From: Balanoglossus misakiensis | Taxonomy: Eukaryota > Animalia > Hemichordata | Length of the DNA stretch: 64,000 bases | NCBI GenBank assembly: GCA_040954595.2 | Contig: JBECUI020000027.1 | Location: forward strand, 62,001 to 126,000 | Reading direction: 5' to 3' | Shown: in pieces, positions 1 through 64,000 of the stretch | Layout: the number at the start of each line of letters is the position of its first letter | Position numbering within the stretch: position 1 is the stretch's first letter | Notes under the pieces: model-generated | The model's database searches: none | The model's input: only the letters and a program-made list of their open reading frames with translations | Told to the model about the DNA's origin: nothing | Made by a program: the position numbers and the translations under genes

Positions 1-889
1 TCCTTGGCCCATTGGCCCTCAGGTTCAGCGCTAAGCGCCTGCCGTAGCTTTTTGCTTCTAGGATGATTTCAGGCCGTGGTGTAGCTTCACAGGAAGGGAT
101 CTTCATGCGCTTTTCTTGGACCGAGATTGCTGGCGCCAGTATTGACATCTTGTGGTTTTTAGTTGGGTTGATTATTGGGATTTGAATAGTGGGATAGATT
201 CTACATTCGGGGAAGACTCTGCCCGCACTATGGAGATCAACTACCTGCCTCTGTTCGTATATCATATTCATGAATGATAATGAGCTCATGGCAATGCGGT
301 CGGCATCAAATGAGTTCCTGCGCAAGGTCTTCCTACTTAAAATTCCATGGGTTGACGAATATTCTAGAAGGCAAGCAGTCTCAGGGGGATGCCTAGATCC
401 AATACAAAGAAGCGTGAACCAATGGCTCTAATCACGTGCGGAACTCAAACCAGGTAGCGCATAATACGTTTCGCACATTTTTGGAGGGGGTAAAAATTGA
501 TTCCATAAATCTTAAAGGTATGTGATACGTGAGCAACTTATCCTGCTGGATAGCTTTTGAGGACAGGTTTAGTTTGTTCCAAGCACAGCACTATGGGCAG
601 GCAGGTACACGTAGACCGGGCCCTCCTGCTTCAAGGTCTATGCTTAATTCTCCAAGTGTCTTAAGTCTTTTGGCTAGTACTCTCTGTTTTCCTGCTCTCC
701 TTCTATTGGAAGAAAAGAAGAAGTTTCAGCAATGGTTTTTACGACTCTACGTTCCCCCACAGCTATAAAAAGATTGCTAAGATCGGTAAGATAAGAAGAT
801 TCTTCTTATCTACAAAGGTAAAATACGGTTAATCGTAACGTGCATTCGAATAATCCTGCGTATGTAACGAAAATTCTTGAGACGTCAAC

Positions 890-2512
890 ATGGAGAAGAA
901 AGGTACCGGCATGATGGAAACTTTGTATGAAAACGGCAATCTGCTCACCATGGACCCGGAGCATCCTCATGCCGAAGCACTCCTGGTCAGGGGAGAACAC
1001 ATTGTCTACGTTGGAAACAGCAGAACGGCCCAGGGCCTTATGGGGCCTGGAACCTCCCGGGTAGATCTTGCTGGAGACACCCTTATCCCAGGCTTTAACG
1101 ACAACCATATCCATAGCGTATTTGCCGGCCGCCGCTACAGTAGCTTGGATCTTTCAGGTCTGGATCTTTACCAGATCATTGACGCTTTAAAAGATTTCTA
1201 TCCTCAACCCCGTCCAAGACAGCTTCTGGAAGGGGCAAACTGGGACTACCCTTGCTGTCCCCGGCCTGACAAGAGTGCACTAGACCAAGCCTTCCCCCAT
1301 AACCCAGTCATCCTCAGTCAGTATGGGGGGCATGGCATATGGGCAAATTCTCTTGGACTCCGGCTTATGGGTATCTTTCACTGGTCAAAAGATCCCCCAG
1401 GCGGCAAGATCTTCAGAAACGAAGAGGGAGAACCCACTGGTATAGTGCAAGAACCAAAACATATTGGCATGGGGCTCATTCGCCATGCTTTACGGTATTG
1501 GGGGAGGAGATGGGCCTATGAGCAATTGATGGTTTCGTTAAGACTCTTCCGCCAAGTAGGCATTACCAGCGTCCAGGATAATACCTGGTTCCCTCCCCAC
1601 GTTCAGGCCCTTAAGGCTCTGGCTGAGAAGGGACTTTTGACAAGCAGGTTTTCTTGCTGGCATTTGGGAATAGTGCCCCTGCTCGATGCCCTTATGAGAT
1701 TCCAGCAGTTTCGCCCCCCTCTTTATGGCAGAGGCCCGATAAAGTATTTTTTAGATGGGACTTTTTCTTCTCGTAGCGCCTGGCTCACTCAAGACTACAA
1801 TGATAGCCTAGGGAGCTCCGGCCAGGGTAAAAATAGACAGACTATTCTCCGGTGGCTCCGAATTTTGAACAGGCGAGGTCGGCAAGGGGCCTTTCATGCC
1901 ATTGGCGACAGGGCTGTAAAAACTTTTTTAGATGCCTTGGCCATCCTCTATAAACAACACCCCGAAGCTCGGAAGCTCCGCTTCAGGCTGGAACATGCTC
2001 AGCTTATCCGAGAAGAGGATATCCCTAGAATTAGGGACTTTGGGGTCTTGGTCGCCTCCCAACCTCACGCCCTGATCAATCCCCAAAAAGACATCACTCT
2101 GCTGGGAAAAGAACGGGCAGAAAGGGCCTACCCCTACCGAAAACTCTTGGATGCCGGAGTTCCCCTCTCCTTTGGCTCTGACTACCCCGGAGAAGGAAGT
2201 TACTCCCCCTTGAAGGGCATCCGCCTGGCCATTGAGCGTCCTGACTCCCAGGCCATTAGTCCCTACGAGGCCCTGGCTTGCTACACAAAAAATGCAGCTT
2301 ATGCTGAATTTCAGGAAAAACAGAAGGGAATGCTAAAGGCAAACTACCTGGCCGACATGGTTCGACTGGAAAAAGATCTCACGAAGGAACTCCCAGAAGA
2401 GATTGAAAACATCCGAATCATCGAAACCATTTTAGGGGGAAAATGTGTCTACAAGAATCCTTTATCTGCCAAGAGAACCTTGGCAGATAAAGAAAAAACG
2501 GTAGTCTCCTGA
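890..2512 (+). CDS. Amidohydrolase 3 family (YtcJ-like) metal-dependent hydrolase
   Basis: PGFNDNHIH, FLDGT, HAIGDRA, RLEHAQ and SFGSDYP motifs; true start may be ATG at 911 after GAAAGG. Confidence 0.85.
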   Translation: MEKKGTGMMETLYENGNLLTMDPEHPHAEALLVRGEHIVYVGNSRTAQGLMGPGTSRVDLAGDTLIPGFNDNHIHSVFAGRRYSSLDLSGLDLYQIIDALKDFYPQPRPRQLLEGANWDYPCCPRPDKSALDQAFPHNPVILSQYGGHGIWANSLGLRLMGIFHWSKDPPGGKIFRNEEGEPTGIVQEPKHIGMGLIRHALRYWGRRWAYEQLMVSLRLFRQVGITSVQDNTWFPPHVQALKALAEKGLLTSRFSCWHLGIVPLLDALMRFQQFRPPLYGRGPIKYFLDGTFSSRSAWLTQDYNDSLGSSGQGKNRQTILRWLRILNRRGRQGAFHAIGDRAVKTFLDALAILYKQHPEARKLRFRLEHAQLIREEDIPRIRDFGVLVASQPHALINPQKDITLLGKERAERAYPYRKLLDAGVPLSFGSDYPGEGSYSPLKGIRLAIERPDSQAISPYEALACYTKNAAYAEFQEKQKGMLKANYLADMVRLEKDLTKELPEEIENIRIIETILGGKCVYKNPLSAKRTLADKEKTVVS

Positions 2513-2524
2513 ACAGTTTCAGGA
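2507..2524. terminator. Hairpin between convergent amidohydrolase and pntB genes
   Basis: TCCTGAA-cagt-TTCAGGA inverted repeat at the convergent stop codons; no clear U-tract. Confidence 0.35.
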
Positions 2525-2528
2525 CAAC

Positions 2529-3962
2529 CTAGTCTTTAAATTCGGCAACCAGGCCCTGGATGGAGCGTTTGGCGTCACCAAAAAGCATCCGGGTATTCTC
2601 AGCAAAGAAAAGAGGGTTGTCTACCCCTGCAAAACCTGGGTTCAGAGAACGCTTGAACACTATCACTGTCCGGGCCTTGTCCACGTTGATCACTGGCATT
2701 CCAAAAAGGGGAGAAGATTCCTCGGATCGAGCAGCGGGGTTTACCACATCGTTGGCCCCGATGACCAGGACCACATCCACAATCTCCATGGTGGGGTTCA
2801 CATCGTCCATTTCTTTAAGTTGATCGTAGGGGACATCAGCTTCGGCTAGCAGAACATTCATGTGCCCCGGCATGCGCCCGGCTACGGGGTGTATGCCATA
2901 GTTCACCTCGGCACCGTTTTCTTGTAGCAAATCTCCAAGCTCTTTCACCGCATGCTGTGCCTGGGCAACGGCCATACCGTATCCGGGAACCACCAAAACA
3001 TTTCTGGCTGATTCAAGAATAGGATAGGTGTCTTGGATGCTGATGGGCTTGGCATCGCCCTTGAAACCTCCGCCTTTTTGGGAGGAACTCCCGCTGCCGG
3101 AACCAAAACCACTAAACAACACATTAGAAAGAGAACGGTTCATCGCCTTGCACATAATGTTGGTTAGAATGATTCCGCTGGAACCCACCAAGGCTCCCGA
3201 GACAATAAGAACATTGTTTTTAATAACAAATCCCGCAGCACAGGCAGCCATACCGCTATAGGAATTCAAAAGACTGATAACCACCGGCATATCCCCACCG
3301 CCAATGGGGATAACCACCAACACCCCTAAGACCAGACTGAAGCCGACCAGGACCAGCAGAACCGTATAGATTTCCAGAAAGGACAGGGCCGCCCCGGGGC
3401 CTAAGAAAGGGCTTCCAAAGGACAAAAGTAGGGCCGATCCAACAATAAGGAGAAGCACAAGGGCGTTGACAACTTGCTGCCCACTGTACAAAAAGGGTTT
3501 GGAGGAGAACTTCTCCGAAAGTTTCCCCCAAGCTACTACAGAACCGGTAAAAGTGACTCCCCCAATAAGGATGGTAAGGGCAATGATGAGTAGACTTCCT
3601 CCGTTAACTGCGGCGATTTCCCCAGCCGTGTAGATCCTCTGGAATTCGCCCCAACCCACGAGAAGGCTGGCAATACCTCCAAAGCCATTGAAAAGAGCCA
3701 CCATCTCGGGCATGGCCGTCATGGCTACCAGTCTGGCGGCCAGAGCCCCGATAACCGTACCTGCTGCCAATCCCACGAGGATAAATGGCCAGTGAATCAA
3801 ACTGTCCGAAGCCAAAGCAGTGAGGATGGCCAGAAGCATCCCAATTGAAGAGATACGGTTCCCCCGGCGAGCGGTGGCCGATTTGCCTAGCATTTTCAGT
3901 CCGAATACAAAAAGAATAGCGCTGATAATGTAAAGAAAATTCTGGATATCCGGAGTAATCAT
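2529..3962 (-). CDS. pntB: NAD(P) transhydrogenase subunit beta
   Basis: MPEMVALFNGFGG, IGGGDMPVVISLLNSYSG, PGYGMAVAQAQ, HPVAGRMPGHMNVLLAEA motifs. Confidence 0.97.
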   Translation of the reverse strand: MITPDIQNFLYIISAILFVFGLKMLGKSATARRGNRISSIGMLLAILTALASDSLIHWPFILVGLAAGTVIGALAARLVAMTAMPEMVALFNGFGGIASLLVGWGEFQRIYTAGEIAAVNGGSLLIIALTILIGGVTFTGSVVAWGKLSEKFSSKPFLYSGQQVVNALVLLLIVGSALLLSFGSPFLGPGAALSFLEIYTVLLVLVGFSLVLGVLVVIPIGGGDMPVVISLLNSYSGMAACAAGFVIKNNVLIVSGALVGSSGIILTNIMCKAMNRSLSNVLFSGFGSGSGSSSQKGGGFKGDAKPISIQDTYPILESARNVLVVPGYGMAVAQAQHAVKELGDLLQENGAEVNYGIHPVAGRMPGHMNVLLAEADVPYDQLKEMDDVNPTMEIVDVVLVIGANDVVNPAARSEESSPLFGMPVINVDKARTVIVFKRSLNPGFAGVDNPLFFAENTRMLFGDAKRSIQGLVAEFKD

Positions 3963-4270
3963 TTCCGACCCTCCGAAGTTTTGCTTGAGTTCCCAAACAT
4001 CCCCAGCATGCGGTCAGTAACCAGGTAGCCCCCGACAACATTAATCGTAGCAAAGGTAACAGCCAAAGTTCCCATAATCGTTCGGAGCGGATCAGCCTGG
4101 ATGCTCCAGACCCCAAGCAGACTGATCAGGGCTCCCACAATAGTAATGCCACTAATGGCATTGGAACCGGACATCAACGGTGTATGAAGCTGGCTGGGCA
4201 CCTTGGCGATCAACTCAAACCCCAGAAAAGTGGCAAGAACCAGAACAAAGATCAACATGATTCCCATCAT
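3959..4270 (-). CDS. pntAb: NAD(P) transhydrogenase alpha subunit part 2 (membrane)
   Basis: LHTPLMSGSNAISGI and INVVGGYLVTDRML motifs; 4-bp overlaps with both neighbours. Confidence 0.93.
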   Translation of the reverse strand: MMGIMLIFVLVLATFLGFELIAKVPSQLHTPLMSGSNAISGITIVGALISLLGVWSIQADPLRTIMGTLAVTFATINVVGGYLVTDRMLGMFGNSSKTSEGRK

Positions 4271-5400
4271 AGGACTCCTTCATAAAACTTTTTAATAGCG
4301 GGGTGAATGATTTCTCCGTTATGAACAACCAAAGAACCTGCCAGAATCTCATCATTTATATTAAGGCTTAAACCCTTCTTCTCAGCGTCCCAGAAATGCG
4401 TTAACAGGTTTACCTGATTACCCGCATACAAGAGGCTGGCGTGGGTCGCTACCTCGCCAGCAAGATTGTCCATTCCAATAATGCGCACCCCATTGACGAG
4501 AACTTCCTGATCCACAACGGTTCCTGCCACGTTTCCCCCACTCCCAGCGGCCAAGTCAACGACAACGGAACCGGGTTTCATGCCTTTTACCATGTCGGCG
4601 GTAATGATTATCGGTGCTTTTCTGCCGAAAATCTTGGCCGTGGTAATAACAATGTCTGAAAGAGCACAGTGTTTAGCCATGACTTCTCGCTGCTTGAGCA
4701 GCTGCTCTTCAGTAAGTGCCTTAGCATAGCCATCCTTTGTTTGGCCGGTCTCTCCCAGATCCACCTTAACAAATTTTGCCCCTAGAGATTGAACCTGCTC
4801 TTCCACCACAGGCCGGGTATCAAAGGCCTCCACCCGGCCCCCTAAACGGCGGGCCGTGGCAATGGCCTGAAGGCCTGCCACTCCTGCACCAATAACAAAA
4901 ATCCTGGCTGGGCTCAAGGTCCCTGCCGGGGTCATCATCATTGGAATAACCGTGCTCAACCTCTCGGCTGCCTTGAGAACCGCCACATACCCTGCCAGGC
5001 TGGCTTGGGAGCTTATGGCATCCATCTTCTGAGCCAGGGTGGTTCGGGGAATCATTTCCATGCTAAGGGCAGAGATGCCCAATCCAGCATATTTTTCCAC
5101 AAGTTCCCGATTGTTGTAGGGGTCAAGAAAACTAATATGAAGACTGCCCGATTTCATCCAGGCCACCTCTTCTGGGGTAGAGGGGTTGAGCCTGAGAACC
5201 ACATCGGCTCGACTATAAATCTTTGCTCTATCGGCTTCTACCACCGCCCCGGCCTCTTTGAAAGCGTCATCGCTGAAGTGACTGGAAAGTCCCGTCTCTA
5301 CAACAACTTCCCCTCCCTCTAAGGCCTTGAGTTTCCGCACCATCTCAGGAACAAGCGCCGAGCGAGAATCATGAGGTTCTTTGGGCGCTACGATAATCAT
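4267..5400 (-). CDS. pntAa: NAD(P) transhydrogenase alpha subunit part 1 (NAD-binding)
   Basis: PRTTLAQKMDAISSQ, GAGVAGLQAIATARRLG, DLAAGSGGN motifs. Confidence 0.95.
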   Translation of the reverse strand: MIIVAPKEPHDSRSALVPEMVRKLKALEGGEVVVETGLSSHFSDDAFKEAGAVVEADRAKIYSRADVVLRLNPSTPEEVAWMKSGSLHISFLDPYNNRELVEKYAGLGISALSMEMIPRTTLAQKMDAISSQASLAGYVAVLKAAERLSTVIPMMMTPAGTLSPARIFVIGAGVAGLQAIATARRLGGRVEAFDTRPVVEEQVQSLGAKFVKVDLGETGQTKDGYAKALTEEQLLKQREVMAKHCALSDIVITTAKIFGRKAPIIITADMVKGMKPGSVVVDLAAGSGGNVAGTVVDQEVLVNGVRIIGMDNLAGEVATHASLLYAGNQVNLLTHFWDAEKKGLSLNINDEILAGSLVVHNGEIIHPAIKKFYEGVL

Positions 5401-5647
5401 AAGGATCCTCTTTTATTGTATAGAATTGTGGCAGTCAGTATAAAGGAGAAACCTATTTTTGACAAGAATATAAGAGCAAATAAGGAAGAAAGGAATTGAG
5501 AGTCTCACTATAAGCCGCAAGTGACTTGCTCAAGGCAGGATTTTTGGGCACAGAGAATTTTTAAAAGAAGTTTCAGGTCTTAGAGAATTGCACTCCCCTG
5601 GGGGTTTCGGGTAAGCTTAAGCGACTCCAGGACTAGATATTTATTTT

Positions 5648-7888
5648 TTGTCAAAAAAAAGGATAAACATGGAACATAAAATTATTTATACCCTTACCGA
5701 TGAGGCACCCTTTCTGGCAACAAGCTCTCTGCTCCCTCTGATACGGGCCTTCACTAAGTCAGCAAGAATCAATATCGAAACCAAGGATATTTCTCTGGCA
5801 GGCAGAATTCTGGCAAAATTTTCAGACTACCTACCTGGAGACAAAAGGGTTCCCGATGCCCTGACCGAATTAGAAAATTTGGTTAAAAGACCTGAAACCA
5901 ACATAATAAAACTTCCCAATATCAGCGCTTCTATTCCTCAAATCAAAGCGGCCATACAGGAGCTTCAGAACCAGGGATACCCCCTTCCTGACTACCCTGA
6001 TGAGGCTCTTAGCAGCCAAGAAAAAAAAATAAAAAACCTTTATGACCAGGTAAAGGGTAGTGCCGTCAACCCCGTCATCAGGGAAGGCAACTCCGACAGG
6101 AGAGTCGCTAAAGCGGTTAAGGCCTATGCAAAAAAGCATCCTCACAGCATGGGAACCTGGGTACCGCACTCCAAAACTCATGTTGCCAGCATGAGCTCCG
6201 GAGATTTTTACGGCAGTGAAAAATCCATTACCCTGCACCAAGAAACCCAAGCTTGTGTAGAGTTTGTTGGAGAGGATGGATTGTCTACCAAACTCAGAGA
6301 GGGCCTCCGTTTACTCGCTGGGGAAATTGTTGATGCCGCCGTCATGAACCGTAAGGCTCTGCGAAACTTTATTAAGGAAGAAATTCGGAAGGCCAAAGAG
6401 GAGAAGGTTCTTTTTTCTGTTCACCTTAAAGCTACCATGATGAAGGTTTCCGATCCTCTAATCTTTGGTTCTGTGGTTTCGGTTTTTTTCCATAAGGTTT
6501 TTGAAAAGCATCGTCAGGTTTTCGACGAGTTGAAAATCAAGGTCGACAACGGCTTGGGAGACTTGCTCGCCAAGATTCAAAACCTTCCGGAAAATCAAAG
6601 GAAGGAAATAGAAGAAGATATTCAGAAATGCTATGAACATGGCCCTGAACTGGCTATGGTAAATTCAGACAAGGGTATCACCAACCTTCATGTACCCAGC
6701 GATGTTATTATTGATGCTTCTATGCCCTCGGTCATACGGAACTCGGGACAGATGCTAGGCCGGGATGGGCAATGGAAAGATGTAAAAGCTCTTATTCCCG
6801 ACCGTAGCTATGCAGGAGTCTATCAAACTACCATCGATTACTGTAAAGAAAAGGGAACATTTGATCCCACCTCCATGGGAAACGTCTCCAATGTGGGGCT
6901 TATGGCCCAGAAGGCCGAAGAATACGGTTCTCATGACAAAACCTTTGAAGCCCCTGCCTCAGGAAGGTTCCTGGTAAAAGACTCCGCCGGGAACATTCTG
7001 TTGGAACAGCCCGCTGAGAAAGGGGATATCTTCCGGATGTGTCAGGTAAAAGATGCCCCCATCCGCGATTGGGTAAAACTAGCCTTAAGTCGAGCCAAGA
7101 GCACCGGGGCTCCGGCAGTTTTCTGGTTAGATAAAAACCGCCCCCACGATGCCAGGCTTATAGAGAAAGTGGAGCTCTACTTGCAGGAATCTGATACTGC
7201 CAATTTGGAAATCCATATTATGCCTCCCCAAGAAGCCACTCGTTACACCCTGCAACGATTGAGCCAGGGTCTAGACAGCATTTCGGTAACTGGCAATGTC
7301 CTTAGAGACTACCTTACCGACCTCTTTCCCATTCTGGAACTGGGAACCAGTGCAAAGATGCTTTCCATTGTGCCTCTGATGGAAGGGGGAGGTCTTTTTG
7401 AAACTGGCGCCGGGGGATCAGCTCCAAAGCATGTTCAGCAGTTTATGGAAGAAGGACATCTACGCTGGGACTCCCTGGGAGAATTTCTGGCACTGGCGGT
7501 TTCCCTGGAACATTTGTCTCGTTTCTCTCAAAACCCCAAGGCTCAGGTTCTGGCTGAAACCTTGGATCAGGCCACGGAACTTCTCTTGGTAGATCAGAAG
7601 TCCCCTTCAAGAAAAGTGGGAGAATTAGATAACCGAGGAAGCCATTTCTATCTGGCTCTCTACTGGGCCAGGTACCTGGCTGACCAAAGTCAGGACCCGG
7701 AACTGCAAAAACGCTTTTCTCCTCTGGCTGATGCTCTGAGTAAGAATGAACAAAACATTGCGACTGAGCTCCTGGAAGTCCAGGGAAGACCCGTAGACTT
7801 GGGAGGTTATTATCGACCTAACCTAGAGCTAGTCAATGTTGCCATGCGGCCTAGCAAAAATTTTAATAAAATTCTTAATAACTTTTAA
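5648..7888 (+). CDS. icd: Monomeric NADP-dependent isocitrate dehydrogenase
   Basis: [60 protein letters not shown]; ~740 aa; likely start ATG 5669. Confidence 0.97.
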
Positions 7889-8124
7889 ATTCCTCGCATA
7901 AGATGGGGCTGATCACTGAGGAAAACCAGAAAGCGAGAGACCCATAAGAAGTTGCCAAGGGAGTCCGAGTGGGGGGAAGGCAGCAGGATTTTTTGTTATT
8001 TTCTCACTTAACTTTAGAATAAACTCCAAAATTAAGCCTTTTTATACAAATTCTCTTCAAACAACGCATAGGGGAAATATTCCTACTTAAACTCCCAGAC
8101 ATATTGGTTCCATAAGCATTTATA

Positions 8125-8153
8125 TTGACAGAAACCAAATTTTCACATAAAGT
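8125..8153 (+). promoter_or_regulatory. Candidate sigma70 promoter for the sugar ABC operon
   Basis: TTGACA-N17-TAAAGT about 40 bp upstream of the CDS at 8195. Confidence 0.5.
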
Positions 8154-8194
8154 CAAACCATCCTGTTTTTTAAAAATTGCAAGTTGGTTGAACT

Positions 8195-9742
8195 TTGGAA
8201 GAACTAATCCTTTCCATGCACAATATAGATAAGCGATTCTCAGGAGTTCATGCTCTCAAAAGAGTGAATTTTGATTTGCGTCGAGGTGAGATTCATGCTT
8301 TGGTTGGGGAAAACGGTGCTGGAAAATCAACCCTCATGAAAACGCTGACGGGAATATATGCCAAGGATTCCGGCGAAATCCACTACATGGGCAAGCTATC
8401 AAATCCTCGAAGGCCAGAGGAAGCCCTTCAGATGGGCATAGGTATCATCCATCAGGAACTCAACATGATGGACCATCTGACGGTGGCGCAGAACATTTTT
8501 ATCGGACGGGAACCCCTTCGCGGAAGATCTTTCTTTCTTGATGAAAAACGACTCAATCGACAGACCTCGGAATTGTTAAGCACCCTGAACATGGACATAG
8601 ACCCTAAAGTCACTTTAGGGAAACTCACGGTGGGAAAGCAGCAGATGGTAGAAATCGCCAAGGCGGTTTCCCACGAACTGCGTATTCTGATTTTGGATGA
8701 ACCCAGTGCAGCCCTTACGGAAACCGAGATAGAAGAACTCTTCGCCATCATGCGGAAATTGAGCTCCAGAGGAGTGGGAATGATTTACATTTCTCACCGC
8801 ATGAATGAGATTGGCAGAGTAACAGACCGTGTGACAGTAATGCGGGATGGTGAATCCATCGGGACCGGTAAAACAACTGAGTTGTCCACAGAAAACATTA
8901 TTAAAATGATGGTAGGCCGGGTCATCTATGAGAAACCCAAGGAGAAGAGCCAGGTTTCAAGTAAGGCCGAAACAATTTTGAAAGTTGAGAATCTCAATGC
9001 TGGTAAACTGGTTAAGGATGTCAGCTTTGAACTCAGAAAAGGAGAAATTCTTGGTTTTGCCGGTTTGATGGGTGCTGGAAGAACCGAAACTGCCAGGGCC
9101 CTGTTTGGAGCCGATAAAATAGAAAGCGGTGTTATTTATCTTAAAGGACACCCCATCCACATCACCTCTCCGGGGGATGCCGTATCCCATGGCATAGGCT
9201 ACCTCTCGGAAGATCGCAAACGTTTTGGTCTAGCTGTTAACCTCAGCGTTAAAGATAACGCCATTTTAGCCTCCTATCAGGATTTCGATCAGAGCCTCGT
9301 ACTTCCCAGGGAAGAAATAGAAAAAATAGTCACAGACTACATTACAAAGCTGAATGTAAAGACCCCCTCTCTGCATCAGTTGCTGAAAAACCTCTCTGGA
9401 GGAAACCAACAAAAGATAGTTATTGCTAAATGGCTCATAAAAAACAGCGATATTCTCATTTTTGACGAACCTACCCGAGGCATTGATATCGGGGCTAAAA
9501 GCGAGATCTACACCCTGATGAACGAACTCATCAAGGAGGGTAAATCCATTATTATGATCTCATCGGAACTGCCTGAGATCTTAAGAATGAGCGACAGAAT
9601 CATCGTAATGTGTGAGGGACGCATCACCGGGACCTTAGATATTGAGAATGCTAGCCAGGAAGCAATTATGAACTATGCCACCATGAGGAATGGAGATCTG
9701 GAAGATGGACAGAGAAATGATCACGATAGAGAAATTCAATAG
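8195..9742 (+). CDS. Monosaccharide (CUT2) ABC transporter ATP-binding protein
   Basis: GENGAGKST Walker A, LDEP, LSGGNQQK; two-domain RbsA/MglA architecture. Confidence 0.95.
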   Translation: MEELILSMHNIDKRFSGVHALKRVNFDLRRGEIHALVGENGAGKSTLMKTLTGIYAKDSGEIHYMGKLSNPRRPEEALQMGIGIIHQELNMMDHLTVAQNIFIGREPLRGRSFFLDEKRLNRQTSELLSTLNMDIDPKVTLGKLTVGKQQMVEIAKAVSHELRILILDEPSAALTETEIEELFAIMRKLSSRGVGMIYISHRMNEIGRVTDRVTVMRDGESIGTGKTTELSTENIIKMMVGRVIYEKPKEKSQVSSKAETILKVENLNAGKLVKDVSFELRKGEILGFAGLMGAGRTETARALFGADKIESGVIYLKGHPIHITSPGDAVSHGIGYLSEDRKRFGLAVNLSVKDNAILASYQDFDQSLVLPREEIEKIVTDYITKLNVKTPSLHQLLKNLSGGNQQKIVIAKWLIKNSDILIFDEPTRGIDIGAKSEIYTLMNELIKEGKSIIMISSELPEILRMSDRIIVMCEGRITGTLDIENASQEAIMNYATMRNGDLEDGQRNDHDREIQ

Positions 9743-10976
9743 CGCTGGCCTTCAGCGTTTTCTGGCCCCGGCGGCCCTGGTTATCCTCTTTATTTTCTTT
9801 GGAATTTTTGGTAGGAACTTTTTTTCCTTTACCACAGTCGTTAACATTCTCGACTCCTCATACTATATAGGTTTTATTGCCATAGGTGTGACCTTTGTTA
9901 TTATTTCCGGTGGTATAGATCTTTCCTGTGGTACCGTGATGATGAGTGCGGCCATTATTGGAGGTACAGCTTTTAAGTCATGGAACTGGCCTCTGTGGCT
10001 AGCCCTATTGCTTATTCTTGTTGTAGGGACGGCCTACGGTTTTTTTAATGGTATACTCGTCTCTCGGCTCAAACTACCACCTTTTATTGCCACTCTGGGT
10101 ACCATGATGATTTCCATGGGGATAGGCTCCATAGTTTCCAATGTTCGAAGTGCCACCTACCCCACCAGAGCCTCCGAGGATGGTTGGTTCAAAAGTATAT
10201 TCAAGTTCATTACTCCTGAAAAGAACTCCATCCCCACCGGTGCCATCGTGCTGTTTGGTACAACCTTTATTGCCTGGCTCATCCTGCACAAGACAAAGAT
10301 GGGACGATATATCTTTGCTATAGGCAGCAACAAGGAAGCGGCCAGGCTTTCAGGGGTTAATGTGAAGAAATGGGAAATGATGGCCTATGTGGTTAGCGGC
10401 TTCCTAGCTGGCATAGGTGGCATTGCTTTTGCAGCCGTTTACACCACAGTGATGCCTGCCCAGGGGCAGGGCTTTGAGCTGTATGCCATTGCGGGGGCAG
10501 TCATTGGGGGGACTTCTCTTTCAGGGGGAGTGGGATCTGTAGTCGGCACTCTCATAGGCGTTTATATAATGAGCGTTCTACGAGTGGGACTGCCGTCCAT
10601 GGATCTGCAGGCCCACTACCAGACCTTCTTCACAGGAGTCGTTGTTATTGGTGCTGTACTGCTTGATATCTATCGAAATGAAAAGGCCTCGGAGGTTAAA
10701 ATATTTACCCCGGCTGACATGTACCGCATGAACGCAAACAAAAAAATCTTTGAATTAAAGCAGGAACTTGCTGTCGCAGAGAAGACAGAGACCATCGGAA
10801 ACATCCAGAGGCAGATTGCCGAAACAAAAAAAGCACTCACTACAACATACCCAAAGATGAAGAAGGATGAAAAAGCCGAAAAGGCCCGTATCCTGGCCGA
10901 AGAGAGGGCCACAGAAAAAGAGTTTCATAGGCAACTTAAGAAAAAAAAGAAGGTCCTGAATAAGGAAGAGTTCTAA
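9690..10976 (+). CDS. Monosaccharide ABC permease with charged C-terminal extension
   Basis: GGIDLS, PPFIATLG, GSNKEAARLSG, IAGAVIGGTSLSGG; likely start ATG 9717. Confidence 0.92.
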   Translation: MEIWKMDREMITIEKFNSAGLQRFLAPAALVILFIFFGIFGRNFFSFTTVVNILDSSYYIGFIAIGVTFVIISGGIDLSCGTVMMSAAIIGGTAFKSWNWPLWLALLLILVVGTAYGFFNGILVSRLKLPPFIATLGTMMISMGIGSIVSNVRSATYPTRASEDGWFKSIFKFITPEKNSIPTGAIVLFGTTFIAWLILHKTKMGRYIFAIGSNKEAARLSGVNVKKWEMMAYVVSGFLAGIGGIAFAAVYTTVMPAQGQGFELYAIAGAVIGGTSLSGGVGSVVGTLIGVYIMSVLRVGLPSMDLQAHYQTFFTGVVVIGAVLLDIYRNEKASEVKIFTPADMYRMNANKKIFELKQELAVAEKTETIGNIQRQIAETKKALTTTYPKMKKDEKAEKARILAEERATEKEFHRQLKKKKKVLNKEEF

Positions 10977-11022
10977 AATGATTAATCCCCCAAGTATAGG
11001 GGGAAAAAAATGGAGGTAATCA

Positions 11023-12126
11023 ATGAAAAATCCCAGAAGATGGGTAATGATGTGTTTAGTTTTTGTTTCTACAGCCATGTTTGCTGTGATGGTCTTTGCA
11101 GGTGGTACAAGTGAAAATGGGAAACCCTATATCGCCGTTGTATCAAAGGGTGAACAACATGATTTCTGGCAACAGGTTAAATTAGGGGCCAACGCTTCGG
11201 CTCAAGAATTTGGAGTAGACGTTACATTTGAAGGTCCCCCTTCTGAAAGTGACGTTCAGATTCAGGTTGAAATGCTCAACAACGCCATAGCTAAAAAGCC
11301 CGTGGCCATCGCTCTGGCCGCCCTGGACACCACTGCGGTGATGGACCAGTTACAGGAGACCTTAGATATGGGAATTCCTGTTATAGGGTTTGACTCCGGT
11401 GTTCCCAATGCCCCTGCAGGTTCCATCCGAGCCAACGCATCCACCGACAACTATGCTGCCGCTGGAATGGCCGCCGCAAAAATGTTCTCTGCAATCCGTA
11501 ACAATATTGAAGCGGCCACCGCCGCCAATCCTGTTACCATTGTGGTAATGAATCAGGACGCCGCAGGCGAATCTCTGCTCAGCCGGGGAAAAGGCTTCCG
11601 TGACACGATGCTTGATTTGATTATCACCAACACAGCCCTTTCAGCCCAAGATATTATGGTTACCGGAAATCCCGCCTATATAGCCCCTGACAGTCCCACT
11701 TCCGGCAACAAGGTCATGATCGAGATGGTAGTACCGGCTTCTGCAGACGCTACCGACACTGCAGCTGCGGGGACGGCAGTCTTGAACAAAGTGGCAGAGG
11801 CCAATATTCTTGGTATTTTCTGTTCTAATGAAGCAACGGTAAAAGGTATTCTGGCCGCCACTAATGATGGTGCCGATCTGCCTAGACTTTATCCTAATAC
11901 GATCGTTATTGGATATGATGCCGGAGCTGGCCAGAAGAACGCTGTCCGCAATAAGTACTTTCTTGGTTCTATAACCCAGGATCCCTACTCCATTGGCTAC
12001 AAGGCCGTCGAACTTGCCTACAAAGCCTACATGGGGGAAATGGTCGCTGATGTTGATACTGGCGCAAAGTTCTATAACTACATGAATATGGACGATGCCG
12101 ACATAGCAGGACTGCTTTACGATTGA
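11023..12126 (+). CDS. Sugar ABC transporter substrate-binding protein
   Basis: Signal peptide ending VFAGG; KGEQHDFWQQV, IGFDSG, TQDPYSIG periplasmic-binding-protein type I motifs. Confidence 0.92.
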   Translation: MKNPRRWVMMCLVFVSTAMFAVMVFAGGTSENGKPYIAVVSKGEQHDFWQQVKLGANASAQEFGVDVTFEGPPSESDVQIQVEMLNNAIAKKPVAIALAALDTTAVMDQLQETLDMGIPVIGFDSGVPNAPAGSIRANASTDNYAAAGMAAAKMFSAIRNNIEAATAANPVTIVVMNQDAAGESLLSRGKGFRDTMLDLIITNTALSAQDIMVTGNPAYIAPDSPTSGNKVMIEMVVPASADATDTAAAGTAVLNKVAEANILGIFCSNEATVKGILAATNDGADLPRLYPNTIVIGYDAGAGQKNAVRNKYFLGSITQDPYSIGYKAVELAYKAYMGEMVADVDTGAKFYNYMNMDDADIAGLLYD

Positions 12127-12179
12127 ACTTTAGGCTCTAGGAAAAACCTTCCCCCCCTTGGGAAACTTCAGAGGAAGAC

Positions 12180-13226
12180 TTACAACGGGGGGATCGTTCC
12201 ATCGATATCCCAAAGTTCGCTCCAGTCCTGCCCATCCTTCCAAAGAAATACCTGGCCCTTGATTAAACGGCAGTTTTTGTCTACTCCAGCGAGGGCTTTC
12301 ATGTCTTCCTCCCCAAGCGGTTTCTCAACAACAGCCAACAAATTGTTCCTTATATTCTGACGTCTTACCGAAAAGGGAATGGGTACCTGCCCTCGCTGTA
12401 GCGCCCACTTCAGACAGATCATAGCAGGATGCAGCCCCAACCGCTCTGCCATGGCCACCACGACGGGATCTTCCATAGCCACCGTATCCTCTTCCATGCG
12501 GTCACGTTCCGGGCGTCCGGGAGAACCCAGAGGACTGAAGCCTATGGGCAAAATGTCCCTCTCCACCAGATAATTGAAGAATTCAGGTTGTTGAAAATGG
12601 GGGTGCAACTCCATCTCGTTGCATGTCGGCTTGAGTCGGCAGTCCCGCAGAACTAGCTCAAGCTTTGGAATGGTCATGTTTGAAGTACCGATATGCCGAG
12701 CTAAGCCTCTATCCACCAGATCTTCCATTTGCTGCCAGGTCTTCATGTAATTCTGATGAATATAGGGTTGGGAATCGGGACTTCGGGAATCTACGCTACA
12801 GCCGGGGGGATGATAGTTGGGGAAGGGCCAGTGCAGCAGGATAAGGTCCAGATAATCCAATTGAAGGTCCTTTAAAGATTGTATACAGGAACGAAGGACA
12901 TCTCCCTCCCCATGTTTGTCGTTCCACACCTTGGAAGTAACCCACAACTCCTCCCGTGCAATCAAACCGCTGCCCAAGACCTCTGCCAGAACCTTTCCTA
13001 TCTCGGCTTCGTTTCCATATACTGAGGCACAATCCAAATGCCGATACCCCAGGGACAAAGCCTCTCGAACCGCAGAAGCCACTTTCTTGGAGTCTGGGCC
13101 ATCACTGCTGAAAGTCCCCAAACCTATCCCCGGGATCCGGGCTCCTGTAGATAAGGTTTTGAAGGGTACCTTTGCGGGATCCACGGCATCGGGGGCCAGC
13201 TGGAAGAAAGTTTCTCTACTAAGCAT
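12180..13226 (-). CDS. Aldo/keto reductase
   Basis: GLGTF, GYRHLDCASVYGNE, TSKVW, LLHWP, IGTSN catalytic-tetrad context. Confidence 0.93.
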   Translation of the reverse strand: MLSRETFFQLAPDAVDPAKVPFKTLSTGARIPGIGLGTFSSDGPDSKKVASAVREALSLGYRHLDCASVYGNEAEIGKVLAEVLGSGLIAREELWVTSKVWNDKHGEGDVLRSCIQSLKDLQLDYLDLILLHWPFPNYHPPGCSVDSRSPDSQPYIHQNYMKTWQQMEDLVDRGLARHIGTSNMTIPKLELVLRDCRLKPTCNEMELHPHFQQPEFFNYLVERDILPIGFSPLGSPGRPERDRMEEDTVAMEDPVVVAMAERLGLHPAMICLKWALQRGQVPIPFSVRRQNIRNNLLAVVEKPLGEEDMKALAGVDKNCRLIKGQVFLWKDGQDWSELWDIDGTIPPL

Positions 13227-13231
13227 GTTCC

Positions 13232-14341
13232 CTACCTCACTTCCTCATCAAAAACCACCGCCACCTTGCCGCAGCTTCCTTCGGCCATAAGCGCATAGGC
13301 TTTGTCCGCCTGGTCCAGAGTAAAACGATCTGTTACCAGATCCTCTGGATGGATACCCCAACGATGAATACGCTCCAGCAGCTCTTCCATCCGCCAAATG
13401 CTGGTTACCCAACTGCCGTAGAGCATTTTCTGATCATGAATAAGATCCGGACTGGGTTGGAACTCTACCCTGCCCCCTTCTCCAATAAAGCAAATTTTAC
13501 CCCATCGACTGGCAGCCTGGATGCAGGTCAGGCGAGCCTTATCGTTGGCAGAACAGTCCACAGTTTTCTCACAACCCCGCCCCCCGGTCAGTTCTCGAAT
13601 CTGCTTAAGATTAGCCTCACCAGCAAGCAGCGCATAATCAATAAGTCCCAACTCTTCGGCTATCTTTAGACGCTGGGGAACCACATCTATACCGATGGTC
13701 ATCCCTGCCCCCATGGCCCGAGCAAGCATCAGAGCCGCCAAACCGACAGGACCTAGACCAGTTACCAAAACACGGTCATTGCCATTAATCCCTATCTTCT
13801 CCAAGCCCTCATAGACCGTCCCAAAACCGCAAGCTACCTGGGCTCCATCGGTGTAGCTTAACCCATCAGGCAGGAGTAGTAGGTCCTTCTCTTCGGCTAT
13901 GAGATACTCCGCCATTCCTCCATCACGCTGCCAACCATATGCCTTCCGATGCTTTTTACTGGTACAACTAATCATATATCCCCGACGGCAGTCATTACAG
14001 ATTCCACAGCCAGAGATATGATAAACAACTACCCGATCACCCTTTTTAAAGTGCCGCAGGCCCGGCCCTTCAGCAACAATCTGTCCACAAGGTTCATGCC
14101 CGGCAATAACGCCCTGATAGCCTTCGGGACCCTTGCCCTTATGTTCATGATATATAGCCCGGATATCGCTTCCGCAAATAGTGGAGGCCTTCATTTTCAG
14201 GAGCAGCTCTCCATGTGCTGGAATCGGAACTTCGTATTCCCTAAACTCCACAGTGCTATTGCCCGGCAAGACCACACCTTGCATTGAACTTCTCATCCGT
14301 CCCTCCCAAACGCAATAAATCTGGAACTTTCTGAGTTCCAC
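13232..14341 (-). CDS. Zinc-dependent alcohol/polyol dehydrogenase (YphC-like MDR family)
   Basis: ICGSD, GHE, CGICNDC..C structural zinc site, GLGPVG; likely start ATG 14296. Confidence 0.92.
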   Translation of the reverse strand: MELRKFQIYCVWEGRMRSSMQGVVLPGNSTVEFREYEVPIPAHGELLLKMKASTICGSDIRAIYHEHKGKGPEGYQGVIAGHEPCGQIVAEGPGLRHFKKGDRVVVYHISGCGICNDCRRGYMISCTSKKHRKAYGWQRDGGMAEYLIAEEKDLLLLPDGLSYTDGAQVACGFGTVYEGLEKIGINGNDRVLVTGLGPVGLAALMLARAMGAGMTIGIDVVPQRLKIAEELGLIDYALLAGEANLKQIRELTGGRGCEKTVDCSANDKARLTCIQAASRWGKICFIGEGGRVEFQPSPDLIHDQKMLYGSWVTSIWRMEELLERIHRWGIHPEDLVTDRFTLDQADKAYALMAEGSCGKVAVVFDEEVR

Positions 14342-14557
14342 TCTTGTAAAATTACTTGCTTCGAGGACAAAGCAAATCTCCTATCTATTTATAGGAACAA
14401 CCATAACCCGAGACCGAAGAAAATACTCTTGGAGTAGAATACTGTTAGGGTAGGCCGTTGTATGGACCAGCTCATATTCTCTAAACGGTGATGCTTGGGT
14501 CCTTTTTGTCCTTGCTGCTTAAACTTCTTCTTTTCATAGAAACCAGAACAGAAAACA

Positions 14558-15595
14558 TTAAGAAGTTCTGGACAAAGTAGCGACACTGGAACGCTTTATA
14601 AGCTCCCCACTGATACTTACCTTGGAGTAAGGCAAAGAAGCTCCCTCGGTCAACCTCTCTTTCAAAATCCGTGCAGCGATGGCCCCTATTCTCACTTTAC
14701 TAACACTCACCGTAGTAAGGGGAGGGTTGGACACTGAGGCAAGGGGGATATCATCAAAACCAATAAGGGAGATGTCTTGAGGAATACGATAACCCTTTTC
14801 TTTAAAGGCGCGCAAACACCCGCAGGCAATAAGATCGTTAATGCAGAATAGTGCTGTGGGAAGTTCCCTGCTCTTACCCAACAGAGAAAGCATATCCGCA
14901 TAAGCCCCATGGAATGTAGTTCTTACAGAAAAGCAGTACTTCTCTTCCGGGACTAAACCAAAATAAAGCATACTGGCCTTGAACTCTTCTAGTCTCAGTT
15001 TTATATTGGGTGTTTCTGGAGAAGCAGTAATAATTCCGATTTTCCTGTGGCCCTTGCTAATAAATTCATTAACCACCAAATGCACTGAATCTTCATTATT
15101 CATATCCACAAAATCGAAAGCCTGATACTTATAGAAAGCATCAATAAACACCACCGGTTTTTGAATAAGCTTGAAGACCTCTGCTTCGCTCTCTGAAAGC
15201 TCTGTCCCCAAAACGATGAAACCTCCAGCGTCCACATCGAGCAGGGAATTCACTATTTTATCAATGGGCTCAGCAATAAAGGTGGAGATGTTCAGATTTA
15301 AACCCTCACTCTCACAGCCCTTGCTCAGTCCCTCAATATAATCTGAAATAAACACATCGTGATCCCGATTCACAATCTGTCCGTGCCTGGAGATGTGAAG
15401 GAAACTTACCGTATTCTCTGAAATATGAGACTTGGTTTTGGGACCTCGATATCCCATCTCTCGAGCGATAGAGAGTATCTTGATTCTTCGGGCTTCTCCA
15501 ACTCCCTGCTTACCGTTTAAAACAAGCGAAACCGTAGAGAGAGAAACTTGGGCTCTTTCTGCTATATCTGATAAGCGTACGCTCATATGATCCAT
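14558..15595 (-). CDS. LacI family transcriptional regulator
   Basis: LSDIAERAQVSLSTVSLVLNG HTH; IPQDISLIGFDD and PPLTTV C-terminal motifs. Confidence 0.95.
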   Translation of the reverse strand: MDHMSVRLSDIAERAQVSLSTVSLVLNGKQGVGEARRIKILSIAREMGYRGPKTKSHISENTVSFLHISRHGQIVNRDHDVFISDYIEGLSKGCESEGLNLNISTFIAEPIDKIVNSLLDVDAGGFIVLGTELSESEAEVFKLIQKPVVFIDAFYKYQAFDFVDMNNEDSVHLVVNEFISKGHRKIGIITASPETPNIKLRLEEFKASMLYFGLVPEEKYCFSVRTTFHGAYADMLSLLGKSRELPTALFCINDLIACGCLRAFKEKGYRIPQDISLIGFDDIPLASVSNPPLTTVSVSKVRIGAIAARILKERLTEGASLPYSKVSISGELIKRSSVATLSRTS

Positions 15596-15771
15596 TTTTT
15601 ATAATCCCTTTATCAATTACCTTATTCCTAAATGGGAGGAGTATAGATGGCAAATTTGCTGCGATTTCAATAAATTCTCAATTGAGATGCTACCCCTAAC
15701 TAGAAAATATGATTTTAGTTTATACTAAACTGGTTAAATTATATTTCTTATTAAAAAAAATACAAGTTTTT

Positions 15772-15790
15772 TCTAATAAATTTTAATAGA
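15772..15790. promoter_or_regulatory. Candidate operator (copy 1)
   Basis: TCTAATAAA-t-TTTAATAGA near-palindrome, repeated at 18560-18578 upstream of the paralogous intact gene. Confidence 0.4.
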
Positions 15791-15848
15791 TTTTTTTAAT
15801 AGCGATCAATACCATTAAGTTCATAGCTTTTCCAGAAAAGGCACTCAA

Positions 15849-16420
15849 ATGAAAAAATTATTATCGTAGTTGTTATTTTTGTTTTCTCTGCCGCTTCTTC
15901 TGCCGCTATGCACGTACAGGTAATTCAGAATCTTACTAGTCTGAAGTGTGGATGCCTGCTATGACTTCTGCTGTTCCTCCATTCCCCCATTTCAGAAGAG
16001 ACTTTGATCTCAGGGACTTATCGTCGTTACCCTCAAAACTTCCCTTTTAGACAATACCTGGATGACATCGGAGCCTTCGTGAATGCTGGTTATGCTGCTT
16101 CTATTATGGACAACTTGCCAAGGTCATGGGGGATGGAGATACTCCATCGATGGTTGGACATCTAATGATTGGGCTGTTGATGGAGCGGCTCATCAGAACA
16201 ATAGGGTCAAGTTCTGCTAAGTTTCTTCCCAAGGGTAGCTCAGGGTAGAATAGAAAAACACTATGGCAGGAAGGTACTAAGAGGCCAGAAAGCTGTTCAA
16301 GAAATATCCCGAGTTAAAAGCATTAAGAAGAATCTCCTTAATGTTGCCCCTGGTATTTCCAGAACTATAGAAGACTTGGATCTCAAGAATACGGTATTGT
16401 TCCGGTATAAGACCTGTTCC
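15849..16420 (+). pseudogene. Decayed paralogue of the sugar-binding protein gene at 18638
   Basis: Colinear nucleotide matches to 18857-19405 (e.g. GCCGCTATGCA, ATGACATCG.AGCCTT.GTGAATGCTG, GCCCCTGGTATTTCCAGA) with stops, frameshifts and deletions. Confidence 0.8.
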
Positions 16421-17362
16421 TTCACACTTCCCATTCCTAAAACGATGTGGGCTAATATGGTAGAGATAAAGAAAGCAAACTCTACCCCTCTTCACCCCCA
16501 CCTATTTCTTACCATGACTTTTCAGCTTCATAGCTAATTGCCACACCATTACAAACATCGCCGTTCTTGAACAACATCTCTTTGTTCTCCACCTGACTGT
16601 GGCGCAGCTAGATTCAAGCAAAGTGATAGTGGATATCCAAGGTATTGCCGGAACTATGCACACAGTGAACAAATCAACTTAAAATTTTTTCAGGCAACTG
16701 ACTTCTCCTGGAAAATCATCCTAAAAAGAAGAAACGAAAGACAGTTTGTCCAGCATTAATTTCCGTGTTGGCCATGGGCATATCAGGAATCATCGATTTT
16801 GCCTGTATTGGACACTCTTTGAGGATTCTATCGAGAATACTGACAGTCCTGTGCGGCCAGAGGCGTTGAAGTTTCGTCTCTGAAAAAAACCAAAAGATTT
16901 TTAGAATCTCAAGACAGCGTCTTCGAGTTGTCAGCTTCGGTGCAACTGTAATCTCATGTCTTTTCAAACCCCCAAGCATTTCGGTCCAACGGTAGGAGGG
17001 TTTCCCAGTAACATCGTTAACAGCCTGCAGTACCTTGTTCCCGGAGTTCTCCTCACTCTTCAGCAGGGGTTTACAACTCTCTGGTGCTATCCAGAAGGAC
17101 ATTGATGGGTATTCCAGCCACCCAGGAATTCTTGCTTAGAACCCGCCCTTGCCATACAGAGGAATAATCTTATCGACTCCTCTTCAGCCGAACTTTGTTG
17201 ACAAAAGATACGACCAATCCGAGGCATCTGTCGGTTATGCAAAACTGATTATTCTTAATCCCTGGGGTTTTCAGATGAGCAAAAAAGTTGTTCCATTAGC
17301 TTTACCTTCCTGCTCACTTTAAACAATGCCCACAACACGGTGATATCCGCTTTCCCAAAGGC

Positions 17363-17928
17363 TTATCCTACCAGAATGCTCAGATAGAGAACTTCTCCGC
17401 TCCATGAGTTTTTGAAAAACTGTTCCATCCAGATACGCCATTGATGAGTCGATTCCAACAGGTAACGAGTCTCTCTTAGATCTCCTGGTTCACATTGCTC
17501 ATTCTCGGAAGCACTTACCTTGATTTCCTCAAGAGTCTCGGTGATATCTTCAACTCTACACACGGAGACACCGGCTGAACACATTTCAACTAAGGCTTCT
17601 TCAACGGAAGTTTCCCGGCGTTTATAACGCTCAATAATTGCTGTTTCAAATGGAAGCCGAAGTAGGGACAGGTCGCGACCTGTCCCTACTCTGCAGTGAT
17701 ATCCAACTTCCTGGTGTAATGTCCGGCACGAGTAACTTTTTGTGCATACGTAGGTTCGTATTTTTCAGCCTGAAGTAAACTCTCTACCTCCGCATAGAGC
17801 ATGCCATTCAAGGTTGCCTCATACAGATTTCTTTAACCTATTGGGCTCACCTGGTTCTGCATGAGACCTACATCGAGCTGTATGTTCTTTCTGTATGGGT
17901 TTTCTTTGACTTCATTCTGTCTTCCCTG
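17363..17928 (-). mobile_element. IS256-family transposase remnant (5' part) containing one REP palindrome
   Basis: Translates to LPFETAIIERYKRRETSVEEAL..M.SAGVS..RVEDITE, typical of the IS256 N-terminus; homologous to the units at 24.4-29 kb. Confidence 0.85.
17661..17690. repeat. 30-bp perfect palindrome, GTAG-type REP-like element
   Basis: AGTAGGGACAGGTCGCGACCTGTCCCTACT is self-complementary. Confidence 0.85.
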
Positions 17929-18559
17929 TAGAATGGCTGATAGCCTACTATCTGGCCCTCTCCAGTTACGATCTACCGAGATCTTTGTAGCTATTCCTGA
18001 TAACTAAACTTGTCTATTTTTACCAACAAAAGCTTTGTATTTTTCAAGGTGTCCATCTGCTTCAGCCCTGACGGCATCCTATAATAACTTCTGAGTTCTT
18101 TGTTTAATAATTAGCCCAATGGGCTTAGATTTTTAATCGTTTCTGTACGTTCATAGAAAACTGGTTTTTAAGATGTCTATAAGAAGTTCTCCATTAATTC
18201 AGATAAATTCCACCACTGGATAAGAACTCTCGCCGGTAATCTTCTCCAGTTTGACCGGGTACACGAGAAAAAAGGCATTACCGCAAAACCAGGCAATTGC
18301 AAAAAATGTTATTTTTACAACTTTAAAAATAGGGGAAAGATTAATAGCGATTCGTGTTTCGGCAACAACATTGCTGCCTGAGTTAACTCTGTTAGCTTTG
18401 TGTTTAATTTCTTTGTCAAGATGATGGGAGTATGCCTGAGCTCTCCCCTATCACACATTTACCTATTTTTTATGCAAGTGCAGCATTAAAGGAATCAAAA
18501 GTTAAGTTTTTAAAAATAACTTCATTATCACAAGATATCACTTAAAAATATAAGAATTT

Positions 18560-18578
18560 TCTAATAAAATTTAATAGA
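18560..18578. promoter_or_regulatory. Candidate operator (copy 2)
   Basis: TCTAATAAA-a-TTTAATAGA, 5 bp upstream of a TTGACA hexamer (18584-18589). Confidence 0.4.
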
Positions 18579-18637
18579 TTCCATTGACATATACATCAAT
18601 ATTAGGGAATCATAATCTTCTTAGAAGAGGTGCACAG

Positions 18638-19651
18638 ATGAAAAAAGTAGTTATTTTGCTTTGTATGATTTTCGTTTCCTTCGTTGCCTTTGCTGCCGGT
18701 AGTCAGGCAACTGGCCCCAAGCCTGAATCCGAATGGAAGATTGCCTTGGTACCCAAGGACAGTACCAATGCCTGGTTTGTCCGAATGGAAGTTGGTGTTA
18801 AGGAATTTGCTGCCGAGACAGGTTTAAATGTCTTTCAGAAGGGTCCAGCAAAAACTGATGCCGCTATGCAGGTTCAGGTGATTCAAGACCTCATTGCCCA
18901 GGGTGTGGATGCTCTTGCTGTGGTGCCCGTTGATCCTGCGGCCCTGGAACCCATTTTAGGAGAGGCTTTGGATAAAGGCATTGTTGTCGTTACCCATGAA
19001 GCATCCTTTCAAGAAAACACCATGTATGACATCGAAGCCTTTGTGAATGCTGATTATGGTGCTTTTATTATGGACAATCTGGCCAAGGCCATGGGGGGAA
19101 GTGGAATCTACACTACCATGGTTGGACATGTGACGAATGCTTCTCATAACGAATGGGCCGACGGTGGTGTGGCTCATCAAGAGATGACCTATCCCAATAT
19201 GAAACTTCTTGAAAGTGAACTACGGGTAGAATCGGAAGACAACATGGAAAGAGCGTACGAAAAGGCTAAGGAGCTGTTCAAAAAATACCCCGATCTAAAA
19301 GGGATTATGGGAACTTCCTCTAAAGATGCCCCTGGTATTTCCAGAGCTATCGAAGAGATGGGTCTTAAGGATAAGGTCTTTGTAGCTGGTACAGGTCTTG
19401 TTTCCGAATGCCGCCCCTTCCTGGAAAGCGGGACGCTCCAATATATCACCCTTTGGGATCCTAAAGATGCTGGCTATGCCATGGTCAGCTTGGCTGTCAA
19501 GATTCTAAGAGGTGAAACCATTGCCAACGGTCTGGATTTGGGAGTTCAGGGTTACAATAACATGAACTTTGCTCCCGGTTCTGATAAGGTTCTCGTGGGG
19601 GCCGGATGGATTGTGATGACCAAAGACAATATGGATCAATACAATTTCTAA
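18638..19651 (+). CDS. Sugar ABC substrate-binding protein (RhaS/LsrB-like)
   Basis: MKK signal peptide after AGAGGT RBS; VPKDSTNAWFVRM, QVIQDLIAQGVDA, TLWDP; the ORF track start at 18584 is probably too long. Confidence 0.9.
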   Translation: MKKVVILLCMIFVSFVAFAAGSQATGPKPESEWKIALVPKDSTNAWFVRMEVGVKEFAAETGLNVFQKGPAKTDAAMQVQVIQDLIAQGVDALAVVPVDPAALEPILGEALDKGIVVVTHEASFQENTMYDIEAFVNADYGAFIMDNLAKAMGGSGIYTTMVGHVTNASHNEWADGGVAHQEMTYPNMKLLESELRVESEDNMERAYEKAKELFKKYPDLKGIMGTSSKDAPGISRAIEEMGLKDKVFVAGTGLVSECRPFLESGTLQYITLWDPKDAGYAMVSLAVKILRGETIANGLDLGVQGYNNMNFAPGSDKVLVGAGWIVMTKDNMDQYNF

Positions 19652-19719
19652 TGAAATTGTCTAAAAACTAAAGGTTTCCGCTTCCGTATTCGATGCAAAA
19701 TTTTTGATAAGGTTTTGGT

Positions 19720-21213
19720 ATGTCTGACATTATTCTGCAAGCACAGGCTGTTAAGAAAAGCTTTGGGGGGGTAAAAGCCCTCAAAGGTGTGGACCTTCTC
19801 ATAAGGAGGGGAGAAATACACTGCCTGGCCGGAGAAAATGGAAGCGGGAAATCCACACTTATAAAAATAATATCTGGATTTTATACTGCTGACGCTGGAA
19901 GTTTTGTTTTTGATAATCTAACTTACCACAAAATATCCACGGCCGAGGCAATACATAAAGGGATTCAAGTAATTTACCAGGATTTTTCTCTGTTTCCGAA
20001 CCTGACGGTTACAGAGAATCTTGCCTTCAACATGGAGCTGATGAATCGCCGTAAGCTTGTCAACAGAAAGCGTATGCGAAATATTGCCGATACAGCGATT
20101 TCCCGTATCGGATTTACCATAGATCCGAACGAAAGATTAGAAAATTTAGGTGTAGCGGATAGGCAGCTCATAGCCATAGGCCGGGCCCTTCTCTACGATG
20201 CCAAGATGATCATCATGGATGAACCCACCACGGCTCTTACCAGAAAAGAAGTCAGGCATCTTTTTAGAATTATTAAAAACCTGCAAAGTCAGGGTATCTC
20301 CATACTTTTTATTTCCCATAAACTCGATGAAGTTTTTGAAATCTCTGAAAGATACACCATCCTCCGGAATGGTGAAAATGTAACTTCGGGGGATACCAGC
20401 GAGCTCAATACAAAGAAATTTTCTTATTACATGACCGGTCGGGATTTCCCTGAAGAAAATTTTCTCCCCTCTGTTTTAAGTGAAAAGCCTTTCCTTACCG
20501 TCAAAAATCTATCCAGGGAGGGGGCCTTTGATAAGGTAGATTTCTCCCTTCATCTTGGAGAAATTCTGGGAATTACCGGGCTTCTTGGTTCTGGACGTAC
20601 CGATCTGGTGGAATCTCTTTTCGGCCTTGTCGAAGCCGAAAAGGGAAACGTGACGCTGAACGGAAAAAAAATTCGTATTAAAAATGTTAAGAATGCCATG
20701 AATAATGGCATCGGTTATGTGGCTGAAGATCGACTCACAAAGGGACTTTTTCTTCCTCAGTCCATCAAGTTGAATATGATTGTTTCCCGGTTGGAAGATG
20801 TTTCTTCTAAGTCAGGTTTTTTAAAGATGGAAAAGATTAAACAAGAGGTGGACGATTGGATAGAGAAGCTTGCTGTGGCGATTTCTGACCCGGAGCAAGC
20901 TGTACAAACTCTCTCTGGAGGAAATCAACAAAAAGTACTGCTTTCTCGCTGGTTGGCTAAGAATTTTAAATTACTCATCCTCAACGGCCCCACTGTGGGA
21001 GTGGACATAGGTTCCAAATACGACATTCATAAACTTCTTAAGGAATTAGCCCAGAAAGGACTTGCCATCATTGTTATTTCCGACGATCTTCCTGAAGTCC
21101 TTTCCCTATGTAGCCGAGTACTCATCATGAGAAATGGTAGAATTGCTAAGGAGTTCATCCCCCACACAAGCAATGAAGAAGAATTAGACGAACTTATTGC
21201 CGGATCGGCTTAG
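19720..21213 (+). CDS. Sugar ABC transporter ATP-binding protein
   Basis: GENGSGKST, MDEPT, LSGGNQQK, GPTVGVDIG. Confidence 0.95.
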   Translation: MSDIILQAQAVKKSFGGVKALKGVDLLIRRGEIHCLAGENGSGKSTLIKIISGFYTADAGSFVFDNLTYHKISTAEAIHKGIQVIYQDFSLFPNLTVTENLAFNMELMNRRKLVNRKRMRNIADTAISRIGFTIDPNERLENLGVADRQLIAIGRALLYDAKMIIMDEPTTALTRKEVRHLFRIIKNLQSQGISILFISHKLDEVFEISERYTILRNGENVTSGDTSELNTKKFSYYMTGRDFPEENFLPSVLSEKPFLTVKNLSREGAFDKVDFSLHLGEILGITGLLGSGRTDLVESLFGLVEAEKGNVTLNGKKIRIKNVKNAMNNGIGYVAEDRLTKGLFLPQSIKLNMIVSRLEDVSSKSGFLKMEKIKQEVDDWIEKLAVAISDPEQAVQTLSGGNQQKVLLSRWLAKNFKLLILNGPTVGVDIGSKYDIHKLLKELAQKGLAIIVISDDLPEVLSLCSRVLIMRNGRIAKEFIPHTSNEEELDELIAGSA

Positions 21214-22264
21214 GAGAAACACAAAGGTAGTGAATGTAAAGCATTTAGCAAAAAGAACTGAATTCTATATTTTTATTTCTATTGTTCTTCTAAGCCTACT
21301 TATCCAACTAAGGAGTGGTCAGTTTCTTACAGGGAACAATCTTGTGGACCTGACTCGCTCCTTTATCGTCCCAGGAATTTTTGCCATCGGGGCAATGATA
21401 GTCATTATCTCCGGGGGGATTGATGTTTCCTTTCCGGCTGTGGCTTCTCTTTCCATGTACCTGACAAACCGTATTCTTCTTCAAGCCGATTATTCGGGGC
21501 CTGTTATCCTGGCCTACCTTATGGGAGCAGGCTTCGGTATGATAATGGGGCTCTTGAATGGGGTTCTTATTGCCTATTTTCGATTTTCTACCTTAGTGGT
21601 AACTTTGGGCACTTCCAGTTTGTTTATTGGAATCATGCAAGGGGTGATGGGTGCCCATGAACTTCCGGTGTCTCCATCTATGTTTGCTCATGGGACCTCG
21701 AAACTCTTCTCCGTATACAACACCAAGTTGGGGTTGAATTCCGATATGCCCACTCAAATACTTATTCTTACAACCCTTCTGCTTCTCTCGTTCTTTCTTC
21801 TTCGTTTTACCTTCCTCGGACGAGGTATTTATGCTATAGGAGGAGATGAAGTTTCTGCCAAACGAGCTGGGTTCCCTGTGTTTTGGATTAAGGTGTTCCT
21901 CTACACTTATGGAGGACTTATCGCCGGAATAGCGGGAATTGCCAGAGCCAGTATGATGCGCAATGCCCATCCTACTAATCTTCTGGGAATTGAACTGGTA
22001 GTTATTGCTGCTGTCGTTCTGGGAGGCACACGGGTAATGGGAGGTTTCGGTACCCTAACAGGGACCATGCTGGGGATGGCTCTGATGATCATTATGTCAA
22101 ATAGCCTTATTCTGATTGGTATTCCCACTTATTGGCAGAGGGTTTTTACTGGTGCCGTGATTCTTATCGGCACAGGAATTTCTGCATATCAAGTAACTCG
22201 ATCCCGAAAGAGTAGGTGGAAAAAAGTCAAAAAAGAAAAAACTTCAGTAGAAAAAGCTCTATGA
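21197..22264 (+). CDS. Sugar ABC transporter permease
   Basis: GGIDVSF, GRGIYAIGG, IAAVVLGG; hydrophobic; start uncertain (GTG ~21230). Confidence 0.92.
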   Translation: MPDRLRRNTKVVNVKHLAKRTEFYIFISIVLLSLLIQLRSGQFLTGNNLVDLTRSFIVPGIFAIGAMIVIISGGIDVSFPAVASLSMYLTNRILLQADYSGPVILAYLMGAGFGMIMGLLNGVLIAYFRFSTLVVTLGTSSLFIGIMQGVMGAHELPVSPSMFAHGTSKLFSVYNTKLGLNSDMPTQILILTTLLLLSFFLLRFTFLGRGIYAIGGDEVSAKRAGFPVFWIKVFLYTYGGLIAGIAGIARASMMRNAHPTNLLGIELVVIAAVVLGGTRVMGGFGTLTGTMLGMALMIIMSNSLILIGIPTYWQRVFTGAVILIGTGISAYQVTRSRKSRWKKVKKEKTSVEKAL

Positions 22265-23280
22265 CAAGACAACGATTGGAACGATTTGCACAGAATGATC
22301 CTCATTTATTCCGTCTATTTATCATGCTCATTGCTGTTTTTTTGTTGATGAGTGCTATGAAACCTCAGATTTTCCTACGGCCAGGTAATCTGATATCCAT
22401 GGCAAAGCAGTTTCCCGAATACGGAATCATGGCCATCGGTATAAGTTTAGCTATGATTACAGGAGGGATTGACCTGGCTGTGGTAGGCATTGCCAATCTT
22501 ACAGCCATTGTTACAGCTAAGTTTCTTATTAGTAGCATACCCAAAGGTGCCCCGGACGGTTACATCCTCTTAATGATTGTTCTTGGCCTTTGCCTTGCAT
22601 CAGTGATAGGAGTATTGGCTGGAGCCTTAAATGGGTATCTCATTTCCTTTTTGAAGATTCCCCCTATTTTGACAACTTTGGGAACCCAACAGCTTTTTAC
22701 AGGGTTTGCCATTGTCCTTACAAAGGGACGTCCCATCAGCGGACTACCCATTCTTTACTCACGGATAGGAAATAAAGAACTTCTAGGATTTTTACCTACT
22801 CCCTTCCTTCTTTATGTTCTTGTATCTTTGGCCATCGGCATCATGCTTGCACGTACTCGCTTCGGAAAATCTGTGTATCTGGTGGGAACTAATCCCAAAG
22901 CGGCCCGATATTCTGGACTGAACGTGAGAGCCACTCTTATAAAAACTTATATTATCTCAGGGTTCCTGGCTTCAATCTCGGGATTGATTATGATGGCCCG
23001 GGTGAATTCGGCCAAGGCCGACTACGGAGCAACGTATACCTTACAATGCGTGCTTGTCGCCGTACTTGGGGGTGTCAAACCTGAGGGAGGTTTTGGTACA
23101 ATACGAGGGGTAACGATGGCTGTACTCATTCTTCAGATGCTTTCCTCTGGTCTGAATATGTTTGAAAATATAAGCAATTTCTATAGGGATGTCATTTGGG
23201 GAGGAGTACTGATCTTGGTTCTCATTCTTAATTACACAGTTCCAAAACTGAAGAGTAAAAGAGTATTAAAAGAAATTTAA
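22261..23280 (+). CDS. Sugar ABC transporter permease
   Basis: TGGIDLA, PPILTTLGT, GTNPKAARYSG; ATGA overlap with the previous stop. Confidence 0.92.
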   Translation: MTRQRLERFAQNDPHLFRLFIMLIAVFLLMSAMKPQIFLRPGNLISMAKQFPEYGIMAIGISLAMITGGIDLAVVGIANLTAIVTAKFLISSIPKGAPDGYILLMIVLGLCLASVIGVLAGALNGYLISFLKIPPILTTLGTQQLFTGFAIVLTKGRPISGLPILYSRIGNKELLGFLPTPFLLYVLVSLAIGIMLARTRFGKSVYLVGTNPKAARYSGLNVRATLIKTYIISGFLASISGLIMMARVNSAKADYGATYTLQCVLVAVLGGVKPEGGFGTIRGVTMAVLILQMLSSGLNMFENISNFYRDVIWGGVLILVLILNYTVPKLKSKRVLKEI

Positions 23281-23320
23281 GGAGAAATTGATTTCAGAAA
23301 GGAATAAAGGAGAAAACAAT

Positions 23321-24295
23321 ATGATTAAATACTCGGTAATTTTAGGCAACCTTGGCAATACTCGCGATAGGTTCCTCTCCTCAGGTTACAAAGAAACATC
23401 TCCCTTGACCACTATGATAAAGGAAGCCTCTGAGATCGATGGAATCCAGGGGGTGGAACTTGTGGAGACCTGGGATATTACTCTTAATACCGTAGATATT
23501 GTGAAAGAACTGCTTGAAAAGCATAAACTTCAATGTGTTTCCATCATACCTGACCATTTCAGCCAGAAAAAATGGGGGCAGGGGACCATTTCCAGCAAGA
23601 AGAAATATATCCGGGATGCTGCTCTTGACTACACCCTGGAATGTGTCGAGATAGCTCGGAAAATCAATTGTCCTACTCTGAATATCTGGCCCGGACAAGA
23701 TGGGTATGACTACTTTCTTCAATCAGACTTTAGTTCGGAGAGAAACTGGTTGAGTGAAAATTTGAAAAAGGTGGCCGAATCTGCCCCGGATATTCGCTTT
23801 GCCTTGGAATACAAGCCAAAGGAACCCAGGAACTTCTCCTTTTTAGCCAGGGCCGCCGACACCCTTTTGGTAGTAAACGAGATTGCATTAGATAATGTCG
23901 GTGTCACTATAGATACGGGGCATGCCTTAGTAGCGGGTGAAAATGTGGCTGAAGCAGCTGTAATCCTTCAGAAACATGGTGAAAAGCTTTTTCACCTGCA
24001 CTTTAACGACAATCATTCCTCCTGGGATGATGATATGATCGTAGGAAGCGTACATTTTCCTCTCTATGTAGAACTTCTTTATTGGTTAAAACGGACTGGT
24101 TATCAGGGCTGGTACTCCATGGATCAATATCCTTATCGGGAAAATGGAAAAGGAGCTATTGAAGCAAGTGTCCGTTATTTGCAAATGATAGACAGAATCC
24201 TTGATGAAAAAGCTATGCAAACACTGCAGGAAATCATTCGAGAAGGCAACGCTGTTACAACACAAAACTGGTTAAGAGAAACCTTTTTCCGATAA
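23321..24295 (+). CDS. Xylose isomerase-like TIM-barrel sugar isomerase
   Basis: WPGQDG, LEYKPKEPR, DTGHA, LHFNDN..WDDD metal ligands; AAGGAG RBS before ATG 23321; substrate unknown. Confidence 0.85.
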   Translation: MIKYSVILGNLGNTRDRFLSSGYKETSPLTTMIKEASEIDGIQGVELVETWDITLNTVDIVKELLEKHKLQCVSIIPDHFSQKKWGQGTISSKKKYIRDAALDYTLECVEIARKINCPTLNIWPGQDGYDYFLQSDFSSERNWLSENLKKVAESAPDIRFALEYKPKEPRNFSFLARAADTLLVVNEIALDNVGVTIDTGHALVAGENVAEAAVILQKHGEKLFHLHFNDNHSSWDDDMIVGSVHFPLYVELLYWLKRTGYQGWYSMDQYPYRENGKGAIEASVRYLQMIDRILDEKAMQTLQEIIREGNAVTTQNWLRETFFR

Positions 24296-24401
24296 AGTCA
24301 GTCATCCTGAAATAGTTGCTTACCCTTTTAACATTCCCACAACTTCTTAGAGAAAATTTGAGGGTAGTGAGAATCGTATTTCAGAACTCCATAGTCTTCT
24401 G

Positions 24402-27400
24402 GGTAGTGTTTAAAAATTGCGCAGATTCTAAAAAGGCAAAAAATGTCCTCCAAAGTTGAAATGGAATCGAATGCAAAACCATGCACACGGAGGACAAAAT
24501 GAGGTCAGAAAAAGACCCCTCGGGAAAGAGCATACAGATTGATGAAGGTCTCCTACAGAGCAGCCAAATGCTTAAAGAAACCGTAGGAGGAAACCTTGAA
24601 TGCCATGCTCAATGCGGAGGCAGATCCTTTACTTCAGGCTGAAAAATACGAACCTACGGATGCACAAAAAGTTACTCGTGCCGGACATTACACCAGGAAG
24701 TTGGAGATCACTGCTTTCAAGAGTAGGGACAGGTCGCGACCTGTCCCTACTTCGGCTTCCATTTGAAACAACAATTATTGAGCGTTATAAACGCCGGGAA
24801 ACATCCGTTGAAGAAGCCTTGGCCCTTTGGGGAAGCAAGGTAAAGCCCTGGGACAATGAGCAATTTGAACCAGGATCTCTTAGTAGGGACAGGTCGCGAC
24901 CTGTCCCTACTTCGGCAGCGACATAGTTGGATACGGAAAGGCTGTATTCGTTTTCTGCAATTTCCTTATTGTATACTAGTTTTGCGAGGTGTTTAATTGG
25001 TAGTGTTTAAAAATTGCGCAGATTCTAAAAAGGCAAAAAATGTCCTCCAAAGTTGAAATGGAATCAAAAGCAAAACCATGCACACGGAGGACAAAATGAG
25101 GTCAGAAAAGACCCCACGGGAAAGAGCATACAGATTGATGAAGGTCTCCTACAGAGCAGCCAAATGCTTAAAGAAACCGTAGGAGGAAACCTTGAATGCC
25201 ATGCTCAATGCGGAGGCAGATCCTTTACTTCAGGCTGAAAAATACGAACCTACGGATGCACAAAAAGATACTCGTGCCGGACATTACACCAGGAAGTTGG
25301 AGATCACTGCTTTCAAGAGCAGGGACAGGTCGCGACCTGTCCCTACTTCGGCTTCCATTCGAAACAGCAATTATTGAGCGTTATAAACGCCGGGAAACAT
25401 CCGTTGAAGAAGCCTTAGTTGAAGTGTATTTAGCTGGTGTTTCAGTGCGCCGAGTTAAAAATATTACCGAGGCGCACTTGGGGGAAGCAAGGTAAAGCCC
25501 TGGGACAATGAGCAATGTGAACCAGGATCTCTTAGTAGGGACAGGTCGCGACCTGTCCCTACTTCGGCAGCGACATAGTTGGATACGGAAAGGCTGTATT
25601 CGTTTTCTGCAATTTCCTTATTGTATACTAGTTTTGCGAGGTGTTTAATTGGTAGTGTTTAAAGAATTGCGCAGATTCTAAAAAGGCAAAAAATGTCCTC
25701 CAAAGTTGAAATGGAATCGAATGCAAAACCATGCACACGGAGGACAAAATGAGGTCAGAAAAAGACCCCACGGGAAAGAGCATACAGATTGATGAAGGTC
25801 TCCTACAGAGCAGCCAAATGCTTAAAGAAACCGTAGGAGGAAACCTTGAATGCCATGCTCAATGCGGAGGCAGATCCTTTACTTCAGGCTGAAAAATACG
25901 AACCTACGGATGCACAAAAAGATACTCGTGCTGGACATTACACCAGGAAGTTGGAGATCACTGCTTTCAAGAGCAGGGACAGGTCGCGACCTGTCCCTAC
26001 TTCGGCTTCCATTTGAAACAGCAATTATTGAGCGTTATAAACGCCGGGAAACATCCGTTGAAGAAGCCTTGGCCCTTTGGGGAAGCAAGGTAAAGCCCTG
26101 GGACAATGAGCAATTTGAACCAGGATCTCTTAGTAGGGACAGGTCGCGACCTGTCCCTACTTCGGCTTCCATTCGAAACAGCAATTATTGAGCGTTATAA
26201 ACGCCGGGAAACATCCGTTGAAGAAGCCTTGGTCCTTTGGGGAAGGCAAGGTAAAGCCCTGGGACAATGAGCAATTTGAACCAGGATCTCTTAGTAGGGA
26301 CAGGTCGCGACCTGTCCCTACTTCGGCAGCGACATAGTTGGATACGGAAAGGCTGTATTCGTTTTCTGCAATTTCCTTATTGTATACTAGTTTTGCGAAG
26401 TGTTTAATTGGTAGTGTTTAAAAATTGCGCAGATTCTAAAAAGGCAAAAAATGTCCTCCAAAGTTGAGATGGAATCGAATGCAAAACCATTCACACGGAG
26501 GACAAAATGAGGTCAGAAAAAGACCCCTCGGGAAAGAGCATACAGATTGATGAAGGTCTCCTACAGAGCAGCCAAATGCTTAAAGAAACCGTAGGAGGAA
26601 ACCTTGAATGCCATGCTCAATGCGGAGGCAGATCCTTTACTTCAGGCTGAAAAATACGAACCTACGGATGCACAAAAAGTTACTCGTGCCGGACATTACA
26701 CCAGGAAGTTGGATATCACTGCTTTCAAGAGTAGGGACAGGTCGCGACCTGTCCCTACTTCGGCTTCCATTCGAAACAGCAATTATTGAGCGTTATAAAC
26801 GCCGGGAAACATCCGTTGAAGAAGCCTTGGCCCTTTGGGGAAGCAAGGTAAAGCCCTGGGACAATGAGCAATGTGAACCAGGATCTCTTAGTAGGGACAG
26901 GTCGCGACCTGTCCCTACTTCGGCAGCGACATAGTTGGATACGGAAAGGCTGTATTCGTTTTCTGCAATTTCCTTATTGTATACTAGTTTTGCGAGGTGT
27001 TTAATTGGTAGTGTTTAAAAATTGCGCAGATTCTAGAAAGGCAAAAAATGTCCTCCAAAGTTGAAATGGAATCGAATGCAAAACCATGCACACGGAGGAC
27101 AAAATGAGGTCAGAAAAAGACCCCACGGGAAAGAGCATACAGATTGATGAAGGTCTCCTACAGAGCAGCCAAATGCTTAAAGAAACCGTAGGAGGAAACC
27201 TTGAATGCCATGCTCAATGCGGAGGCAGATCCTTTACTTCAGGCTGAAAAATACGAACCTACGGATGCACAAAAAGATACTCGTGCTGGACATTACACCA
27301 GGAAGTTGGAGATCACTGCTTTCAAGAGCAGGGACAGGTCGCGACCTGTCCCTACTTCGGCTTCCATTTGAAACAGCAATTATTGAGCGTTATAAACGCC

Positions 27401-28956
27401 GGGAAACATCCGTTGAAGAAGCCTTGGCCCTTTGGGGAAGCAAGGTAAAGCCCTGGGACAATGAGCAATTTGAACCAGGATCTCTTAGTAGGGACAGGTC
27501 GCGACCTGTCCCTACTTCGGCAGCGACATAGTTGGATACGGAAAGGCTGTATTCGTTTTCTGCAATTTCCTTATTGTATACTAGTTTTGCGAGGTGTTTA
27601 ATTGGTAGTGTTTAAAAATTGCGCAGATTCTAAAAAGGCAAAAAATGTCCTCCAAAGTTGAAATGGAATCAAAAGCAAAACCATGCACACGGAGGACAAA
27701 ATGAGGTCAGAAAAGACCCCACGGGAAAGAGCATACAGATTGATGAAGGTCTCCTACAGAGCAGCCAAATGCTTAAAGAAACCGTAGGAGGAAACCTTGA
27801 ATGCCATGCTCAATGCGGAGGCAGATCCTTTACTTCAGGCTGAAAAATACGAACCTACGGATGCACAAAAAGATACTCGTGCTGGACATTACACCAGGAA
27901 GTTGGAGATCACTGCTTTCAAGAGTAGGGACAGGTCGCGACCTGTCCCTACTTCGGCTTCCATTCGAAACAGCAATTATTGAGCGTTATAAACGCCGGGA
28001 AACATCCGTTGAAGAAGCCTTGGCCCTTTGGGGAAGCAAGGTAAAGCCCTGGGACAATGAGCAATTTGAACCAGGATCTCTTAGTAGGGACAGGTCGCGA
28101 CCTGTCCCTACTTCGGCAGCGACATAGTTGGATACGGAAAGGCTGTATTCGTTTTCTGCAATTTCCTTATTGTATACTAGTTTTGCGAGGTGTTTAATTG
28201 GTAGTGTTTAAAAATTGCGCAGATTCTAAAAAGGCAAAAAATGTCCTCCAAAGTTGAAATGGAATCAAAAGCAAAACCATGCACACGGAGGACAAAATGA
28301 GGTCAGAAAAAGACCCCACGGGAAAGAGCATACAGATTGATGAAGGTCTCCTACAGAGCAGCCAAATGCTTAAAGAAACCGTAGGAGGAAACCTTGAATG
28401 CCATGCTCAATGCGGAGGCAGATCCTTTACTTCAGGCTGAAAAATACGAACCTACGGATGCACAAAAAGTTACTCGTGCCGGACATTACACCAGGAAGTT
28501 GGATATCACTGCTTTCAAGAGTAGGGACAGGTCGCGACCTGTCCCTACTTCGGCTTCCATTTGAAACAACAATTATTGAGCGTTATAAACGCCGGGAAAC
28601 ATCCGTTGAAGAAGCCTTGGCCCTTTGGGGAAGCAAAATAAAGCCCTGGGACAATGAGCAATTTGAACCAGGATCTCTTAGTAGGGACAGGTCGCGACCT
28701 GTCCCTACTTCGGCTTCCATTTGAAACAACAATTATTGAGCGTTATAAACGCCGGGAAACATCCGTTGAAGAAGCCTTGGCCCTTTGGGGAAGGAAGGTA
28801 AAGCCCTGGGACAATGAGCAATGTGAACCAGGATCTCTTAGTAGGGACAGGTCGCGACCTGTCCCTACTTCGGCAGCGACATAGTTGGATACGGAAAGGC
28901 TGTATTCGTTTTCTGCAATTTCCTTATTGTATACTAGTTTTGCGAAGTGTTTAATT
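24402..28956 (+). repeat. Tandem array of 7 units (596-759 bp) of a degenerate IS256 left end with REP insertions
   Basis: Units start with GGTAGTGTTTAAA at 24402, 24999, 25651, 26410, 27007, 27604, 28200; each has a frameshifted IS256 5' fragment (LNAMLNAEAD..RAGHYTRKL..ERYKRRETSVEEAL) and 2-3 palindromes. Confidence 0.93.
24722..28869. repeat. 16 copies of the 30-bp REP-like palindrome AG(T/C)AGGGACAGGTCGCGACCTGTCCCTACT
   Basis: Starts at 24722, 24882, 25318, 25534, 25972, 26132, 26293, 26730, 26890, 27327, 27487, 27923, 28083, 28520, 28680, 28840. Confidence 0.9.
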
Positions 28957-29469
28957 GGTAGTGTTTAAAAATTGCGCAGATTCTAAAAAGGCAAGGATAC
29001 TAAAGCTCTTCATAAGCGACAGATGCATCGGGTTGGCCTGAATCCATCGAAGAGTTTTTCCCCAAAGCACGATGGCAACGATGCGTTGTTCACTATTACC
29101 GGAATGTATTCTCAGTAGTTCCCCGTGAGAAGGTCTGTGAAGTTGCAGCAATGCCTGAACAATTCATGCACAAGAAGATTGTGATGATGCTCTTGAGAAG
29201 GCTCAACTGATTGAAGGGAAACTCCGCATATGAAACTTCCCAAGGCTGCTGACATGGTGAGAAACTATATCCACGAAACTCTTGAGCATTTCCCCCGATG
29301 GGGATTCGGCCCTTATGCTATCAGCTGCCAGGCTCAGGCAGATCATGGGAACAAAATGGAGTACAGAAAAGTATTTGAATATGGACTTACTTAAAGCGAT
29401 AAGGCAAGATGCACGTTAGGCTCTTTCAACATTGGAGATTTGAAAGTGCGCAAAATTCTTGACACTACC
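28957..29469 (+). mobile_element. Internally deleted IS256 remnant with both terminal inverted repeats
   Basis: IRL GGTAGTGTTTAAAAATTGCGCA at 28957; IRR TGCGCAAAATTCTTGACACTACC at 29447-29469; decayed FPKARWQRCVVHYYRNV segment; no target-site duplication recognised. Confidence 0.8.
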
Positions 29470-29702
29470 GGCAGAATTTCGGTCGAAAGCCCTTTGAACC
29501 CGAAGTATTTCCAGTTTCAATGATAAGCATGAAAGCTTCCTAACACAGTCTAGCTTCAAACCTCCACATGGCCTCAACCGGAATTTCTTCTTATCTGTTG
29601 GTTCTCTCACAAGTCAGATTGGATAAACCCTTATCGCCAACACCCCCTACCAGGGCATTGATGAATAAACTATAAAAACTCCTCTTCCCAATCCAGACTT
29701 AA

Positions 29703-30641
29703 TCAGGCATAGCCGCCCCAGCGCAGTAGAGCTGCCACAATTCCTACTGTCAGGGCTGAGCCTAGGGTTGTGGCTGTAACAATAGCCGCTGCTTGGGTGG
29801 GGGGGTGGCCAAGAGAGCGAGAAACCACAAAGAAACTTACTGCGGTGGGGGCACTGAAGGAAAGAATCATTGTCCCTGTGATGGCATAACTAAGCCCCAA
29901 GGCCCTGGCAACACCCCAAGCTATGATGGGCATGAGTACAAGTTTGATTACCGAAGCACCCAGCAGTTCAGCACTTTGAAAAGTTTTCCCTTCGAATTCC
30001 AAGCTAATACCTATGGCCAGCAAAGCCAGGGGGAGGCTGCCTCGAGCCAGAATCTCCAGGAAAGTTAGAATGCTGGCGGGAAGTAGAACACCAACTCCAG
30101 ACAAACCAAGAATCATCCCAACAAGTGAAGATAGTAAGAGAGGGTTAAGAAAAATTTTTTTTAAAAATACCACAACGTTTTGATTCGCTTTCTTGGTCAA
30201 TCCCATCAGACCAAGAACATTGTGTAAGGGTAATCCAAAAGCTGATAAGAGAGCCGCCCGGGTAAGTCCTTCTTCACCATAGAGAGCCTCACCCAAAGCG
30301 TAGCCTATAATAGCCAAATTACTCCAGCTGGAGCCTGAGGAAAAAAGTCCACGGCTACCCTCCTTCAACCTTGTTAATTGGCCTACATAATGAGCCAAGG
30401 CATAGGTTAAGACGACCACAAGAAAAATACCTCCTACAAAACGAATTGAAAAAATTTCCCGTAGGGGGCTGATCGCCAGGGACCTTATGATGAGAGCCGG
30501 CAGGAAGACAAGGTAAACCACCCGGGTCATGTATCCTGCCTGTTCCTGATTCATAATATTAAAACGTCGAAGAAGTATTCCGACCACAATAACAAGGAAG
30601 ACCGGGAAAACTGCTGTAAAGCCAAAAAGTACGGTATTCAC
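29703..30641 (-). CDS. AEC (auxin efflux carrier) family transporter
   Basis: VFLPALI, SNLAIIG, NPLLLS, PLALLAIG, KLVLMP, APTA; ~10 TM segments. Confidence 0.88.
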   Translation of the reverse strand: MNTVLFGFTAVFPVFLVIVVGILLRRFNIMNQEQAGYMTRVVYLVFLPALIIRSLAISPLREIFSIRFVGGIFLVVVLTYALAHYVGQLTRLKEGSRGLFSSGSSWSNLAIIGYALGEALYGEEGLTRAALLSAFGLPLHNVLGLMGLTKKANQNVVVFLKKIFLNPLLLSSLVGMILGLSGVGVLLPASILTFLEILARGSLPLALLAIGISLEFEGKTFQSAELLGASVIKLVLMPIIAWGVARALGLSYAITGTMILSFSAPTAVSFFVVSRSLGHPPTQAAAIVTATTLGSALTVGIVAALLRWGGYA

Positions 30642-30733
30642 GCCGTTTAGTTTAATCGATGACTTCCTGGATGTCTTCCTTAAAAACTGAAATTTGACTC
30701 TTCTTGATTTTATGAGGCTTAAGCCTTACAATA

Positions 30734-31399
30734 GTGGCTATGTACCGGTTTTTTGTTATGGGGATTGTGGTAGCCCTTCTAGCCCTAGGAGGATGTTCAT
30801 CCTTCCAAGGGCCAAAAACAAGTGTAGATCCTATCTCTGGACTAACCTTAGAGGAACTTACTCCCATTCAGAAAAAACTTTTAGAAGGAGCTTCATGGGC
30901 TGAAGGACAAAATCAATTGAACCTGAAAGGGCGAAGCTACTTTATGGACTGTACCGGGGTGGTCTCAGCAATTTACTGGTACGCCGGAATTGATCTTCAG
31001 GTGGATTTTCCCCGTTATGAAGGAAATGGAGTGTTGAGGCTCTATCGGTATCTTGAGGATCATAATCTCACCAATCTATCACCAGCAAGCCTGTCTCCAG
31101 GGGACATCATTTTTTGGGATAACAGCTACGATAAAAATGCTAATGGCCTAGTTGACGACGAATTGACTCACATGGCAATGGTTGTCGAGGTAAGCGAAGA
31201 GGGCGATGTTACCTACATCCACGAAAACTACAGCAAGGGCATTGTTCGAGAAAGGATGAATCTTCTTTATCCCGATGACTCAGAGCGCAACAGCGGAATG
31301 CGAATGCGCTCCCTGGGACCAACACCGGAGGGAGATTGGAATTCAGGGCAACTTTTTCGGGACTTGGGTCGAGGCTATCTGATATCCAAAAACGATTAG
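30734..31399 (+). CDS. NlpC/P60-CHAP-like peptidoglycan hydrolase lipoprotein
   Basis: Lipobox LGGC; DCTG catalytic Cys, PGDIIF, THM catalytic His. Confidence 0.75.
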   Translation: MAMYRFFVMGIVVALLALGGCSSFQGPKTSVDPISGLTLEELTPIQKKLLEGASWAEGQNQLNLKGRSYFMDCTGVVSAIYWYAGIDLQVDFPRYEGNGVLRLYRYLEDHNLTNLSPASLSPGDIIFWDNSYDKNANGLVDDELTHMAMVVEVSEEGDVTYIHENYSKGIVRERMNLLYPDDSERNSGMRMRSLGPTPEGDWNSGQLFRDLGRGYLISKND

Positions 31400-31426
31400 C
31401 TCAACCATGAAATTGGCCAAGCTCCC

Positions 31427-31957
31427 CTATAAAGTGTGAATGGCGGCTTCTATAATGCTAACAACCTGAGAGGCGTTAAGACGACCTGTATTGAGAACAA
31501 GATCAACAAATTCATAGTTGCTGGTATCAATGTTATAAATCCGATTGTAGCGTCGCTGGTCACGAAGATCCCGGTCCAGAGTTATTTTGAGTTGTTCCAT
31601 AGAATCACCGCCTTCTCTTTTGCGTATCCTCTGTGCCCGTATTTCCGGGCTGGCATTAAGGAAGATTGTGAAATTAGCATCTTTTAGCATCCATATGGCC
31701 AGTCTTGAGCCCACAACACAAGGGGTCTTCTGGGCCATAAGAACCTGATTTTCATCGACACGCTTGTCGTAATTATCGTTTTTTTCAGCTCGACGACAGA
31801 TTTCCTCAAAGCTCACACCATCTTCCTTAGCAAGGGTACGAAAAGTATAATTGACAAACCTTATGCCCAGATGTTCTGCCAAAAGTTTGCTGACAGTTGT
31901 ATTCCCACAGCCACTTTTTCCTGAAATTGCTATTTTTAAATTAGTTCTATTCGACAT
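31427..31957 (-). CDS. cmk: Cytidylate kinase (archaeal-type, short form)
   Basis: ISGKSGCGNTT P-loop, GSRLA, RY..IY.ID, DLVLNT. Confidence 0.85.
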   Translation of the reverse strand: MSNRTNLKIAISGKSGCGNTTVSKLLAEHLGIRFVNYTFRTLAKEDGVSFEEICRRAEKNDNYDKRVDENQVLMAQKTPCVVGSRLAIWMLKDANFTIFLNASPEIRAQRIRKREGGDSMEQLKITLDRDLRDQRRYNRIYNIDTSNYEFVDLVLNTGRLNASQVVSIIEAAIHTL

Positions 31958-32627
31958 TGTGTTGTTTCTCTCATACCCTTTCCAGGGTCCCTTTAGTAGT
32001 CTCCACCATTAAAACCACTTTCAATCTTCTTTAACTTGGAACATATTCATCTCCAGAGCAAGAGAATAAAGTCACCAGACCCATGATTTCATCACTTCCC
32101 GAACAGTTTCAGAACGGTACGGCAAAGATGAAACCTCCACCACTTTAGTTATCTCTTAAGATATCCAGGGTTATAACAGCACCTCCCAAGGAGTAACTTT
32201 ACAATGACAAACTCTACTAATCATCCGACAAACTGAAACTGCTTTTTCCCCAACCGACTGCCCCTTTCCATTCCTTCCCCCTGCCCAATCTACCAGGAAG
32301 GAAACCCCGATGTGAAAATTTCTTATTTCTTCAACACATTCACCAGGATTGCAAACTTTTTCTCCAGGTTCCTGCCGTCAGACCAAGGCCCTAAACTGAT
32401 GAAGATCATCTTCCCTATTCTCCCGCATTCTTTCAATTAATTCCAGACTCCCTAGAGAAAAAATTTCCTTGAAGGAGATGTTTAACGTGAGATTCCAAAT
32501 TTGAAGAGGGCTGACAAGAGTGTGGAGTTCATGGCACGCACAGTAATGGAAAGTATCGGATTCTGATCCTCCTGACAATTATATACCTTCCAGTATATTA
32601 TCCACATGCCTAAAACTCTTACACCGC

Positions 32628-34080
32628 TTATGGATTTTCTTCTTTTCTCTCAAAATGCTTCAGAAGTTCCCGACCCAAAGCGTCATTGTTTCCCGCTCCA
32701 AGAGTCAAGAACAGATCTCCTGACTTAAGCGTCTCTACCAAAAAAGGAAAGGCTTCTTCGGTAGTTGGGTAATACATCGTAGGGGAAAAACGCCGATCCG
32801 TTGTTTTTCTATGAAGATCCCATCCAGAGATATTTCCCTCAAAAACCTCCCGGGCTGAGGCGTAAATATCGTGAAGAATTAAAAGATCAGCATAGTCAAA
32901 GACCTGGGAGAACTCTTCTAACAAGGCTGCCGTACGGCTGTACGTATGGGGCATAAAGTCCACAACCAAACGACGTTGGGGATAAAACTCCTTGAGCCCT
33001 TTCAAAGTCGCCTTAATAGCGGTGGGGTGGTGACCATAGTCATCCATAAACAGTATGCCGCATTTCTCTCCCAGAACCTCACTACGCCGCCGACTGCCGG
33101 TATAGGAAGAAAGGATTCGGGCTATCTCCGAAGGAGTGGCGATTTCTGGATGCCCCGCATCCAAGAAGAGAATAGTGATAAGCGCTACGGCAGCAGCAGC
33201 ATCCAGAGCCAGATGCCTCCCGGGGACCTTAAGAATAAAATTCTGGTTTACAGACTCAAGAGAGAAGCTGTTCTTCCCGGAGGAAACTGGTCCATAGGTA
33301 AGCCGCCAAGGACCTTCAGCACTCTCTCCGTAGGGTATGAAGAGAATACCAGGTCTCCGCTTCTGGAGGATTTCCGCTACTTCCCGGGCACCAGCATTGT
33401 CATGACAATAAAGAAAAGTTCCCCCGTCAGGGAGTGTCGAAGCAAAGCTCACAAAGGCATCTCGAATAGAGGCATAATCAGGGTAAAAATCCTGATGATC
33501 CTCCTCTACACTGGTAAGAAGAAGATACCGTGGTCGGAAATGGAGAAAATGACGCCGATATTCACAGGTTTCGGCAATAAGATAACGATCTCCTCCAAAC
33601 CAAGTGGAACGGTTTCCCAGACCAGCAACAGCTCCCCCCACCACAACCCTTGCCGGAAGGTTTAAATTCTGCGCCAAAATTCCAACCAAAGCCGTAGTAG
33701 TGGTTTTTCCATGGACTCCGGCGATTGCCACAGCCAAAGAGCGCCTGGAGAGAGCTCCCAGAGCCTCTGGGTAGTTGAAAACAGGAAGAGAGCGCCGGCG
33801 AGCTTCGACAACTTCCACATGCTCTTCTCCATAGGCAGCAGATTTCAAAACAAGCTCCGTATCGGAGGGAATATTATCCGCAGAAAAGCCTTCTCGTAGA
33901 GAAACTCCCAAATCAGCCAGAATTTGATCCGTATAGAACTTTTCCGACACATCAGAACCGGATATCTGGGCTCCCAGAGAACTCAAGATCTCGGCCATGG
34001 CAGTCATACCAGTACCTTTGATACCAATAAGATGAATGACGACACCTGGTAGCTTTGAGGAGAAAAGATTGTTGAGCATG
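32628..34080 (-). CDS. murC: UDP-N-acetylmuramate--L-alanine ligase
   Basis: IGIKGTGM, GVHGKTTTT, ETCEY, DDYGHHPT, PHTYSRT, LGAGN; ORF track extends to 34115. Confidence 0.93.
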
Positions 34081-34170
34081 GGCTTGAGTATAGCTTCCTG
34101 GAAAGAGGGAAACAAGCAGAAAAAACTTCTCCCTTTCCTAGTAATGAAGATAATTACTTAGGAATGGAAG

Positions 34171-35202
34171 CTAGCCTTCCGAGGCGTCAAGTACCTTATC
34201 AGGCAGGCATTGTAGAGCTTTCTGTAAACCCTCTGCCCAATACTTCCTACCTTGGGAGGGCAGTAGACTCAGGGACCTCTTCCATTTTTTTGTCCCCGGA
34301 CATCCTGCAGCAATGTTCAAAAGCGGCTGAATCAACAGCCCCAGAGACATACCCTCATAGGCTCGACGTTCCAAATAAGGCAGGGCCTGCATAAGGACCT
34401 GTCGGCGGGTAGGAGGAGGCTCTGTTCCTCCCAGCCATCGACGGTCTGCCTCAGCAAGAAACCAGGGTTGATCACAGGCAATACGCCCCAGCATTACCCC
34501 ATCTACTTTGCGGAGAACCTCATCCACACTCTCAGGATCCCGGTATCCCCCGTTAATTTCAATATGAAGATCTGGGAAAGCCCGCTTGAGACCAAAGACA
34601 TCCTGGGGCCTCAAAGGGGGTATGTCTCTATTTTCCTTGGGGCTAAGTCCTTCCAGAATAGCAATGCGAGCATGAACAATGAACTTTCGGCATCCTTCTT
34701 CCCGGAGGATTCGGACGAAATTCAGCAAATCATCATATTCTTCTAAGCAGACTTTACTGCTGCGGATTCCTATGCGGTGCTTTACTGTTATAGGAAGTTT
34801 CACAGCTCTCGTCATTGCCCTAAGTATCCATGCCACATGCTTAGGCGAGGCCATCAGGGATGCCCCGAAATTATGGTTCTGAACTTTTTCGCTGGGACAA
34901 CCTAGGTTGAGATTGATCTCATCGTAGCCCCAGTCCTCTCCGATTCGTGCTGCTTCCGCCAGCTCTTCGGGAAGGTCCCAAGCCAACTGCAAACAGAGGG
35001 GATGTTCTGAAGAATCAAAATCCAAAAGCTTTTTACGGTCTCCTCTGATCACCGCCGGAGCTGTAAGCATTTCCGTATAGAGAAGACTTCTCCGAGTGAT
35101 CAGCCGCATAACACGCCGCCAGTCCCGGTTGCTTCTATCCAACATGGGTGCCAGACTTAGAACCTCCCGACGCACGGAACGTTTTTCTAAGGGAAGATTC
35201 AT
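34171..35202 (-). CDS. dusA: tRNA dihydrouridine(20/20a) synthase
   Basis: LAPMLD, GYDEINLNLGCPS, VKHRIG, VHAR..LEGLSPKENRDIPPL (DusA-type). Confidence 0.93.
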   Translation of the reverse strand: MNLPLEKRSVRREVLSLAPMLDRSNRDWRRVMRLITRRSLLYTEMLTAPAVIRGDRKKLLDFDSSEHPLCLQLAWDLPEELAEAARIGEDWGYDEINLNLGCPSEKVQNHNFGASLMASPKHVAWILRAMTRAVKLPITVKHRIGIRSSKVCLEEYDDLLNFVRILREEGCRKFIVHARIAILEGLSPKENRDIPPLRPQDVFGLKRAFPDLHIEINGGYRDPESVDEVLRKVDGVMLGRIACDQPWFLAEADRRWLGGTEPPPTRRQVLMQALPYLERRAYEGMSLGLLIQPLLNIAAGCPGTKKWKRSLSLLPSQGRKYWAEGLQKALQCLPDKVLDASEG

Positions 35203-36563
35203 TCAGAAGGAACCACGAGTCCTTTCAAGTCGGGGTCTTGTCCCTCTTTTAAGTCCATTGCCCGAATGGTAATGAATTGGTTCTTTACATCTTCAACCTT
35301 TTGAGTTCCTGGAAGAAAAAAGCACGAAGGGACATAGTATTCTCCTAGTCCCCTAGCCAGGTAACTTCCGTCGGTCTGCGGCCAGACCTCTTCCACAAGG
35401 ATTTTCTGCTGTGTCCCTAAAAGACTACTTCGGTAAGCCCTTTTGCTTTGTTCAGAGATTTCTCTGATGATCTCTCCCCGCTTTTTTTTCACATCTTCCG
35501 ATATCTGCTCCTCCATTCGGCTTGCCCGGGTAGCTTCCCGACGAGAATAGGGAAAGGTGTGAATGTGTCCAAAACCCATTCGCTTAACCAAGGCTACACT
35601 GGCTTGGAAATCTTCTTCCGTCTCTCCAGGGAAGCCCACAATAAGATCGGTGGTAATATTAAATAGGGTATTCTGACTCCGCAGACCTTCCACAATCTCT
35701 TCAAATTGTCTGAGACTGTATTGTCTGCGCATTTTTAAAAGAATTTTGTCAGATCCTGATTGGACACAGAGATGGAGATGGGGGGACATTCTAGGATGAT
35801 TGAGAAGTTCGTTAAGATTTTTAACCAGAATTTCTGGTTCCAAGGACCCAAGACGCAACCGCCAGTCTCCCTCCACCTCCAAACAAGAGCGGACCAAGTC
35901 AACAAAATCCAGGGATTCCTCCTCCCAGCGAATCATGTTCACCCCTGTTAGAACTATCTCTTTATAACCATGAGAAACGGCTTCCTTTACAGCGTTTAGA
36001 ACTTCCTTTAAAGGACGACTTATCCCCCGGCCCCTAACCTTGGGAATGATGCAGAAGCTACAGTGATTGTCACAGCCGTCCTGGATTTTCACCATCCCAC
36101 GAGTCCTAAAAACTCGTTCGGCTACAGGATAATCAAAAGGTGTCGGCTTTTTTGCCTCAAGGTCAAAAATTTCTCCCCGAATATGAGCTTCCACCAGATG
36201 TGGAATCAAGCTTTTGGCATCGTTGCCTACCACCAAGGTATGACCATCGCTTTCCAGAGTGTCCCGGAGACGACTTTCGGCATAACAGCCAGCCAGAACA
36301 ACCAAGGGGAGATGAGCCGGAGGGGAGGGAGAGAGAGAATTTATGAGTTTTCGAGCCTGATTTACGGCAGAACGGCTTTTACGGTCCGCCGAAGCCGTGA
36401 CGGTGCAGCTGTTGACCACCACGACTTCCGCTGCTTCACCAAAACGCACCAACTGCCAGCCCCGACGTTGAAAAATCGTGGCCAAGGATGCCGACTCAGC
36501 CTGATTGAGTTTGCACCCCAGGGTTTTAAATGAAATTCTTGGTGCTGCCGACTCTCTATCCAT
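35199..36563 (-). CDS. mtaB: tRNA t6A37 methylthiotransferase
   Basis: TLGCKLNQAES, NSCTVT, KIQDGCDNHCSFC, HTFPYS.R. Confidence 0.9.
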   Translation of the reverse strand: MDRESAAPRISFKTLGCKLNQAESASLATIFQRRGWQLVRFGEAAEVVVVNSCTVTASADRKSRSAVNQARKLINSLSPSPPAHLPLVVLAGCYAESRLRDTLESDGHTLVVGNDAKSLIPHLVEAHIRGEIFDLEAKKPTPFDYPVAERVFRTRGMVKIQDGCDNHCSFCIIPKVRGRGISRPLKEVLNAVKEAVSHGYKEIVLTGVNMIRWEEESLDFVDLVRSCLEVEGDWRLRLGSLEPEILVKNLNELLNHPRMSPHLHLCVQSGSDKILLKMRRQYSLRQFEEIVEGLRSQNTLFNITTDLIVGFPGETEEDFQASVALVKRMGFGHIHTFPYSRREATRASRMEEQISEDVKKKRGEIIREISEQSKRAYRSSLLGTQQKILVEEVWPQTDGSYLARGLGEYYVPSCFFLPGTQKVEDVKNQFITIRAMDLKEGQDPDLKGLVVPSE

Positions 36564-36573
36564 TTTTTCCTGC

Positions 36574-37968
36574 CTATGCTTCTACAAGACGGCCTTGAAG
36601 ACTCAAGTCCGCAGAAGAAGAAATTTCTAACTTAATGAAGTTACCGATGAGATTCTTCTTATCTGAAGGAAAACGCAAAGGAATTCTACCTTCGGTATAG
36701 CCCCTCAGATAACCTGGTTTTCGGTCTTCTCCCGTAACAAGCACCCTTTGCCGCTCACCCACCCTCCGACGATTTTTCTCTCCGGCCGTATGGAGCAAAG
36801 TATCGGAAAGAATTCTTAAGCGCCGTTTTTTCTCCAGACTGGGAACACCGTCGACCCAGCGAGCACTGACAGCCCCAGGCCGGGGGCTATACTGGGCAAT
36901 GTAGGCCATGTCATAACGAAATTCTTCCATGGCCAGGCGGGTGTTTTCAAATTGCTCTTCGGACTCTCCGTTAAAACCCACAATAATATCAGTGAACAAG
37001 GTTGCCTGCGGAAGTATCTCATGTATATTGCTGACAACCTGGCGATAATCTTCCAAAGTATGATTGCGGTTCATCTTTAGAAGGACCTTATCATCTCCAG
37101 ACTGCAAAGGAAGATGGAGCTGTTTTGCTAATACCGGATAGTCGGCTATGACTTCAAGAAGCTCCCTGCCCATATCCCGAGGATGGGGGCTGGTAAAATA
37201 GATCCAGAAATCCATCCCCGATTCTCTTCCCAATTCTCCCACCTGCCGCATCAATTCAGGAAAAGAGAGTTCTTCTCCCGGACGGTCAAGGCCGTAGGAA
37301 TTGACATTTTGACCCAAAAGGGTAATAGATTTACAGCCCCGAGAAATCAAGGTTCTTACTTCCTTAAGTATCTCATGACTTGGCCTGGAAACTTCCCGGC
37401 CCCGGGTATAGGGAACGGCACAGAAGGTACAGAATTTGTCACAACCGTTTTGGATAGGCACAAAGGCTTCATAGGGAGAACTATAGGAGGGCTTTATCTC
37501 CCAGAAGGTGTTCAATTTCTCCTTTGGAGTCTTTGTTGAATGCTGCAACTTATAAGGGGAATCAGGAGGCAGAAGCACCCGCTGAGCTTCACCCTGCAGG
37601 GTTCCGAAAGCAGGAGTAGGAACCCCATACTGACGAATAAGTTCCGGCAAGCTGCTTAAGTCCTCAATCGAAAAGACCAGATCAAAAAGTTTAAGGAAGC
37701 GGATTTTGTCTTTAGGAAGAATGCAGCCCGAGACAAAGGTCAACAAGGATCGCGTAGGCTTCCAGCTGTTCCACAAAAGGATACGGCTATAGACCTTATC
37801 GATGGCACGCTGCCGAACAGAGCAGGAAACAATTCCCAAAAGATCCGCTTCTACCTCATGTTCAGTTTCCTGATATCCCATACCACTTAAAACCGTCCTT
37901 ATTCTCTCGGAATCAGAACGGTTCATTTGGCATCCCAGAGGTACAAGGGCGTATTTCATAGTAGGCAC
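36574..37968 (-). CDS. miaB: tRNA i6A37 methylthiotransferase
   Basis: GCQMN.SDSE, GCDKFCTFCAVPYTRGRE, LLGQNVNSYG, TSPHP, YSPRPG, TRAM domain. Confidence 0.92.
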   Translation of the reverse strand: MPTMKYALVPLGCQMNRSDSERIRTVLSGMGYQETEHEVEADLLGIVSCSVRQRAIDKVYSRILLWNSWKPTRSLLTFVSGCILPKDKIRFLKLFDLVFSIEDLSSLPELIRQYGVPTPAFGTLQGEAQRVLLPPDSPYKLQHSTKTPKEKLNTFWEIKPSYSSPYEAFVPIQNGCDKFCTFCAVPYTRGREVSRPSHEILKEVRTLISRGCKSITLLGQNVNSYGLDRPGEELSFPELMRQVGELGRESGMDFWIYFTSPHPRDMGRELLEVIADYPVLAKQLHLPLQSGDDKVLLKMNRNHTLEDYRQVVSNIHEILPQATLFTDIIVGFNGESEEQFENTRLAMEEFRYDMAYIAQYSPRPGAVSARWVDGVPSLEKKRRLRILSDTLLHTAGEKNRRRVGERQRVLVTGEDRKPGYLRGYTEGRIPLRFPSDKKNLIGNFIKLEISSSADLSLQGRLVEA

Positions 37969-37969
37969 C

Positions 37970-38617
37970 TCAAAAATAGACCTCCCCGTGGATCCGATCA
38001 GCAGGGATGTTTTGATTTCTTAAAATATCGTAGACTTCATAAATCATATCACAGTTACCACAAAGATAGACCAAGGTTTCTGGAGCCACTCTATTGTTCT
38101 TGAGCCAATCGGTTACCCGACCGGAAAAATCCCCTCCCGCCTCTCGACTCACACAGGAAACGAGCCGGGAAGGATCAAAAAAATCATGTTCATAGTTCTC
38201 TCTCCGATAACGCACACCGTGAACCAAACGGTAATTTAAATTCGGGTAGCTACCGACAAAGCAGCGAAAGGGGCTGATTCCCGTACCTGTAGCCAAAAAA
38301 AGGAAAGGGTGTGAACGTTCTTCCAGAAGAAAAAATCCGAAAGGACCTTCAATACTAACTTCTTCCCCCATTTTCAACCTTCTTAATTGGGGAGAAAGGC
38401 GGCCATGGGGAATCTCTTTGATCAGAACTTCCAGGTAGTCTTCATCCACGGGAGAGTAAACAGAATACTCTCGTTGGTCTATACCCGGTAAAGGCCCCAG
38501 ATGGATGTACTGTCCTGGTTTGAAGTCAAAGTTCCCACGGTTAAAACGAAGGACATAAGCACTTTCGCATAGATTCCGTAGTCCTATAAATTTATGGTTT
38601 TTCTTGTAACTAATCAC
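37970..38617 (-). CDS. FAD/NAD(P)-binding ferredoxin reductase-like oxidoreductase
   Basis: FKPGQY, REYS, G.LS..L, GPFG, ATGTGISP, YLCG. Confidence 0.88.
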   Translation of the reverse strand: MISYKKNHKFIGLRNLCESAYVLRFNRGNFDFKPGQYIHLGPLPGIDQREYSVYSPVDEDYLEVLIKEIPHGRLSPQLRRLKMGEEVSIEGPFGFFLLEERSHPFLFLATGTGISPFRCFVGSYPNLNYRLVHGVRYRRENYEHDFFDPSRLVSCVSREAGGDFSGRVTDWLKNNRVAPETLVYLCGNCDMIYEVYDILRNQNIPADRIHGEVYF

Positions 38618-38784
38618 CTTCTATACCTTGGCGATGCATTCAGATTCAAATCTAAGTTCCATGGGAACAGTCTGAATTATATTTCCTGTTGAATCAACGT
38701 TCTGATGCGGCCTTAAGGTAGTACATGGAACAAAGTCGATACTTAAGGTAAAGTTTGCTTACTTCTTCTGCTTTAAGGATACTT

Positions 38785-39675
38785 ATGCTCCCTAACCTTA
38801 GGAAACCAGAATGGCTCAAGATCCAACTTAATACCACCGAAGACACCCTTGCCGTGCGGAGGGACATCCGTGAAAAAGGTCTCCACACAGTCTGCGAAGA
38901 GGCCCGCTGCCCTAATCTCCATGAATGCTGGAGCCACCATCGAACGGCCACGTTTATGATTCTTGGAGATACCTGTACCCGCCGCTGCCGCTTCTGTGCC
39001 GTCAAGACCGGCTTGCCCCTCCCCCCTGACAAGGATGAGCCCCGGAGGGTGGCGGCTTCTGTTATCAAACTCGGTATTACCCATGTGGTTATTACCATGG
39101 TGGACAGAGATGATCTGGAGGATGGCGGGGCCCGCTATTTAGCGGCCACAGGAAGGGCCATAAAGGCCCAAGACCCCCAGGTAAAGGTGGAATACCTCTC
39201 TTCGGATATGATGGGAATGCGGAAGTCCATTGCCGTCCTGATCGCATCATCTCCGGATATTCTCGGGCACAATCTGGAAACTGTTCGGCGCCTCACCCCT
39301 CAGATCCGTTCTAGAAGTACCTACGATAGATCTTTGGGCTTTTTGTTCACCGCCAGAGAACTTGATCCTCTAAGCATAACAAAAAGCGGTCTGATGCTCG
39401 GATTGGGGGAAACACAGGAAGAGATATTGGAAACGTTGCAAGATTTAAGGAATGTGGATTGCAATATGGTCAATTTGGGCCAGTATTTACAGCCTAGCCG
39501 ACGCCACATCCCAGTACAGAAATATTGGCATCCGGAAGAATTTCAGGAACTTAAAGAAAGCGCCCTGGCCATGGGTTTTCTGCATGTGGAAGCTGGACCT
39601 TTGGTAAGATCAAGCTATCATGCTGGAGATCAGCTATCTAAGTTATTAGAAAAAAGAAGGGCCATGAAAAGCTAA
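38785..39675 (+). CDS. lipA: Lipoyl synthase
   Basis: RKPEWL, TVCEEARCPN..EC, CTRRCRFC, HNLETV, LGQYLQPS, GPLVRSSYHA. Confidence 0.96.
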   Translation: MLPNLRKPEWLKIQLNTTEDTLAVRRDIREKGLHTVCEEARCPNLHECWSHHRTATFMILGDTCTRRCRFCAVKTGLPLPPDKDEPRRVAASVIKLGITHVVITMVDRDDLEDGGARYLAATGRAIKAQDPQVKVEYLSSDMMGMRKSIAVLIASSPDILGHNLETVRRLTPQIRSRSTYDRSLGFLFTARELDPLSITKSGLMLGLGETQEEILETLQDLRNVDCNMVNLGQYLQPSRRHIPVQKYWHPEEFQELKESALAMGFLHVEAGPLVRSSYHAGDQLSKLLEKRRAMKS

Positions 39676-39756
39676 GTTCTCAAGGTTTCCATGGCCTTCT
39701 CTAAGTTCAGAGAGAACTCCCCTTGTAAAGTGGTCAGGCAAGTATCAGAAGACCCA

Positions 39757-40614
39757 CTACCCTTTTACGGCTCCCATGGTCAAGCCTTTTATGAAGTAGC
39801 GTTGGAAGAAGAGAAAGACCAGCAAAGTTGGTAAACTCGCAATAAGTGACAAAGCCCCCTGCACCCCCCAGGCCACCGAGTATTGCCCCCTGAGATTGAC
39901 AATTCCTATCATGATAGTGCGCTTTATATCAGACTGGGTAAAAATTAATGGCCACAGGAAGTCATTCCAAATCCAGGTAAATTGCAACACCGCAAGAACA
40001 GCTACAGCCGGAAGACTTAGAGGCAGAGCCACTTGTAAAAGCACTTGGATCTCGTTGGAACCTTCTACAATAGCCGCCTCGCGCAGGGCATTAGGTACGG
40101 CCGCAAAAAAATTACGCATTAAAAGGGTGCAGATGGGGATGCCAAGGGCTGTATGAACAATAAAAATGGGCCACAAGGTGTTTATTAGATTGATGGTGTT
40201 AAACAAGCGGAACAGAGGAACCAGGATAACCTGCGGGGGAAAAAACATCCCCGCAACAATGGTGAGAAACAAAAATTTGCTGCCGGAGAAGGGAAGTTTT
40301 GCAAAAACATAACCCGCCAGAATTCCCAGGATAATGGAAGACAACGTTGAGGGCAGGGTTACGGTGAGAGTATTGAGGAAGTAACGGTGTACCGCCGGAT
40401 TGGACAAGACTTCAACATAATTACCCCAAAAAAACTTCCTAGGGATCGACCATAGATTTCCAAAGGTGATTTCACGAGTAGTTTTGACAGAAGAAAACAG
40501 GACCCCTATGGTTGGGGCCAAAAACAGCACTGCCAAAAAGCAAAGAACTACAAAAATGATTAGATTCCGGAAAGTTAGAAATTTTTTCATTAAATCATCC
40601 GTATATATCATCAA
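39757..40614 (-). CDS. Carbohydrate (CUT1) ABC permease, MalG-like
   Basis: LREAAIVEG EAA motif, WNDFLWP, FQRYFIKGLTMGAVKG. Confidence 0.93.
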   Translation of the reverse strand: MMIYTDDLMKKFLTFRNLIIFVVLCFLAVLFLAPTIGVLFSSVKTTREITFGNLWSIPRKFFWGNYVEVLSNPAVHRYFLNTLTVTLPSTLSSIILGILAGYVFAKLPFSGSKFLFLTIVAGMFFPPQVILVPLFRLFNTINLINTLWPIFIVHTALGIPICTLLMRNFFAAVPNALREAAIVEGSNEIQVLLQVALPLSLPAVAVLAVLQFTWIWNDFLWPLIFTQSDIKRTIMIGIVNLRGQYSVAWGVQGALSLIASLPTLLVFLFFQRYFIKGLTMGAVKG

Positions 40615-41491
40615 TCTTTTTCAGTTGACGAAAATAGACTCCGATTACGGTTATAGCGATTAGAAAGAGCACTATAGAAATGGAGCTTCCGTAGCCCATG
40701 TAATATTTTTTGAAGCTCTCGTTATACATATGCATAGGAAGGGTGTCAGAACTATTGAATGGCCCACCACCAGTCATTATGTAGAGGATGTCAAAACCCT
40801 TAAGAGAATTGATAAGCGACAAAGCTACCGCCACCACCGTTGCAGGTGTTAGAAGAGGAAGAACAACAAGCCAATTGCGCTGCCATGTCCCGGTACCCTC
40901 AATGGCGCAAACCTCAAGAAGATCTTTGGGTATTGAGGTTAATCCTGCCAGGAATATTACCATGGACAATCCGGTTTGTTGCCACGACCAAGCCAGAATG
41001 ACCGATCCAAGAGCCGTATTAGGCCTGGCAAGCCAAGCAAAGTCAAAATCCTTATTGCTAAGAACCGAGATAAGAGAGTTGAGCAGTCCCCAGTCTGGGT
41101 GATAAATCCAGATCCATATCTGTCCAACAACTATGGCACTCAGACAAATAGGTAGATAGAAAATTGACTTGAATGGTTTGGTGAAACGCTGTTTGCTATC
41201 CATGAGCAAGGCAAGAAGGAGCCCAAGGAGGGTTGGTAAGAATAATGCCGAGGCCATCCAGAGAGCCGTGTTGATGGCAGCATTGTAAAAAAGCCTATCG
41301 GTGTAAATTCGCTTGAAATTATCAAAGCCGACAAAGTCATAATTGGGATTGAAACCGTTCCAGTTGGTAAAGGCATAGTAAAAAGAGCTAAGCAGCGGCC
41401 ACACAACAATAATCGAAAAAATTACCAACGGTGGAGCCAACAGCACAATGCGCCAGAAACGATTTTCCTTCTGTATAGAGTGACCCATCAT
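40595..41491 (-). CDS. Carbohydrate (CUT1) ABC permease, MalF-like
   Basis: FVGFDNF, IFYLP, WQQTG..M.IFLAGL.SIP, MTGGGP. Confidence 0.93.
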   Translation of the reverse strand: MMGHSIQKENRFWRIVLLAPPLVIFSIIVVWPLLSSFYYAFTNWNGFNPNYDFVGFDNFKRIYTDRLFYNAAINTALWMASALFLPTLLGLLLALLMDSKQRFTKPFKSIFYLPICLSAIVVGQIWIWIYHPDWGLLNSLISVLSNKDFDFAWLARPNTALGSVILAWSWQQTGLSMVIFLAGLTSIPKDLLEVCAIEGTGTWQRNWLVVLPLLTPATVVAVALSLINSLKGFDILYIMTGGGPFNSSDTLPMHMYNESFKKYYMGYGSSISIVLFLIAITVIGVYFRQLKKIDDIYG

Positions 41492-41519
41492 GGCTCCTGA
41501 TTACAAGAATTCTCAATAT

Positions 41520-41542
41520 ACCCGCCGTTATAAGCGGCGGGT
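41520..41542. terminator. Stem-loop between the binding-protein gene and permease
   Basis: ACCCGCCG-ttataag-CGGCGGGT; typical position for an mRNA-stabilising or attenuating hairpin. Confidence 0.55.
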
Positions 41543-41558
41543 AACTGTTTCCAAAGCT

Positions 41559-42839
41559 CTATTCTTCAAATGCAGCAATGGCATCCAAACTAACCTGTCT
41601 GAGGATAGCATCAAGTCTGCTTGGATCATCCATGAATTCAGAGAACATTGACAAGCCCACTTCGGCCACAGGAGGGGGGGTGGCCAAATCATAGTTAAAG
41701 GCAAAAACGTCAGCAGCCGCAACAGTGGCAGCAGCCTTCTGCATAATCACGTTGTAGCTGGAAGGGGCTATATTGACATTGGCCGACAAGGCACCCTGGG
41801 CATTCACCCATGCTGACTGCACTTCGGGATCAGAAACCATGAAGCTCAGGAATTCCTCTGCTCCCTTCAGGTTTTGAACATTCGATGAAATTACCAAACC
41901 ATCTACGGGCCCACAACCGCCTGAGGGATGGCACTGTTTATCGTGGGGAATTCAAAAAAGTCGTAATCTTCTCCGGCAACCAGGTCAACACTGTTCCAAT
42001 AACCAGTAATCCATGTCCCCATCAGGGTCATGGCGGCCTCACCCCGAGCCACCTTGTCCGCAGCATCGGTCCAGCTGTCCGCATTGGCATTGGGAGCGAA
42101 ATAACCAGCATCGATCATATTCTTCCAAACCGTCATAGCCTCTCTGACTTCGGGATCCGCATAGGAAGCCTTTCCTTCCATGAGTTCGGCCCGGTATGCA
42201 GGACCGGCACTACGAAGCAGCAGGTAATCAAACCAAAACTGTGCTGGCCAGCGATCCTTGGAACCAAGAGCAATGGGAATAACACCCCTTGCCTTCAGTT
42301 TTTCACAAAGATCCACAAAACCCTCTCTATCTTTGGGGAATTCAGAGATTCCAGCCTCTGCCATAACCTTGGTGTTATAAAACATACCCGCATAGTGGTA
42401 GTTAAAGGGAACAAGATAGCGAGATCCGTTGTACATGGTAGCACTGTCCGCTACGGATTTGGCAATCACATTGTCAAGTCCTGCTTTTTCCCACATAGCG
42501 TCAATTGTATGTAAGCCCCCTGCGTCTACAACAAATTGAGTACGAGCTCCAGCCCAATAGCTGAAAATGTCTGGAAGACTACCGCCAGCCGCCCGCACCA
42601 GGATATCGGTTTTAAAAATCTTCATGACCAACAGGACTATTAACCAGCGCAGTACCAGTCTTCTCAGTAAATTTGGCAACTTGCTCGTCAAAGGCCTTCA
42701 GTCCTAATTCTCCAGTAAAGTAATGGCTTATGGTTACTTCCTTACTTCCTCGACCTTGGCAGTTGAATAAGATAAAAGCTGACAAAACTACTGTTAATAA
42801 AGCAATAATCGCAGGTATGCGTTTTTTTGATGATAGCAT
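41559..42839 (-). pseudogene. Carbohydrate ABC substrate-binding lipoprotein, split by two frameshifts
   Basis: Three ORFs (42612-42839, 41903-42691, 41559-41897) join into one protein with lipobox LFNC; extra base in the A5 run at 42614-42618 and a missing base at the G3 run 41907-41909. Confidence 0.85.
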
Positions 42840-42885
42840 AACTTCCTTAACCTCCTGAAAAATCTATGTTTGTCTATTCCTCATG

Positions 42886-42904
42886 TTTGTTTATATCAAA
42901 CAAA
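42886..42904. promoter_or_regulatory. Candidate IclR operator
   Basis: TTTGTTT-atatc-AAACAAA inverted repeat in the divergent intergenic region, downstream of a minus-strand TTGACA (42945-42950). Confidence 0.45.
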
Positions 42905-42998
42905 ACAATCAACTATCTTTAAGAAAATCACTATTCAGCAAGAATGTCAATAGGACTATTGCATATTTTAGATTTAAGTCTTATAATCTTCTAAAATA

Positions 42999-43026
42999 TT
43001 GAAAAATATTTTTTTCGTTGTATAAT
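42999..43026 (+). promoter_or_regulatory. Candidate sigma70 promoter of the IclR operon
   Basis: TTGAAA-N16-TATAAT. Confidence 0.5.
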
Positions 43027-43086
43027 GGTTTATTTAAGTTGTATAATTTTGCACTACTAGAAATGGTGCTTGCAGGAGGGACCATT

Positions 43087-43839
43087 TTGAGGCTGTTGAA
43101 ATCCTTATCGCGAGGTTTGCTTACCCTTGATTACATGCGTGAGGCACAAAGACCCATCCGTTTAACCGACTTGGCCAGGTATTTGGGAGTGGAAAAGTCC
43201 AATGCTTTGCATATTGCAAAGACTCTTGTCATGTCGGGCTATGCAGTTCAAGATGTCAGTCGCCACTATTTACTGACCGAAAAGGCTTTACCAAGGCTCG
43301 AAGACCAATCCCTTAGTCAAATTATTGCCGCAAAGGAGCATTACCATCCGGCCCTCAAGGATTTGGTATGCGAAACCCAAGAATGTGCCCATATGGCAGT
43401 TCTTGTGCATGATCGCGTTTGGTATATAGACAAAATCGACAGTGAACTTCCTCTAAAGGTTGATCATCCCATCGGCTCACTGTATCCCTTGCACTGCACG
43501 GCTCTTGGCAAGGCATTCCTGACTTTTGGGAAAGCAAAGATCAATGGAGAACTGAAGCGCTACACTCCTTTGACTATTACAAAACACGAAGATTTAAAAA
43601 AGGAAATTGCCGTTACCCTAGCACGTGGCTTTGCTATCGATAACGAGGAGTATGCCGAGGGTGTTCGCTGTGCGGCCCGCCCCGTGTATGGAAAGGATGG
43701 GGAAATGATTATTGCTATGGGGGTTTCCGGACCCTCAGTCCGTATAGATAACTTGCGTCTCCAGCAGTTGGGCGAAACCGTCGGTAGGATTCTCTCCCGC
43801 CATGTCATGCTGGCAACCGAAAGAGAAGACTTGTCATGA
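43087..43839 (+). CDS. IclR family transcriptional regulator
   Basis: SLSRGL..L, N-terminal HTH, PLHCTALGKA, GFAIDNEE, GVRC.A.P, GVSGP; TTG start after GGAGGG. Confidence 0.92.
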   Translation: MRLLKSLSRGLLTLDYMREAQRPIRLTDLARYLGVEKSNALHIAKTLVMSGYAVQDVSRHYLLTEKALPRLEDQSLSQIIAAKEHYHPALKDLVCETQECAHMAVLVHDRVWYIDKIDSELPLKVDHPIGSLYPLHCTALGKAFLTFGKAKINGELKRYTPLTITKHEDLKKEIAVTLARGFAIDNEEYAEGVRCAARPVYGKDGEMIIAMGVSGPSVRIDNLRLQQLGETVGRILSRHVMLATEREDLS

Positions 43840-44942
43840 AAACTTCAACTTTAAAGGTGGCTTTTATTGGAACCGGTCGCATTTCAGACCTACACGCTCT
43901 TGAATACATCGCCAATCCCAAGAGTCATATTGCCATACTCTGTGATCAAAATCAGGAAGCAGCAAAGAGCAAGGCTCAAACCTGGGGTTTGAAGGATTTC
44001 GAGATAGAAAGTGATTACCGTAAGGTTCTGCTTCGCAAAGACATCGATCTTGTCGAGATACTGTTACCGCATCATTTGCATAAAGCCGCAGCCCTGGCAG
44101 CCATTGAGGCAGGGAAAGCCGTCTCCCTGCAAAAACCCCTAGGTACAAATCTTGCTGAGGCAGAAGAGCTGCTCGGGGCGGTAAGGAAATCAAACTGCCC
44201 TTTCAGGGTTTTTGAGAACTTCATTTTCTATCCCCCGATTATGAAAGCCAGAGAGCTTCTTGAAGAAGGGGTCATAGGCGAACTTATGTCTATTCGCATC
44301 AAATCTAACCCAGGCTACAGCAAGACAGCCTGGAAGGTCCCTCCAGCATCCACTGCCTGGCGCCAGAACAGAAAAAGTTCTGGAGGAGGACCACTTGTTT
44401 TTGATGATGGCCACCATAAATTTGCCCTTGCCTGGTATTTTATGGGTAGCCCTGAGGAAGTGCATGCCTTTATTGGCCACACGGACCTGGGCGAGGGCCT
44501 GTATATGGATGCCCCATCCCAGATTAGCTTTCGTTTCCCTGGCCAGCGCATTGGTAATCTGGAGATTGTCTATTCTCCTGAGCTGGAGGTCCTGGGTAAT
44601 TACTATCCTCAGGATGATCGAGTGGAATTGACCGGCACAAAAGGGGTGCTTTGCATCAATGGCGGACATGGCCAATTAGCCGCTACCGCCCCCCTGCAAC
44701 TATACCGAGGAGCCAGGCTCAAGGAATACCACAACATCTCCACAGGTTGGCAGCATAGCTTCATTAATGCGACACGCCATTTCATTGATGCGCTTGAAAG
44801 CGGCTCAGAAGCCATGCTGACGGCTGAAAACGCCTGGGAAATTTTACGTTTTGCCCTGGCCGCTGAGCGTTCGGCGCATAGGGAACAAAGAGTTTTTTTG
44901 AATGAGATATCAACAAACTCTGCAGAAAAGGTGAACGAATGA
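43836..44942 (+). CDS. Gfo/Idh/MocA family oxidoreductase
   Basis: IGTGRIS, LPHHLH, LQKPL, GGGPLVFDDGHH. Confidence 0.9.
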   Translation: MKTSTLKVAFIGTGRISDLHALEYIANPKSHIAILCDQNQEAAKSKAQTWGLKDFEIESDYRKVLLRKDIDLVEILLPHHLHKAAALAAIEAGKAVSLQKPLGTNLAEAEELLGAVRKSNCPFRVFENFIFYPPIMKARELLEEGVIGELMSIRIKSNPGYSKTAWKVPPASTAWRQNRKSSGGGPLVFDDGHHKFALAWYFMGSPEEVHAFIGHTDLGEGLYMDAPSQISFRFPGQRIGNLEIVYSPELEVLGNYYPQDDRVELTGTKGVLCINGGHGQLAATAPLQLYRGARLKEYHNISTGWQHSFINATRHFIDALESGSEAMLTAENAWEILRFALAAERSAHREQRVFLNEISTNSAEKVNE

Positions 44943-46815
44943 AAGCTATTGAACTCCGCAGCGATGTGATACAGAAAAGGGCATGCCAAATAGTAAAACA
45001 AGGAGGACTGGAGCCCTGGATTGAATCATTAGAGAATAACGGACTGCTTGATATGCCCCTTGTCGAGGCCCTGGTGTTGGGACTGCTGCGGCAGGGCATA
45101 CGCAAGTATTTGGTAATTTTTGGTCATGGATCCACCGCCCTTGGCGAGGTGCTGCGCATTTATTCCAAGGAAAAATTGATTAAGTGTTTTTCTTTTCGTA
45201 ATGAAATCTCCATGGCCCACGCCGCGACCTCCCTTCGCTGGGTATTCGACGAACCGGTTGCCCTGGTCACTTCGATTGGTCCCGGTGCTCTGCAGGCCAT
45301 GTCCGCCTCCCTGGCAGCCAGTTCAAACGGCATCGGGGTTTATCACATTTATGGCGACGAGACAAGCGGCGGCGAAGGCTACAATATGCAGCAGATACCC
45401 AAGCCGGAGCAGGGACTGTTTGGCCAACTGACAGCAATAATGGGCCGGAGTTATACGCTCCACACCCCCATTGCCCTGAGAGAAGCCATGCGGCAGGGGG
45501 CAGCAACGGTGTTTCATCCGAGTCATGCCACTCCCTTCTTCATCAACCTTCCTCTCAACACACAGTGGGAATGTGTGCGGATACGTTTGGCCACCCTGCC
45601 TCAAAGACCAAAACAGGCCCCCCTTGTTACCGTCTGTGAGGATCGTTTTGACCAAGCGATCAAGCGTATAAAAGCTCATAAAAAATAGCCATAAAAATCG
45701 GCCGGGGAGCGGGGGGATGTGCTGCTGAGCTTAGAGAGTTGGTTGAGAAATCGGGAGCTGTGGCGGTACTGAGTCCTGGTTCCACTGGAGCCCTGGCAGA
45801 TGCTCACAAGCAAAACATGCATGTTGGTGGTTCTAAAGGATCCATCAGCGGTAATTTCGCCATGGACAATGCGGAATTATTGATTGTCATAGGCTCCCGA
45901 GCCGTTTGCCAGAGTGATTGTTCTGGCATCGGCTGGCCCAGGGTCTCTGAGGTTATTAACATCAACACCGATCTTATAGATGCCCATCACTACCACAACA
46001 CAACAGCGCTTGTCGGTGATGCCAAAGAAACCCTGAAGCGCCTTGTTCAAGGTCTTGACGAACTTCGCGAGCAGTCCACAGATTGGTTGAAGGCCTGTGC
46101 TGAGGCCAAAGACAAATGGCAAAATCTCCTACGGGAACGCAGCACTGGAAGGGGAAAGTTGGATGTTGTATGGGGACGTGAGGTACTCACCCAACCCCAG
46201 GCCATTCATGTTGTGGCGGAATTCTGCAAACAACAGGAAGCGCTTAAGTTCTTTGATGCCGGGGACGTGCAGGCTAACGGATTTCAGATTGTTACGGATG
46301 ACAAGCTCGGAACGACCTTTACAGAATCGGGGGCTTCTTACATGGGTTTTGCCGTTTCGGCCCTGACGGCTTTGGGTATTGCCGATAGGAAATGCTATGG
46401 GGTGGCCTTTACTGGTGACGGATCTTTCATGATGAATCCTCAGGTCCTAATCGACGGTGTAGAACACGGTGCCCATGCCACCATTGCTCTTTTTGACAAT
46501 AGGCGTATGGGAGCCATCAGTGCCTTGCAGCTAGCCCAGTTCGGCTTTGATTTTCAAACCAACGATCATGTTGATATTGACTATGTCAAGTTGGCCAGTG
46601 CCGTGTCGGGTGTTAAAGCTTTATTTGGTGGTTATGACCGCCAAAGTCTTATCTCGGCTCTGAAGGAGGCAAAAGCGTATAAGGGAATCAGCCTCATACA
46701 TATTCCGGTTTATTTTGGTAAGGATCCCACGGGTAGTATGGGGGCGTATGGACAATGGAATGTCGGAAACTGGAGTGCTGCGGTCCAGGAGAAATATCTG
46801 CAATCAAGAATCTGA
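44939..46815 (+). pseudogene. TPP-dependent enzyme (IolD-like), one frameshift
   Basis: IFGHG, RNE..MAHAA, TSIGPGA (IolD-like N-terminus) and GDGSF..N..DN TPP motif; one extra A in the A6 run at 45680-45685 would join the two ORFs. Confidence 0.8.
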
Positions 46816-46837
46816 TTTATATTAAGGGATAAAAACA

Positions 46838-48286
46838 ATGTATCAGGAATTCGGTTTACTTTTAAGAGGCAAATGGTGGCAGGCTGCAAGTGGTGAGAGT
46901 ATGGAAGTCATCAGCCCTGTTACCGAGGCAAGCATTGGCAGCATTCCCATGGCTGCCGATGTCGATATAGACCTTGCCCTTGATCTGGTAGTGAAGGGGC
47001 AAGCCATTTGGTCGGCTTATTCCGCCTGGGAAAGGGCTAAAATTCTGCATAAGACCGCCAATCTGCTACGTGATGGCCTGGACAAATCCAGCCAAATCAT
47101 GAGCCAGGAAACTGGGAAGCCCCTGGCGGAATCGAGGGCAGAAATCAAGGCCTCCGCCGAGCAGTTTGAATGGTACGGCGAAGAGGCTAAACGGATTTAT
47201 GGGCAGTCCATTCCCGGTCGCAGTAAAGAAGAGAGGATGTATGTGCTCTACCAGCCGGTTGGGCCCTGCCTTGCCCTTTCAGCATGGAATTTCCCCATGC
47301 TTCTGCCCTCACGTAAAATTGCTGCCGCCCTGGCCGCAGGAAACGCAGTGATTGCCCGTCCCTCTTCCGAGGCTCCTGGGTCTTGTTTTGTCATAGGGCA
47401 GGCCTTGCTGGATGCCGGACTGCCTAAAGAGACCATAACAATTCTTACTGGACCCGCCGAGCCCATGATCGAGAAACTCATACTGGCACCACAGATCCGC
47501 AAAGTTTCCCTAACTGGTTCTGTGCCTGTAGGCCGCAGAGTCATGTCCCTAGCCGCCAAGGGACTTAAAAAGGTGAGTATGGAACTCGGTGGCCATGCCC
47601 CAGTCATCATACACAGCGATTATGATCCCATCCTGGCCGCCGGAAAACTCGCTCCAACCAAGTTCCGCAACTGTGGTCAGGTCTGTATATCGCCGTCGCG
47701 TTTTTATGTTCATGAATCCATAAAGCTAGAATTTGAAAAGGAATTTGCCAGTATTGCCGAAAGTCTGGTCATCGGAGATGGCTTGAGTCCCTTCACAGAG
47801 GTCGGTCCGCTAATTCGAGAAGGTGCCTTGGTTAAAGCTCTTGCCCTCATTAAAGATGCCATCAATCAGGGTGGGCGCCTGCTGACGGGAGGTAATCGTC
47901 CATCCAGACCGGCAAAGGGCTATTTTCTTCAGCCAACGGTTATTACCGATGTGCCTGATAGGGCAAGAATCATGATCGAAGAACCCTTTGCCCCCATAGC
48001 ACCCATCTCTAGTTTCCAGAACGAGAAACAGGTAATGGAGAAAGCCAACGCCACCGGTTTTGGTCTTGCCGCTTATGTATTCACCCATGAAAGCGCTCGG
48101 GCAGAGGCTGCTGTTGAGGCTCTTGAAGCTGGTATGATCGGTATCAATGAAACCCTGTTGGCCACCGCTGAGGCTCCTTTTGGTGGTGTGAAAGACAGCG
48201 GTTTTGGAAGGGAAGGTGGGAGTCTCGGCATTGTAGATTATCTTGTGCCAAAATATGTCCGACATCGATTAGTCAAGCGGTCATAG
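46838..48286 (+). CDS. NAD(P)-dependent aldehyde dehydrogenase (SSADH/KGSADH-like)
   Basis: AWNFP, LTGS..VG, MELGGHAP, RNCGQVC, EEPFAP, APFGGVKDSGFGREGG. Confidence 0.93.
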   Translation: MYQEFGLLLRGKWWQAASGESMEVISPVTEASIGSIPMAADVDIDLALDLVVKGQAIWSAYSAWERAKILHKTANLLRDGLDKSSQIMSQETGKPLAESRAEIKASAEQFEWYGEEAKRIYGQSIPGRSKEERMYVLYQPVGPCLALSAWNFPMLLPSRKIAAALAAGNAVIARPSSEAPGSCFVIGQALLDAGLPKETITILTGPAEPMIEKLILAPQIRKVSLTGSVPVGRRVMSLAAKGLKKVSMELGGHAPVIIHSDYDPILAAGKLAPTKFRNCGQVCISPSRFYVHESIKLEFEKEFASIAESLVIGDGLSPFTEVGPLIREGALVKALALIKDAINQGGRLLTGGNRPSRPAKGYFLQPTVITDVPDRARIMIEEPFAPIAPISSFQNEKQVMEKANATGFGLAAYVFTHESARAEAAVEALEAGMIGINETLLATAEAPFGGVKDSGFGREGGSLGIVDYLVPKYVRHRLVKRS

Positions 48287-48295
48287 TGAGCGATT

Positions 48296-50020
48296 ATGAA
48301 AAAGTACAAAAGTCCTTCTGGATTAAGCGGGGGGCTAACCAATTATGGAGACCGGGACTTTTCTCTTTATTTGAGGCGCAGCTTCGCAAAGTCCATGGGC
48401 TACACTGGGGAAAGTCTCAACAAACCTATTGTTGGCATCTGTTACACAGAAAGTGGATTTAATAATTGTCATCGTCATTTTCCTGAACTGCTTGAGGCGG
48501 TGAAACGAGGGATAAATGCCTCGGGAGCCCTCCCCCTAGTCTTCCCCGTAATTTCTTTGGGAGAGGTTTTTCTGAGTCCCTGCTCGCTTATGTACCGCAA
48601 CTTGATGGCCATGGATACAGAAGAGATGATTCATGCCCAACCCATGGATTCCGTTGTCTTGATGGGAGGCTGTGACAAAACCGTTCCAGCCCTACTGATG
48701 GGAGCTATCTCGGCTGGGAAACCAGCGGTTTTGCTGGTAGCTGGTCCCATGATGACTGGTCGATACCGGGGGCAAAAACTGGGTGCCTGTACGGATTGTC
48801 GTCGTTTCTGGGGCCAGTACCGAAGTGGAGACTTAGACAAGACAGAGATATCCAAAATCGAGGACCACCTGGCCGTGACTGCAGGTACCTGTGCCGTCAT
48901 GGGCACAGCAAGCACCATGGCCCTGATGGCCGAAACTCTCGGTATGATGCTGCCGAATTCTTCAACCATACCAGCAGTGCATGCCGGTCGTTTACGTGTA
49001 GCCGAACAAAGCGGCATCCTCGCCGCCCGTATGGCTTTTCAAGGAGGTCCCGTCCCGGCCGACATTATCACAGCAGCCTCGCTGCGCAATGCTCTTAAGG
49101 TCCTGCTGGCCGTTTCGGGTTCTACCAATGCCATTCTGCACTTGGCGGCCATTGCCGGCCGTCTTGGTCTTGACATCGACTATAATGAATTCAACCGATT
49201 TTCTGACAGCATACCGACCCTAGCTAATCTTAAGCCAACCGGGGAAGCCTATATGGAAGACTTTCACCACGCAGGAGGACTGGGGGCCATCCTGCATGAA
49301 CTTGCCGGACATCTTGAAACCGAGGTCTTGGATCTCAACTTGACACGGCTTTCTGCACGACTGAGTGAGGCCTCGAGAGCAGCGATAGGAAGGGACATTA
49401 TCCATGAAATTTCGCCTCAAGGGGGCCTCATTATTCTTAGCGGTTCCCTTGCTCCTCAGGGAGCCATTTTGAAGCGTGCGGCAGCAACGCCGGAACTTCT
49501 GGAACACGAGGGCCGCGCCGTGGTGTTTTCTTCTCTGGAAGATCTGGCCAAAAGGATTGATGAGCCCAGTCTTGATGTAAGGGCTGATGATATTCTGGTT
49601 CTTCAGCACGCCGGGCCGAGCAGTGCCTCCGCCATGCCGGAAGCTGGCTGTCTACCCATCCCCAAAAAATTAGCAAAACGCGGGGTTAAGGATATGGTTC
49701 GTATTTCCGATGCCCGCATGTCTGGAACGGCCTTTGGAACCATAGTGCTTCATGTTACTCCCGAAGCCAACCTGGGCGGCCCCCTGGCCCTTGTCAAAAA
49801 CGGTGATATCATTCGCCTGTCGGCTTCCAGTAAGCGAATAGATCTTTTGGTGAGTGCTGGAGAGATGGAGTCACGCCGGAAAAATCTTCTCCCACGGAAA
49901 CCAGACTACGAGCGTGGGTATAAGCACCTCTACCAAAGCCATGTTCTCCCAGCACCCCTGGGCTGTGATTTTGATTTTCTCAGAGCGAAGGAAAAGCCAG
50001 GAAAGGTTATGGCAAATTAA
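48296..50020 (+). CDS. IlvD/Edd family dehydratase (probably a sugar-acid dehydratase)
   Basis: NNCH, GGCDKT, CAVMGTASTM, GSTNA..HL.A.A, SDARMSGT. Confidence 0.9.
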   Translation: MKKYKSPSGLSGGLTNYGDRDFSLYLRRSFAKSMGYTGESLNKPIVGICYTESGFNNCHRHFPELLEAVKRGINASGALPLVFPVISLGEVFLSPCSLMYRNLMAMDTEEMIHAQPMDSVVLMGGCDKTVPALLMGAISAGKPAVLLVAGPMMTGRYRGQKLGACTDCRRFWGQYRSGDLDKTEISKIEDHLAVTAGTCAVMGTASTMALMAETLGMMLPNSSTIPAVHAGRLRVAEQSGILAARMAFQGGPVPADIITAASLRNALKVLLAVSGSTNAILHLAAIAGRLGLDIDYNEFNRFSDSIPTLANLKPTGEAYMEDFHHAGGLGAILHELAGHLETEVLDLNLTRLSARLSEASRAAIGRDIIHEISPQGGLIILSGSLAPQGAILKRAAATPELLEHEGRAVVFSSLEDLAKRIDEPSLDVRADDILVLQHAGPSSASAMPEAGCLPIPKKLAKRGVKDMVRISDARMSGTAFGTIVLHVTPEANLGGPLALVKNGDIIRLSASSKRIDLLVSAGEMESRRKNLLPRKPDYERGYKHLYQSHVLPAPLGCDFDFLRAKEKPGKVMAN

Positions 50021-50118
50021 GAGGGCCAGGAGTCACTTTAATAACAAGAAAAAAATTGTCTTGCTATGGTGGTGTGTCACTTGTTTTTGAAAGAAAAGTT
50101 CCTAGCAGCCTGGCCAGA

Positions 50119-50805
50119 CTAGCCCCTGGGAAAGCAACAGATATAAGGCGTAAACTTTGAGGGAATCAGAAAAGAAGAAGTTTCTGATGGGAAACGGCAG
50201 AAGACACCCTCAGCATCTCTCTTGACCACAGACAGACAAACTCCCGGAGTCAAGCTCTTCTCCTCACAAAAAGGAAGCATTCCCTCCAGCAGTTCCCCCT
50301 CCTCTGTAATCCTGACTATTTCAATCTCACCCTTTACAGCCAACGAATCCAGTGGAGGAGCCGACAAAATGTACTCCTCCTGCTCGGAATCCGGCAATGG
50401 ATTACCATGCGGGCAAGTCTGAGGATTCCCTAATCTCTCAGCAAGGTGGTCTGCCAGATCCTGAGAAACCGTATCCTGAAGATTCTCAGCCTCCTGATCA
50501 GACTTGTCCCAAGCATAACCTAGCAGCCTCACCAAGAGATGCTCCAAGAGAAAATGCCTTCTCAGCGTTTCCACCGCGAGCTTCTTTCCCTCATCAGTAA
50601 GAGTAATATCTCCATAGCGGGACTGCATTGCCAAACCAAATTTCTTCAAACGGCCAATAGCCTGAGAAACAGCTGGACGAGAAATTCTCAGACGCTCAGC
50701 CAAGCGATGATTAGGAACAGTACCATACTGCCTCTTGATAAGAAAAATCTGAGCCAAGCACATAGGAGCGGCAGGAAGTCGATTTTTCAATTCAAAGAGG
50801 TTCAT
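50119..50805 (-). CDS. DtxR/MntR/TroR family metal-dependent repressor
   Basis: LAERL.ISRPAVS HTH, LT.EG..LA...RRH.L.E, CPHGNP, FeoA-like C-terminus. Confidence 0.88.
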   Translation of the reverse strand: MNLFELKNRLPAAPMCLAQIFLIKRQYGTVPNHRLAERLRISRPAVSQAIGRLKKFGLAMQSRYGDITLTDEGKKLAVETLRRHFLLEHLLVRLLGYAWDKSDQEAENLQDTVSQDLADHLAERLGNPQTCPHGNPLPDSEQEEYILSAPPLDSLAVKGEIEIVRITEEGELLEGMLPFCEEKSLTPGVCLSVVKRDAEGVFCRFPSETSSFLIPSKFTPYICCFPRG

Positions 50806-51344
50806 AAATCATAAGTATAACAAAAGTAGTTCAAGTCGAACACGAAAAAGTTTTAATATTTTTCAAGAACACTTTATCTATGCTCAATTCTTCAAATCCT
50901 TGGATACTCTGGGAGGGATCCCCAGAAATCCGGGTAACTAAGGACAGTCACCACAATCACCAAGTCAGCCTTTAAAAATCTCCTCTAAACACCGTGCTTA
51001 TCCTAATGAGACCAGAAAACCAAGAAAAAGAGACCCTCTGCCTTACTGAATCCCAGAAGAAGTTTACAGAGGAAACAGCTCCTACGGCTTGTGAATCCAG
51101 GGGAAAGTTCTCAAAAAAACAGGCAATGGCTTCGAAGCTCTCTTCCCTAAAGGGAAAACCTCAAGTAAATTCTTCAGGCCAAATCTCTAAACCATACTCT
51201 ACAAACAATACCTCGAGAAAAACAGCATTACTTGCCACAAGCTAAAACCTTAATATCTTATCTTCCCTATCATATGCTATAAAATACATATAATGGAATA
51301 ATTCAATATTGTCTAAGAAGAAAACAACTGATATCTTAACCTCT

Positions 51345-52484
51345 ATGAAAATATTTGTCCTACCTTCTTGGTACCCTAACTTTTATCATACTTGGGGAAA
51401 TTATTTTCAGAATCACTCACTAGCAGCACAGAAAGCTGGAGTGGAGATAGTAACCGTCTTTCCAGCACATTACTCGCCCAAATGGCTTATCAAACACCCC
51501 GCAATCAAATACGGACATAGTAAAACTTCCCTACAGGGAATACCGGAGTTTCTCTATTATTTGCCTAAAACCCATATTACCCCCTTGGATACACATTTCA
51601 ATATTTCTGCAGGAAAAAAGGTTATTAATCGTGCCATAGCAGAAACAGGCTTACCGGATATTGTTCACCTACAGAGTTTTGGAAACGGCGATCTGGCCAT
51701 ATGGATGCAAGAAAAATTTTCAATCCCCTTTGTTCTTACAGAACACTTCTCTGGTTTTATCTGCGACAAGGTGCATGGTAGAAAAATGGAATTAGCGCAA
51801 AGGGTTTTTTCAAAAAGTTCCAGCAATACTGCCGTCAGCACTTCCTTTGCACGGCTACTACAGAACAAATTTAACCGCTCATGCTCCGTCATTCCTAACA
51901 CTGTAGATACCAATATCTTCCAGCCTACTGCTAACAAGGAAACAGAAGGCATACATTTTATTGCTATAGGCAACCTCTTCCCCGGAAAAAACTACCTTAC
52001 CTTAGTGCAAGCATTCTACCAATTCCAACTGTCCCATCAAAACAGCCACCTTAGCATCATTGGCAGGGGGTCTGAATATAACAAACTTGCTGCTTTGGTT
52101 CATCACCACAAAATAAAACAAAAGGTCTCAATTCTTCGCGAATACCTGCCTCCAAGCTCTATTAGTCGTAAACTCAATCAAAGCACCGCCTTAATAATAT
52201 CCAGCACGATTGAGACCTTTGGAGTAACCGCCATTGAAGCAGGAAGCATAGGCCTGCCGGTATTAACTACAGCTTGCGGTGGACCGGAAGACATTATTAC
52301 CAACCCGAAGCTAGGGATTATTATAGAAAACCATAGTGCTTCTGCACTCGTGCAGGGCATGCACGATATTAGCGAAAAGACATGGGATAGCCAGTATATA
52401 CGACAGCATACAATAGAGACCTATTCCCTGCATGCCGTCGGCAAAAAACTCCGCAGAGTCTTTGAATCTGTACTAAGCTCATAG
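51345..52484 (+). CDS. Glycosyltransferase family 4
   Basis: LPSWYP, PDIVHLQS, VLTEH, IPNTVD, ETFGVTAIEA..GLPV..T.CGGPE. Confidence 0.9.
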   Translation: MKIFVLPSWYPNFYHTWGNYFQNHSLAAQKAGVEIVTVFPAHYSPKWLIKHPAIKYGHSKTSLQGIPEFLYYLPKTHITPLDTHFNISAGKKVINRAIAETGLPDIVHLQSFGNGDLAIWMQEKFSIPFVLTEHFSGFICDKVHGRKMELAQRVFSKSSSNTAVSTSFARLLQNKFNRSCSVIPNTVDTNIFQPTANKETEGIHFIAIGNLFPGKNYLTLVQAFYQFQLSHQNSHLSIIGRGSEYNKLAALVHHHKIKQKVSILREYLPPSSISRKLNQSTALIISSTIETFGVTAIEAGSIGLPVLTTACGGPEDIITNPKLGIIIENHSASALVQGMHDISEKTWDSQYIRQHTIETYSLHAVGKKLRRVFESVLSS

Positions 52485-52689
52485 GAATTCAAGTTTTGAG
52501 CTGCTCTGCCGCCGAACTTAAAACCCTATGCTGCTATACCAAGCACCGGCAAACTAGGCTGGTCCACAGATGACTGCTGCATCAGCGATCTGGCAGCACC
52601 CTCCCCTAGCACATCATTTCCCTTAGGTACCCAATTCCTGCAAGAAGCCCTCGATACCAGACAGATCCTCACCTGCCAGTAGGCGAATA

Positions 52690-53045
52690 ACATAGCTTGC
52701 TATCATGGTAATATATTGGATCCACAGAGACGGTGAGTTGACTTATCTGTTCTACAGAAGAATATCAAATCCCTGGCAATCAATGCCGGGATATGCCGTC
52801 GTAAAGACAATAAGCAATCAGACAGAAAAGGATAGAACTCCCCTGGAAACCCTAATACCAACCGATGCTTGCTTACACAGAAGAGCAATCGCGGCGGTAG
52901 GAAAAGAGCTGGGAAGTAACAACAGACATTACCGGCATGTTGCGGCTTGGGGGCCTGCCCAAAACATTCTCCGGATTTTCTTCGTAAGGTAAATCCGAGA
53001 TGATCATTCCCTGCGTCTTAGCATCCAGGAACATCTTCAACACAT
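52690..53045 (-). pseudogene. Possible tryptophan synthase alpha remnant
   Basis: Fragment GMIISDLPYEE resembles the TrpA G.I.PDLP.EE motif; the rest is heavily decayed. Confidence 0.35.
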
Positions 53046-53092
53046 TTCCTGCAACCTGCTTTAAACGGAGAAATATAAATTTCCCATCCTGA

Positions 53093-54590
53093 TTAATTAT
53101 CCAAAATAATCAATTCGAACACATGAAATTGTGGCATATAGTCATCAACAGAGAACCTCCAGGTACCCTCTAGTGACGTTACTATAGTGGGAATTTGTAG
53201 GCAAAAATAGGTATTGGGTCTACTTCCAAAAGCTGTTTCATCTCCCAATACATCAGCATTAACAACTGTACTACCAAAAATACCATATCCATCAGATATG
53301 ACGCTCAGTGTGGGTGTTTCTTGAGTGTAATAAGGGGAAACGTTTTTCGTAGCATAAGTCCTTATTACACCTGGAATGATTATTGTTTGTCCCAAATATG
53401 CTTTAACGTCTCTTCCTATGCTTCCCCAATCCTGAGATTCTGCCAAGGTGGTAGCGATTGATAGGGATTGATCACTTTTGTATTGCGATCCACCCTCATA
53501 TTCTATGCCCATATACAGGTTGTATTCTGTTTCCGGAGTAAGATTTAAAATGGGCATCCATTGAGCTTTGTTTTTTTGCAAATTATACGTTTGCCACAAA
53601 GGGGTAGCTGCCTTTAAAGCCCCTATATCTACGGGAGCTGAGGCAGTTTTGGGCAGGGCAATAGCGTATATAACAGCATTTTGTACATCCACCTGCAGTT
53701 CGGCGTAACCTACCCAGAGGTAAGAACCGGGTTGTGTATGATCGTTCATATCACCAGTAGAAAAAGTTAAAAAAGGAGTATAGCGAAGGCGCAGAATATA
53801 TTCTCCAATAGTTCCGTTTTCGGCAGTAATAACTACGGTTTGGTCTTCTTCCACTACGGCAAAATCCTCTTTCAATAAAGGAATATTGAGTGCTGACAAA
53901 TTTGTTTGTGGTTCCCCGTCCAATGACAGCGTAGCATTTTGGGAGATTTCAAAGGATAGACCCACGACATCAGCCGTGGTGTTATAATCGTAATTGACCT
54001 GAATTGTCCTATTAGAAAATTCAACCACTACAGAAGGATCTAAAGAAGACACACCGGCAATAAGGGCTTCTGTATTCGGAATATAAACTATTTTTAGCGT
54101 GTACTCATTGATCGTTTGTCCGTCTTCGGCAATTACCTTTATGAGAAGGGTTTTACTTGAGGTTAAATCAAAAGTGTATTGATTGTTATCGACGAGTGTT
54201 CCATCTATTTCCAGGCTAGCTCCAGCTGAGATGTCGAACATAAGGGTAGCGTTGTTTATTTCCGTTTCATAGGAACGTGTAAGTGTGATGATTTTCTGAC
54301 CTTCATCAAAATCGACAGCAGTCTGCATTGTTTCGTCGGTCAAACTGACCGTGGAAATGGCTGCTTGGTCCGACTTAGGCAGGTTACAGGAGAAAAGAAC
54401 CATGACTATTCCGAGAACAAGAGAGGCAAAACTGAGCTTATGCCGGATTAACTTAGATAACGATCTTCGTGCGCGTGGAGGGGGGTGAGTGAGTGAGTGA
54501 GTGAGTGAGTGAGTGAGTGAGTGAGTGAGTGAGTGAGTGAGTGAGTGAGTTTTTACTCACTTCACAGCCGTTTTGATGGATATGTTTCAT
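53093..54590 (-). CDS. Phase-variable surface lipoprotein (locus 1; two cadherin-like/DUF5018-type domains plus FN3-like domain), out of frame
   Basis: True ATG at 54590 behind GAGGA; (ACTC)16 in the leader; signal RRSLSKLIRHKLSFASLVLGIVMVLFSC; ATG-to-body distance 187 nt; two V.AE.G...EY.L motifs. Confidence 0.8.
54487..54550 (-). repeat. (ACTC)16 simple sequence repeat in the leader of locus 1
   Basis: 64 nt of GAGT on the + strand; G6 tract adjacent. Confidence 0.97.
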
Positions 54591-54606
54591 TGCATTTTCC
54601 TCATCT

Positions 54607-54682
54607 TATATAGAATTTATTTCAGGGTAAGCCAAGTACCCTTTAACCTTGATAGTTTAACACAGTTATTGCTGCTTATCTA
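54607..54682 (-). promoter_or_regulatory. Two candidate sigma70 promoters in the shared lipoprotein module (repeated upstream of loci 2-4)
   Basis: TAGATA-N17-TAAACT with extended TGn (54682-54654) and TTGGCT-N17-TATATA (54635-54607). Confidence 0.5.
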
Positions 54683-54889
54683 CACCCTTTCCTTGTTTGT
54701 CTATTTTTTTGCTTCTAGGGGGGATAGTGCGGAGCTTGGTTTATGGTTCAATCGGCCTAGGATTCCTGAACTTGCCTGAACCTTTTTAAAAAGGCAGCAC
54801 CTAAGCGATGTCTTGGGGGAAGCGATTGGTTATTCTTAGTCCGATTCCGCCATCTGGAGGCTGGGGCGGGGCCTTAAGGGTTGGCGGGC

Positions 54890-55557
54890 CCTACCTCCCG
54901 GGCCGCCGGGGGCTAAACCGAGCCACACAGCCCCGGGGACGCCGACTCCCGAAGCGGCACCGGCATCGCTGGACCGAAGCAGGCGGGGCCTTAAAGTTTA
55001 GTGCCCACTACCCTCCGGGCCGCCAGGGGCTAAACCGAACCACACAGCCTCGGGGACGACGCCTCACGAAGCGGCACCAGCATCGCTGGACCGAAGCAGG
55101 CGGGGCCTTAAAGTTTAGTGCCCCAGGGCCTGCCGGGGCTAAACCGAACCACACAGCCTCGGGGAGGCCGCCTCACGAAGCGGCACCGGCATCGCTGGAC
55201 CGACACAGGCGGGGCCTTAAAGTTTAGTGCCCCCGGGCCGCCGGGGCTAAACCGAGCCACACAGCCTCGGGGAGACCGCCTCACGAAGCGGCACCGGCAT
55301 CGCTGGACCGAAGCAGGCGGGGCCTTAAAGTTTCGTGCCCACTACCCTCCGGGCCCGCCGGGGCTAAACCGAAGACCACAGCCTCGGGGACGCCGCCTCA
55401 CGAAGCGACACCAGCATCGCTGGACCGAAGCAGGCGGGGCCTTAAAGTTTAGTGCCCACTACCCTCCGGGCCGCCAGGGGCTAAACCGAACCACACAGCC
55501 TCGGGGAGGCCGCCTCACGAAGCGGCACCGGCATCGCTGGACCGAAGCAGGCGGGGC
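54890..55557. repeat. Array of 6 GC-rich 108-117 bp units
   Basis: GCTAAACCG anchors at 54912, 55029, 55138, 55246, 55363, 55480. Confidence 0.93.
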
Positions 55558-55563
55558 TCTTGT

Positions 55564-57181
55564 CTATTCGGTTAGATAATCGCTTTCTCCCGTGTAGTTT
55601 ACCGCCTTTACCCGGTATGTTAATCCCTGCCATTTCTGCACGTCATGAAAGCTAAGCTCCTGAGTATACTCACCTTCAGCGTTATATGCCGACACAACAC
55701 CAAGGCTCAGCCAGGACTCCCCTCCGTCTCTGCTGTACTCCACGACATAGCCCGAAGGCGCATCGGTATCCACCGTGATGGCGTTAGTAGAATAGGGTGT
55801 GTAGACTGTTCTTTGGTTAAGAGATGAAGCTGTCCAACTCAACTGGTAACCGTTGTTGTAATTCACACCTAAACCGCTCGGCGACGGGGGAACTAAGGGA
55901 CTCGTATAGATACTGTATAAGAAGTTAGCACGCTCCCCTGCAAAAAATAAGTCTATATACAGGTAAAATCTATAGGCAAAGTTTGGTAAATCTTCACTTT
56001 GGATAACATTCCTCTCATCTTCTAAAATATTAGCACCAATCGCTGGAGTCTCAAAATCTTTCCAATAGATATACTCACTGGCAGAATAGGCATCGACCCG
56101 ATTCTGACTAGCAAGACTACGGGGAGTCGCTCCATTGACCAAGCTTTCTTTTGCATCAAAAAATCTGAGGTCATAGAGGGAGGCATCGGCATCCGGACCC
56201 CCTGTAAATCCCTTTGTTACCCCAAAATTCCATATCATATCGGTAATGCTGGGGGCCAATGTCTCCACCGTCAATCGAGCATAGGCAGGAACATAACCGA
56301 GGTTATCTCTGTCGAACCAGGGCTTTGTGTATTCCTTTGTTAGTCCATAGAAGCCTCCTGTAGTTCCAACTAAGGAAAGGTTTAGTCTTGCGGCATAGGT
56401 GGAAACCTTAAGGGATGCAGAAGTTTGCGTTTCTCCCTGGGCGTTTTTGGAAACTATCCTGTAGTGATATTGCGTTCCCCCCTGTAGTGAATCATCTTCA
56501 TACGTTTCTGCAGAAAGATTCTCAGCCAGGGTTTCCCACCTTGTAGCGTCTACAGAGCGTTCAACGGCGTAACTTGAGGTGCTCGCGTCTATGCTCCGCC
56601 AGGCTATTTTTATCTGATCAGCGCTTACGAACATGGGCTGGAGACCGACCACGGGTAAGAACTGCGCTGGGGTAAAAGCTTTGATACTCTTTAACGTGTA
56701 GGTGCTTTCCTCTCCGTTCTCAGCAGTGATGATAATCGTGTAGCTTTGGTCATTATCTGAAAAGTCAAAACGATATTGGTTGGAGCTAATGATTTCGTCA
56801 TTGATAGATAGTGTGGCCTTCTGCGAGATATCAAAGATCAAAACAACATGGGTGGCTGTGGCTTCATCAGTGCGGCTAAGGGTGATGGTTTTGCTTGTTT
56901 CATCAAGTTCTACTCTGACGCCAAGGGTGTCGCTTTGGGGGGCGACCGTGTTAATGAAAGATTGATCCGACTTAGGTAGGTCACAGGAGAAAAAAACCAT
57001 GACTATTCCGAGAACAAGAGAGGCAAAACTGAGCTTATGCTGGATTAACTTAGATAACGATCTTCGTGCGCGTGGATGGGTGAGTGAGTGAGTGAGTGAG
57101 TGAGTGAGTGAGTGAGTGAGTGAGTGAGTGAGTGAGTGAGTTTTTACTCACTTCACAGCCGTTTTGATGGATATGTTTCAT
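55564..57181 (-). CDS. Phase-variable surface lipoprotein paralogue A (cadherin-like, FN3, variable domain, FN3), out of frame
   Basis: ATG 57181; (ACTC)15; lipobox FFSC; distance to body ATG 181 nt; FN3 motifs W....SY.VERS.D...W and Y.D..L..GT.Y.YRI. Confidence 0.85.
57082..57141 (-). repeat. (ACTC)15 simple sequence repeat in the leader of locus 2
   Basis: 60 nt of GAGT. Confidence 0.97.
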
Positions 57182-57483
57182 TGCATTTTCCTCATCTTAT
57201 ATAGAATTTATTTCAGGGTAAGCCAAGTACCCTTTAACCTTGATAGTTTAACACAGTTATTGCTGCTTATCTACACCCTTTCCTTGTTTGTCTATTTTTT
57301 TGCTCCTAGGGGGGGGGATAGTGCGGAGCCTAGTTGATGGTTCAATCGGCCTAGGATTCCTGAACTTGCCTGAACCTTTTTAAAAAGGCAGCACCTAAGC
57401 GATGTCTTGGGGGAAGCGATTGGTTATTCTTAGGCCGATTCCGCCATCTGGAGGCTGGGGCGGGGCCTTAAGGGTTGGCGGGC

Positions 57484-58020
57484 CCTACCTCCCGGGCCGC
57501 CGGGGGGCTAAACCGAGCCACAGAGCCTCGGGGACGACGCCTCACGGAGCGGCACCAGCATCGCTGGACCGAAGCAGGCGGGGCCTTAAAGTTTAGTGCC
57601 CCCGGGCCCGCCGGGGCTAAACCGAGCCACACAGACTCGGGGAGGCCCGCCTCACGAAGCGACACCAGCATCACTGGACCGACACAGGCGGGGCCTTAAA
57701 GTTTAGTGCCCCCGGGCCCGCCGGGGCTAAACCGAGCCACACAGACTCGGGGAGGCCGCCTCACGAAGCGACACCAGCATCGCTGGACCGAAGCAGGCGG
57801 GGCCTTAAAGTTTAGTGCCCCCGGGGCTGCCGGGGCTAAACCGAGCCACACAGCCTCGGGGACGACGCCTCCAGAAGCGGCACCAGCATCGCTGGACCGA
57901 AGCAGGCGGGGCCTTAAAGTTTAGTGCCCCCGGGCCCGCCAGGCTAAACCGAGCCACACAGCCTCGGGGAGACCGCCTCACGAAGCGGCACCGGCATCGC
58001 TGGACCGAAACAGGCGGGGC
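57484..58020. repeat. Array of 5 GC-rich 108-110 bp units
   Basis: Anchors at 57507, 57616, 57726, 57835, 57943. Confidence 0.93.
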
Positions 58021-58026
58021 TCTTGT

Positions 58027-59648
58027 CTATTCAGTTAGATAATCGCTTTCTCCCGTGTAGTTTACTGCCTTTACCCGGTATGTTAATCCCTGCCATTTCT
58101 GCACGTCATGAAAGCTAAGCTCCTGAGTATACTCACCTTCAGCGTTATATGCCGACACAACACCAAGGCTCAGCCAGGACTCCCCTCCGTCTCTGCTGTA
58201 CTCCACGACATAGCCCGAAGGCGCATCGGTATCCACCGTGATGGCGTTACTAGAATAGGGTGTGTAGACTGTTCTTTGGTTAAGAGATGAAGCTGTCCAA
58301 CTCAACTGGTAACCGTTGTTGTAATTCACTCCTAAACCGCTCGGCGACGGGGGAGCTAAGGGACTCGTATAGATACTGTATGAGAAATAAGCACTCTCCC
58401 CTGCAAAAAAGAAGTTTACAAATAGGTTAAATCTATAAGCAAAATTGGGTAAATCTTCACTTTGGATGACATTACTCTCATCTTCTAAAATATTAGTGCC
58501 AATATGTGGAATCTCAAAATCTTTCCAATAGATATACTCACTGGCAGAATAGGCATCGACCCGTTGCTGAGTAGCAAGAGCACGGTAAGTCGCTCCATTA
58601 ACCAAGCTTTCTTTTGCATCATAAAATTGGATTATATAGAGGAAGGCATCGTTATCCGCCCCCCCTGTAAATCCCTTTGTTACCCCAAAATTCCATATCA
58701 TATCGGTAATGCTGGGGGCCAATGTCTCCACCGTCAATCGAGAATAGGCAGGAGCATACTTGTTGGCTTCTGATAGATCAGCTACCCAGGGCTTTGTGTA
58801 TTCCTTTGTTAGTCCATAGGTCCCTCCGCTCCCTCCGCTTCCTCGAGAGTAAGTGGAAACCTTAAGGGATGCAGAAGTTTGCGTTTCTCCTTGGGAGTTT
58901 TTGGAAACTATCCTGTAGTGATATTGCGTTCCCGCCTGTAGTGAATCATCTTCATACGTTTCTGCAGAAAGATTCTCAGCCAGGGTTTCCCACGTTGTGC
59001 CATCTGCAGAGCGTTCCACGGCGTAACTTGAGGTACTTGCGTCTATGCTCCGCCAGGCTATTTTTACCTGATCAGCGCTTACGAACATGGGCTGGAGACC
59101 GACCACGGGTAAGAACTGCGCTGGGGTAAAAGCTTTGATATTCTTTAACGTGTAGGTGCTTTCCTCTCCATTCTCAGCAGTGATGATAATCGTGTAGCTT
59201 TGGTCATTATCTGAAAAGTCAAAACGATATTGGTTGGAGCTAATGATTTCGTCATTGATAGATAGCGTGGCCTTCTGCGAGATATCAAAGATCAAAACAA
59301 CATGGGTGGCTGTGGCTTCACCAGTGCGGCTAAGGGTGATGGTTTTGCTTGTTTCATCAAGTTCTACGGTGACGCCAAGGGTGTCGCTTTGGGGGGCGAC
59401 CGTGTTAATGAAAGATTGATCCGACTTAGGTAGGTCACAGGAGAAAAAAACCATGACTATTCCGAGAACAAGAGAGGCAAAACTGAGCTTATGCTGGATT
59501 AACTTAGATAACGATCTTCGTGCGCGTGGAGTGAGTGAGTGAGTGAGTGAGTGAGTGAGTGAGTGAGTGAGTGAGTGAGTGAGTGAGTGAGTGAGTGAGT
59601 GAGTGAGTTTTTACTCACTTCACAGCCGTTTTGATGGATATGTTTCAT
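58027..59648 (-). CDS. Phase-variable surface lipoprotein paralogue B, out of frame
   Basis: ATG 59648; (ACTC)20; distance to body ATG 194 nt; most divergent central domain. Confidence 0.85.
59529..59608 (-). repeat. (ACTC)20 simple sequence repeat in the leader of locus 3
   Basis: 80 nt of GAGT. Confidence 0.97.
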
Positions 59649-59949
59649 TGCATTTTCCTCATCTTATATAGAATTTATTTCAGGGTAAGCCAAGTACCCT
59701 TTAACCTTGATAGTTTAACACAGTTATTGCTGCTTATCTACACCCTTTCCTTGTTTGTCTATTTTTTTGCTCCTAGGGGGGGGATAGTGCGGAGCTTGGT
59801 TTATGGTTCAATCGGCCTAGGATTCCTGAACTTGTCTGAACCTTTTTAAAAAGGCAGCACCTAAGCGATGTCTTGGGGGAAGCAATTGGTTGTTCTTAGG
59901 CCGATTTCGCCATCTGGAGGCTGGGGCGGGGCCTTAAGGGTTGGCGGGC

Positions 59950-60820
59950 CCTACCTCCCGGGCCGCCAGGGGCTAAACCGAGCCACACAGACTCGGGGAC
60001 GACGCCTCACGAAGCGGCACCAGCATCGCTGGACCGACACAGGCGGGGCCTTAAAGTTTAGTGCCCCCGGGCTGCCGGGGCTAAACCGAAGACCACAGCC
60101 TCGGGGACGACGCCTCACGAAGCGACACCAGCATCGCTGGACCGAAGCAGGCAGGGCCTTAAAGTTTAGTGCCCCGGGCTGCCGGGGCTAAACCGAGCCA
60201 CACAGCCTCGGGGACGCCGACTCCAGAAGCGGCACCGGCATCGCTGGACCGACACAGGCGGGGCCTTAAAGTTTAGTGCCCCCGGGCTGCCGGGGCTAAA
60301 CCGAACCACACAGCCTCGGGGACGCCGACTCCCGAAACGGCACCGGCATCGCTGGACCGACACAGGCGGGGCCTCAAAGTTTAGTGCCCCGGGCTGCCGG
60401 GGCTAAACCGAGCCACACAGCCTCGGGGAGGCCGCCTCCAGAAGCGGCACCGGCATCGCTGGACCGAAGCAGGCGGGGCCTTAAAGTATAGTGCCCCCGG
60501 GCTGCCGGGGCTAAACCGAGCCACACAGCCTCGGGGAGGCCGCCTCACGAAGCGGCACCGGCATCGCTGGACCGAAACAGGCGGGGCCTTAAAGTTTAGT
60601 GCCCACTACCCCCGGGCCGCCGGGAGCTAAACCGAGCCACACAGCCTCGGGGACGACGCCTCACGAAGCGGCACCGGTATCGCTGGACCGAAGCAGGCGG
60701 GGCCTTAAAGTTTAGTGCCCACTACCCCCCGGGTCACCAGGGGCTAAACCGAGCCACACAGCCTCGGGGACGACGCCTCACGAAGCGGCACCAGCATCGC
60801 TGGACCGACACAGGCGGAGC
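59950..60820. repeat. Array of 8 GC-rich 107-117 bp units
   Basis: Anchors at 59972, 60080, 60187, 60295, 60402, 60510, 60626, 60743. Confidence 0.93.
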
Positions 60821-60826
60821 TCTTGT

Positions 60827-62445
60827 CTATTCGGTTAGATAATCGCTTTCTCCCGTGTAGTTTACCGCCTTTACCCGGTATGTTAATCCCTGCCATTTCT
60901 GCACGTCATGAAAGCTAAGCTCCTGAGTATACTCACCTTCAGCGTTATATGCCGACACAACACCAAGGCTCAGCCAGGACTCCCCTCCGTCTCTGCTGTA
61001 CTCCACGACATAGCCTGAAGGGGCGTCGGTATTCACGGTAATGGCGTTAGTAGAATAGGGTGTGTAGACTGTTTTTTGGTTAAGAGATGAAGCTGTCCAA
61101 CTCAACTGGTAACCGTTGTTGTAATTCACTCCTAACCCGCTCGGCGACTGGGGAGCTAAGGGACTCGTATAGATACTGTATAAGAAGTTAGCACGCTCCC
61201 CTGCAAAAAATAAGTCTATATACAGGACAAATCTATAGGCAAAATTTGGTAAATCTTCACTTTGGATAACATTACTCTCATCTTCTAAAATATTAGCGCC
61301 AATCTTTTGAGTCCCAAGATCTTTCCAATAGATATACTCACTGGCAGAATAGGCATCGACCCGTTGCTGAGTAGCAAGAGTACGGGGAGTCGCTCCATTG
61401 ACCAAGCTTTCTTTTGCATCAAAAAATGTGAGTTCATAGATGGAGGCATCGGCATGCGGCCCCCCTGTAAATCCCTTTGTTACCCCAAAATTCCATATCA
61501 TATCGGTAATGCTGGGGGCCAATGTCTCCACCGTCAATCGAGCATAGGCAGGAGCATAACCGAGGTTATCTCTGTCGAACCAGGGCTGCGTGTATTCCTT
61601 TGTTAGTCCATAGAAGCCTCCTGTAGTTCCAACTAAGGAAAGGTTTAGTCTTGCGGCATAGGTGGAAACCTTAAGGGATGCAGAAGTTTGCGTTTCTCCT
61701 TGGGCGTTTGTGGAAACTATCCTGTAGTGATATTGCGTTCCCGACTGTAGTGAATCATCTTCATACGTTTCTGCAGAAAGATTCTCAGCCAGGGTTTCCC
61801 ACCTTGTAGCGTCTGCAGAGCGTTCCACGGCGTAACTTAAAGTACTTGCGTCTATGCTCCGCCAGGCTATTTTTATCTGATCAGCGCTTACGAACATGGG
61901 CTGGAGACCGACCACGGGTAAGAACTGTGCTGGGGTAAAAACTTTGATACTCTTTAACGTGTAGGTGCTTTCCTCTCCGTTCTCAGCAGTGATGATAATC
62001 GTGTAGCTTTGGTCATTATCTGAAAAGTCAAAACGATATTGGTTGGAGCTAATGATTTCGTCATTGATAGATAGCGTGGCCTTCTGCGAGATATCAAAGA
62101 TCAAAACAACATGGGTGGCTGTGGCTTCATCAGTGCGGCTAAGGGTGATGGTTTTGCTTGTTTCATCAAGTTCTACGGTGACGCCAAGAGTGTCGCTTTG
62201 GGGGGCGACCGTGTTAATGAAAGATTGATCCGACTTAGGTAGGTCACAGGAGAAAAAAACCATGACTATTCCGAGAACAAGAGAGGCAAAACTGAGCTGG
62301 GGCCGGATTAACTTAGATAACGATCTTCGTACGCGTGGAGGGGGTGAGTGAGTGAGTGAGTGAGTGAGTGAGTGAGTGAGTGAGTGAGTGAGTGAGTGAG
62401 TGAGTTTTTACTCACTTCACAGCCGTTTTGATGGATATGTTTCAT
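60827..62445 (-). CDS. Phase-variable surface lipoprotein paralogue C, out of frame
   Basis: ATG 62445; (ACTC)15 plus G5 tract; distance to body ATG 182 nt. Confidence 0.85.
62346..62405 (-). repeat. (ACTC)15 simple sequence repeat in the leader of locus 4
   Basis: 60 nt of GAGT. Confidence 0.97.
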
Positions 62446-62747
62446 TGCATTTTCCTCATCTTATATAGAATTTATTTCAGGGTAAACCAAGTACCCTTTA
62501 ACCTTGATAGTTTAACACAGTTATTGCTGCTTATCTACACCCTTTCCTTGTTTGTCTATTTTTTTGCTCCTAGAGGGGGGATAGTGCGGAGCTTGGTTTA
62601 TGGTTCAATCGGCCTAGGATTCCTGAACTTGCCTGTACCTTTTTAAAAAGGCAGCACCTAAGCGATGTCTTGGGGGAAGCGATTGGTTATTCTTAGGCCG
62701 ATTCCGCCATCTGGAGGCTGGGGCGGGGCCTTAAGGTTAGGATGGGC

Positions 62748-62964
62748 CTTACCCCCCGGGCCGCCAGGGGCTAAACCGAGCCACACAGCCTCGGGGACGC
62801 CGCCTCACGGAGCGACACCAGCATCGCTGGACCGAAACAGGCGGGGCCTTAAAGTTTAGTGCCCACTACCCTCCGGGCCGCCAGGGGCTAAACCGAACCA
62901 CACAGCCCAGGGGAGACAACATCACGAAGCGGTACCGGCATCGCTGGACCGAAACAGGCGGGGC
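62748..62964. repeat. Array of 2 GC-rich 117 bp units
   Basis: Anchors at 62770 and 62887. Confidence 0.9.
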
Positions 62965-62970
62965 TCTTGT

Positions 62971-64000
62971 CTATTCGGTTAGATAATCGCTTTCTCCAGT
63001 GTAGTTTACTGCCTTTACCCGGTATATCAATCCCTGCCATCTCTGCACGTCATGAAAGCTAAGCTCCTGAGTATACTCACCTTCAGCGTTATATGCCGAC
63101 ACAACACCAAGGCTCAGCCAAGACTCCCCTCCGTCTCTGCTGTACTCCACGACATAGCCCGAAGGCGCATCGGTATCCACCGTGATGGCGTTACTAGAAT
63201 AGGGTGTGTAGACTGTTTTTTGGTTAAGAGATGAAGCTGTCCAACTCAACTGGTAACCGTTGTTGTAATTCACTCCTAAACCGCTCGGCGACGGGGGAAC
63301 TAAGGGACTCGTATAGATACTGTATAAGAATTTAGCACTATTCCCTGCAAAAAATAAGTCTATATACAGGTAAAATCTATAGGCAAAGTTTGGTAAATCT
63401 TCACTTTGGATAACATTCCTCTCATCTTCTAAAATATTAGTGCCACTATCTTGACTCCCAAAATCTTTCCAATAGATATACTCACTGGCAGAATAGGCAT
63501 CGACCCGATTCTGACTAGCAAGAGGACGGGGAGTCGCTCCATTGACCAAGCTTTCTTTTGCATCAAAAAAGTCGACTTGATAGAGGGAGGCATCGGCATG
63601 CGGCCCCCCTGTAAATCCCTTTGTTACCCCAAAATTCCATATCATATCGGTAATGCTGGGGGCCAATGTCTCCACCGTCAATCGAGCATAGGCAGGAGCA
63701 TAACCGAGGTTATATCTGTCGAACCAGGGCTTTGTGTATTCCTTTGTTAGTCCATAGGATTGTGCATCTCCAGCTAAGGAAATGTTTAGTCTTGCGGCAT
63801 AGGTGGAAACCTTAAGGGATGCAGAAGTTTGCGTTTCTCCTTGGGCGTTTTTGGAAACTATCCTGTAGTGATATTGCGTTCCCGACTGTAGTGAATCATC
63901 TTCATACGTTTCTGCAGAAAGATTCTCAGCCAGGGTTTCCCACGTTGTAGCGTCTGCAGAGCGTTCAACGGCGTAACTTGAGGTACTTGCGTCTATGCTC
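62971..64000 (-). CDS. Surface lipoprotein paralogue D, 5' end outside the window
   Basis: Frame stays open upstream of the ORF-track TTG at 63681 (..KVSTYAARLNISLAGDAQSYGLTKEY..) and the DNA aligns with paralogues A-C to the window edge. Confidence 0.88.
   Translation of the reverse strand, partial: SIDASTSSYAVERSADATTWETLAENLSAETYEDDSLQSGTQYHYRIVSKNAQGETQTSASLKVSTYAARLNISLAGDAQSYGLTKEYTKPWFDRYNLGYAPAYARLTVETLAPSITDMIWNFGVTKGFTGGPHADASLYQVDFFDAKESLVNGATPRPLASQNRVDAYSASEYIYWKDFGSQDSGTNILEDERNVIQSEDLPNFAYRFYLYIDLFFAGNSAKFLYSIYTSPLVPPSPSGLGVNYNNGYQLSWTASSLNQKTVYTPYSSNAITVDTDAPSGYVVEYSRDGGESWLSLGVVSAYNAEGEYTQELSFHDVQRWQGLIYRVKAVNYTGESDYLTE

Follow-up and report, generated by a model that had tools for sequence, protein, structure and literature searches.

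At one end of the window (the whole 64,000-nt stretch of DNA analysed here) lies a head-to-tail array of minus-strand lipoprotein genes, namely A, B1, B2, B3, and part of B4 (Table 1). An earlier note on this DNA had described a fifth gene running off the window, and the B4 body does exit it, with its leader outside. The same note had treated the genes as one family; B1–B4 were indeed copies of each other, but gene A was a distant paralogue rather than a copy of them (42% identity to B1 over residues 1–106, and 33% in the second domain). The spirochaete origin proposed for the array was borne out, and its assignment to an uncultured, deep-branching spirochaete is supported. Among the 11 Tandem Repeats Finder rows for the 64 kb, the four ACTC tracts of the array were the only 4-base tandem arrays. 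IS remnants were also present in the window.

Table 1. Features of the lipoprotein gene array, with positions in the window
Feature	Position	Strand	Content or basis
Gene A body, counted from the internal Met that precedes the lipobox (436 aa)	53093..54403	-	Two cadherin-like/Ig-like domains and a C-terminal part
Leader A	54404..54590	-	ATG, 40 nt, tract, C6-containing linker, n- and h-region; off by 1
(ACTC)16 tract, gene A	54487..54550	-	Tandem Repeats Finder
Upstream block A	54591..54860	-	GAGGA; poly-C (C6) ends 127 nt ahead of the ATG
Intergenic GC-rich array A/B1, ~6 units of 108-117 bp	54865..55557	.	Tandem Repeats Finder
Gene B1 body, 478 aa counted from the internal Met	55564..57000	-	Ig-like, Fn3, variable central, and conserved C-terminal domain (Fn3-like by eye)
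Variable central domain of B1	55912..56400	-	Alignment columns 201-365
Leader B1	57001..57181	-	Off by 1
(ACTC)15 tract, B1	57082..57141	-	Tandem Repeats Finder
Upstream block B1, poly-C C9 at 57309-57317	57182..57480	-	Sequence comparison
Intergenic array B1/B2, ~5 units	57491..58020	.	Tandem Repeats Finder
Gene B2 body, 475 aa, most divergent central domain	58027..59454	-	Alignment
Leader B2, without linker	59455..59648	-	Off by 2
(ACTC)20 tract, B2	59529..59608	-	Tandem Repeats Finder
Upstream block B2, poly-C C8 at 59776-59783	59649..59950	-	Sequence comparison
Intergenic array B2/B3, ~8 units	59957..60817	.	Tandem Repeats Finder
Gene B3 body, 478 aa	60827..62263	-	ORF and alignment
Leader B3, C5-containing linker	62264..62445	-	Off by 2
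(ACTC)15 tract, B3	62346..62405	-	Tandem Repeats Finder
Upstream block B3, interrupted poly-C	62446..62745	-	Sequence comparison
Intergenic array B3/B4, ~2 units	62750..62964	.	Tandem Repeats Finder
Gene B4, 3' portion (342 codons); 5' end and leader beyond the window	62971..64000	-	ORF and alignment

The annotated genes start at the lipobox without a signal peptide, as the earlier note had pointed out: between the internal Met (the annotated start) and the Cys there is only VFFS or VLFS, which is too short for such a peptide. The alternative starts that it had placed 181–194 nt upstream were confirmed as minus-strand ATGs at 54590, 57181, 59648, and 62445 (187, 181, 194, and 182 nt from ATG to internal ATG), with GAGGA 7 nt ahead in four of four copies, as were tracts of (ACTC)16, (ACTC)15, (ACTC)20, and (ACTC)15, every one of them perfect. 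The leaders of the four genes are near-identical and follow the order GAGGA, ATG, 40 nt, (ACTC)n, the hydrophobic core of a lipoprotein signal, and Cys. The 40 nt preceding the tracts were 100% identical across the copies, although the tracts, whose lengths are known from one assembly with one value per locus, differed between these paralogues (16, 15, 20, and 15 units).

In all four leaders the tract begins at codon 14, and its repeat unit is not divisible by three. ACTC is stop-free in all frames, and its complement has a stop in every frame. Two of the frames entering the tract stop within 0–2 codons, and the third stays open over 18 codons, among which lies the GAGGA-preceded ATG (four of four copies). 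The leader had been expected to read as a single-frame peptide, MKHIHQ...(SLTH)n...PRARR...C, and this failed in all copies: four of four were out of frame (1, 1, 2, and 2 modulo 3), each assembled gene being one ACTC unit away from frame. Translation gave out-of-frame products of 43–49 amino acids, which stop 7–11 codons past the tract. No natural on-allele was seen, because none of the four visible copies was in frame, an outcome expected with a probability of 0.20 if one-third of the copies are on. Between the tract and the internal Met there was no in-frame ATG, GTG, or TTG, the downstream codons that could serve being only weak ATC and ATA.

Past the tract, the encoded segment begins with a basic n-region of net charge +4 to +5, continues as a core that lacks charged residues and reaches a hydropathy of 2.6 over its best 15 residues, and finishes in a sequence resembling a lipobox. 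The rules for spirochaetal lipoproteins comprise a charged n-region, an uncharged h-region of at least 6 residues ending in L, I, V, F, Y, or M, a four-residue lipobox, and Cys (PMC8877311). Checked by hand, the segment conformed to these rules, which as used do not include the permitted lipobox residues, with the h-region LSFASLVLGIVM followed by VFFS or VLFS and then Cys. The in-frame product is predicted from this signal to be lipid-anchored, and it is probably surface-exposed and may act in adhesion, judging from its Fn3/cadherin-like domains and pattern of variability. In-frame alleles would yield a prelipoprotein with a computed 64–71 residues ahead of the Cys; a signal of this length is long, which counts against reading the tract as a switch. 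Translation might instead start, or re-initiate, at an in-frame ATC (Ile) before the h-region, in which case the tract would tune expression rather than gate it. Such a start would give a signal of normal length, some 20 residues, and the stops of both wrong frames coincide with this codon or fall no more than 4 nt away from it. However, ATC initiates translation poorly and is not preceded here by a ribosome-binding site, whereas the upstream ATG has its GAGGA in every copy, and the perfect tracts of 15–20 units would be left unexplained; we consider an ATC start quite improbable.

In the Pfam searches, the array proteins gave only Fn3, weak F5/8, and cadherin-like matches, including a PF12733 match in gene A (E 5e-6), and NCBIfam gave nothing at its cut-off. 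The B1 protein had one weak Fn3 match among 7998 scored candidates; the best 150 of 3867 representatives aligned mainly to its first Fn3 region, and weak matches to the Ig/Fn3 region occurred in 5 of 38 genomes. No homologue of the central domain was found among 569 longer candidates, in the Atlas, or in PDB sequences, and none of gene A among 4483 candidates, its Atlas matches all being under 0.9 and offering DUF5018/BACON-type leads only. Foldseek matches to Fn3 tandems added nothing beyond Pfam because the predicted structures were of low confidence (pLDDT 40.5 and 30.5).

All five gene bodies are free of stops. The pairwise pN/pS values, which are non-independent and distorted by gene conversion, were 0.15–0.48 in the flanking domains (purifying in 12 of 12 comparisons) and 0.84–3.77 in the central domain. 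The stop-free bodies and the purifying selection on the flanks therefore indicate that the proteins are made now or were made recently. The variable domains that had been claimed could be substantiated for the central domain, where 56 amino-acid-changing and 11 silent-only columns were counted, the corresponding counts in the four-sequence flanks being 14 and 18 (Fisher p = 1e-4). The partner with which B1 shares sites alternated among B2, B3, and B4 across 20 informative sites, and further paralogue variants were seen in k-mer contigs of the sequencing run. One run, X1, contained 97% of the sequence words and may itself be the source, so it does not count as an independent sample; there was no RNA run among those listed. 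When gene A was compared with the others, its upstream block was 96–97% identical to those of B1–B3 and its leader 95–100% identical, and the next 270 nt were only 54% identical. Targets of diversity-generating retroelements, such as TvpA of Treponema denticola, show variation that is confined to adenines within a variable repeat at the C-terminus, and they are associated with a reverse transcriptase. Such a target was rejected here, in that 40 of the 91 variable central positions lacked A in all copies, the variation is located centrally, and no reverse transcriptase occurred among the 44 window proteins scanned.

The array might also be the product of a recent amplification, its copies being silent or decaying and serving as donors to an expression site elsewhere, in the manner of Borrelia vls or Mycoplasma synoviae vlhA, with the microsatellite as a passenger. 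The lack of in-frame copies (0 of 4), the mosaic site sharing, and the extra paralogue variants in the run fit this explanation, as do three further frame breaks and the IS remnants that the window contains. On the other hand, the copies are full-length, and each is equipped with an upstream block, a ribosome-binding site, and a start, unlike the vls-type cassettes, which are described as promoterless (PMC4534519). The stop-free bodies and selected flanks also speak against silent copies, as does the position of the frame break, which is at the tract in every copy, and we assign this explanation a small probability.

The out-of-frame state could also be an assembly artefact, the genes being in frame and the tract a tolerated spacer. 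In genes A and B3, a single-base change within the C-run of the linker (C6 and C5, respectively), which is exposed to homopolymer-type errors, would restore the frame, and ordinary window genes contain three single-base, homopolymer-associated frame breaks (45680, 42618, and 41912) that are either assembly errors or gene decay. However, B1 and B2 have no C-run, and the only homopolymer in their leaders, the A5 before the tract, is identical in the four copies. Furthermore, such breaks are infrequent, with three among ~1,070 runs of at least four identical bases in the first 52.5 kb and none in 6.6 kb of array gene bodies, and a perfect 4-base tract would slip anyway; an artefact deserves very little credence.

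A strict promoter scan found none directly ahead of the leaders, and a relaxed search gave only an 8/12 match in three of four copies, which in gene A is a weak sigma-70-like match 16 nt ahead of the ATG. No separate per-gene promoters or terminators passed the scan. Attenuation of transcription by a tract-containing regulatory leader peptide, comparable to the control of Streptococcus gallolyticus pil1 by GCAGA repeats (PMC3894217), would suit the short leader ORF of repeat-dependent length in the out-of-frame state but is scarcely plausible, with no terminator-like site on the coding strand, a leader RNA that folds worse than shuffles (z +1.5), and a downstream gene without a canonical start of its own.

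The unit motif of the intergenic arrays had no match in JGI metagenomes, and the leader DNA had none in GTDB contigs or JGI metagenomes, so that these searches yielded no second strain. Searched in 301 sampled Spirochaetota genomes, the upstream block and array gave matches of 24–42 nt in three, which were taken as chance (E ~1e-3). The single Rfam match of the intergenic arrays (E 0.38) was far below its cut-off, and none of seven unit folds surpassed its shuffles (z -1.4 to +0.7). Unit lengths of 107–117 bp argue against a coding function, a CRISPR was rejected because the arrays have no unique spacers, and in a comparison with the attC consensus, the order of core sites did not fit by eye. 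Tracts of (ACTC)7 or longer occurred in none of 99 genomes of one spirochaete order and in 3 of 401 sampled Spirochaetota genomes, most of which are fragmented assemblies that lose such tracts.

With regard to the repeat switch that the earlier note had claimed, the anatomy of a translational switch stands: one open frame leads into a stop-free repeat of differing length, no canonical start follows, and the gene bodies are intact and under selection. The array is likely to undergo slipped-strand phase variation of the Opa/Hgp type, with an ON/OFF tract for each gene of the lipoprotein repertoire. The gain or loss of one ACTC unit would join the upstream ATG to the signal core and yield the full prelipoprotein, whereas an out-of-frame tract would yield only the 43–49-residue peptide; signal cleavage would then remove the repeat-encoded part. 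With about one-third of the allele lengths in frame, the cells of a population may display differing subsets of paralogues, which would have a common Ig/Fn3 stalk and differ in the central domain. Recombination between units would be likely both to keep the switch cassette uniform and to reshuffle the variable domain. If true, this would suggest that the bacterium lives in association with a host, where antibodies, innate receptors, or phages exert selection. The central domain is a candidate for a new binding module, its variable residues marking the likely binding face. We suggest more tentatively, as a possibility that we regard as somewhat doubtful, that a transferable cassette comprises the upstream block, the start, the ACTC tract, and the signal and is grafted by recombination (perhaps at the 108–117-bp arrays) onto different lipoprotein genes. 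Across the genome, this would create a combinatorial repertoire of surface proteins built around a diversifying binding domain that has not been described.

Switching by coding repeats is a textbook mechanism, long known in surface proteins of Neisseria and Haemophilus, and the Opa proteins are outer-membrane beta-barrels encoded at dispersed loci. The array, in contrast, encodes Ig/Fn3 lipoproteins head-to-tail, and it has a 4-base unit in the n-region instead of the 5-base unit of opa; no sequence relationship of its proteins to Opa/Hgp was found, and Pfam and NCBIfam revealed no outer-membrane barrel domain. Frameshift switching is documented for both opa and hgp (PMC3960869, PMC4534519, PMC9341677). 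Like the array, the opa genes, of which Neisseria has 11 (PMC11868660), form a multigene surface family with a non-triplet repeat (CTCTT) in the region encoding the signal peptide, on/off control by frameshift, and variable domains reshuffled by recombination (PMC3960869, PMC4534519). The hgpA/B/C genes of Haemophilus influenzae similarly carry a tetranucleotide, (CCAA)n, in the 5' reading frame of paralogous surface proteins, and they are on in 22–32% of cases in isolates, in line with the mostly-off array copies (PMC9341677). However, they encode haem-uptake receptors, with two to four genes per strain and a different unit, and are not tandem lipoprotein genes. The vlhA genes of Mycoplasma gallisepticum share the tandem arrangement of full-length lipoprotein adhesin genes, each with a repeat-controlled switch (PMC4534519), but the repeat is a trinucleotide upstream of the promoter that acts on transcription, whereas that of the array would act by coding frameshift.

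Within the array's own phylum, systems that control surface antigens stochastically or vary them include the poly-G of Treponema pallidum tpr and tp0126, TprK, and Borrelia vlsE (PMC7864442, PMC4534519). The T. pallidum promoter homopolymers act on transcription and vlsE undergoes gene conversion from silent cassettes; neither is a coding tetranucleotide in each gene. The novelty claimed for the array therefore holds in part: the combination of signal-peptide repeat, multigene family, variable domains, and recombination is the Neisseria Opa design, but its setting in a spirochaete lipoprotein array was not found in the literature searched. Such systems are easily missed because short-read assemblies break at the tracts and gene callers start at the lipobox. 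If true, a coding-repeat switch in each array gene represents convergence on the Opa design in spirochaetes, in which the described surface variation consists of gene conversion and promoter homopolymers; if the cassette reading is also true, Opa-style switching would constitute a third, overlooked route of surface variation in these bacteria.

The lipoprotein genes at the end of the window (A and B1–B4, of which only the 3′ part of B4 is visible) form a head-to-tail array, each unit of which comprises GC-rich intergenic repeats, an upstream block (~290 bp) common to the units, a leader, and the gene. In A and B1–B3, the leader begins with an ATG and 40 nt that are identical in all four copies, followed by a perfect (ACTC)n tract, a short linker that differs from copy to copy, and a segment coding for a basic n-region, a hydrophobic core, and VFFS-C or VLFS-C. 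The start codons, the GAGGA motifs, and the tract lengths were all present as described in an earlier note. The n-region, core, and lipobox arrangement, assessed by hand, fits the rules for spirochaetal lipoproteins given in PMC8877311. According to Tandem Repeats Finder, the ACTC tracts are the sole 4-base arrays in the window, and tracts of (ACTC)7 or longer occurred in none of one sample of 99 spirochaete genomes and in 3 of another sample of 401, counts to be read knowing that fragmented assemblies drop such tracts.

Positions of the array, its leaders, and other features in the window
Feature	Position	Strand	Details
Lipoprotein gene array	53093–64000	minus	head to tail
Leader ATG, A	54590	minus	7 nt after GAGGA; (ACTC)16; 187 nt to internal ATG
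Leader ATG, B1	57181	minus	7 nt after GAGGA; (ACTC)15; 181 nt to internal ATG
Leader ATG, B2	59648	minus	7 nt after GAGGA; (ACTC)20; 194 nt to internal ATG
Leader ATG, B3	62445	minus	7 nt after GAGGA; (ACTC)15; 182 nt to internal ATG
Poly-C (coding strand), A	54718–54723	minus	6
Poly-C (coding strand), B1	57309–57317	minus	9
Poly-C (coding strand), B2	59776–59783	minus	8
Poly-C (coding strand), B3	~62573–62580	minus	interrupted 8
~597 bp unit, roughly seven copies	24400–29000
Longer IS-like remnant	16700–17940	minus
Single-base frame breaks	45680, 42618, 41912		at homopolymers

The earlier note had read the leader as one continuous peptide, but this reading fails, since the distances between the leader ATG and the internal ATG place all four copies out of frame. 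The assembled leaders end translation after 43–49 residues, and every copy is one ACTC unit away from frame; if a third of lengths are in frame, the chance of finding none of four in frame is 0.20. The linkers of A and B3 contain C6 and C5, respectively, and each of these copies is one base from frame, which makes the off state less secure for A and B3 than for B1 and B2. ACTC contains no stop in any frame, unlike its complement. Of the three frames that lead into the tract, two hit a stop within 0–2 codons, and the third, which includes the leader ATG, is open for 18 codons. The computed in-frame product would carry 64–71 residues ahead of the cysteine, which is long for a signal. Between the tract and the internal methionine there is no in-frame ATG, GTG, or TTG, only ATC and ATA; leaky re-initiation at an in-frame ATC nevertheless remains a minor rival to frameshift switching, because both wrong-frame stops sit on or beside such a codon.

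No stops occur within the bodies of the five genes. Among B1–B4, pN/pS was 0.15–0.48 in the N- and C-terminal parts (12 of 12 pairs) and 0.84–3.77 in the central 165 columns (6 pairs), these pairs being non-independent and their ratios distorted by gene conversion. In the centre, amino-acid-changing columns outnumbered silent-only ones by 56 to 11, the corresponding counts for the four-sequence flanks being 14 and 18 (p = 1e-4), and silent density did not differ between centre and flanks (p = 0.33). The centre is clearly under relaxed or diversifying selection, and the flanks are conserved. At 20 informative sites, the closest partner of B1 switches among B2, B3, and B4, as recombination between units would give. 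Variation of the DGR type was rejected, as 40 of the 91 variable bases lack an A in any copy.

The B proteins begin with an Ig-like domain, which is followed by an Fn3 domain, the variable centre, and a C-terminal domain that is conserved, and A has two cadherin-like domains, with 42% identity to B1 limited to the first 106 residues. Compared with B1–B3, A is 96–97% identical in the upstream block and 95–100% in the leader, and only 54% in the next 270 nt, so the putative switch cassette has either been copied between these divergent genes or been homogenised among them. No homologues were found for the B central domain (569 longer candidates, Atlas, and PDB sequences) or for A (4483 candidates; Atlas matches all <0.9), and surface exposure and adhesion are therefore properties that we infer for these predicted lipoproteins. 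The features that most deserve pursuit are the cassette, which seems portable, and the variable domain, which is an orphan.

The host is a deep-branching uncultured spirochaete: the MiaB-like protein of the window had a best identity of 65% among 80 GTDB loci and fell, in a quick single-gene tree, within a supported set of 19, all Spirochaetota, beside the metagenome-assembled genome L013. One sequencing run (X1), possibly the source sample, was the sole run found with this DNA, and its k-mer contigs are unable to give the lengths of the tracts. B1 matched 215 X1 contigs with many variants, their copy number being uncalibrated. At least nine X1 variants (40 listed, 63 further) were missing from B2, B3, and the visible B4, three of the nine mapping beyond the visible part of B4. 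One X1 contig carried an ACTC tract with a linker absent from the window, and loose contig ends led into other genes with only single domains in common (window positions 57075, 56664, and 55782). Thus either the family and its leader reach past the window in further paralogues, or other strains are present.

The intergenic arrays contain about 6, 5, 8, and 2 GC-rich repeats of 107–117 bp, and these differences in copy number show unequal recombination or slippage. They had no credible Rfam match, their units folded no better than shuffles, the unit motif was not found in JGI metagenomes, and the upstream block plus array gave only matches taken as chance in sampled Spirochaetota genomes (24–42 nt, 3 of 301); a role in the switch is unsupported. 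Given that they contain no terminator-like sites and that the promoter match is weak, a single transcript across the whole array is possible, and even then frameshift switches would operate per gene. Each poly-C run ends 127 nt 5′ of the leader ATG; these runs may be a second, transcription-level variable site like the poly-G of T. pallidum, or assembly noise. The three frame breaks interrupt ordinary genes elsewhere in the window, one splitting a TPP-enzyme (iolD-like) gene and two a sugar-binding-protein gene, and represent either assembly error or decay. Elsewhere in the window, the ~597 bp unit (98–99% identity) is made up of transposase-like fragments with an IS256-like motif and without a Pfam or NCBIfam match, interrupted by a 28-bp palindrome of which the window has 17 copies. 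In two other spirochaete genomes of 25% GC, L087 (G260) and L086 (G415), (ACTC)15–20 lies 5′ of genes with their own ribosome-binding site and ATG. These include two tandem SAM-methyltransferase-like genes in L087, with one tract each, and a short-leader ATG lies directly 5′ of the tract in L086 and one L087 copy; unlike the tracts of the window, these may be leader-type or transcriptional switches. A third genome, L088 (G518), has at least 18 plus 19 ACTC units across an assembly gap, without clear gene context.

Described variation in spirochaetes involves promoter poly-G tracts (PMC7864442) and gene conversion (PMC4534519), and T. pallidum is named among organisms with repeat-mediated variation (PMC11868660). 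Among the papers listed by our spirochaete-directed literature search, mainly of open-access journals, none showed a lipoprotein array of a spirochaete with a coding-repeat switch. The vlhA genes of Mycoplasma gallisepticum are likewise tandem lipoprotein genes, but are described as switched at transcription (PMC4534519). The present design agrees with Neisseria opa, in which CTCTT in the leader gives frameshift on/off switching and variable regions are recombined (PMC3960869, PMC4534519), and with Haemophilus hgp, in which CCAA lies inside the 5′ reading frame (PMC9341677). We consider it likely that this lipoprotein family of a deep-branching uncultured spirochaete undergoes phase variation of the Opa/Hgp type; that mechanism is itself already known, and the array is a real, well-built candidate for it.

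Follow-up and report, generated by a model that had tools for sequence, protein, structure and literature searches.

A tandem array of predicted lipoprotein genes

In the 64,000-nt stretch of DNA analysed here (the window), five related gene bodies lie in tandem on the minus strand. Four are seen with their leaders: copy A (60827..62344), copy B (58027..59531), copy C (55564..57080) and a divergent paralogue that is the last gene of the array (53093..54485). The fifth, copy D (62971..63999), is cut by the window end, and its switch lies outside the view. Across copies A–D, identity to copy A is 88–95%; the divergent paralogue is 35% identical to copy A over a match limited to 172 N-terminal residues, and its leader is near-identical. 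No stop or frameshift interrupts any of the five bodies, and the four with leaders are open, as the first-pass annotation had stated in calling the bodies intact.

Copy A is laid out as a predicted signal peptide, an Ig-like domain, an Fn3 domain, a variable middle domain and a C-terminal beta domain. Copy B carries an Fn3 match (E 4.8e-6) and has the middle domain that diverges most, and the divergent paralogue carries a cadherin-like domain (E 5e-6). The signal peptide has a hydrophobic core (mean KD 2.4) preceded by 5–6 K/R; its predicted length in the ON state, about 65 aa, exceeds that of usual signal peptides. The lipobox of copy A reads VMVFFSC (Cys codon 62246–62248), and all four genes have MVFFS-C or MVLFS-C, with S at −1, F or L at −3 and V at −4. 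All four predicted products thereby satisfy the SpLip rule, which asks for A/G/S/N/C at −1, L/I/V/F at −3 and/or −4 and an uncharged lipobox (quoted in PMC6529012). Given the lipobox and the Fn3/cadherin-like domains, the cargo is predicted to be a surface molecule; the type of domain is the one basis on which an adhesin role may be proposed. Two AlphaFold models were of low confidence (mean pLDDT 42).

A tetranucleotide tract sets the reading frame

The leaders open with ATGs at 62445 (copy A), 59648 (copy B), 57181 (copy C) and 54590 (last gene), each with a Shine–Dalgarno-like GAGG, read from the sequence, 8 nt ahead (62454..62457, also 59657, 57190 and 54599; minus strand). In all four, a pure CTCA tract begins 41 nt 3′ of the ATG. 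Copy A (leader 62308..62445, tract 62345..62404) has (CTCA)15 followed by a C5 junction at 62340–62344; copy B (leader 59499..59648, tract 59532–59607) has (CTCA)19 and a junction of C; copy C (leader 57050..57181, tract 57081–57140) has (CTCA)15 and CCCA; and the last gene (leader 54453..54590, tract 54486–54549) has (CTCA)16 and C6 (CCCCCC). Repeat analysis of the four leaders gave 100% purity, with pure tracts spanning 61–79 nt. Earlier counts of 16, 15 and 15 units stand, whereas the 20 given for copy B becomes 19 when counted as CTCA, the same tract having been read as ACTC.

The unit is not divisible by three and sits between the start codon and the mature protein in every leader. Recalculation reproduced the first-pass ATG-to-body distances of 187, 181, 194 and 182 nt for the last gene and copies C, B and A (1, 1, 2 and 2 modulo three), with 0 of 4 in frame; measured 9 nt further, as far as the two codons that precede the lipobox Cys, these values become 196, 190, 203 and 191 nt. 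The OFF readings likewise came out unchanged, at 45 aa (ATG 54590), 43 aa (57181), 49 aa (59648) and 45 aa (62445), that of copy A ending on the second TAA. It was also correct that a single slip per gene restores the ON frame: the full-length frame opens with one unit lost in the last gene (497 aa) and copy C (537 aa), or one gained in copies B (541 aa) and A (540 aa). The leader flanks are 99–100% identical over 150 nt on the 5′ side and 94–100% identical over 90 nt on the 3′ side; leaders B and C have the same sequence over both intervals, with tracts 4 units apart.

We considered two ways around the tract. An alternative in-frame start 3′ of it was rejected: there is no ATG, GTG or TTG between the tract and the hydrophobic core, so export requires reading through the tract. 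The sole downstream ATG lies 5 codons before the Cys, and automatic gene calling will place starts at this false site. We also rejected T-AAA-AAC as a site where −1 ribosomal frameshifting could rescue the frame: by the usual rules it is an incomplete slippery heptamer, and it sits in the hairpin loop.

The pure tracts themselves exceed chance expectation. Of the 401 Spirochaetota genomes sampled, only 4 contained tracts of at least 6 units. An order-level census found the tract in 0 of 99 genomes, using a pattern that required two non-C bases 5′ of the tract and can miss tracts; a 5-unit tract occurred in 0 of the 5 genomes of the nearest hits, and the leader pattern had 0 matches in genome_contigs and 0 in metagenome_contigs.

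A proposed phase-variable switch

This anatomy, which can be read directly from the DNA (start site, tract, frame, lipobox, intact bodies, and unequal tract lengths in near-identical leaders), is the textbook layout for slipped-strand phase variation. We propose that these predicted surface-lipoprotein genes, arranged in tandem and each out of frame at a CTCA tract within its signal-peptide-coding leader, are probably turned ON and OFF at random when slipped-strand events add or remove a single 4-nt unit; switching and expression are both inferred from sequence. In this model, the CTCA tract would slip by one unit within the living population, one phase out of three would allow translation of the full lipoprotein, and the other two would terminate early at TAAGTTAA. 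The ON product would be lipidated and displayed on the surface, where an Ig/Fn3 stalk might present the variable middle domain in an adhesin-like role, and gene conversion might shuffle bodies between the copies.

Stop codons flanking the tract

Two short elements flank the tract on the minus strand. To its 3′ side, TAAGTTAA (62308..62315, also 59499–59506, 57045–57052 and 54448–54455) contains the first stop of each wrong frame and, read in frame, falls within Ser-Lys-Leu-Ile. To its 5′ side, TGTGAAGTGAGTAA (62408..62421, also 59611–59624, 57144–57157 and 54553–54566) is a degenerate copy of the repeat in inverted orientation; it is predicted to pair with the tract start as a fold-back and is the source of the 5′ off-frame stops. 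The earlier observation that each element closes both wrong frames holds in all four leaders: these frames are shut within 25–37 nt on the 3′ side and 6–10 nt on the 5′ side.

Such closeness raises the idea, implied in the first-pass annotation, that the stops were selected as a purpose-built guard of the ambush type, keeping OFF products short and blocking the other frames. A 5′ double stop within 12 nt has P = 0.009, which speaks for design. By contrast, the 3′ double stop has P = 0.12–0.20 against the genes of the window and P = 0.39–0.44 under synonymous recoding of the same peptide; the 3′ stops are at background frequency, not beyond chance. Because the leader flanks are near-identical, the motifs count once, as one inherited event, rather than four times. 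The 5′ stops are a by-product, because an inverted copy of this repeat naturally carries TGA. Moreover, the 5′ double stop closes no ATG-opened frame: the only off-frame ATGs 5′ of the tract, at −14 and −5, are both ended by the TGA that overlaps the start codon, an off-frame GTG at +25 has no Shine–Dalgarno-like word ahead, and in the third frame no start follows the stop at −13. Judged by the ambush hypothesis, as set out in the available portion of its source, off-frame stops showed no excess over the null other than the 5′ excess attributed to the inverted repeat copy. A selected guard is improbable, and a design behind the bracketing stops is unsupported.

The inverted repeat copy invites a second speculation. 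Placed 5 nt 5′ of the tract, it might fold back in sliding registers, tune how fast or in which direction the tract slips, or else stall ribosomes, and so hold about ten orphan adhesin-like lipoproteins mostly OFF, the cassette having been copied ahead of divergent bodies by recombination. We give this extension little credence.

Four genes OFF: chance, bias or error

With 0 of 4 loci in frame, the probability without bias is 0.198, matching the first-pass figure of about 0.2 and its caution that a bias was unproven; 8 independent OFF loci would be required for P < 0.05, and for ten loci the no-bias probability is 0.017 with all ten OFF and 0.10 with one ON. Finding all four OFF is most likely just the result that a 1-in-3 switch gives most often at four loci, possibly with a contribution from selection against display. 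A real OFF bias, from selection against display or from biased slippage, would be an addition to the switch and not exclusive of it. It has precedent in the available excerpts of a study of opa genes (PMC13183285), in which 1.7 on average were in frame, compared with an expectation of 3.4, and paralogues of near-identical sequence were in frame 1.54 times less often; copies A–D of the array are close to one another (88–95% identity to copy A), and all four visible loci are OFF. Set against this are the P value of 0.198 and a likelihood ratio of only 4.1 for 5% ON over 33% ON; the ON fraction could be as high as 0.45 (95% upper bound), and by a rough estimate about half of the family lies outside the window. 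We regard such a bias as possible rather than probable.

At least one OFF call might instead reflect a consensus error, or the most frequent allele in a mixed population, with the true sequence in frame. The junctions lend themselves to this reading: one more C in its C5 run would bring copy A into frame, as would one fewer in the C6 run for the last gene. Three apparent frameshifts occur at homopolymers elsewhere in the window (near 41905, 42615 and 45680), and single-copy depth is only about 10 in the sequencing run that contains the sequence. Yet even if all three were true errors, the rate would be about 3 per 919 runs of at least four, and the 19 such runs in the leaders would be expected to hold about 0.06 errors, tract-unit errors being outside this estimate. 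The three breaks are also confined to two genes of a neighbouring sugar uptake/catabolism cluster, two of them within one gene, and the remaining 37 of the 39 genes are without such a split. In addition, a contig of run X1, possibly from the source sample, matches positions 52500–54125 with 0 differences. An erroneous call at one or more loci is thus unlikely, and consensus error is unlikely as the cause of all four OFF states.

Selection and probable exchange among the copies

Both scaffold regions had pN < pS in 6 of 6 pairs, and this purifying selection suggests that ON states do occur. In the middle domain, which includes a gapped, poorly alignable segment, pN exceeded pS in 5 of 6 pairs. 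All three partitions were present among 19 informative sites (7/7/5), and these incompatible sites point to probable exchange between copies; no clustering of the 19 sites into tracts was detected (P 0.48).

Exchange of this kind would also fit an array that is decaying, or a store of silent donors for conversion into an expression site elsewhere, with the tracts as passengers, and the window does contain pseudogene-like genes and IS-like remnants. Each visible copy nonetheless has its own Shine–Dalgarno-like word, ATG, pure tract and lipobox, the five bodies carry no stop or frameshift, a 4-nt slip restores each gene, and the scaffold shows pN < pS; we consider decay or donor storage very improbable. 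Returning to the ON/OFF switch, its anatomy supports it well, whereas the 'silent repertoire' of the first-pass annotation was an overstatement: only 4 of about ten leaders are visible, and purifying selection on the scaffold suggests ON states. The accompanying idea, that only a few genes are on at any moment, needs nothing beyond the 1-in-3 arithmetic.

Comparison with known systems

The closest analogue is the opa family of Neisseria gonorrhoeae, with CTCTT repeats in the signal-peptide-coding region (excerpts of PMC13183285 and PMC5354566). As far as those excerpts go, both are surface-protein multigene families in which a leader repeat sets the frame and one phase in three is ON, with parts that are conserved and parts that vary, sequence exchange among paralogues and mostly OFF states in assemblies. 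Unlike opa, which encodes integral outer-membrane proteins at dispersed loci, the array has a 4-nt unit and a tandem arrangement of Fn3/cadherin-like lipoproteins, and its switching is predicted from sequence. The array genes do not belong to the Opa family: no such Pfam/NCBIfam match and no sequence homology was found, the unit differs, and a lipobox is present.

Haemophilus influenzae carries tetranucleotide contingency loci at lic1 and hgp in addition to mod. The mod tracts have 17–38 tetranucleotide units (PMC3546556, in part) and resemble ours, within the part of that source available, in that the ORF carries a 4-nt repeat at its 5′ end, tract lengths are similar and one-unit changes toggle the frame. 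The array differs from the Haemophilus influenzae loci in its CTCA unit, its phylum and cargo, and the one leader common to a whole paralogue array. In the spirochaete Treponema pallidum, the tpr genes and tp0126 undergo poly-G phase variation that is transcriptional, through a promoter homopolymer (PMC7864442, in part). On that partial account, repeat length switches predicted surface antigens in both cases, whereas the array has its tetranucleotide within the coding frame. Cassette conversion is the source of variation in Borrelia vls/vmp and Treponema tprK, which use a single expression site and silent donors that lack their own start and export signal. These too are paralogous, variable spirochaete surface proteins with traces of sequence exchange, but in the array a separate start, switch and lipobox go with every visible copy.

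Literature searches, chiefly open-access, returned no paper joining simple sequence repeats and phase variation in Treponema and Brachyspira, none on tetranucleotide phase variation in Brachyspira and none on CCAA-repeat hgp phase variation in Haemophilus influenzae; the available sections of a review (PMC11868660) describe no spirochaete system of such a kind. The layout is known in kind; what is new is the lineage and the orphan lipoprotein cargo. The all-OFF state and the stop codons contribute little, because the opa OFF bias has already been published. A frameshift switch driven by a repeat is a standard mark of living in or on a host, and an Opa-like repertoire of orphan lipoproteins extends the mechanism to a new spirochaete lineage and cargo.

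Relatives and intergenic sequences

The owner of the array is likely a spirochaete without a close relative in the databases searched. Aligning the bodies against metagenome_contigs gave 276 candidates and 0 confirmed relatives. Length-limited protein searches gave one weak Fn3 match at 10% coverage for copy A (7995 candidates scored) and no match for the divergent paralogue among 4483 candidates, and all Atlas matches were below 0.9. By these searches the Fn3/cadherin-like lipoproteins appear to be orphans.

Promoter prediction listed none at threshold ahead of the leaders, and Rfam gave no credible match. Upstream of each leader is an inverted repeat, AGGGTA-N7-TACCCT (62479..62497, also 59682–59700, 57215–57233 and 54624–54642), a possible operator that showed no excess over shuffles (z 0.09). 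An integron attC site was considered for the intergenic repeat and rejected, as the gene stop lies outside the core motif and folding gave z of −0.5 and +0.4. This G+C-rich tandem repeat, with a unit of 108–117 bp, has 8 units at 59957..60817, with further arrays at 54865–55557 (6 units), 57491–58020 (5 units) and 62750–62964 (2 units).

A predicted lipoprotein gene array with all four visible leaders out of frame

Four minus-strand genes share a common leader design. An SD-like GAGG precedes the ATG; 41 nt further on comes an uninterrupted (CTCA)n tract, and after a short junction each gene continues with a basic segment, then a hydrophobic core and finally a lipobox Cys. The lipobox satisfies the SpLip rule quoted in PMC6529012, as a check of the sequence showed, and the genes are predicted to encode lipoproteins. 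The leader ATGs are at 62445 (copy A), 59648 (B), 57181 (C) and 54590 (a divergent paralogue, the last gene); a fifth family body, copy D, passes the window end. In all four visible loci the body is out of frame with the leader ATG (OFF). The tracts have 15 CTCA units plus CCCCC in A, 19 plus C in B, 15 plus CCCA in C and 16 plus CCCCCC in the last gene, giving OFF peptides of 45, 49, 43 and 45 aa, respectively. Our recomputation matched all frame and length figures of the first-pass annotation, including its claim that a one-unit slip restores each gene: the resulting frames are 540, 541, 537 and 497 aa. A five-codon upstream ORF, MRKMQ (62446–62459, minus strand), occupies the same place in every leader, and its TGA overlaps the leader ATG; it may be a chance occurrence, or it could affect initiation by coupling or damping it.

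The tracts of the array have no interruptions and are of a rare kind, tracts of at least six CTCA units occurring in 4 of the 401 Spirochaetota genomes that were sampled. Because the B and C leaders have identical flanks on both sides yet differ by four units, tract length changes faster than point mutation. No in-frame start was found between the tract and the hydrophobic core, so an exported product requires the tract to be read in frame; intact bodies under purifying selection suggest that this occurs in part of the population. Switching would proceed by the mechanism described for opa, the phase-variable surface-protein genes of Neisseria gonorrhoeae (PMC5354566, PMC13183285), and for Haemophilus tetranucleotide loci (PMC3546556); the contigs here do not resolve the tracts. 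Judged on its sequence, the array appears to be a real, well-formed contingency-locus array and a further example of a known mechanism.

An unlikely alternative is that one or more OFF calls are consensus errors. Two of them depend on a single base of a C5/C6 run, and homopolymers are also the site of three apparent frameshifts in other parts of the window, as assessed by domain coverage and translation in three frames: two affect a sugar-binding protein gene (41559–42900, minus strand), and the third affects an iolD-like TPP enzyme gene (44939–46815, plus strand). However, all three fall within one neighbouring uptake/catabolism cluster, a grouping that favours real pathway decay over error. 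Even if all were counted as errors, about 3 per 919 runs of at least 4 would predict about 0.06 errors for the four leaders, which together contain 19 such runs, an estimate that covers homopolymer errors alone, with whole-unit errors and a mixed population outside its reach.

The all-OFF state lies within chance. With one ON phase in three, four OFF loci have P = 0.198, in agreement with the earlier value of about 0.2 and the caution that a bias was not proven; these data cannot split bias from chance. Reaching P < 0.05 would take eight independent OFF loci, and, under a flat prior, the ON fraction has a 95% upper bound of 0.45. Across 219 genomes, a mean of 1.7 opa genes are reported in frame versus 3.4 expected, near-identical paralogues being in frame less often (PMC13183285). 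At the observed opa rate, four OFF loci would have P = 0.50. An OFF bias, if present here, would not be new, having already been established in opa.

Wrong-frame stops beside the tract

Stop codons in both wrong frames had been proposed to bracket the tract. On the 3′ side they are present, closing at 30–37 nt, but they are ordinary and within chance: both wrong frames close within 30–39 nt at 12–20% of positions in 34 window genes (10,098 codon positions), and in 39–44% of cases when synonymous codons are redrawn with the peptide kept. The four 3′ motifs have a single common origin.

The 5′ stops are unusually close to the tract (P = 0.009 for a distance within 12 nt), yet none of the frames they close is opened by an ATG. 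Reading from the off-frame ATGs (−14 and −5) already ends at the TGA that overlaps the start, and downstream of −13 the third frame lacks a start. These stops have a simpler cause than a guard role, mildly interesting in itself. The motif copies the tract repeat in inverted orientation, AGTGAGT being seven exact letters of (GAGT)n, which has TGA in every frame; such a match occurs in 31 of the 15,820 windows of 25 nt taken from genes of the window. Pairing of the motif with the tract start, across a short A loop, is predicted at −12.1 kcal/mol for RNA (z −3.5) and at −8.0 kcal/mol for DNA (z −5.1), z-scores that are inflated because this 36-nt piece was picked after the motif had been noticed; for the whole 111-nt leader, z is just −1.5. 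The inverted copy, which counts as one event and was not seen in four comparison genomes, may have been left by a fold-back event when the tract arose, or it may modulate slippage.

Bodies, leaders and intergenic repeats

Copies A–D, with 88–95% identity to A, carry an Fn3 domain at residues 124–198, with titin and Fn3 matches too. In the last gene the domain is cadherin-like, and identity to A, over the first 172 residues, is just 35%. Its leader is nevertheless 94–100% identical to the others and must therefore have been copied, or homogenised, onto a body that is older. Differences among A–D are concentrated in columns 201–375, where pN exceeds pS in five of six pairs, although this region includes a gapped segment in which such counts are unreliable; in both flanking regions pN is below pS in 6/6 pairs. 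All three four-taxon partitions are present among 19 sites (7, 7 and 5), without clustering (P 0.48), and the mixed partitions point to sequence exchange between copies. Length-limited protein searches and metagenome contigs yielded no true homologue of the bodies, and structure prediction gave no usable fold. With a variable domain on an Ig/Fn3 stalk, the proteins may be adhesins or surface antigens.

A G+C-rich tandem repeat of 108–117 bp lies between the lipoprotein genes, at 54865–55557 (six units), 57491–58020 (five), 59957–60817 (eight) and 62750–62964 (two). It had no Rfam match and folded no better than shuffles; it is likely a substrate for unequal exchange.

Elsewhere in the window, 24400–29000 holds seven to eight tandem copies of a ~597-bp unit that by eye resembles a transposase fragment, its ORFs having no Pfam match. 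A perfect 30-bp palindrome, with 17 occurrences in the window, breaks up this array, and near 17.6 kb (17475–17830) there is a single related copy in inverted orientation.

CTCA tracts in comparison genomes

In two comparison genomes of 24–26% G+C, (CTCA)15–20 tracts lie in short leader ORFs ahead of methyltransferase-like genes: G128:C9:1-1735 (L109), G128:C1:1239500-1246500 (L110) and G284:C191:3000-6695 (L111), the last a confirmed Methyltransf_11. An SD-like word and an ATG precede the tract (the ATG in 4/5 tracts, one at L110 lacking it), and each gene has an SD and ATG of its own. Fusion of leader to gene occurs in no phase; in one of three the leader ends at a stop that overlaps the gene start or lies just beyond it, and the remaining two stop 2–11 nt from the tract. 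A phase switch by translational coupling is possible from this layout. Our literature search found nothing on a switch of this coupling type, and the arrangement is possibly more novel than the lipoprotein array itself.

In G037:C35:18500-24000 (locus positions about 1640–1900), a (CTCA)6 leader ORF is followed by a hairpin and T-run that were recognised by eye; the gene downstream, at 231 nt, encodes an InlB-B-repeat (Flg_new) lipoprotein. In one phase the ribosome is brought over the hairpin, so that this could be a slippage-controlled attenuator. None of these loci is homologous to the array, and they therefore add no ON/OFF counts. In a fourth genome (G389:C1:2471885-2474908), a membrane-protein gene is preceded by a (CTCA)n tract of no fewer than 38 units that is split by a 100-N scaffold gap, which shows that such tracts break assemblies and get undercounted.

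Source organism and family size

Among genome contigs, the MiaB-like protein best matched a Spirochaetaceae MAG (65%); the best MurC match was 61%, and among 120 matches listed every one with an organism name was a spirochaete. This makes a spirochaete with no close sequenced relative the most likely source of the array. Three sequencing runs, all from one sample, matched the window. In the one containing 0.58 of its words (run X1), a 24.7-kb contig at depth 10.3 matches 52500–54125 with zero differences, and short contigs covering leader and bodies have depths of 108 and 91. This suggests a family of 9–10 members, a rough reading given that depth is not to be equated with copy number, which would place about half of the switches beyond the window. 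For the divergent paralogue, variant contigs suggest that additional genes of its type exist. A contig of run X1 links the region upstream of a leader (59785) to sequence 3′ of the last gene (52893); a search for local similarity between the two regions found none, and the junction may represent another arrangement of the array end.

Follow-up and report, generated by a model that had tools for sequence, protein, structure and literature searches.

Mosaic intergenic minisatellite arrays as candidate recombination substrates beside predicted phase-variable lipoprotein genes of a spirochaete-like bacterium

Introduction

The systems closest to the locus described here come from Neisseria and Borrelia. 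The NIME arrays of Neisseria, built of dRS3 and RS elements, adjoin variable surface genes and have been proposed to be recombination substrates; the portion of the account used here describes a short inverted repeat of the CCC/GGG type whose centre varies, its copies separated by 50-150-bp elements, and states that NIMEs were not seen outside Neisseria (PMC1797815). In the neisserial opa genes, according to the excerpted source, a pentamer repeat in the leader-peptide coding region switches the gene (PMC3960869). For the vsp/vlp system of Borrelia hermsii, the cited extract describes a DHS element with an inverted repeat downstream of the stop codon that serves gene conversion (PMC6011951), and degenerate stand-alone CRISPR repeats of the CreA/CreR kind yield regulatory RNAs, as far as the cited parts go (bioRxiv 10.1101/2023.03.03.530964; 10.1101/2023.03.10.532045).

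In this report, we analyse a 64-kb stretch of DNA (the window) from one genome and describe a locus whose design looks Opa-style, each gene having a frameshift switch of its own, with NIME-like arrays added. We propose that the repeat unit of these arrays is a non-coding intergenic minisatellite with mosaic units, and a likely recombination substrate, in what is predicted to be a phase- and antigenic-variation locus for the surface lipoproteins of a spirochaete-like bacterium, a reading to which we give an even chance of being right.

Results

The genes of the locus (Table 1) are paralogues predicted to encode lipoproteins; they belong to a spirochaete-like bacterium with 61% identity to the closest MurC. 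Gene 2 appears to comprise a beta-sandwich, an Fn3 domain, a variable central domain and a second Fn3-like region; gene 1 shares the 5' region of the others (42% identity to gene 2 over the first 107 aa), differs from them in its body and has no array after its stop. The locus is defined by a TCAC frameshift switch, which the sequence-only reading had passed over. As in opa genes, a non-triplet simple repeat sets the frame in the 5' coding region of all four genes whose 5' ends are visible: the tract lies in the signal-peptide region, 42 nt after the ATG and before a hydrophobic stretch and a Cys, and it leaves 4/4 genes out of frame in the one assembly available, in which the tracts could include consensus errors. 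These four tracts are the sole long simple repeats in the window.

Table 1. Positions of the features of the locus within the window
Feature	Position	Strand	Remarks
Gene 1	53093..54590	-	Predicted lipoprotein with cadherin-like domain; body unlike the others; TCAC tract out of frame
Gene 2	55564..57181	-	Predicted lipoprotein; out of frame at TCAC tract
Gene 3	58027..59648	-	Out of frame; 89% identity to gene 2; central domain diverges most
Gene 4	60827..62445	-	Out of frame; 95% identity to gene 2
Gene 5	62971..64000	-	Paralogue, 92% identical over part in window; 5' end beyond window
(TCAC)16 tract, gene 1	54485..54550	-	42 nt after ATG
(TCAC)15 tract, gene 2	57080..57141	-	
(TCAC)19 tract, gene 3	59529..59608	-	
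(TCAC)15 tract, gene 4	62344..62405	-	
Upstream (likely promoter) region, gene 1	54591..54864	-	Copies differ by 1.5-2.5%
Upstream-region copies	57182-57458, 59649-59924, 62446-62721	-	Two with G8-G9 runs
Repeat array 1	54865..55557	no strand	Diverged partial lead unit + 6 units
Repeat array 2	57459..58020	no strand	Lead + 5 units
Repeat array 3	59925..60820	no strand	Lead + 8 units
Repeat array 4	62722..62964	no strand	Lead + 2 units
Short junction, type I-E-like example	60061..60088	+	6-bp stem, 4-nt loop, 8-nt tail
Further short junctions, type I-E-like	55227, 60169, 60276, 60384, 60491	+	
Weaker type I-E-like junctions	57596, 57706, 57815	+	
G-quadruplex motif, canonical	54863..54888	+	At left edge of array 1; loops of 1/6/5 between four G3+ runs
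Same G-quadruplex motif	57457 and 59923	+	Arrays 2 and 3; 3/4 arrays in all

The genes are themselves mosaic: along 19 informative sites, the partner of gene 2 changes from one paralogue to another, and each of the three takes a turn. Among genes 2, 4 and 5, pN in the central domain (0.049-0.090) exceeds pS (0.021-0.032), an excess that rests on 2.5-4 synonymous changes per pair, and pN in the flanks (0.004-0.027) lies below pS; in pairs with gene 3, pN about equals pS. An assembly artefact is a hardly credible source of this pattern: the paralogues differ coherently at the codon level with long frames intact, every repeat unit differs, and in run X1 the depth is 95.9 for a short contig that covers the shared signal-peptide region and 10.3 for the single-copy flank. 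In its favour, no independent dataset was listed as containing the locus, since the best-matching run may come from the source sample itself.

Searches for relatives of the lipoprotein gave one Fn3-only match among 7998 scored candidates, and those with the central domain gave none among 327; NCBIfam held no match for the protein, PDB matches were confined to Fn3 and beta-sandwich chains, and Atlas matches for the whole protein stayed under 0.9. Structure predictions were of low confidence (pLDDT 40.5 and 30.7). A capsid-like central domain, suggested by Atlas capsid-fragment clusters at 0.94, was set aside as a match of low recognition that is weak by the tool's own note.

Each cassette of about 2.5 kb consists of an upstream region, a gene and an array, and the number of units differs among cassettes from 2 to 8. 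Our recount agreed with the 21 units in arrays of 6, 5, 8 and 2 reported earlier, and TRF detected the tandem arrays with scores of 339-1271. The lengths of 107-117 bp were likewise borne out by the 17 complete periods, which measure 117 (5), 116 (1), 110 (1), 109 (3), 108 (5) and 107 bp (2), as was the spacing from the stop codon: 6 nt lie between the end of each array and the TAG of the next minus-strand gene on the right (4/4). The former grouping into arrays stands and the starts had to be moved, since the true left edges (Table 1) lie about 25 nt further left; this extra stretch is a diverged partial lead unit of the long type. Within the window there is no copy of the unit outside the four arrays: three of four core motifs (at most 2 mismatches, 64 kb) match in the arrays alone, on the + strand, and the fourth, a short one, also gives scattered single matches. 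The core measures 78 nt in 20/21 units despite multi-base changes; unit 8 has 79 nt.

A coding role, with a repeat peptide made either by read-through from the lipoprotein gene or from a + strand ATG, is very improbable. Ten of the 17 periods (108 and 117) are multiples of three, and the sole open minus-strand core frame continues the frame of the gene beyond the TAG. However, 7/17 periods shift the frame, long units carry an in-frame stop, the variants in the open frame are 5 synonymous, 20 non-synonymous and 1 stop, TAG is an ordinary stop here (12/33 genes), and the + strand ORFs of 64-139 aa are not conserved.

Shared alleles recur across the units in mosaic combinations, which is the signature of exchange among them. 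The earlier statement that there are no unique spacers holds for spacers of the CRISPR kind, yet each of the 21 cores is a distinct allele, with a mean identity of 91%. Across these cores (unit 8 aligned by ignoring one base), 52/136 informative site pairs show all four gametes, against 0/17 for pairs within 4 nt; the cores do not cluster by array (distance 6.3 within and 6.8 between arrays, p=0.16), and adjacent cores are no more alike than random ones (p=0.41), whereas neighbouring units are slightly more similar in junction type (p=0.034). No variation occurs in the 9 nt at the junction tail (0/9 columns), and the first 32 nt of the unit are more variable than the rest (18/32 against 10/37 columns, p=0.016). 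Four-gamete patterns could in part reflect recurrent mutation.

A different account takes the unit as a neutral passenger, a GC-rich segment amplified by slippage, carried with duplicating cassettes and turning over without a gene function, which we regard as possible but doubtful. Unit divergence of about 8.5% exceeds that of the upstream regions and is near the synonymous divergence of conserved gene parts (pS 0.04-0.12), as in weakly constrained DNA; moreover, debris in the window, eight copies of an IS256-family remnant of about 600 bp, is also amplified in tandem, so this genome readily amplifies DNA in that way. The passenger account also gains from the absence of covariation and from folding no better than in shuffles (below). 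Simple slippage, however, would leave neighbouring units alike, which adjacent cores are not, and the arrays are kept in 4/4 cassettes with a fixed core length and an invariant junction tail.

The structured RNA proposed in the sequence-only reading gained no support from covariation or folding. Compensatory changes were found at 0/19 and 0/16 pairs, a comparison of low power among paralogues that are 91% identical; single units folded with mean z between -1.28 and +0.09 relative to shuffles, and alignment-based folding (unit 8, 79 nt, left out) gave z of -0.54 and +0.14. Common variants at first seemed to avoid stems, but the effect disappeared in comparison with column-shuffled controls. The junction stem put forward earlier is properly formed in short units alone, and 7/21 junctions have an A that breaks it on the + strand. 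In the CCAGC/GCTGG hairpin, the A>G variant does give G-U on the + strand (11 G-U, 10 A-U), and it fails as a strand indicator: the first hairpin has G>A in 7/21 units, which like the junction A gives G-U on the minus strand alone, and since G-U variants occur for both strands they name neither. The Rfam search that had been proposed returned only sub-threshold matches for the repeat; Rfam also missed a true control CRISPR array, so its negative says nothing on a CRISPR reading.

The arrays might instead act as REP-like 3' structures in the gene's own mRNA, stabilising it or insulating the next cassette, which is decidedly improbable. Their position is fixed at 6 nt after the stop in 4/4 cases, and in one register the minus strand folds slightly better than shuffles (mean z -1.28, 5/21 below -2). 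Against this, the minus-strand consensus fold has a z of about +0.1, 2-8 copies are unnecessary for such a role, and the minus strand has no terminator-like site in 52.4-64 kb, a result that also tells against the insulator suggested earlier and led us to reject a terminator reading.

One RNA reading is kept alive by the likeness of the junction to type I-E repeats, with a weak model score. It holds that the junction is a type I-E derivative and that Cas6e cuts a + strand RNA, running antisense to the genes, into pieces of 107-117 nt; each piece would have an 8-nt handle and, as its first 32 nt, a polymorphic guide-like segment, and would serve as a regulatory guide or Cas decoy. We consider this reading unlikely. 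With its 6-bp stem, tetraloop and 8-nt tail, the short junction follows the geometry of I-E repeats, which are 29 nt long with a stem of 6-7 bp and an 8-nt tail; related outside repeats adjoin annotated I-E cas operons. In a covariance model of 39 outside repeats (26/80 fetched loci, picked as multi-copy arrays), 9 junctions are the top 9 matches in 64 kb. Their scores of 11-14.5 bits (E 0.08-0.8) compare, however, with 38-48 for true repeats that are intact and 22-26 for degenerate repeats at array ends, and at E up to 10 the model lists 10/21 junctions and misses 11/21. With an ungapped repeat profile, in a test where 4/19 loci were without an array, 34/5000 shuffles reach the junction score; a gapped score of 24.9 (true range 23.9-39.8), designed after the match had been seen, is reached by 0/6000. 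Locus L092 was excluded from the training data. Scores are poor for the long junctions, the type that the diverged lead units match and perhaps the ancestral one, 117/6000 shuffles reaching their score. The variable first 32 nt and the invariant tail would fit guide and handle, and the 8-nt tail is present in 1/36 training repeats.

The arrays also depart from true I-E arrays, whose period is 61, in their period of 107-117 and in having 91% identical cores in place of unique 32-nt spacers. No cas family was found among the 45 (35 + 10) ORFs scanned in the window. Within the window the best guide-target identities are 18-22 of 32 (null mean 19.4, max 21), and seed runs are 7-10 for 20/21 units, the remaining unit having a run of 14 that lies in a metabolic gene (the 99th percentile of the null is 13). 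A CreA/CreR-type mini-array found no backing: no seed of at least 10 nt next to a PAM in a promoter and no target above shuffle level were found in the window. A combined scheme, in which Cas6e-cut antisense RNAs with guide-like heads and the array-edge G-quadruplex motif would steer silencing or gene conversion of the phase-variable lipoproteins, is quite unlikely. That motif is reduced to G2 runs at array 4; it and the type I-E likeness of the junction are two additional features of the arrays.

Searches for the unit yielded no homologue. An exact core pattern, which cannot find diverged relatives, had 0 matches in metagenomes and, in genomes, one single-copy match in an Eisenbacteria MAG that was taken as chance. 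Junction patterns had 0 matches in viral contigs; the unit itself had 0 by blastn in phages and one of 29 nt at E 0.1 in plasmids. A loose two-junction pattern found 91 metagenome loci, none like the unit (blastn, E below 1); one of them is a true CRISPR array and was the source of the type I-E lead.

Discussion

The locus is predicted, by analogy, to work like Neisseria opa genes plus NIME arrays. Like NIMEs, the repeats form dynamic non-coding arrays (2-8 copies, mosaic units) beside variable surface-protein genes; unlike them, they have one 78-nt core with alleles rather than the more than 100 RS families given in the cited portion (PMC1797815), a junction that differs from the dRS3 motif, a restriction to one gene family in the window and a spirochaete-like host, and no likeness in sequence was seen. 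With opa, as excerpted, the locus shares multicopy surface-protein paralogues, a frameshifting leader repeat and variable segments reassorted by recombination; it differs in having a TCAC tetramer instead of a pentamer, predicted Fn3 lipoproteins without found relatives instead of beta-barrels, and a head-to-tail cluster instead of separate loci (PMC3960869). B. hermsii likewise combines spirochaete variable lipoproteins with an extragenic repeated element after the stop, but its DHS is described in the extract as a single 214-bp element, with one expression site and silent archives (PMC6011951), whereas here the units of 107-117 bp are in tandem and each array-bearing gene has its own upstream region, with a frameshift switch in the visible 5' ends. 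With type I-E repeats and CreA/CreR, the short junction shares the hairpin and 8-nt tail; the period, the allelic spacers, the 2-8 copies, the lack of a cas gene or target in the window and the weak score are different.

We propose that TCAC slippage would switch single genes on and off, as in opa, and that RecA-type unequal crossover and gene conversion between near-identical units would change array length and shuffle alleles. The arrays might then provide downstream crossover points for cassette duplication and for exchange of 3' gene segments, in the manner of NIMEs or DHS; speculatively, the G-quadruplex motif and the junction hairpins could raise the local recombination rate. The earlier claim of recombination substrates is thus upheld for the units themselves, by their four-gamete pairs and lack of clustering by array, and a shuffling of genes driven by the units is something that we infer. 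Genes that are 90-95% identical can recombine without arrays. The fixed core length and the invariant junction tail hint at a constraint that a recombination model does not explain.

To our knowledge, antigenic variation in spirochaetes (vls, vsp/vlp, tprK) depends on one expression site and silent donors. If our reading is true, an Opa-style switch and NIME-like arrays would have arisen independently here, and the design of the locus suggests a life in contact with a host or with phages; if the CRISPR reading were true, Cas6 processing would be linked to antigenic variation. Literature searches, with subscription journals mostly outside their coverage, found general or unrelated papers on spirochaete phase-variable lipoproteins with tetranucleotide repeats and none on type I-E repeats amplified as a minisatellite with identical spacers.

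Several known classes of repeat were compared with the unit, and attC, REP and diversity-generating retroelement readings were rejected. Bacterial VNTR minisatellites have head-to-tail intergenic units in variable copy number; here, unlike in these, the units swap alleles across four arrays and are tied to one gene cassette. The consensus of integron attC sites has R boxes and paired inner L boxes: CTAAAC/GTTTAG could stand for R boxes, but inspection showed no inner L pairing, and no integrase was among the scanned ORFs. Diversity-generating retroelements have a C-terminal variable region, adenine-only change, a template repeat and an RT, whereas the variation here is central and includes indels and purine-ending codons, and no RT was among the scanned ORFs. 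REP/BIME elements are dispersed copies of a GTAG-footed palindrome, which the unit lacks, and the unit is not dispersed in the window; another element in the window does fit the REP/BIME definition.

Organization of the repeat locus

The 107-117-bp GC-rich repeat is genuine. It is a minisatellite not described before and specific to one locus, which is itself new: an Opa-like locus for lipoprotein variation in a bacterium that resembles spirochaetes. The MurC of the window shares at most 61% identity with its best matches, and the matches with an organism name are mostly Spirochaetaceae, Spirochaetales or Spirochaeta. The sequence-only reading had counted 21 units with periods of 107-117, grouped into four arrays (6, 5, 8 and 2 units), all of which was borne out, and had placed the arrays about 6 nt from the stop codons; every array does end next to a minus-strand gene, at a distance of 6 nt from its TAG. 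The left and right array ends both sit on one 8-bp GC-rich word, and each array opens with a diverged, partial lead unit of long type. What separates long from short units is ~9 nt in the junction, the unit-to-unit boundary. No further copies were found outside the arrays in the 64-kb window. At the right end of the window, ~2.5-kb cassettes, each ordered as upstream region, gene and array, lie head-to-tail with 90-94% mutual identity; that the arrays are an assembly artefact is scarcely credible.

Positions of the features discussed (window coordinates)
Feature	Position	Remarks
ORF-poor stretch	15600-18500	3 kb without any ORF of 150 aa
Additional GTAG palindrome	17661-17690	adjoins another IS-like remnant
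IS256/Mutator-family remnant array	24400-29000	eight ~600-bp copies
TPP-dependent enzyme gene	44939-46815	apparently split into two ORFs
Gene-1-like contigs of run X1	53975-54403	up to 13/151 bases unlike gene 1
Array 1	54865..55557	6 units
Unit cores	54912-62964	
G9 run	57309	upstream region
Array 2	57459..58020	5 units
G8 run	59776	upstream region
Array 3	59925..60820	8 units
Array 4	62722..62964	2 units

Predicted lipoprotein genes

The listed ORFs begin at an internal Met directly ahead of Cys, and the frame 5' of this Met encodes a basic and then a hydrophobic stretch, which we predict to be a lipoprotein signal peptide. A common ATG lies ~185 nt further upstream, followed after 42 nt by (TCAC)15-19, and is out of frame with the remaining gene in all four genes with a visible 5' end; the window has no long simple repeats other than these TCAC tracts. 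The paralogous genes 2-5 encode proteins of 89-95% identity with an Fn3 domain, and no relatives were found for their ~170-aa central region. Change is clustered in this region, where pN was 0.049-0.090 vs pS of 0.021-0.032 among genes 2, 4 and 5 and about equal to pS in pairs with gene 3; in the flanking regions, pN was below pS. The closest partner of gene 2 changes along the gene, among all three other paralogues.

In sequencing run X1, possibly the source sample itself, a 94-nt contig on the shared signal-peptide region had a depth of 95.9 and the single-copy flank one of 10.3, a ratio that, depth not being copy number, points only tentatively to some nine or ten copies. Other short contigs of this run resemble gene 1 at single-copy depth and may represent either a second gene-1-like paralogue elsewhere or a second strain. 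The G8 and G9 runs are interrupted or shorter in the other two cassettes and are a possible second, transcriptional switch.

The locus is like Neisseria opa, for which part of PMC3960869 describes a repeat in the leader-peptide region and recombining variable segments, in its frameshifting repeat in the signal-peptide region and its recombining variable segments. Its arrays lie beside genes like Neisseria NIME arrays (PMC1797815, in part), and their position downstream of the gene resembles B. hermsii DHS (PMC6011951, in part); by sequence or host, the locus belongs to none of the three. The parts of a phase-variation review covered (PMC11868660) mention SSR repertoires in Treponema pallidum and describe no array of this type.

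Evolution of the units and proposed mechanism

All 21 cores (the 78-nt part of the unit) are distinct and assembled from the same few alleles, with all four allele combinations present in 52 of 136 informative site pairs and in 0 of 17 pairs within 4 nt. Within-array unit distance is not significantly below between-array distance (p=0.16) and adjacent units are no more alike than random (p=0.41); since neighbours are not alike, as plain slippage would make them, the data argue for exchange between units, both of the same array and of different arrays, or for recurrent mutation. Unit divergence is about at the synonymous level and 3-4 times that of the upstream regions. The mosaic structure of the units, which may partly reflect recurrent mutation, supports the proposal that they are recombination substrates; their role in cassette duplication and shuffling is one that we only infer. 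On the + strand, A is one allele in 22 of 28 variable core columns and T in 3 (counted by eye), and the window has no strong GC skew to account for this substitution strand bias.

Directly visible in the locus are the cassette anatomy, TCAC tracts that put the genes out of frame, mosaicism of both genes and units, and a variable copy number. We propose that TCAC slippage would turn individual genes on, that homologous exchange between units would alter array size and supply crossover points for cassette duplication and gene-segment swaps, and that new central-domain variants would be retained by selection; the chances of this explanation as a whole appear to us evenly balanced. The arrays could instead be neutral passengers, mainly because the genome amplifies DNA without evident purpose, as in a second tandem amplification in the window, that of the IS256-family remnant; however, 20 of 21 units share a core length of 78 nt and the junction tail is invariant, which argues against pure neutrality, and we regard the passenger reading as rather unlikely. 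A coding role for the arrays has a negligible probability.

Arrays 1-3 carry a canonical four-run G-quadruplex motif at the left edge, reduced in cassette 4; elsewhere in the window, with loops up to 7, there is one such motif on each strand. G4 DNA is reportedly tied to pilE and is said to have been proposed for vls variation (PMC13463697, PMC3585125). Since the three copies represent one event, the motif is a lead only.

Structured RNA and CRISPR likeness

An array-encoded structured RNA, as suggested earlier, is not supported by compensatory change or excess folding. None of 19 pairs predicted by RNAalifold had a compensatory change, and a direct count over 16 pairs likewise gave 0, the same as shuffles, these covariation tests having low power because the units are 91% identical. 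Single-unit folding gave mean z of -1.28 to +0.09, varying with strand, register and parameters, and folding of the core alignment did not exceed that of column-shuffled controls (z of -0.54 for the + strand and +0.14 for the minus strand). The G-U variant exists and fails as a + strand marker: two further variants favour the minus strand, and each of these occurs in 7 of 21 units. That the arrays act as a 3' element of the mRNA is very improbable.

A loose junction pattern matched 91 metagenome loci, none with any likeness to the unit; one is a CRISPR array with a junction-like repeat, relatives of which adjoin annotated type I-E cas operons. A covariance model trained on 39 repeats from outside the window had nine short junctions as its top nine window matches (11-14.5 bits, E 0.08-0.8) and matched a tenth junction at E 6.6; true repeats scored 38-48 bits when intact and 22-26 when degenerate and terminal. 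The ungapped profile score of the junction was reached by 34 of 5000 shuffles, and a gapped score, devised after the match was seen, by 0 of 6000 where a short junction was taken and by 117 of 6000 where a long one was. Because the lead units belong with the long ones, the best-matching short form may be derived and the match partly accidental. Derivation from, or mimicry of, a type I-E repeat seems doubtful.

The repeat array is not a CRISPR array: its period differs from 61 and its spacers are allelic, in keeping with the earlier remark that unique spacers are absent. The units had no targets above null within the window, and no cas families occurred among 45 ORFs scanned there. Stand-alone CRISPR-like repeats are mostly two-repeat mini-arrays within cas loci, according to parts of two preprints (bioRxiv 10.1101/2023.03.03.530964, 10.1101/2023.03.10.532045). 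We consider it improbable that the units are Cas6-processed RNA, and still a little more so that the junction functions as a Cas6 substrate or that the locus has a CRISPR-derived RNA layer.

Other elements

Nested within the array of IS256/Mutator-family transposase remnants is a 160-bp sub-repeat. The array also holds a perfect palindrome of 28-30 bp starting GTAG, in 16 copies, a REP-like element amplified together with IS debris. The split TPP-dependent gene and the ORF-poor stretch are likely pseudogenes. Metagenome loci L004, L015, L016, L020, L026, L076, L081, L084, L088 and L089 hold a ~170-bp palindromic element family with paired inverted boxes at each end and flanks that differ per contig, which is MITE-like or attC-like and unrelated to the 107-117-bp unit.

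Follow-up and report, generated by a model that had tools for sequence, protein, structure and literature searches.

A tandem array of predicted spirochaete surface lipoprotein genes with out-of-frame ACTC leader tracts and a mosaic central domain

Long tetranucleotide tracts switch surface structures by phase variation at the contingency loci of Haemophilus influenzae, a member of another phylum whose likeness to the spirochaete array described here lies in its tetranucleotide switch tracts. The opa genes of Neisseria are complete genes present in multiple copies, whose reading frame is switched at a coding repeat within the leader peptide and whose short variable regions are shuffled by recombination (PMC3960869); in gonococci few of them are in frame at once, with a mean of 1.7 per isolate (PMC13183285). 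The Borrelia vls and vmp systems and Treponema pallidum tprK place variable regions between invariant blocks and vary by segmental gene conversion, and VlsE is a lipoprotein (PMC4534519). T. pallidum tprL shows phase variation through a promoter poly-G tract (PMC7864442), and the lpl cluster of Staphylococcus aureus consists of lipoprotein paralogues in tandem, among which recombination in conserved blocks causes reshuffling (PMC2568036). The mechanism class is one that is already well known.

The array analysed here lies in a 64-kb window, the whole stretch of DNA under study, and is like opa in its complete gene copies, its leader coding repeat and its recombining variable regions. It differs in that Opa is an eight-stranded outer-membrane beta-barrel encoded at dispersed loci with a CTCTT pentamer, whereas the array encodes in tandem a predicted lipoprotein with Ig/FN3 domains and carries an ACTC tetramer; homology between the two was not found. 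With vls, vmp and tprK it shares variable regions between invariant blocks in spirochaete surface proteins (predicted to be such here), but those systems use one expression site with silent donors, whereas each visible copy here has its own full leader and repeat. The likeness to tprL is simple-repeat phase variation, proposed here, of a spirochaete surface protein gene, although the tprL promoter homopolymer acts on transcription and the coding tetranucleotide of the array would act on the reading frame. The conserved unit of lpl, an intergenic region with the 5' part of the next gene, resembles the cassette that gene E has in common with A, B and C (see below), but the conserved centre and variable ends of lpl are the reverse of the array pattern, and the term 'simple repeat' has 0 occurrences in the available text of PMC2568036. 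No coding tetranucleotide switch in spirochaete lipoprotein leaders was found at the title and abstract level of a mainly open-access literature, including PMC11868660.

Array layout and host lineage

The host of the window is a spirochaete: the best named matches of its MurC are from Spirochaetaceae, at 57-58% identity, and the top identity among 401 spirochaete genomes is 51-52%, values low enough to indicate an uncultured lineage with no close relative among those genomes. A search with isocitrate dehydrogenase was uninformative on taxonomy. Four paralogues, A to D, are arranged head to tail on the minus strand in near-identical units spaced at 2.1-2.9 kb, with a fifth gene, E, beyond A; a family 4 glycosyltransferase gene (51309-52484, plus strand) is convergent with the end of the array. 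Window coordinates are as follows.

53093..54590, minus strand: gene E, with a leader cassette of the A/B/C type containing (ACTC)16; out of frame
55564-57000, minus strand: paralogue A, open reading frame
55564..57181, minus strand: paralogue A including leader, with ATG at 57181, (ACTC)15, signal peptide and Cys codon at 56983-56985; domain order Ig/cadherin-like, FN3, central domain, FN3-like; out of frame across the ACTC tract
55885..56397, minus strand: central variable domain of A
~56350-56394, 56296-56316, 56159-56197, 56101-56124, 56034-56055 and 55919-55965, minus strand: variable patches of A
58027-59454, minus strand: paralogue B, open reading frame
58027..59648, minus strand: paralogue B including leader, with ATG at 59648 and (ACTC)20; central domain the most divergent; out of frame
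58345..58851, minus strand: central variable domain of B
60827-62263, minus strand: paralogue C, open reading frame
60827..62445, minus strand: paralogue C including leader, with ATG at 62445, (ACTC)15 and then a short run of C; out of frame
61148..61660, minus strand: central variable domain of C
62971->64000, minus strand: paralogue D, its 5' part past the window end and its leader outside the window
63292..63801, minus strand: central variable domain of D
54865..55557: GC-rich repeat, 6 units, between the A stop and the E leader
57459..58020: GC-rich repeat, 5 units, between the B stop and the A leader
59925..60817: GC-rich repeat, 8 units, between the C stop and the B leader
62722..62964: GC-rich repeat, 2 units, between the D stop and the C leader

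The intergenic repeat has units of 107-118 bp with 68% GC, occurs in 2-8 tandem units per gap, and is absent elsewhere in the window. Its unit lengths break the frame, so that it is not read as coding, and overall it folds no better than shuffled sequences (z -1.68 to +1.05); that it serves as a recombination substrate is a guess. A separate set of tandem units, of about 600 bp, lies at ~24400-28900, each with a truncated transposase-like fragment and a GC-rich palindrome, and contains 160-bp sub-repeats; the transposase-like fragments are presumably IS256-like.

Pfam places FN3 at residues 124-198, with scores that pass the cut-off in B and C, and gives only FN3-like matches, and none to Opa, across A to D. 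The last domain of the paralogues is presumably FN3-like, on the basis of a W...Y...YRVKA pattern. Gene E has two cadherin-like domains, with 42% and 33% identity to domain 1 of A, and similarity to A was not detected in its C-terminal half. A search of the protein database with a whole paralogue gave one match, to FN3 only, and the central region (203-372) matched 0 of 526 candidates, these being of lengths 262-837 only. The central domain was likewise not found in genome, metagenome and viral contigs, in the Atlas, or in 401 genomes of the phylum, 37 of which gave matches with their best stretches within positions 26-219; 391 genomes of the order gave one spurious match, with stops, PDB sequences gave no match below E 0.5, and neither the central domain of A nor that of B matched Pfam. 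A representative search was swamped by FN3-repeat proteins and thus says nothing on this domain. Single-sequence AlphaFold2 predictions were too poor to use (pLDDT 37.2 for the mature protein and 30.3 for the central domain), and Foldseek with these low-pLDDT models returned nothing at E<=0.001.

The leader cassette and its ACTC tract

Upstream of A, B, C and E is a block in which a GAGG Shine-Dalgarno sequence, identical in all four, stands 8 nt before an ATG that is followed by 12 codons, an ACTC tract and a signal peptide. The first-pass annotation of the locus had recognized a hypervariable mosaic, which is real, and had overlooked both this putative repeat-tract switch and the fifth gene with its common leader. 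The tracts are:

54486..54549, minus strand: ACTC tract of E, 16 units
57080..57139, minus strand: ACTC tract of A, 15 units
59529..59608, minus strand: ACTC tract of B, 20 units
62344..62403, minus strand: ACTC tract of C, 15 units

Beyond these four there are no other ACTC tracts or long simple repeats in the 64 kb. Each of the four visible leaders thus has a perfect long tract, with a unit that is not a multiple of 3, within its 5' coding region, and the lengths differ among paralogues (15, 15, 16 and 20, with one assembled length per locus). The distance from ATG to Cys is 196, 209, 197 and 202 nt in A, B, C and E, respectively, which places all four out of frame, an outcome with a chance of 0.20 if one third of copies were on. 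On the coding strand ACTC is stop-free in every frame, and the opposite strand carries TGA. There is no alternative ATG, GTG or TTG in the coding frame ahead of the hydrophobic segment in A, B, C or E, and the sole in-frame ATG, five codons before the Cys, would yield no signal peptide; with the leaders out of frame, export of each protein would therefore depend on tract length. The listed open reading frame starts (MVFFSC) are unlikely starts, the leader lying about 200 nt upstream across the repeat tract, and an ATG five bases upstream was rejected because of a TGA at its third codon.

In all four genes the tract is followed by RARRSLSKLI.HKLSFASLVLGIVMV(F/L)FS-C, with small variants in C, in which a basic N-region, a hydrophobic H-region and a lipobox cysteine can be read by eye as RARRSLSKLIQHK-LSFASLVLGIVMVFFS-C. 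We take this to be a lipoprotein signal by the lipobox rule. No such rule was found in the accessible part of PMC12457778. With the tract left aside, the four leaders agree at 408-417 of 422-424 nt (96-98% identity), but mature domain 1 of E matches that of A at only 157 of 319 nt (42% at the protein level), indicating that the cassette has been homogenized or has moved independently of its passenger. Such out-of-frame tracts are typical of slipped-strand phase variation, which is likely here.

A G/C run of 6-9 bases that differs between copies lies ~125-135 nt upstream of each leader ATG (~54720, 57310, 59777 and 62575), and in C and E a C run directly follows the ACTC tract; both are possible second slippage sites. 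A sigma-70-like promoter or terminator was not found at the leaders, the leader pattern was absent among metagenome contigs, and Rfam gave no match of note.

With ACTC as the only tetranucleotide searched, (ACTC)8 is present in 3 of 401 genomes of the spirochaete phylum. All six tract sites in those genomes read as ACTC in the sense direction and lie a short way 5' of a gene, and five of them closely follow an ATG. The adjacent genes are methyltransferase-like in two genomes, G124 and G280 (two of these genes being Pfam-confirmed), and encode an Alg9-like mannosyltransferase in G385.

L117:17654-17713 and 18842-18913; L124 (G124:C9): ACTC tracts of G124
L121:5583-5662: ACTC tract of G280
L119:13385-13638: ACTC tract of G385, interrupted by an N gap; it follows an ATG and precedes the Alg9-like mannosyltransferase gene

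In the low-GC genomes G124 and G280, (ACTC)15-20 precedes tandem methyltransferase-like genes by ~55 nt and lies for the most part within a short upstream open reading frame that in one of three frames reaches or overlaps the gene start, which suggests a translational-coupling switch there rather than a frameshift.

Variability and mosaicism of the central domain

The variation described in the first-pass annotation, of short patches between near-identical flanks, is borne out in most respects, and all nine sets of quoted motifs match the alignment exactly as written. Among columns shared by all four paralogues, 57 of 170 are variable in the central domain, whereas the first FN3 has 7 variable columns of 66 and the FN3-like domain at the end has 6 of 108; D is cut by the window end and its N-terminus is thus not comparable. 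The variable columns cluster (34 adjacent pairs against 18.8 expected, p=5e-5), and variable sites at codon positions 1, 2 and 3 number 35, 29 and 26 in the centre and 4, 15 and 26 in the flanks.

Pooled pN/pS is 1.60 in the central domain (bootstrap CI 1.03-2.67) and 0.25 in the flanks (0.13-0.46; permutation p=0.0002), values obtained from pairs that are non-independent and under recombination that violates the test assumptions. The two regions have equal pS (0.072 vs 0.070) and a pN about 7-fold apart (0.115 vs 0.017). Removing the two indel loops gives a central ratio of 1.51 (CI 0.81-3.14), and removing B, which alone accounts for 52 of 95 singleton differences, gives 2.88 (CI 1.33-11.1). 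Minimal-change counts are 88 nonsynonymous to 17 synonymous in the centre (binomial p=0.037, or 0.14 without the loops) and 20 to 26 in the flanks. Taken together, the ratios and counts firmly show that purifying constraint has been lost in the central domain; positive selection, the diversifying selection that had been proposed, is likely but not proven, a ratio above 1 being marginal.

Within the domain, invariant blocks alternate with sites at which 3-4 residues occur, codon changes of more than one base fall mainly in the patches, and 40 columns are radical against 11 conservative. In three strand-like segments the radical changes tend, by inspection, to alternate with fixed or conservatively changed hydrophobics, a hint of one exposed sheet face. 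A surface role would fit the predicted lipoprotein signal and the Ig/FN3 stalks.

All three pairings of the paralogues occur, as had been claimed: 19 informative nucleotide sites, taken from 1008 gap-free columns, split as AD 7, AC 7 and AB 5. The motifs cited for these pairings are present, although two of them, YSTN and NQRT, belong to the C-terminal FN3-like domain rather than to the central one. No single tree suffices, there being 12 incompatible sites against 4.7-4.9 simulated (p 0.003-0.007; 300 simulations under each of three trees, with rate variation and recurrent mutation). The flanks alone have 3 against ~0.75 (p 0.035-0.047), and flanks and centre tested separately give p 0.03-0.05 each. 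Parallel change driven by selection could add to the count of incompatible sites. Sites with the same split do not cluster beyond chance (p=0.49), so no long conversion tracts are seen and exchanged tracts would be short or overlaid; recombination among copies, earlier invoked as gene conversion, is supported.

Contigs from two runs (X1 and X2) of one sample, with haplotypes read from table rows of differences, bear on the same sites, although this sample may be the window's own and thus not independent biology. One X1 contig of 99 nt differs from A five times, as often as C does there, and all four of the differences listed are those of C; another contig, 9 deep, has the letters of D at 56034-56045; and an X2 contig of 185 nt agrees with B at each of its 11 listed sites and joins all three splits. 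Several further X1 contigs show combinations absent from B, C and D, built from the same polymorphisms. The listed X1 contigs, of a kind that drops variants, include neither the allele of A itself at 56164-56192 nor that of E at 54217-54403. Shared blocks are represented by single contigs 91-108 deep, against 10.3 for unique flank, which suggests ~9-10 copies of the family with further alleles, with the proviso that depth is not copy number and mixed strains could contribute. There are X1 contigs at 53975-54403 that depart from E by 8 and 13 differences, a sign that additional E-like paralogues may exist in other parts of the genome.

Interpretation of the array

Our main reading, to which we assign a probability of about 0.7, is that the array encodes a tandem family of predicted spirochaete surface lipoproteins in which (ACTC)n frameshifts switch each gene and recombination between copies reshuffles a central domain that would face a binding partner. 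Slipped-strand frameshifting at the tract between start codon and signal peptide would reversibly turn each gene on or off, tract length would set which copies are translated, lipidated and displayed, and each cell would display only the subset with an in-phase tract; expression of the visible copies, none of which is in frame, is a presumption. The invariant Ig/FN3 domains would form a stalk and, with the near-identical cassettes, would provide homology for exchange between copies. Such exchange, perhaps by gene conversion or unequal crossing-over, would reshuffle the central-domain patches, and a host or phage partner would select new combinations on the predicted partner-facing domain. By analogy, with switching and a ligand both presumed, this would be a phase- and sequence-variable surface family that works like opa but is not an Opa.

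The out-of-frame state of all four visible leaders could also mean that they are silent donors feeding one expressed copy outside the window, where more copies are likely to lie, and short mosaic patches between invariant blocks do recall the segmental conversion of vlsE (PMC4534519). Within the window, however, cassettes of the promoterless or partial donor type are not seen: A, B, C and E each run to full length and each have their own upstream region, Shine-Dalgarno sequence and signal peptide, in leaders that are 96-98% identical. Flanks under purifying selection (pN/pS 0.25) and a matching tract in E, despite its mostly unrelated passenger, also count against a silent archive, which we consider unlikely. 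Relaxed constraint, in which surface loops of phase-variable adhesin copies drift and neutral recombination mixes them, would accord with a pN/pS interval that spans 1 without the indel loops and with over half of the singleton changes coming from B; but the ratio rises to 2.88 without B, invariant blocks alternate with 3-4-residue sites in one domain, and multi-base codon changes are concentrated in patches, so that drift too appears quite unlikely.

Chimeric assembly of repeats or mixed strains might have produced both mosaic and frameshifts, as the units are near-identical repeats of 2.1-2.9 kb, the listed contigs nowhere span the array and lack some alleles of the window, and X1 may be the window's own sample. 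Such an artefact is improbable, given that incompatible splits fall within 17 nt (columns 319-325), that the 185-nt X2 contig joins B-type letters of all three splits and the 99-nt X1 contig matches C's five differences, and that the mature coding regions are free of frameshifts. Patchy amino-acid hypervariability in a predicted ligand-binding domain would also be expected of targets of a diversity-generating retroelement, but whichever copy is taken as template, adenine is not favoured at the variable sites (A fraction 0.21-0.31), indels are present, and all 12 substitution types are seen; we regard this origin as very improbable. By eye, no reverse transcriptase was recognized in the open reading frame lists of the 64-kb window.

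Returning to the phase-variable, recombining family, a wider proposal is tentative, and we would sooner doubt than accept it: that the unit of ~500 bp comprising GC repeats, upstream region, ATG, ACTC tract and signal is a portable phase-variation-and-export cassette with varied passengers, producing an opa-like coat of ~10 lipoproteins with an undescribed binding fold, and that the sense-strand ACTC switch has gone unrecognized in several spirochaete lineages.

The spirochaete systems compared here use silent cassettes that recombine into one expression site, or a promoter poly-G tract; this lineage appears to have reached the solution of Neisseria opa independently, on a lipoprotein with an orphan domain. 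Standard annotation will miss such signal peptides. The array marks this uncultured spirochaete as likely to be under host or phage pressure, and constitutes a defined target for finding the binding partner.
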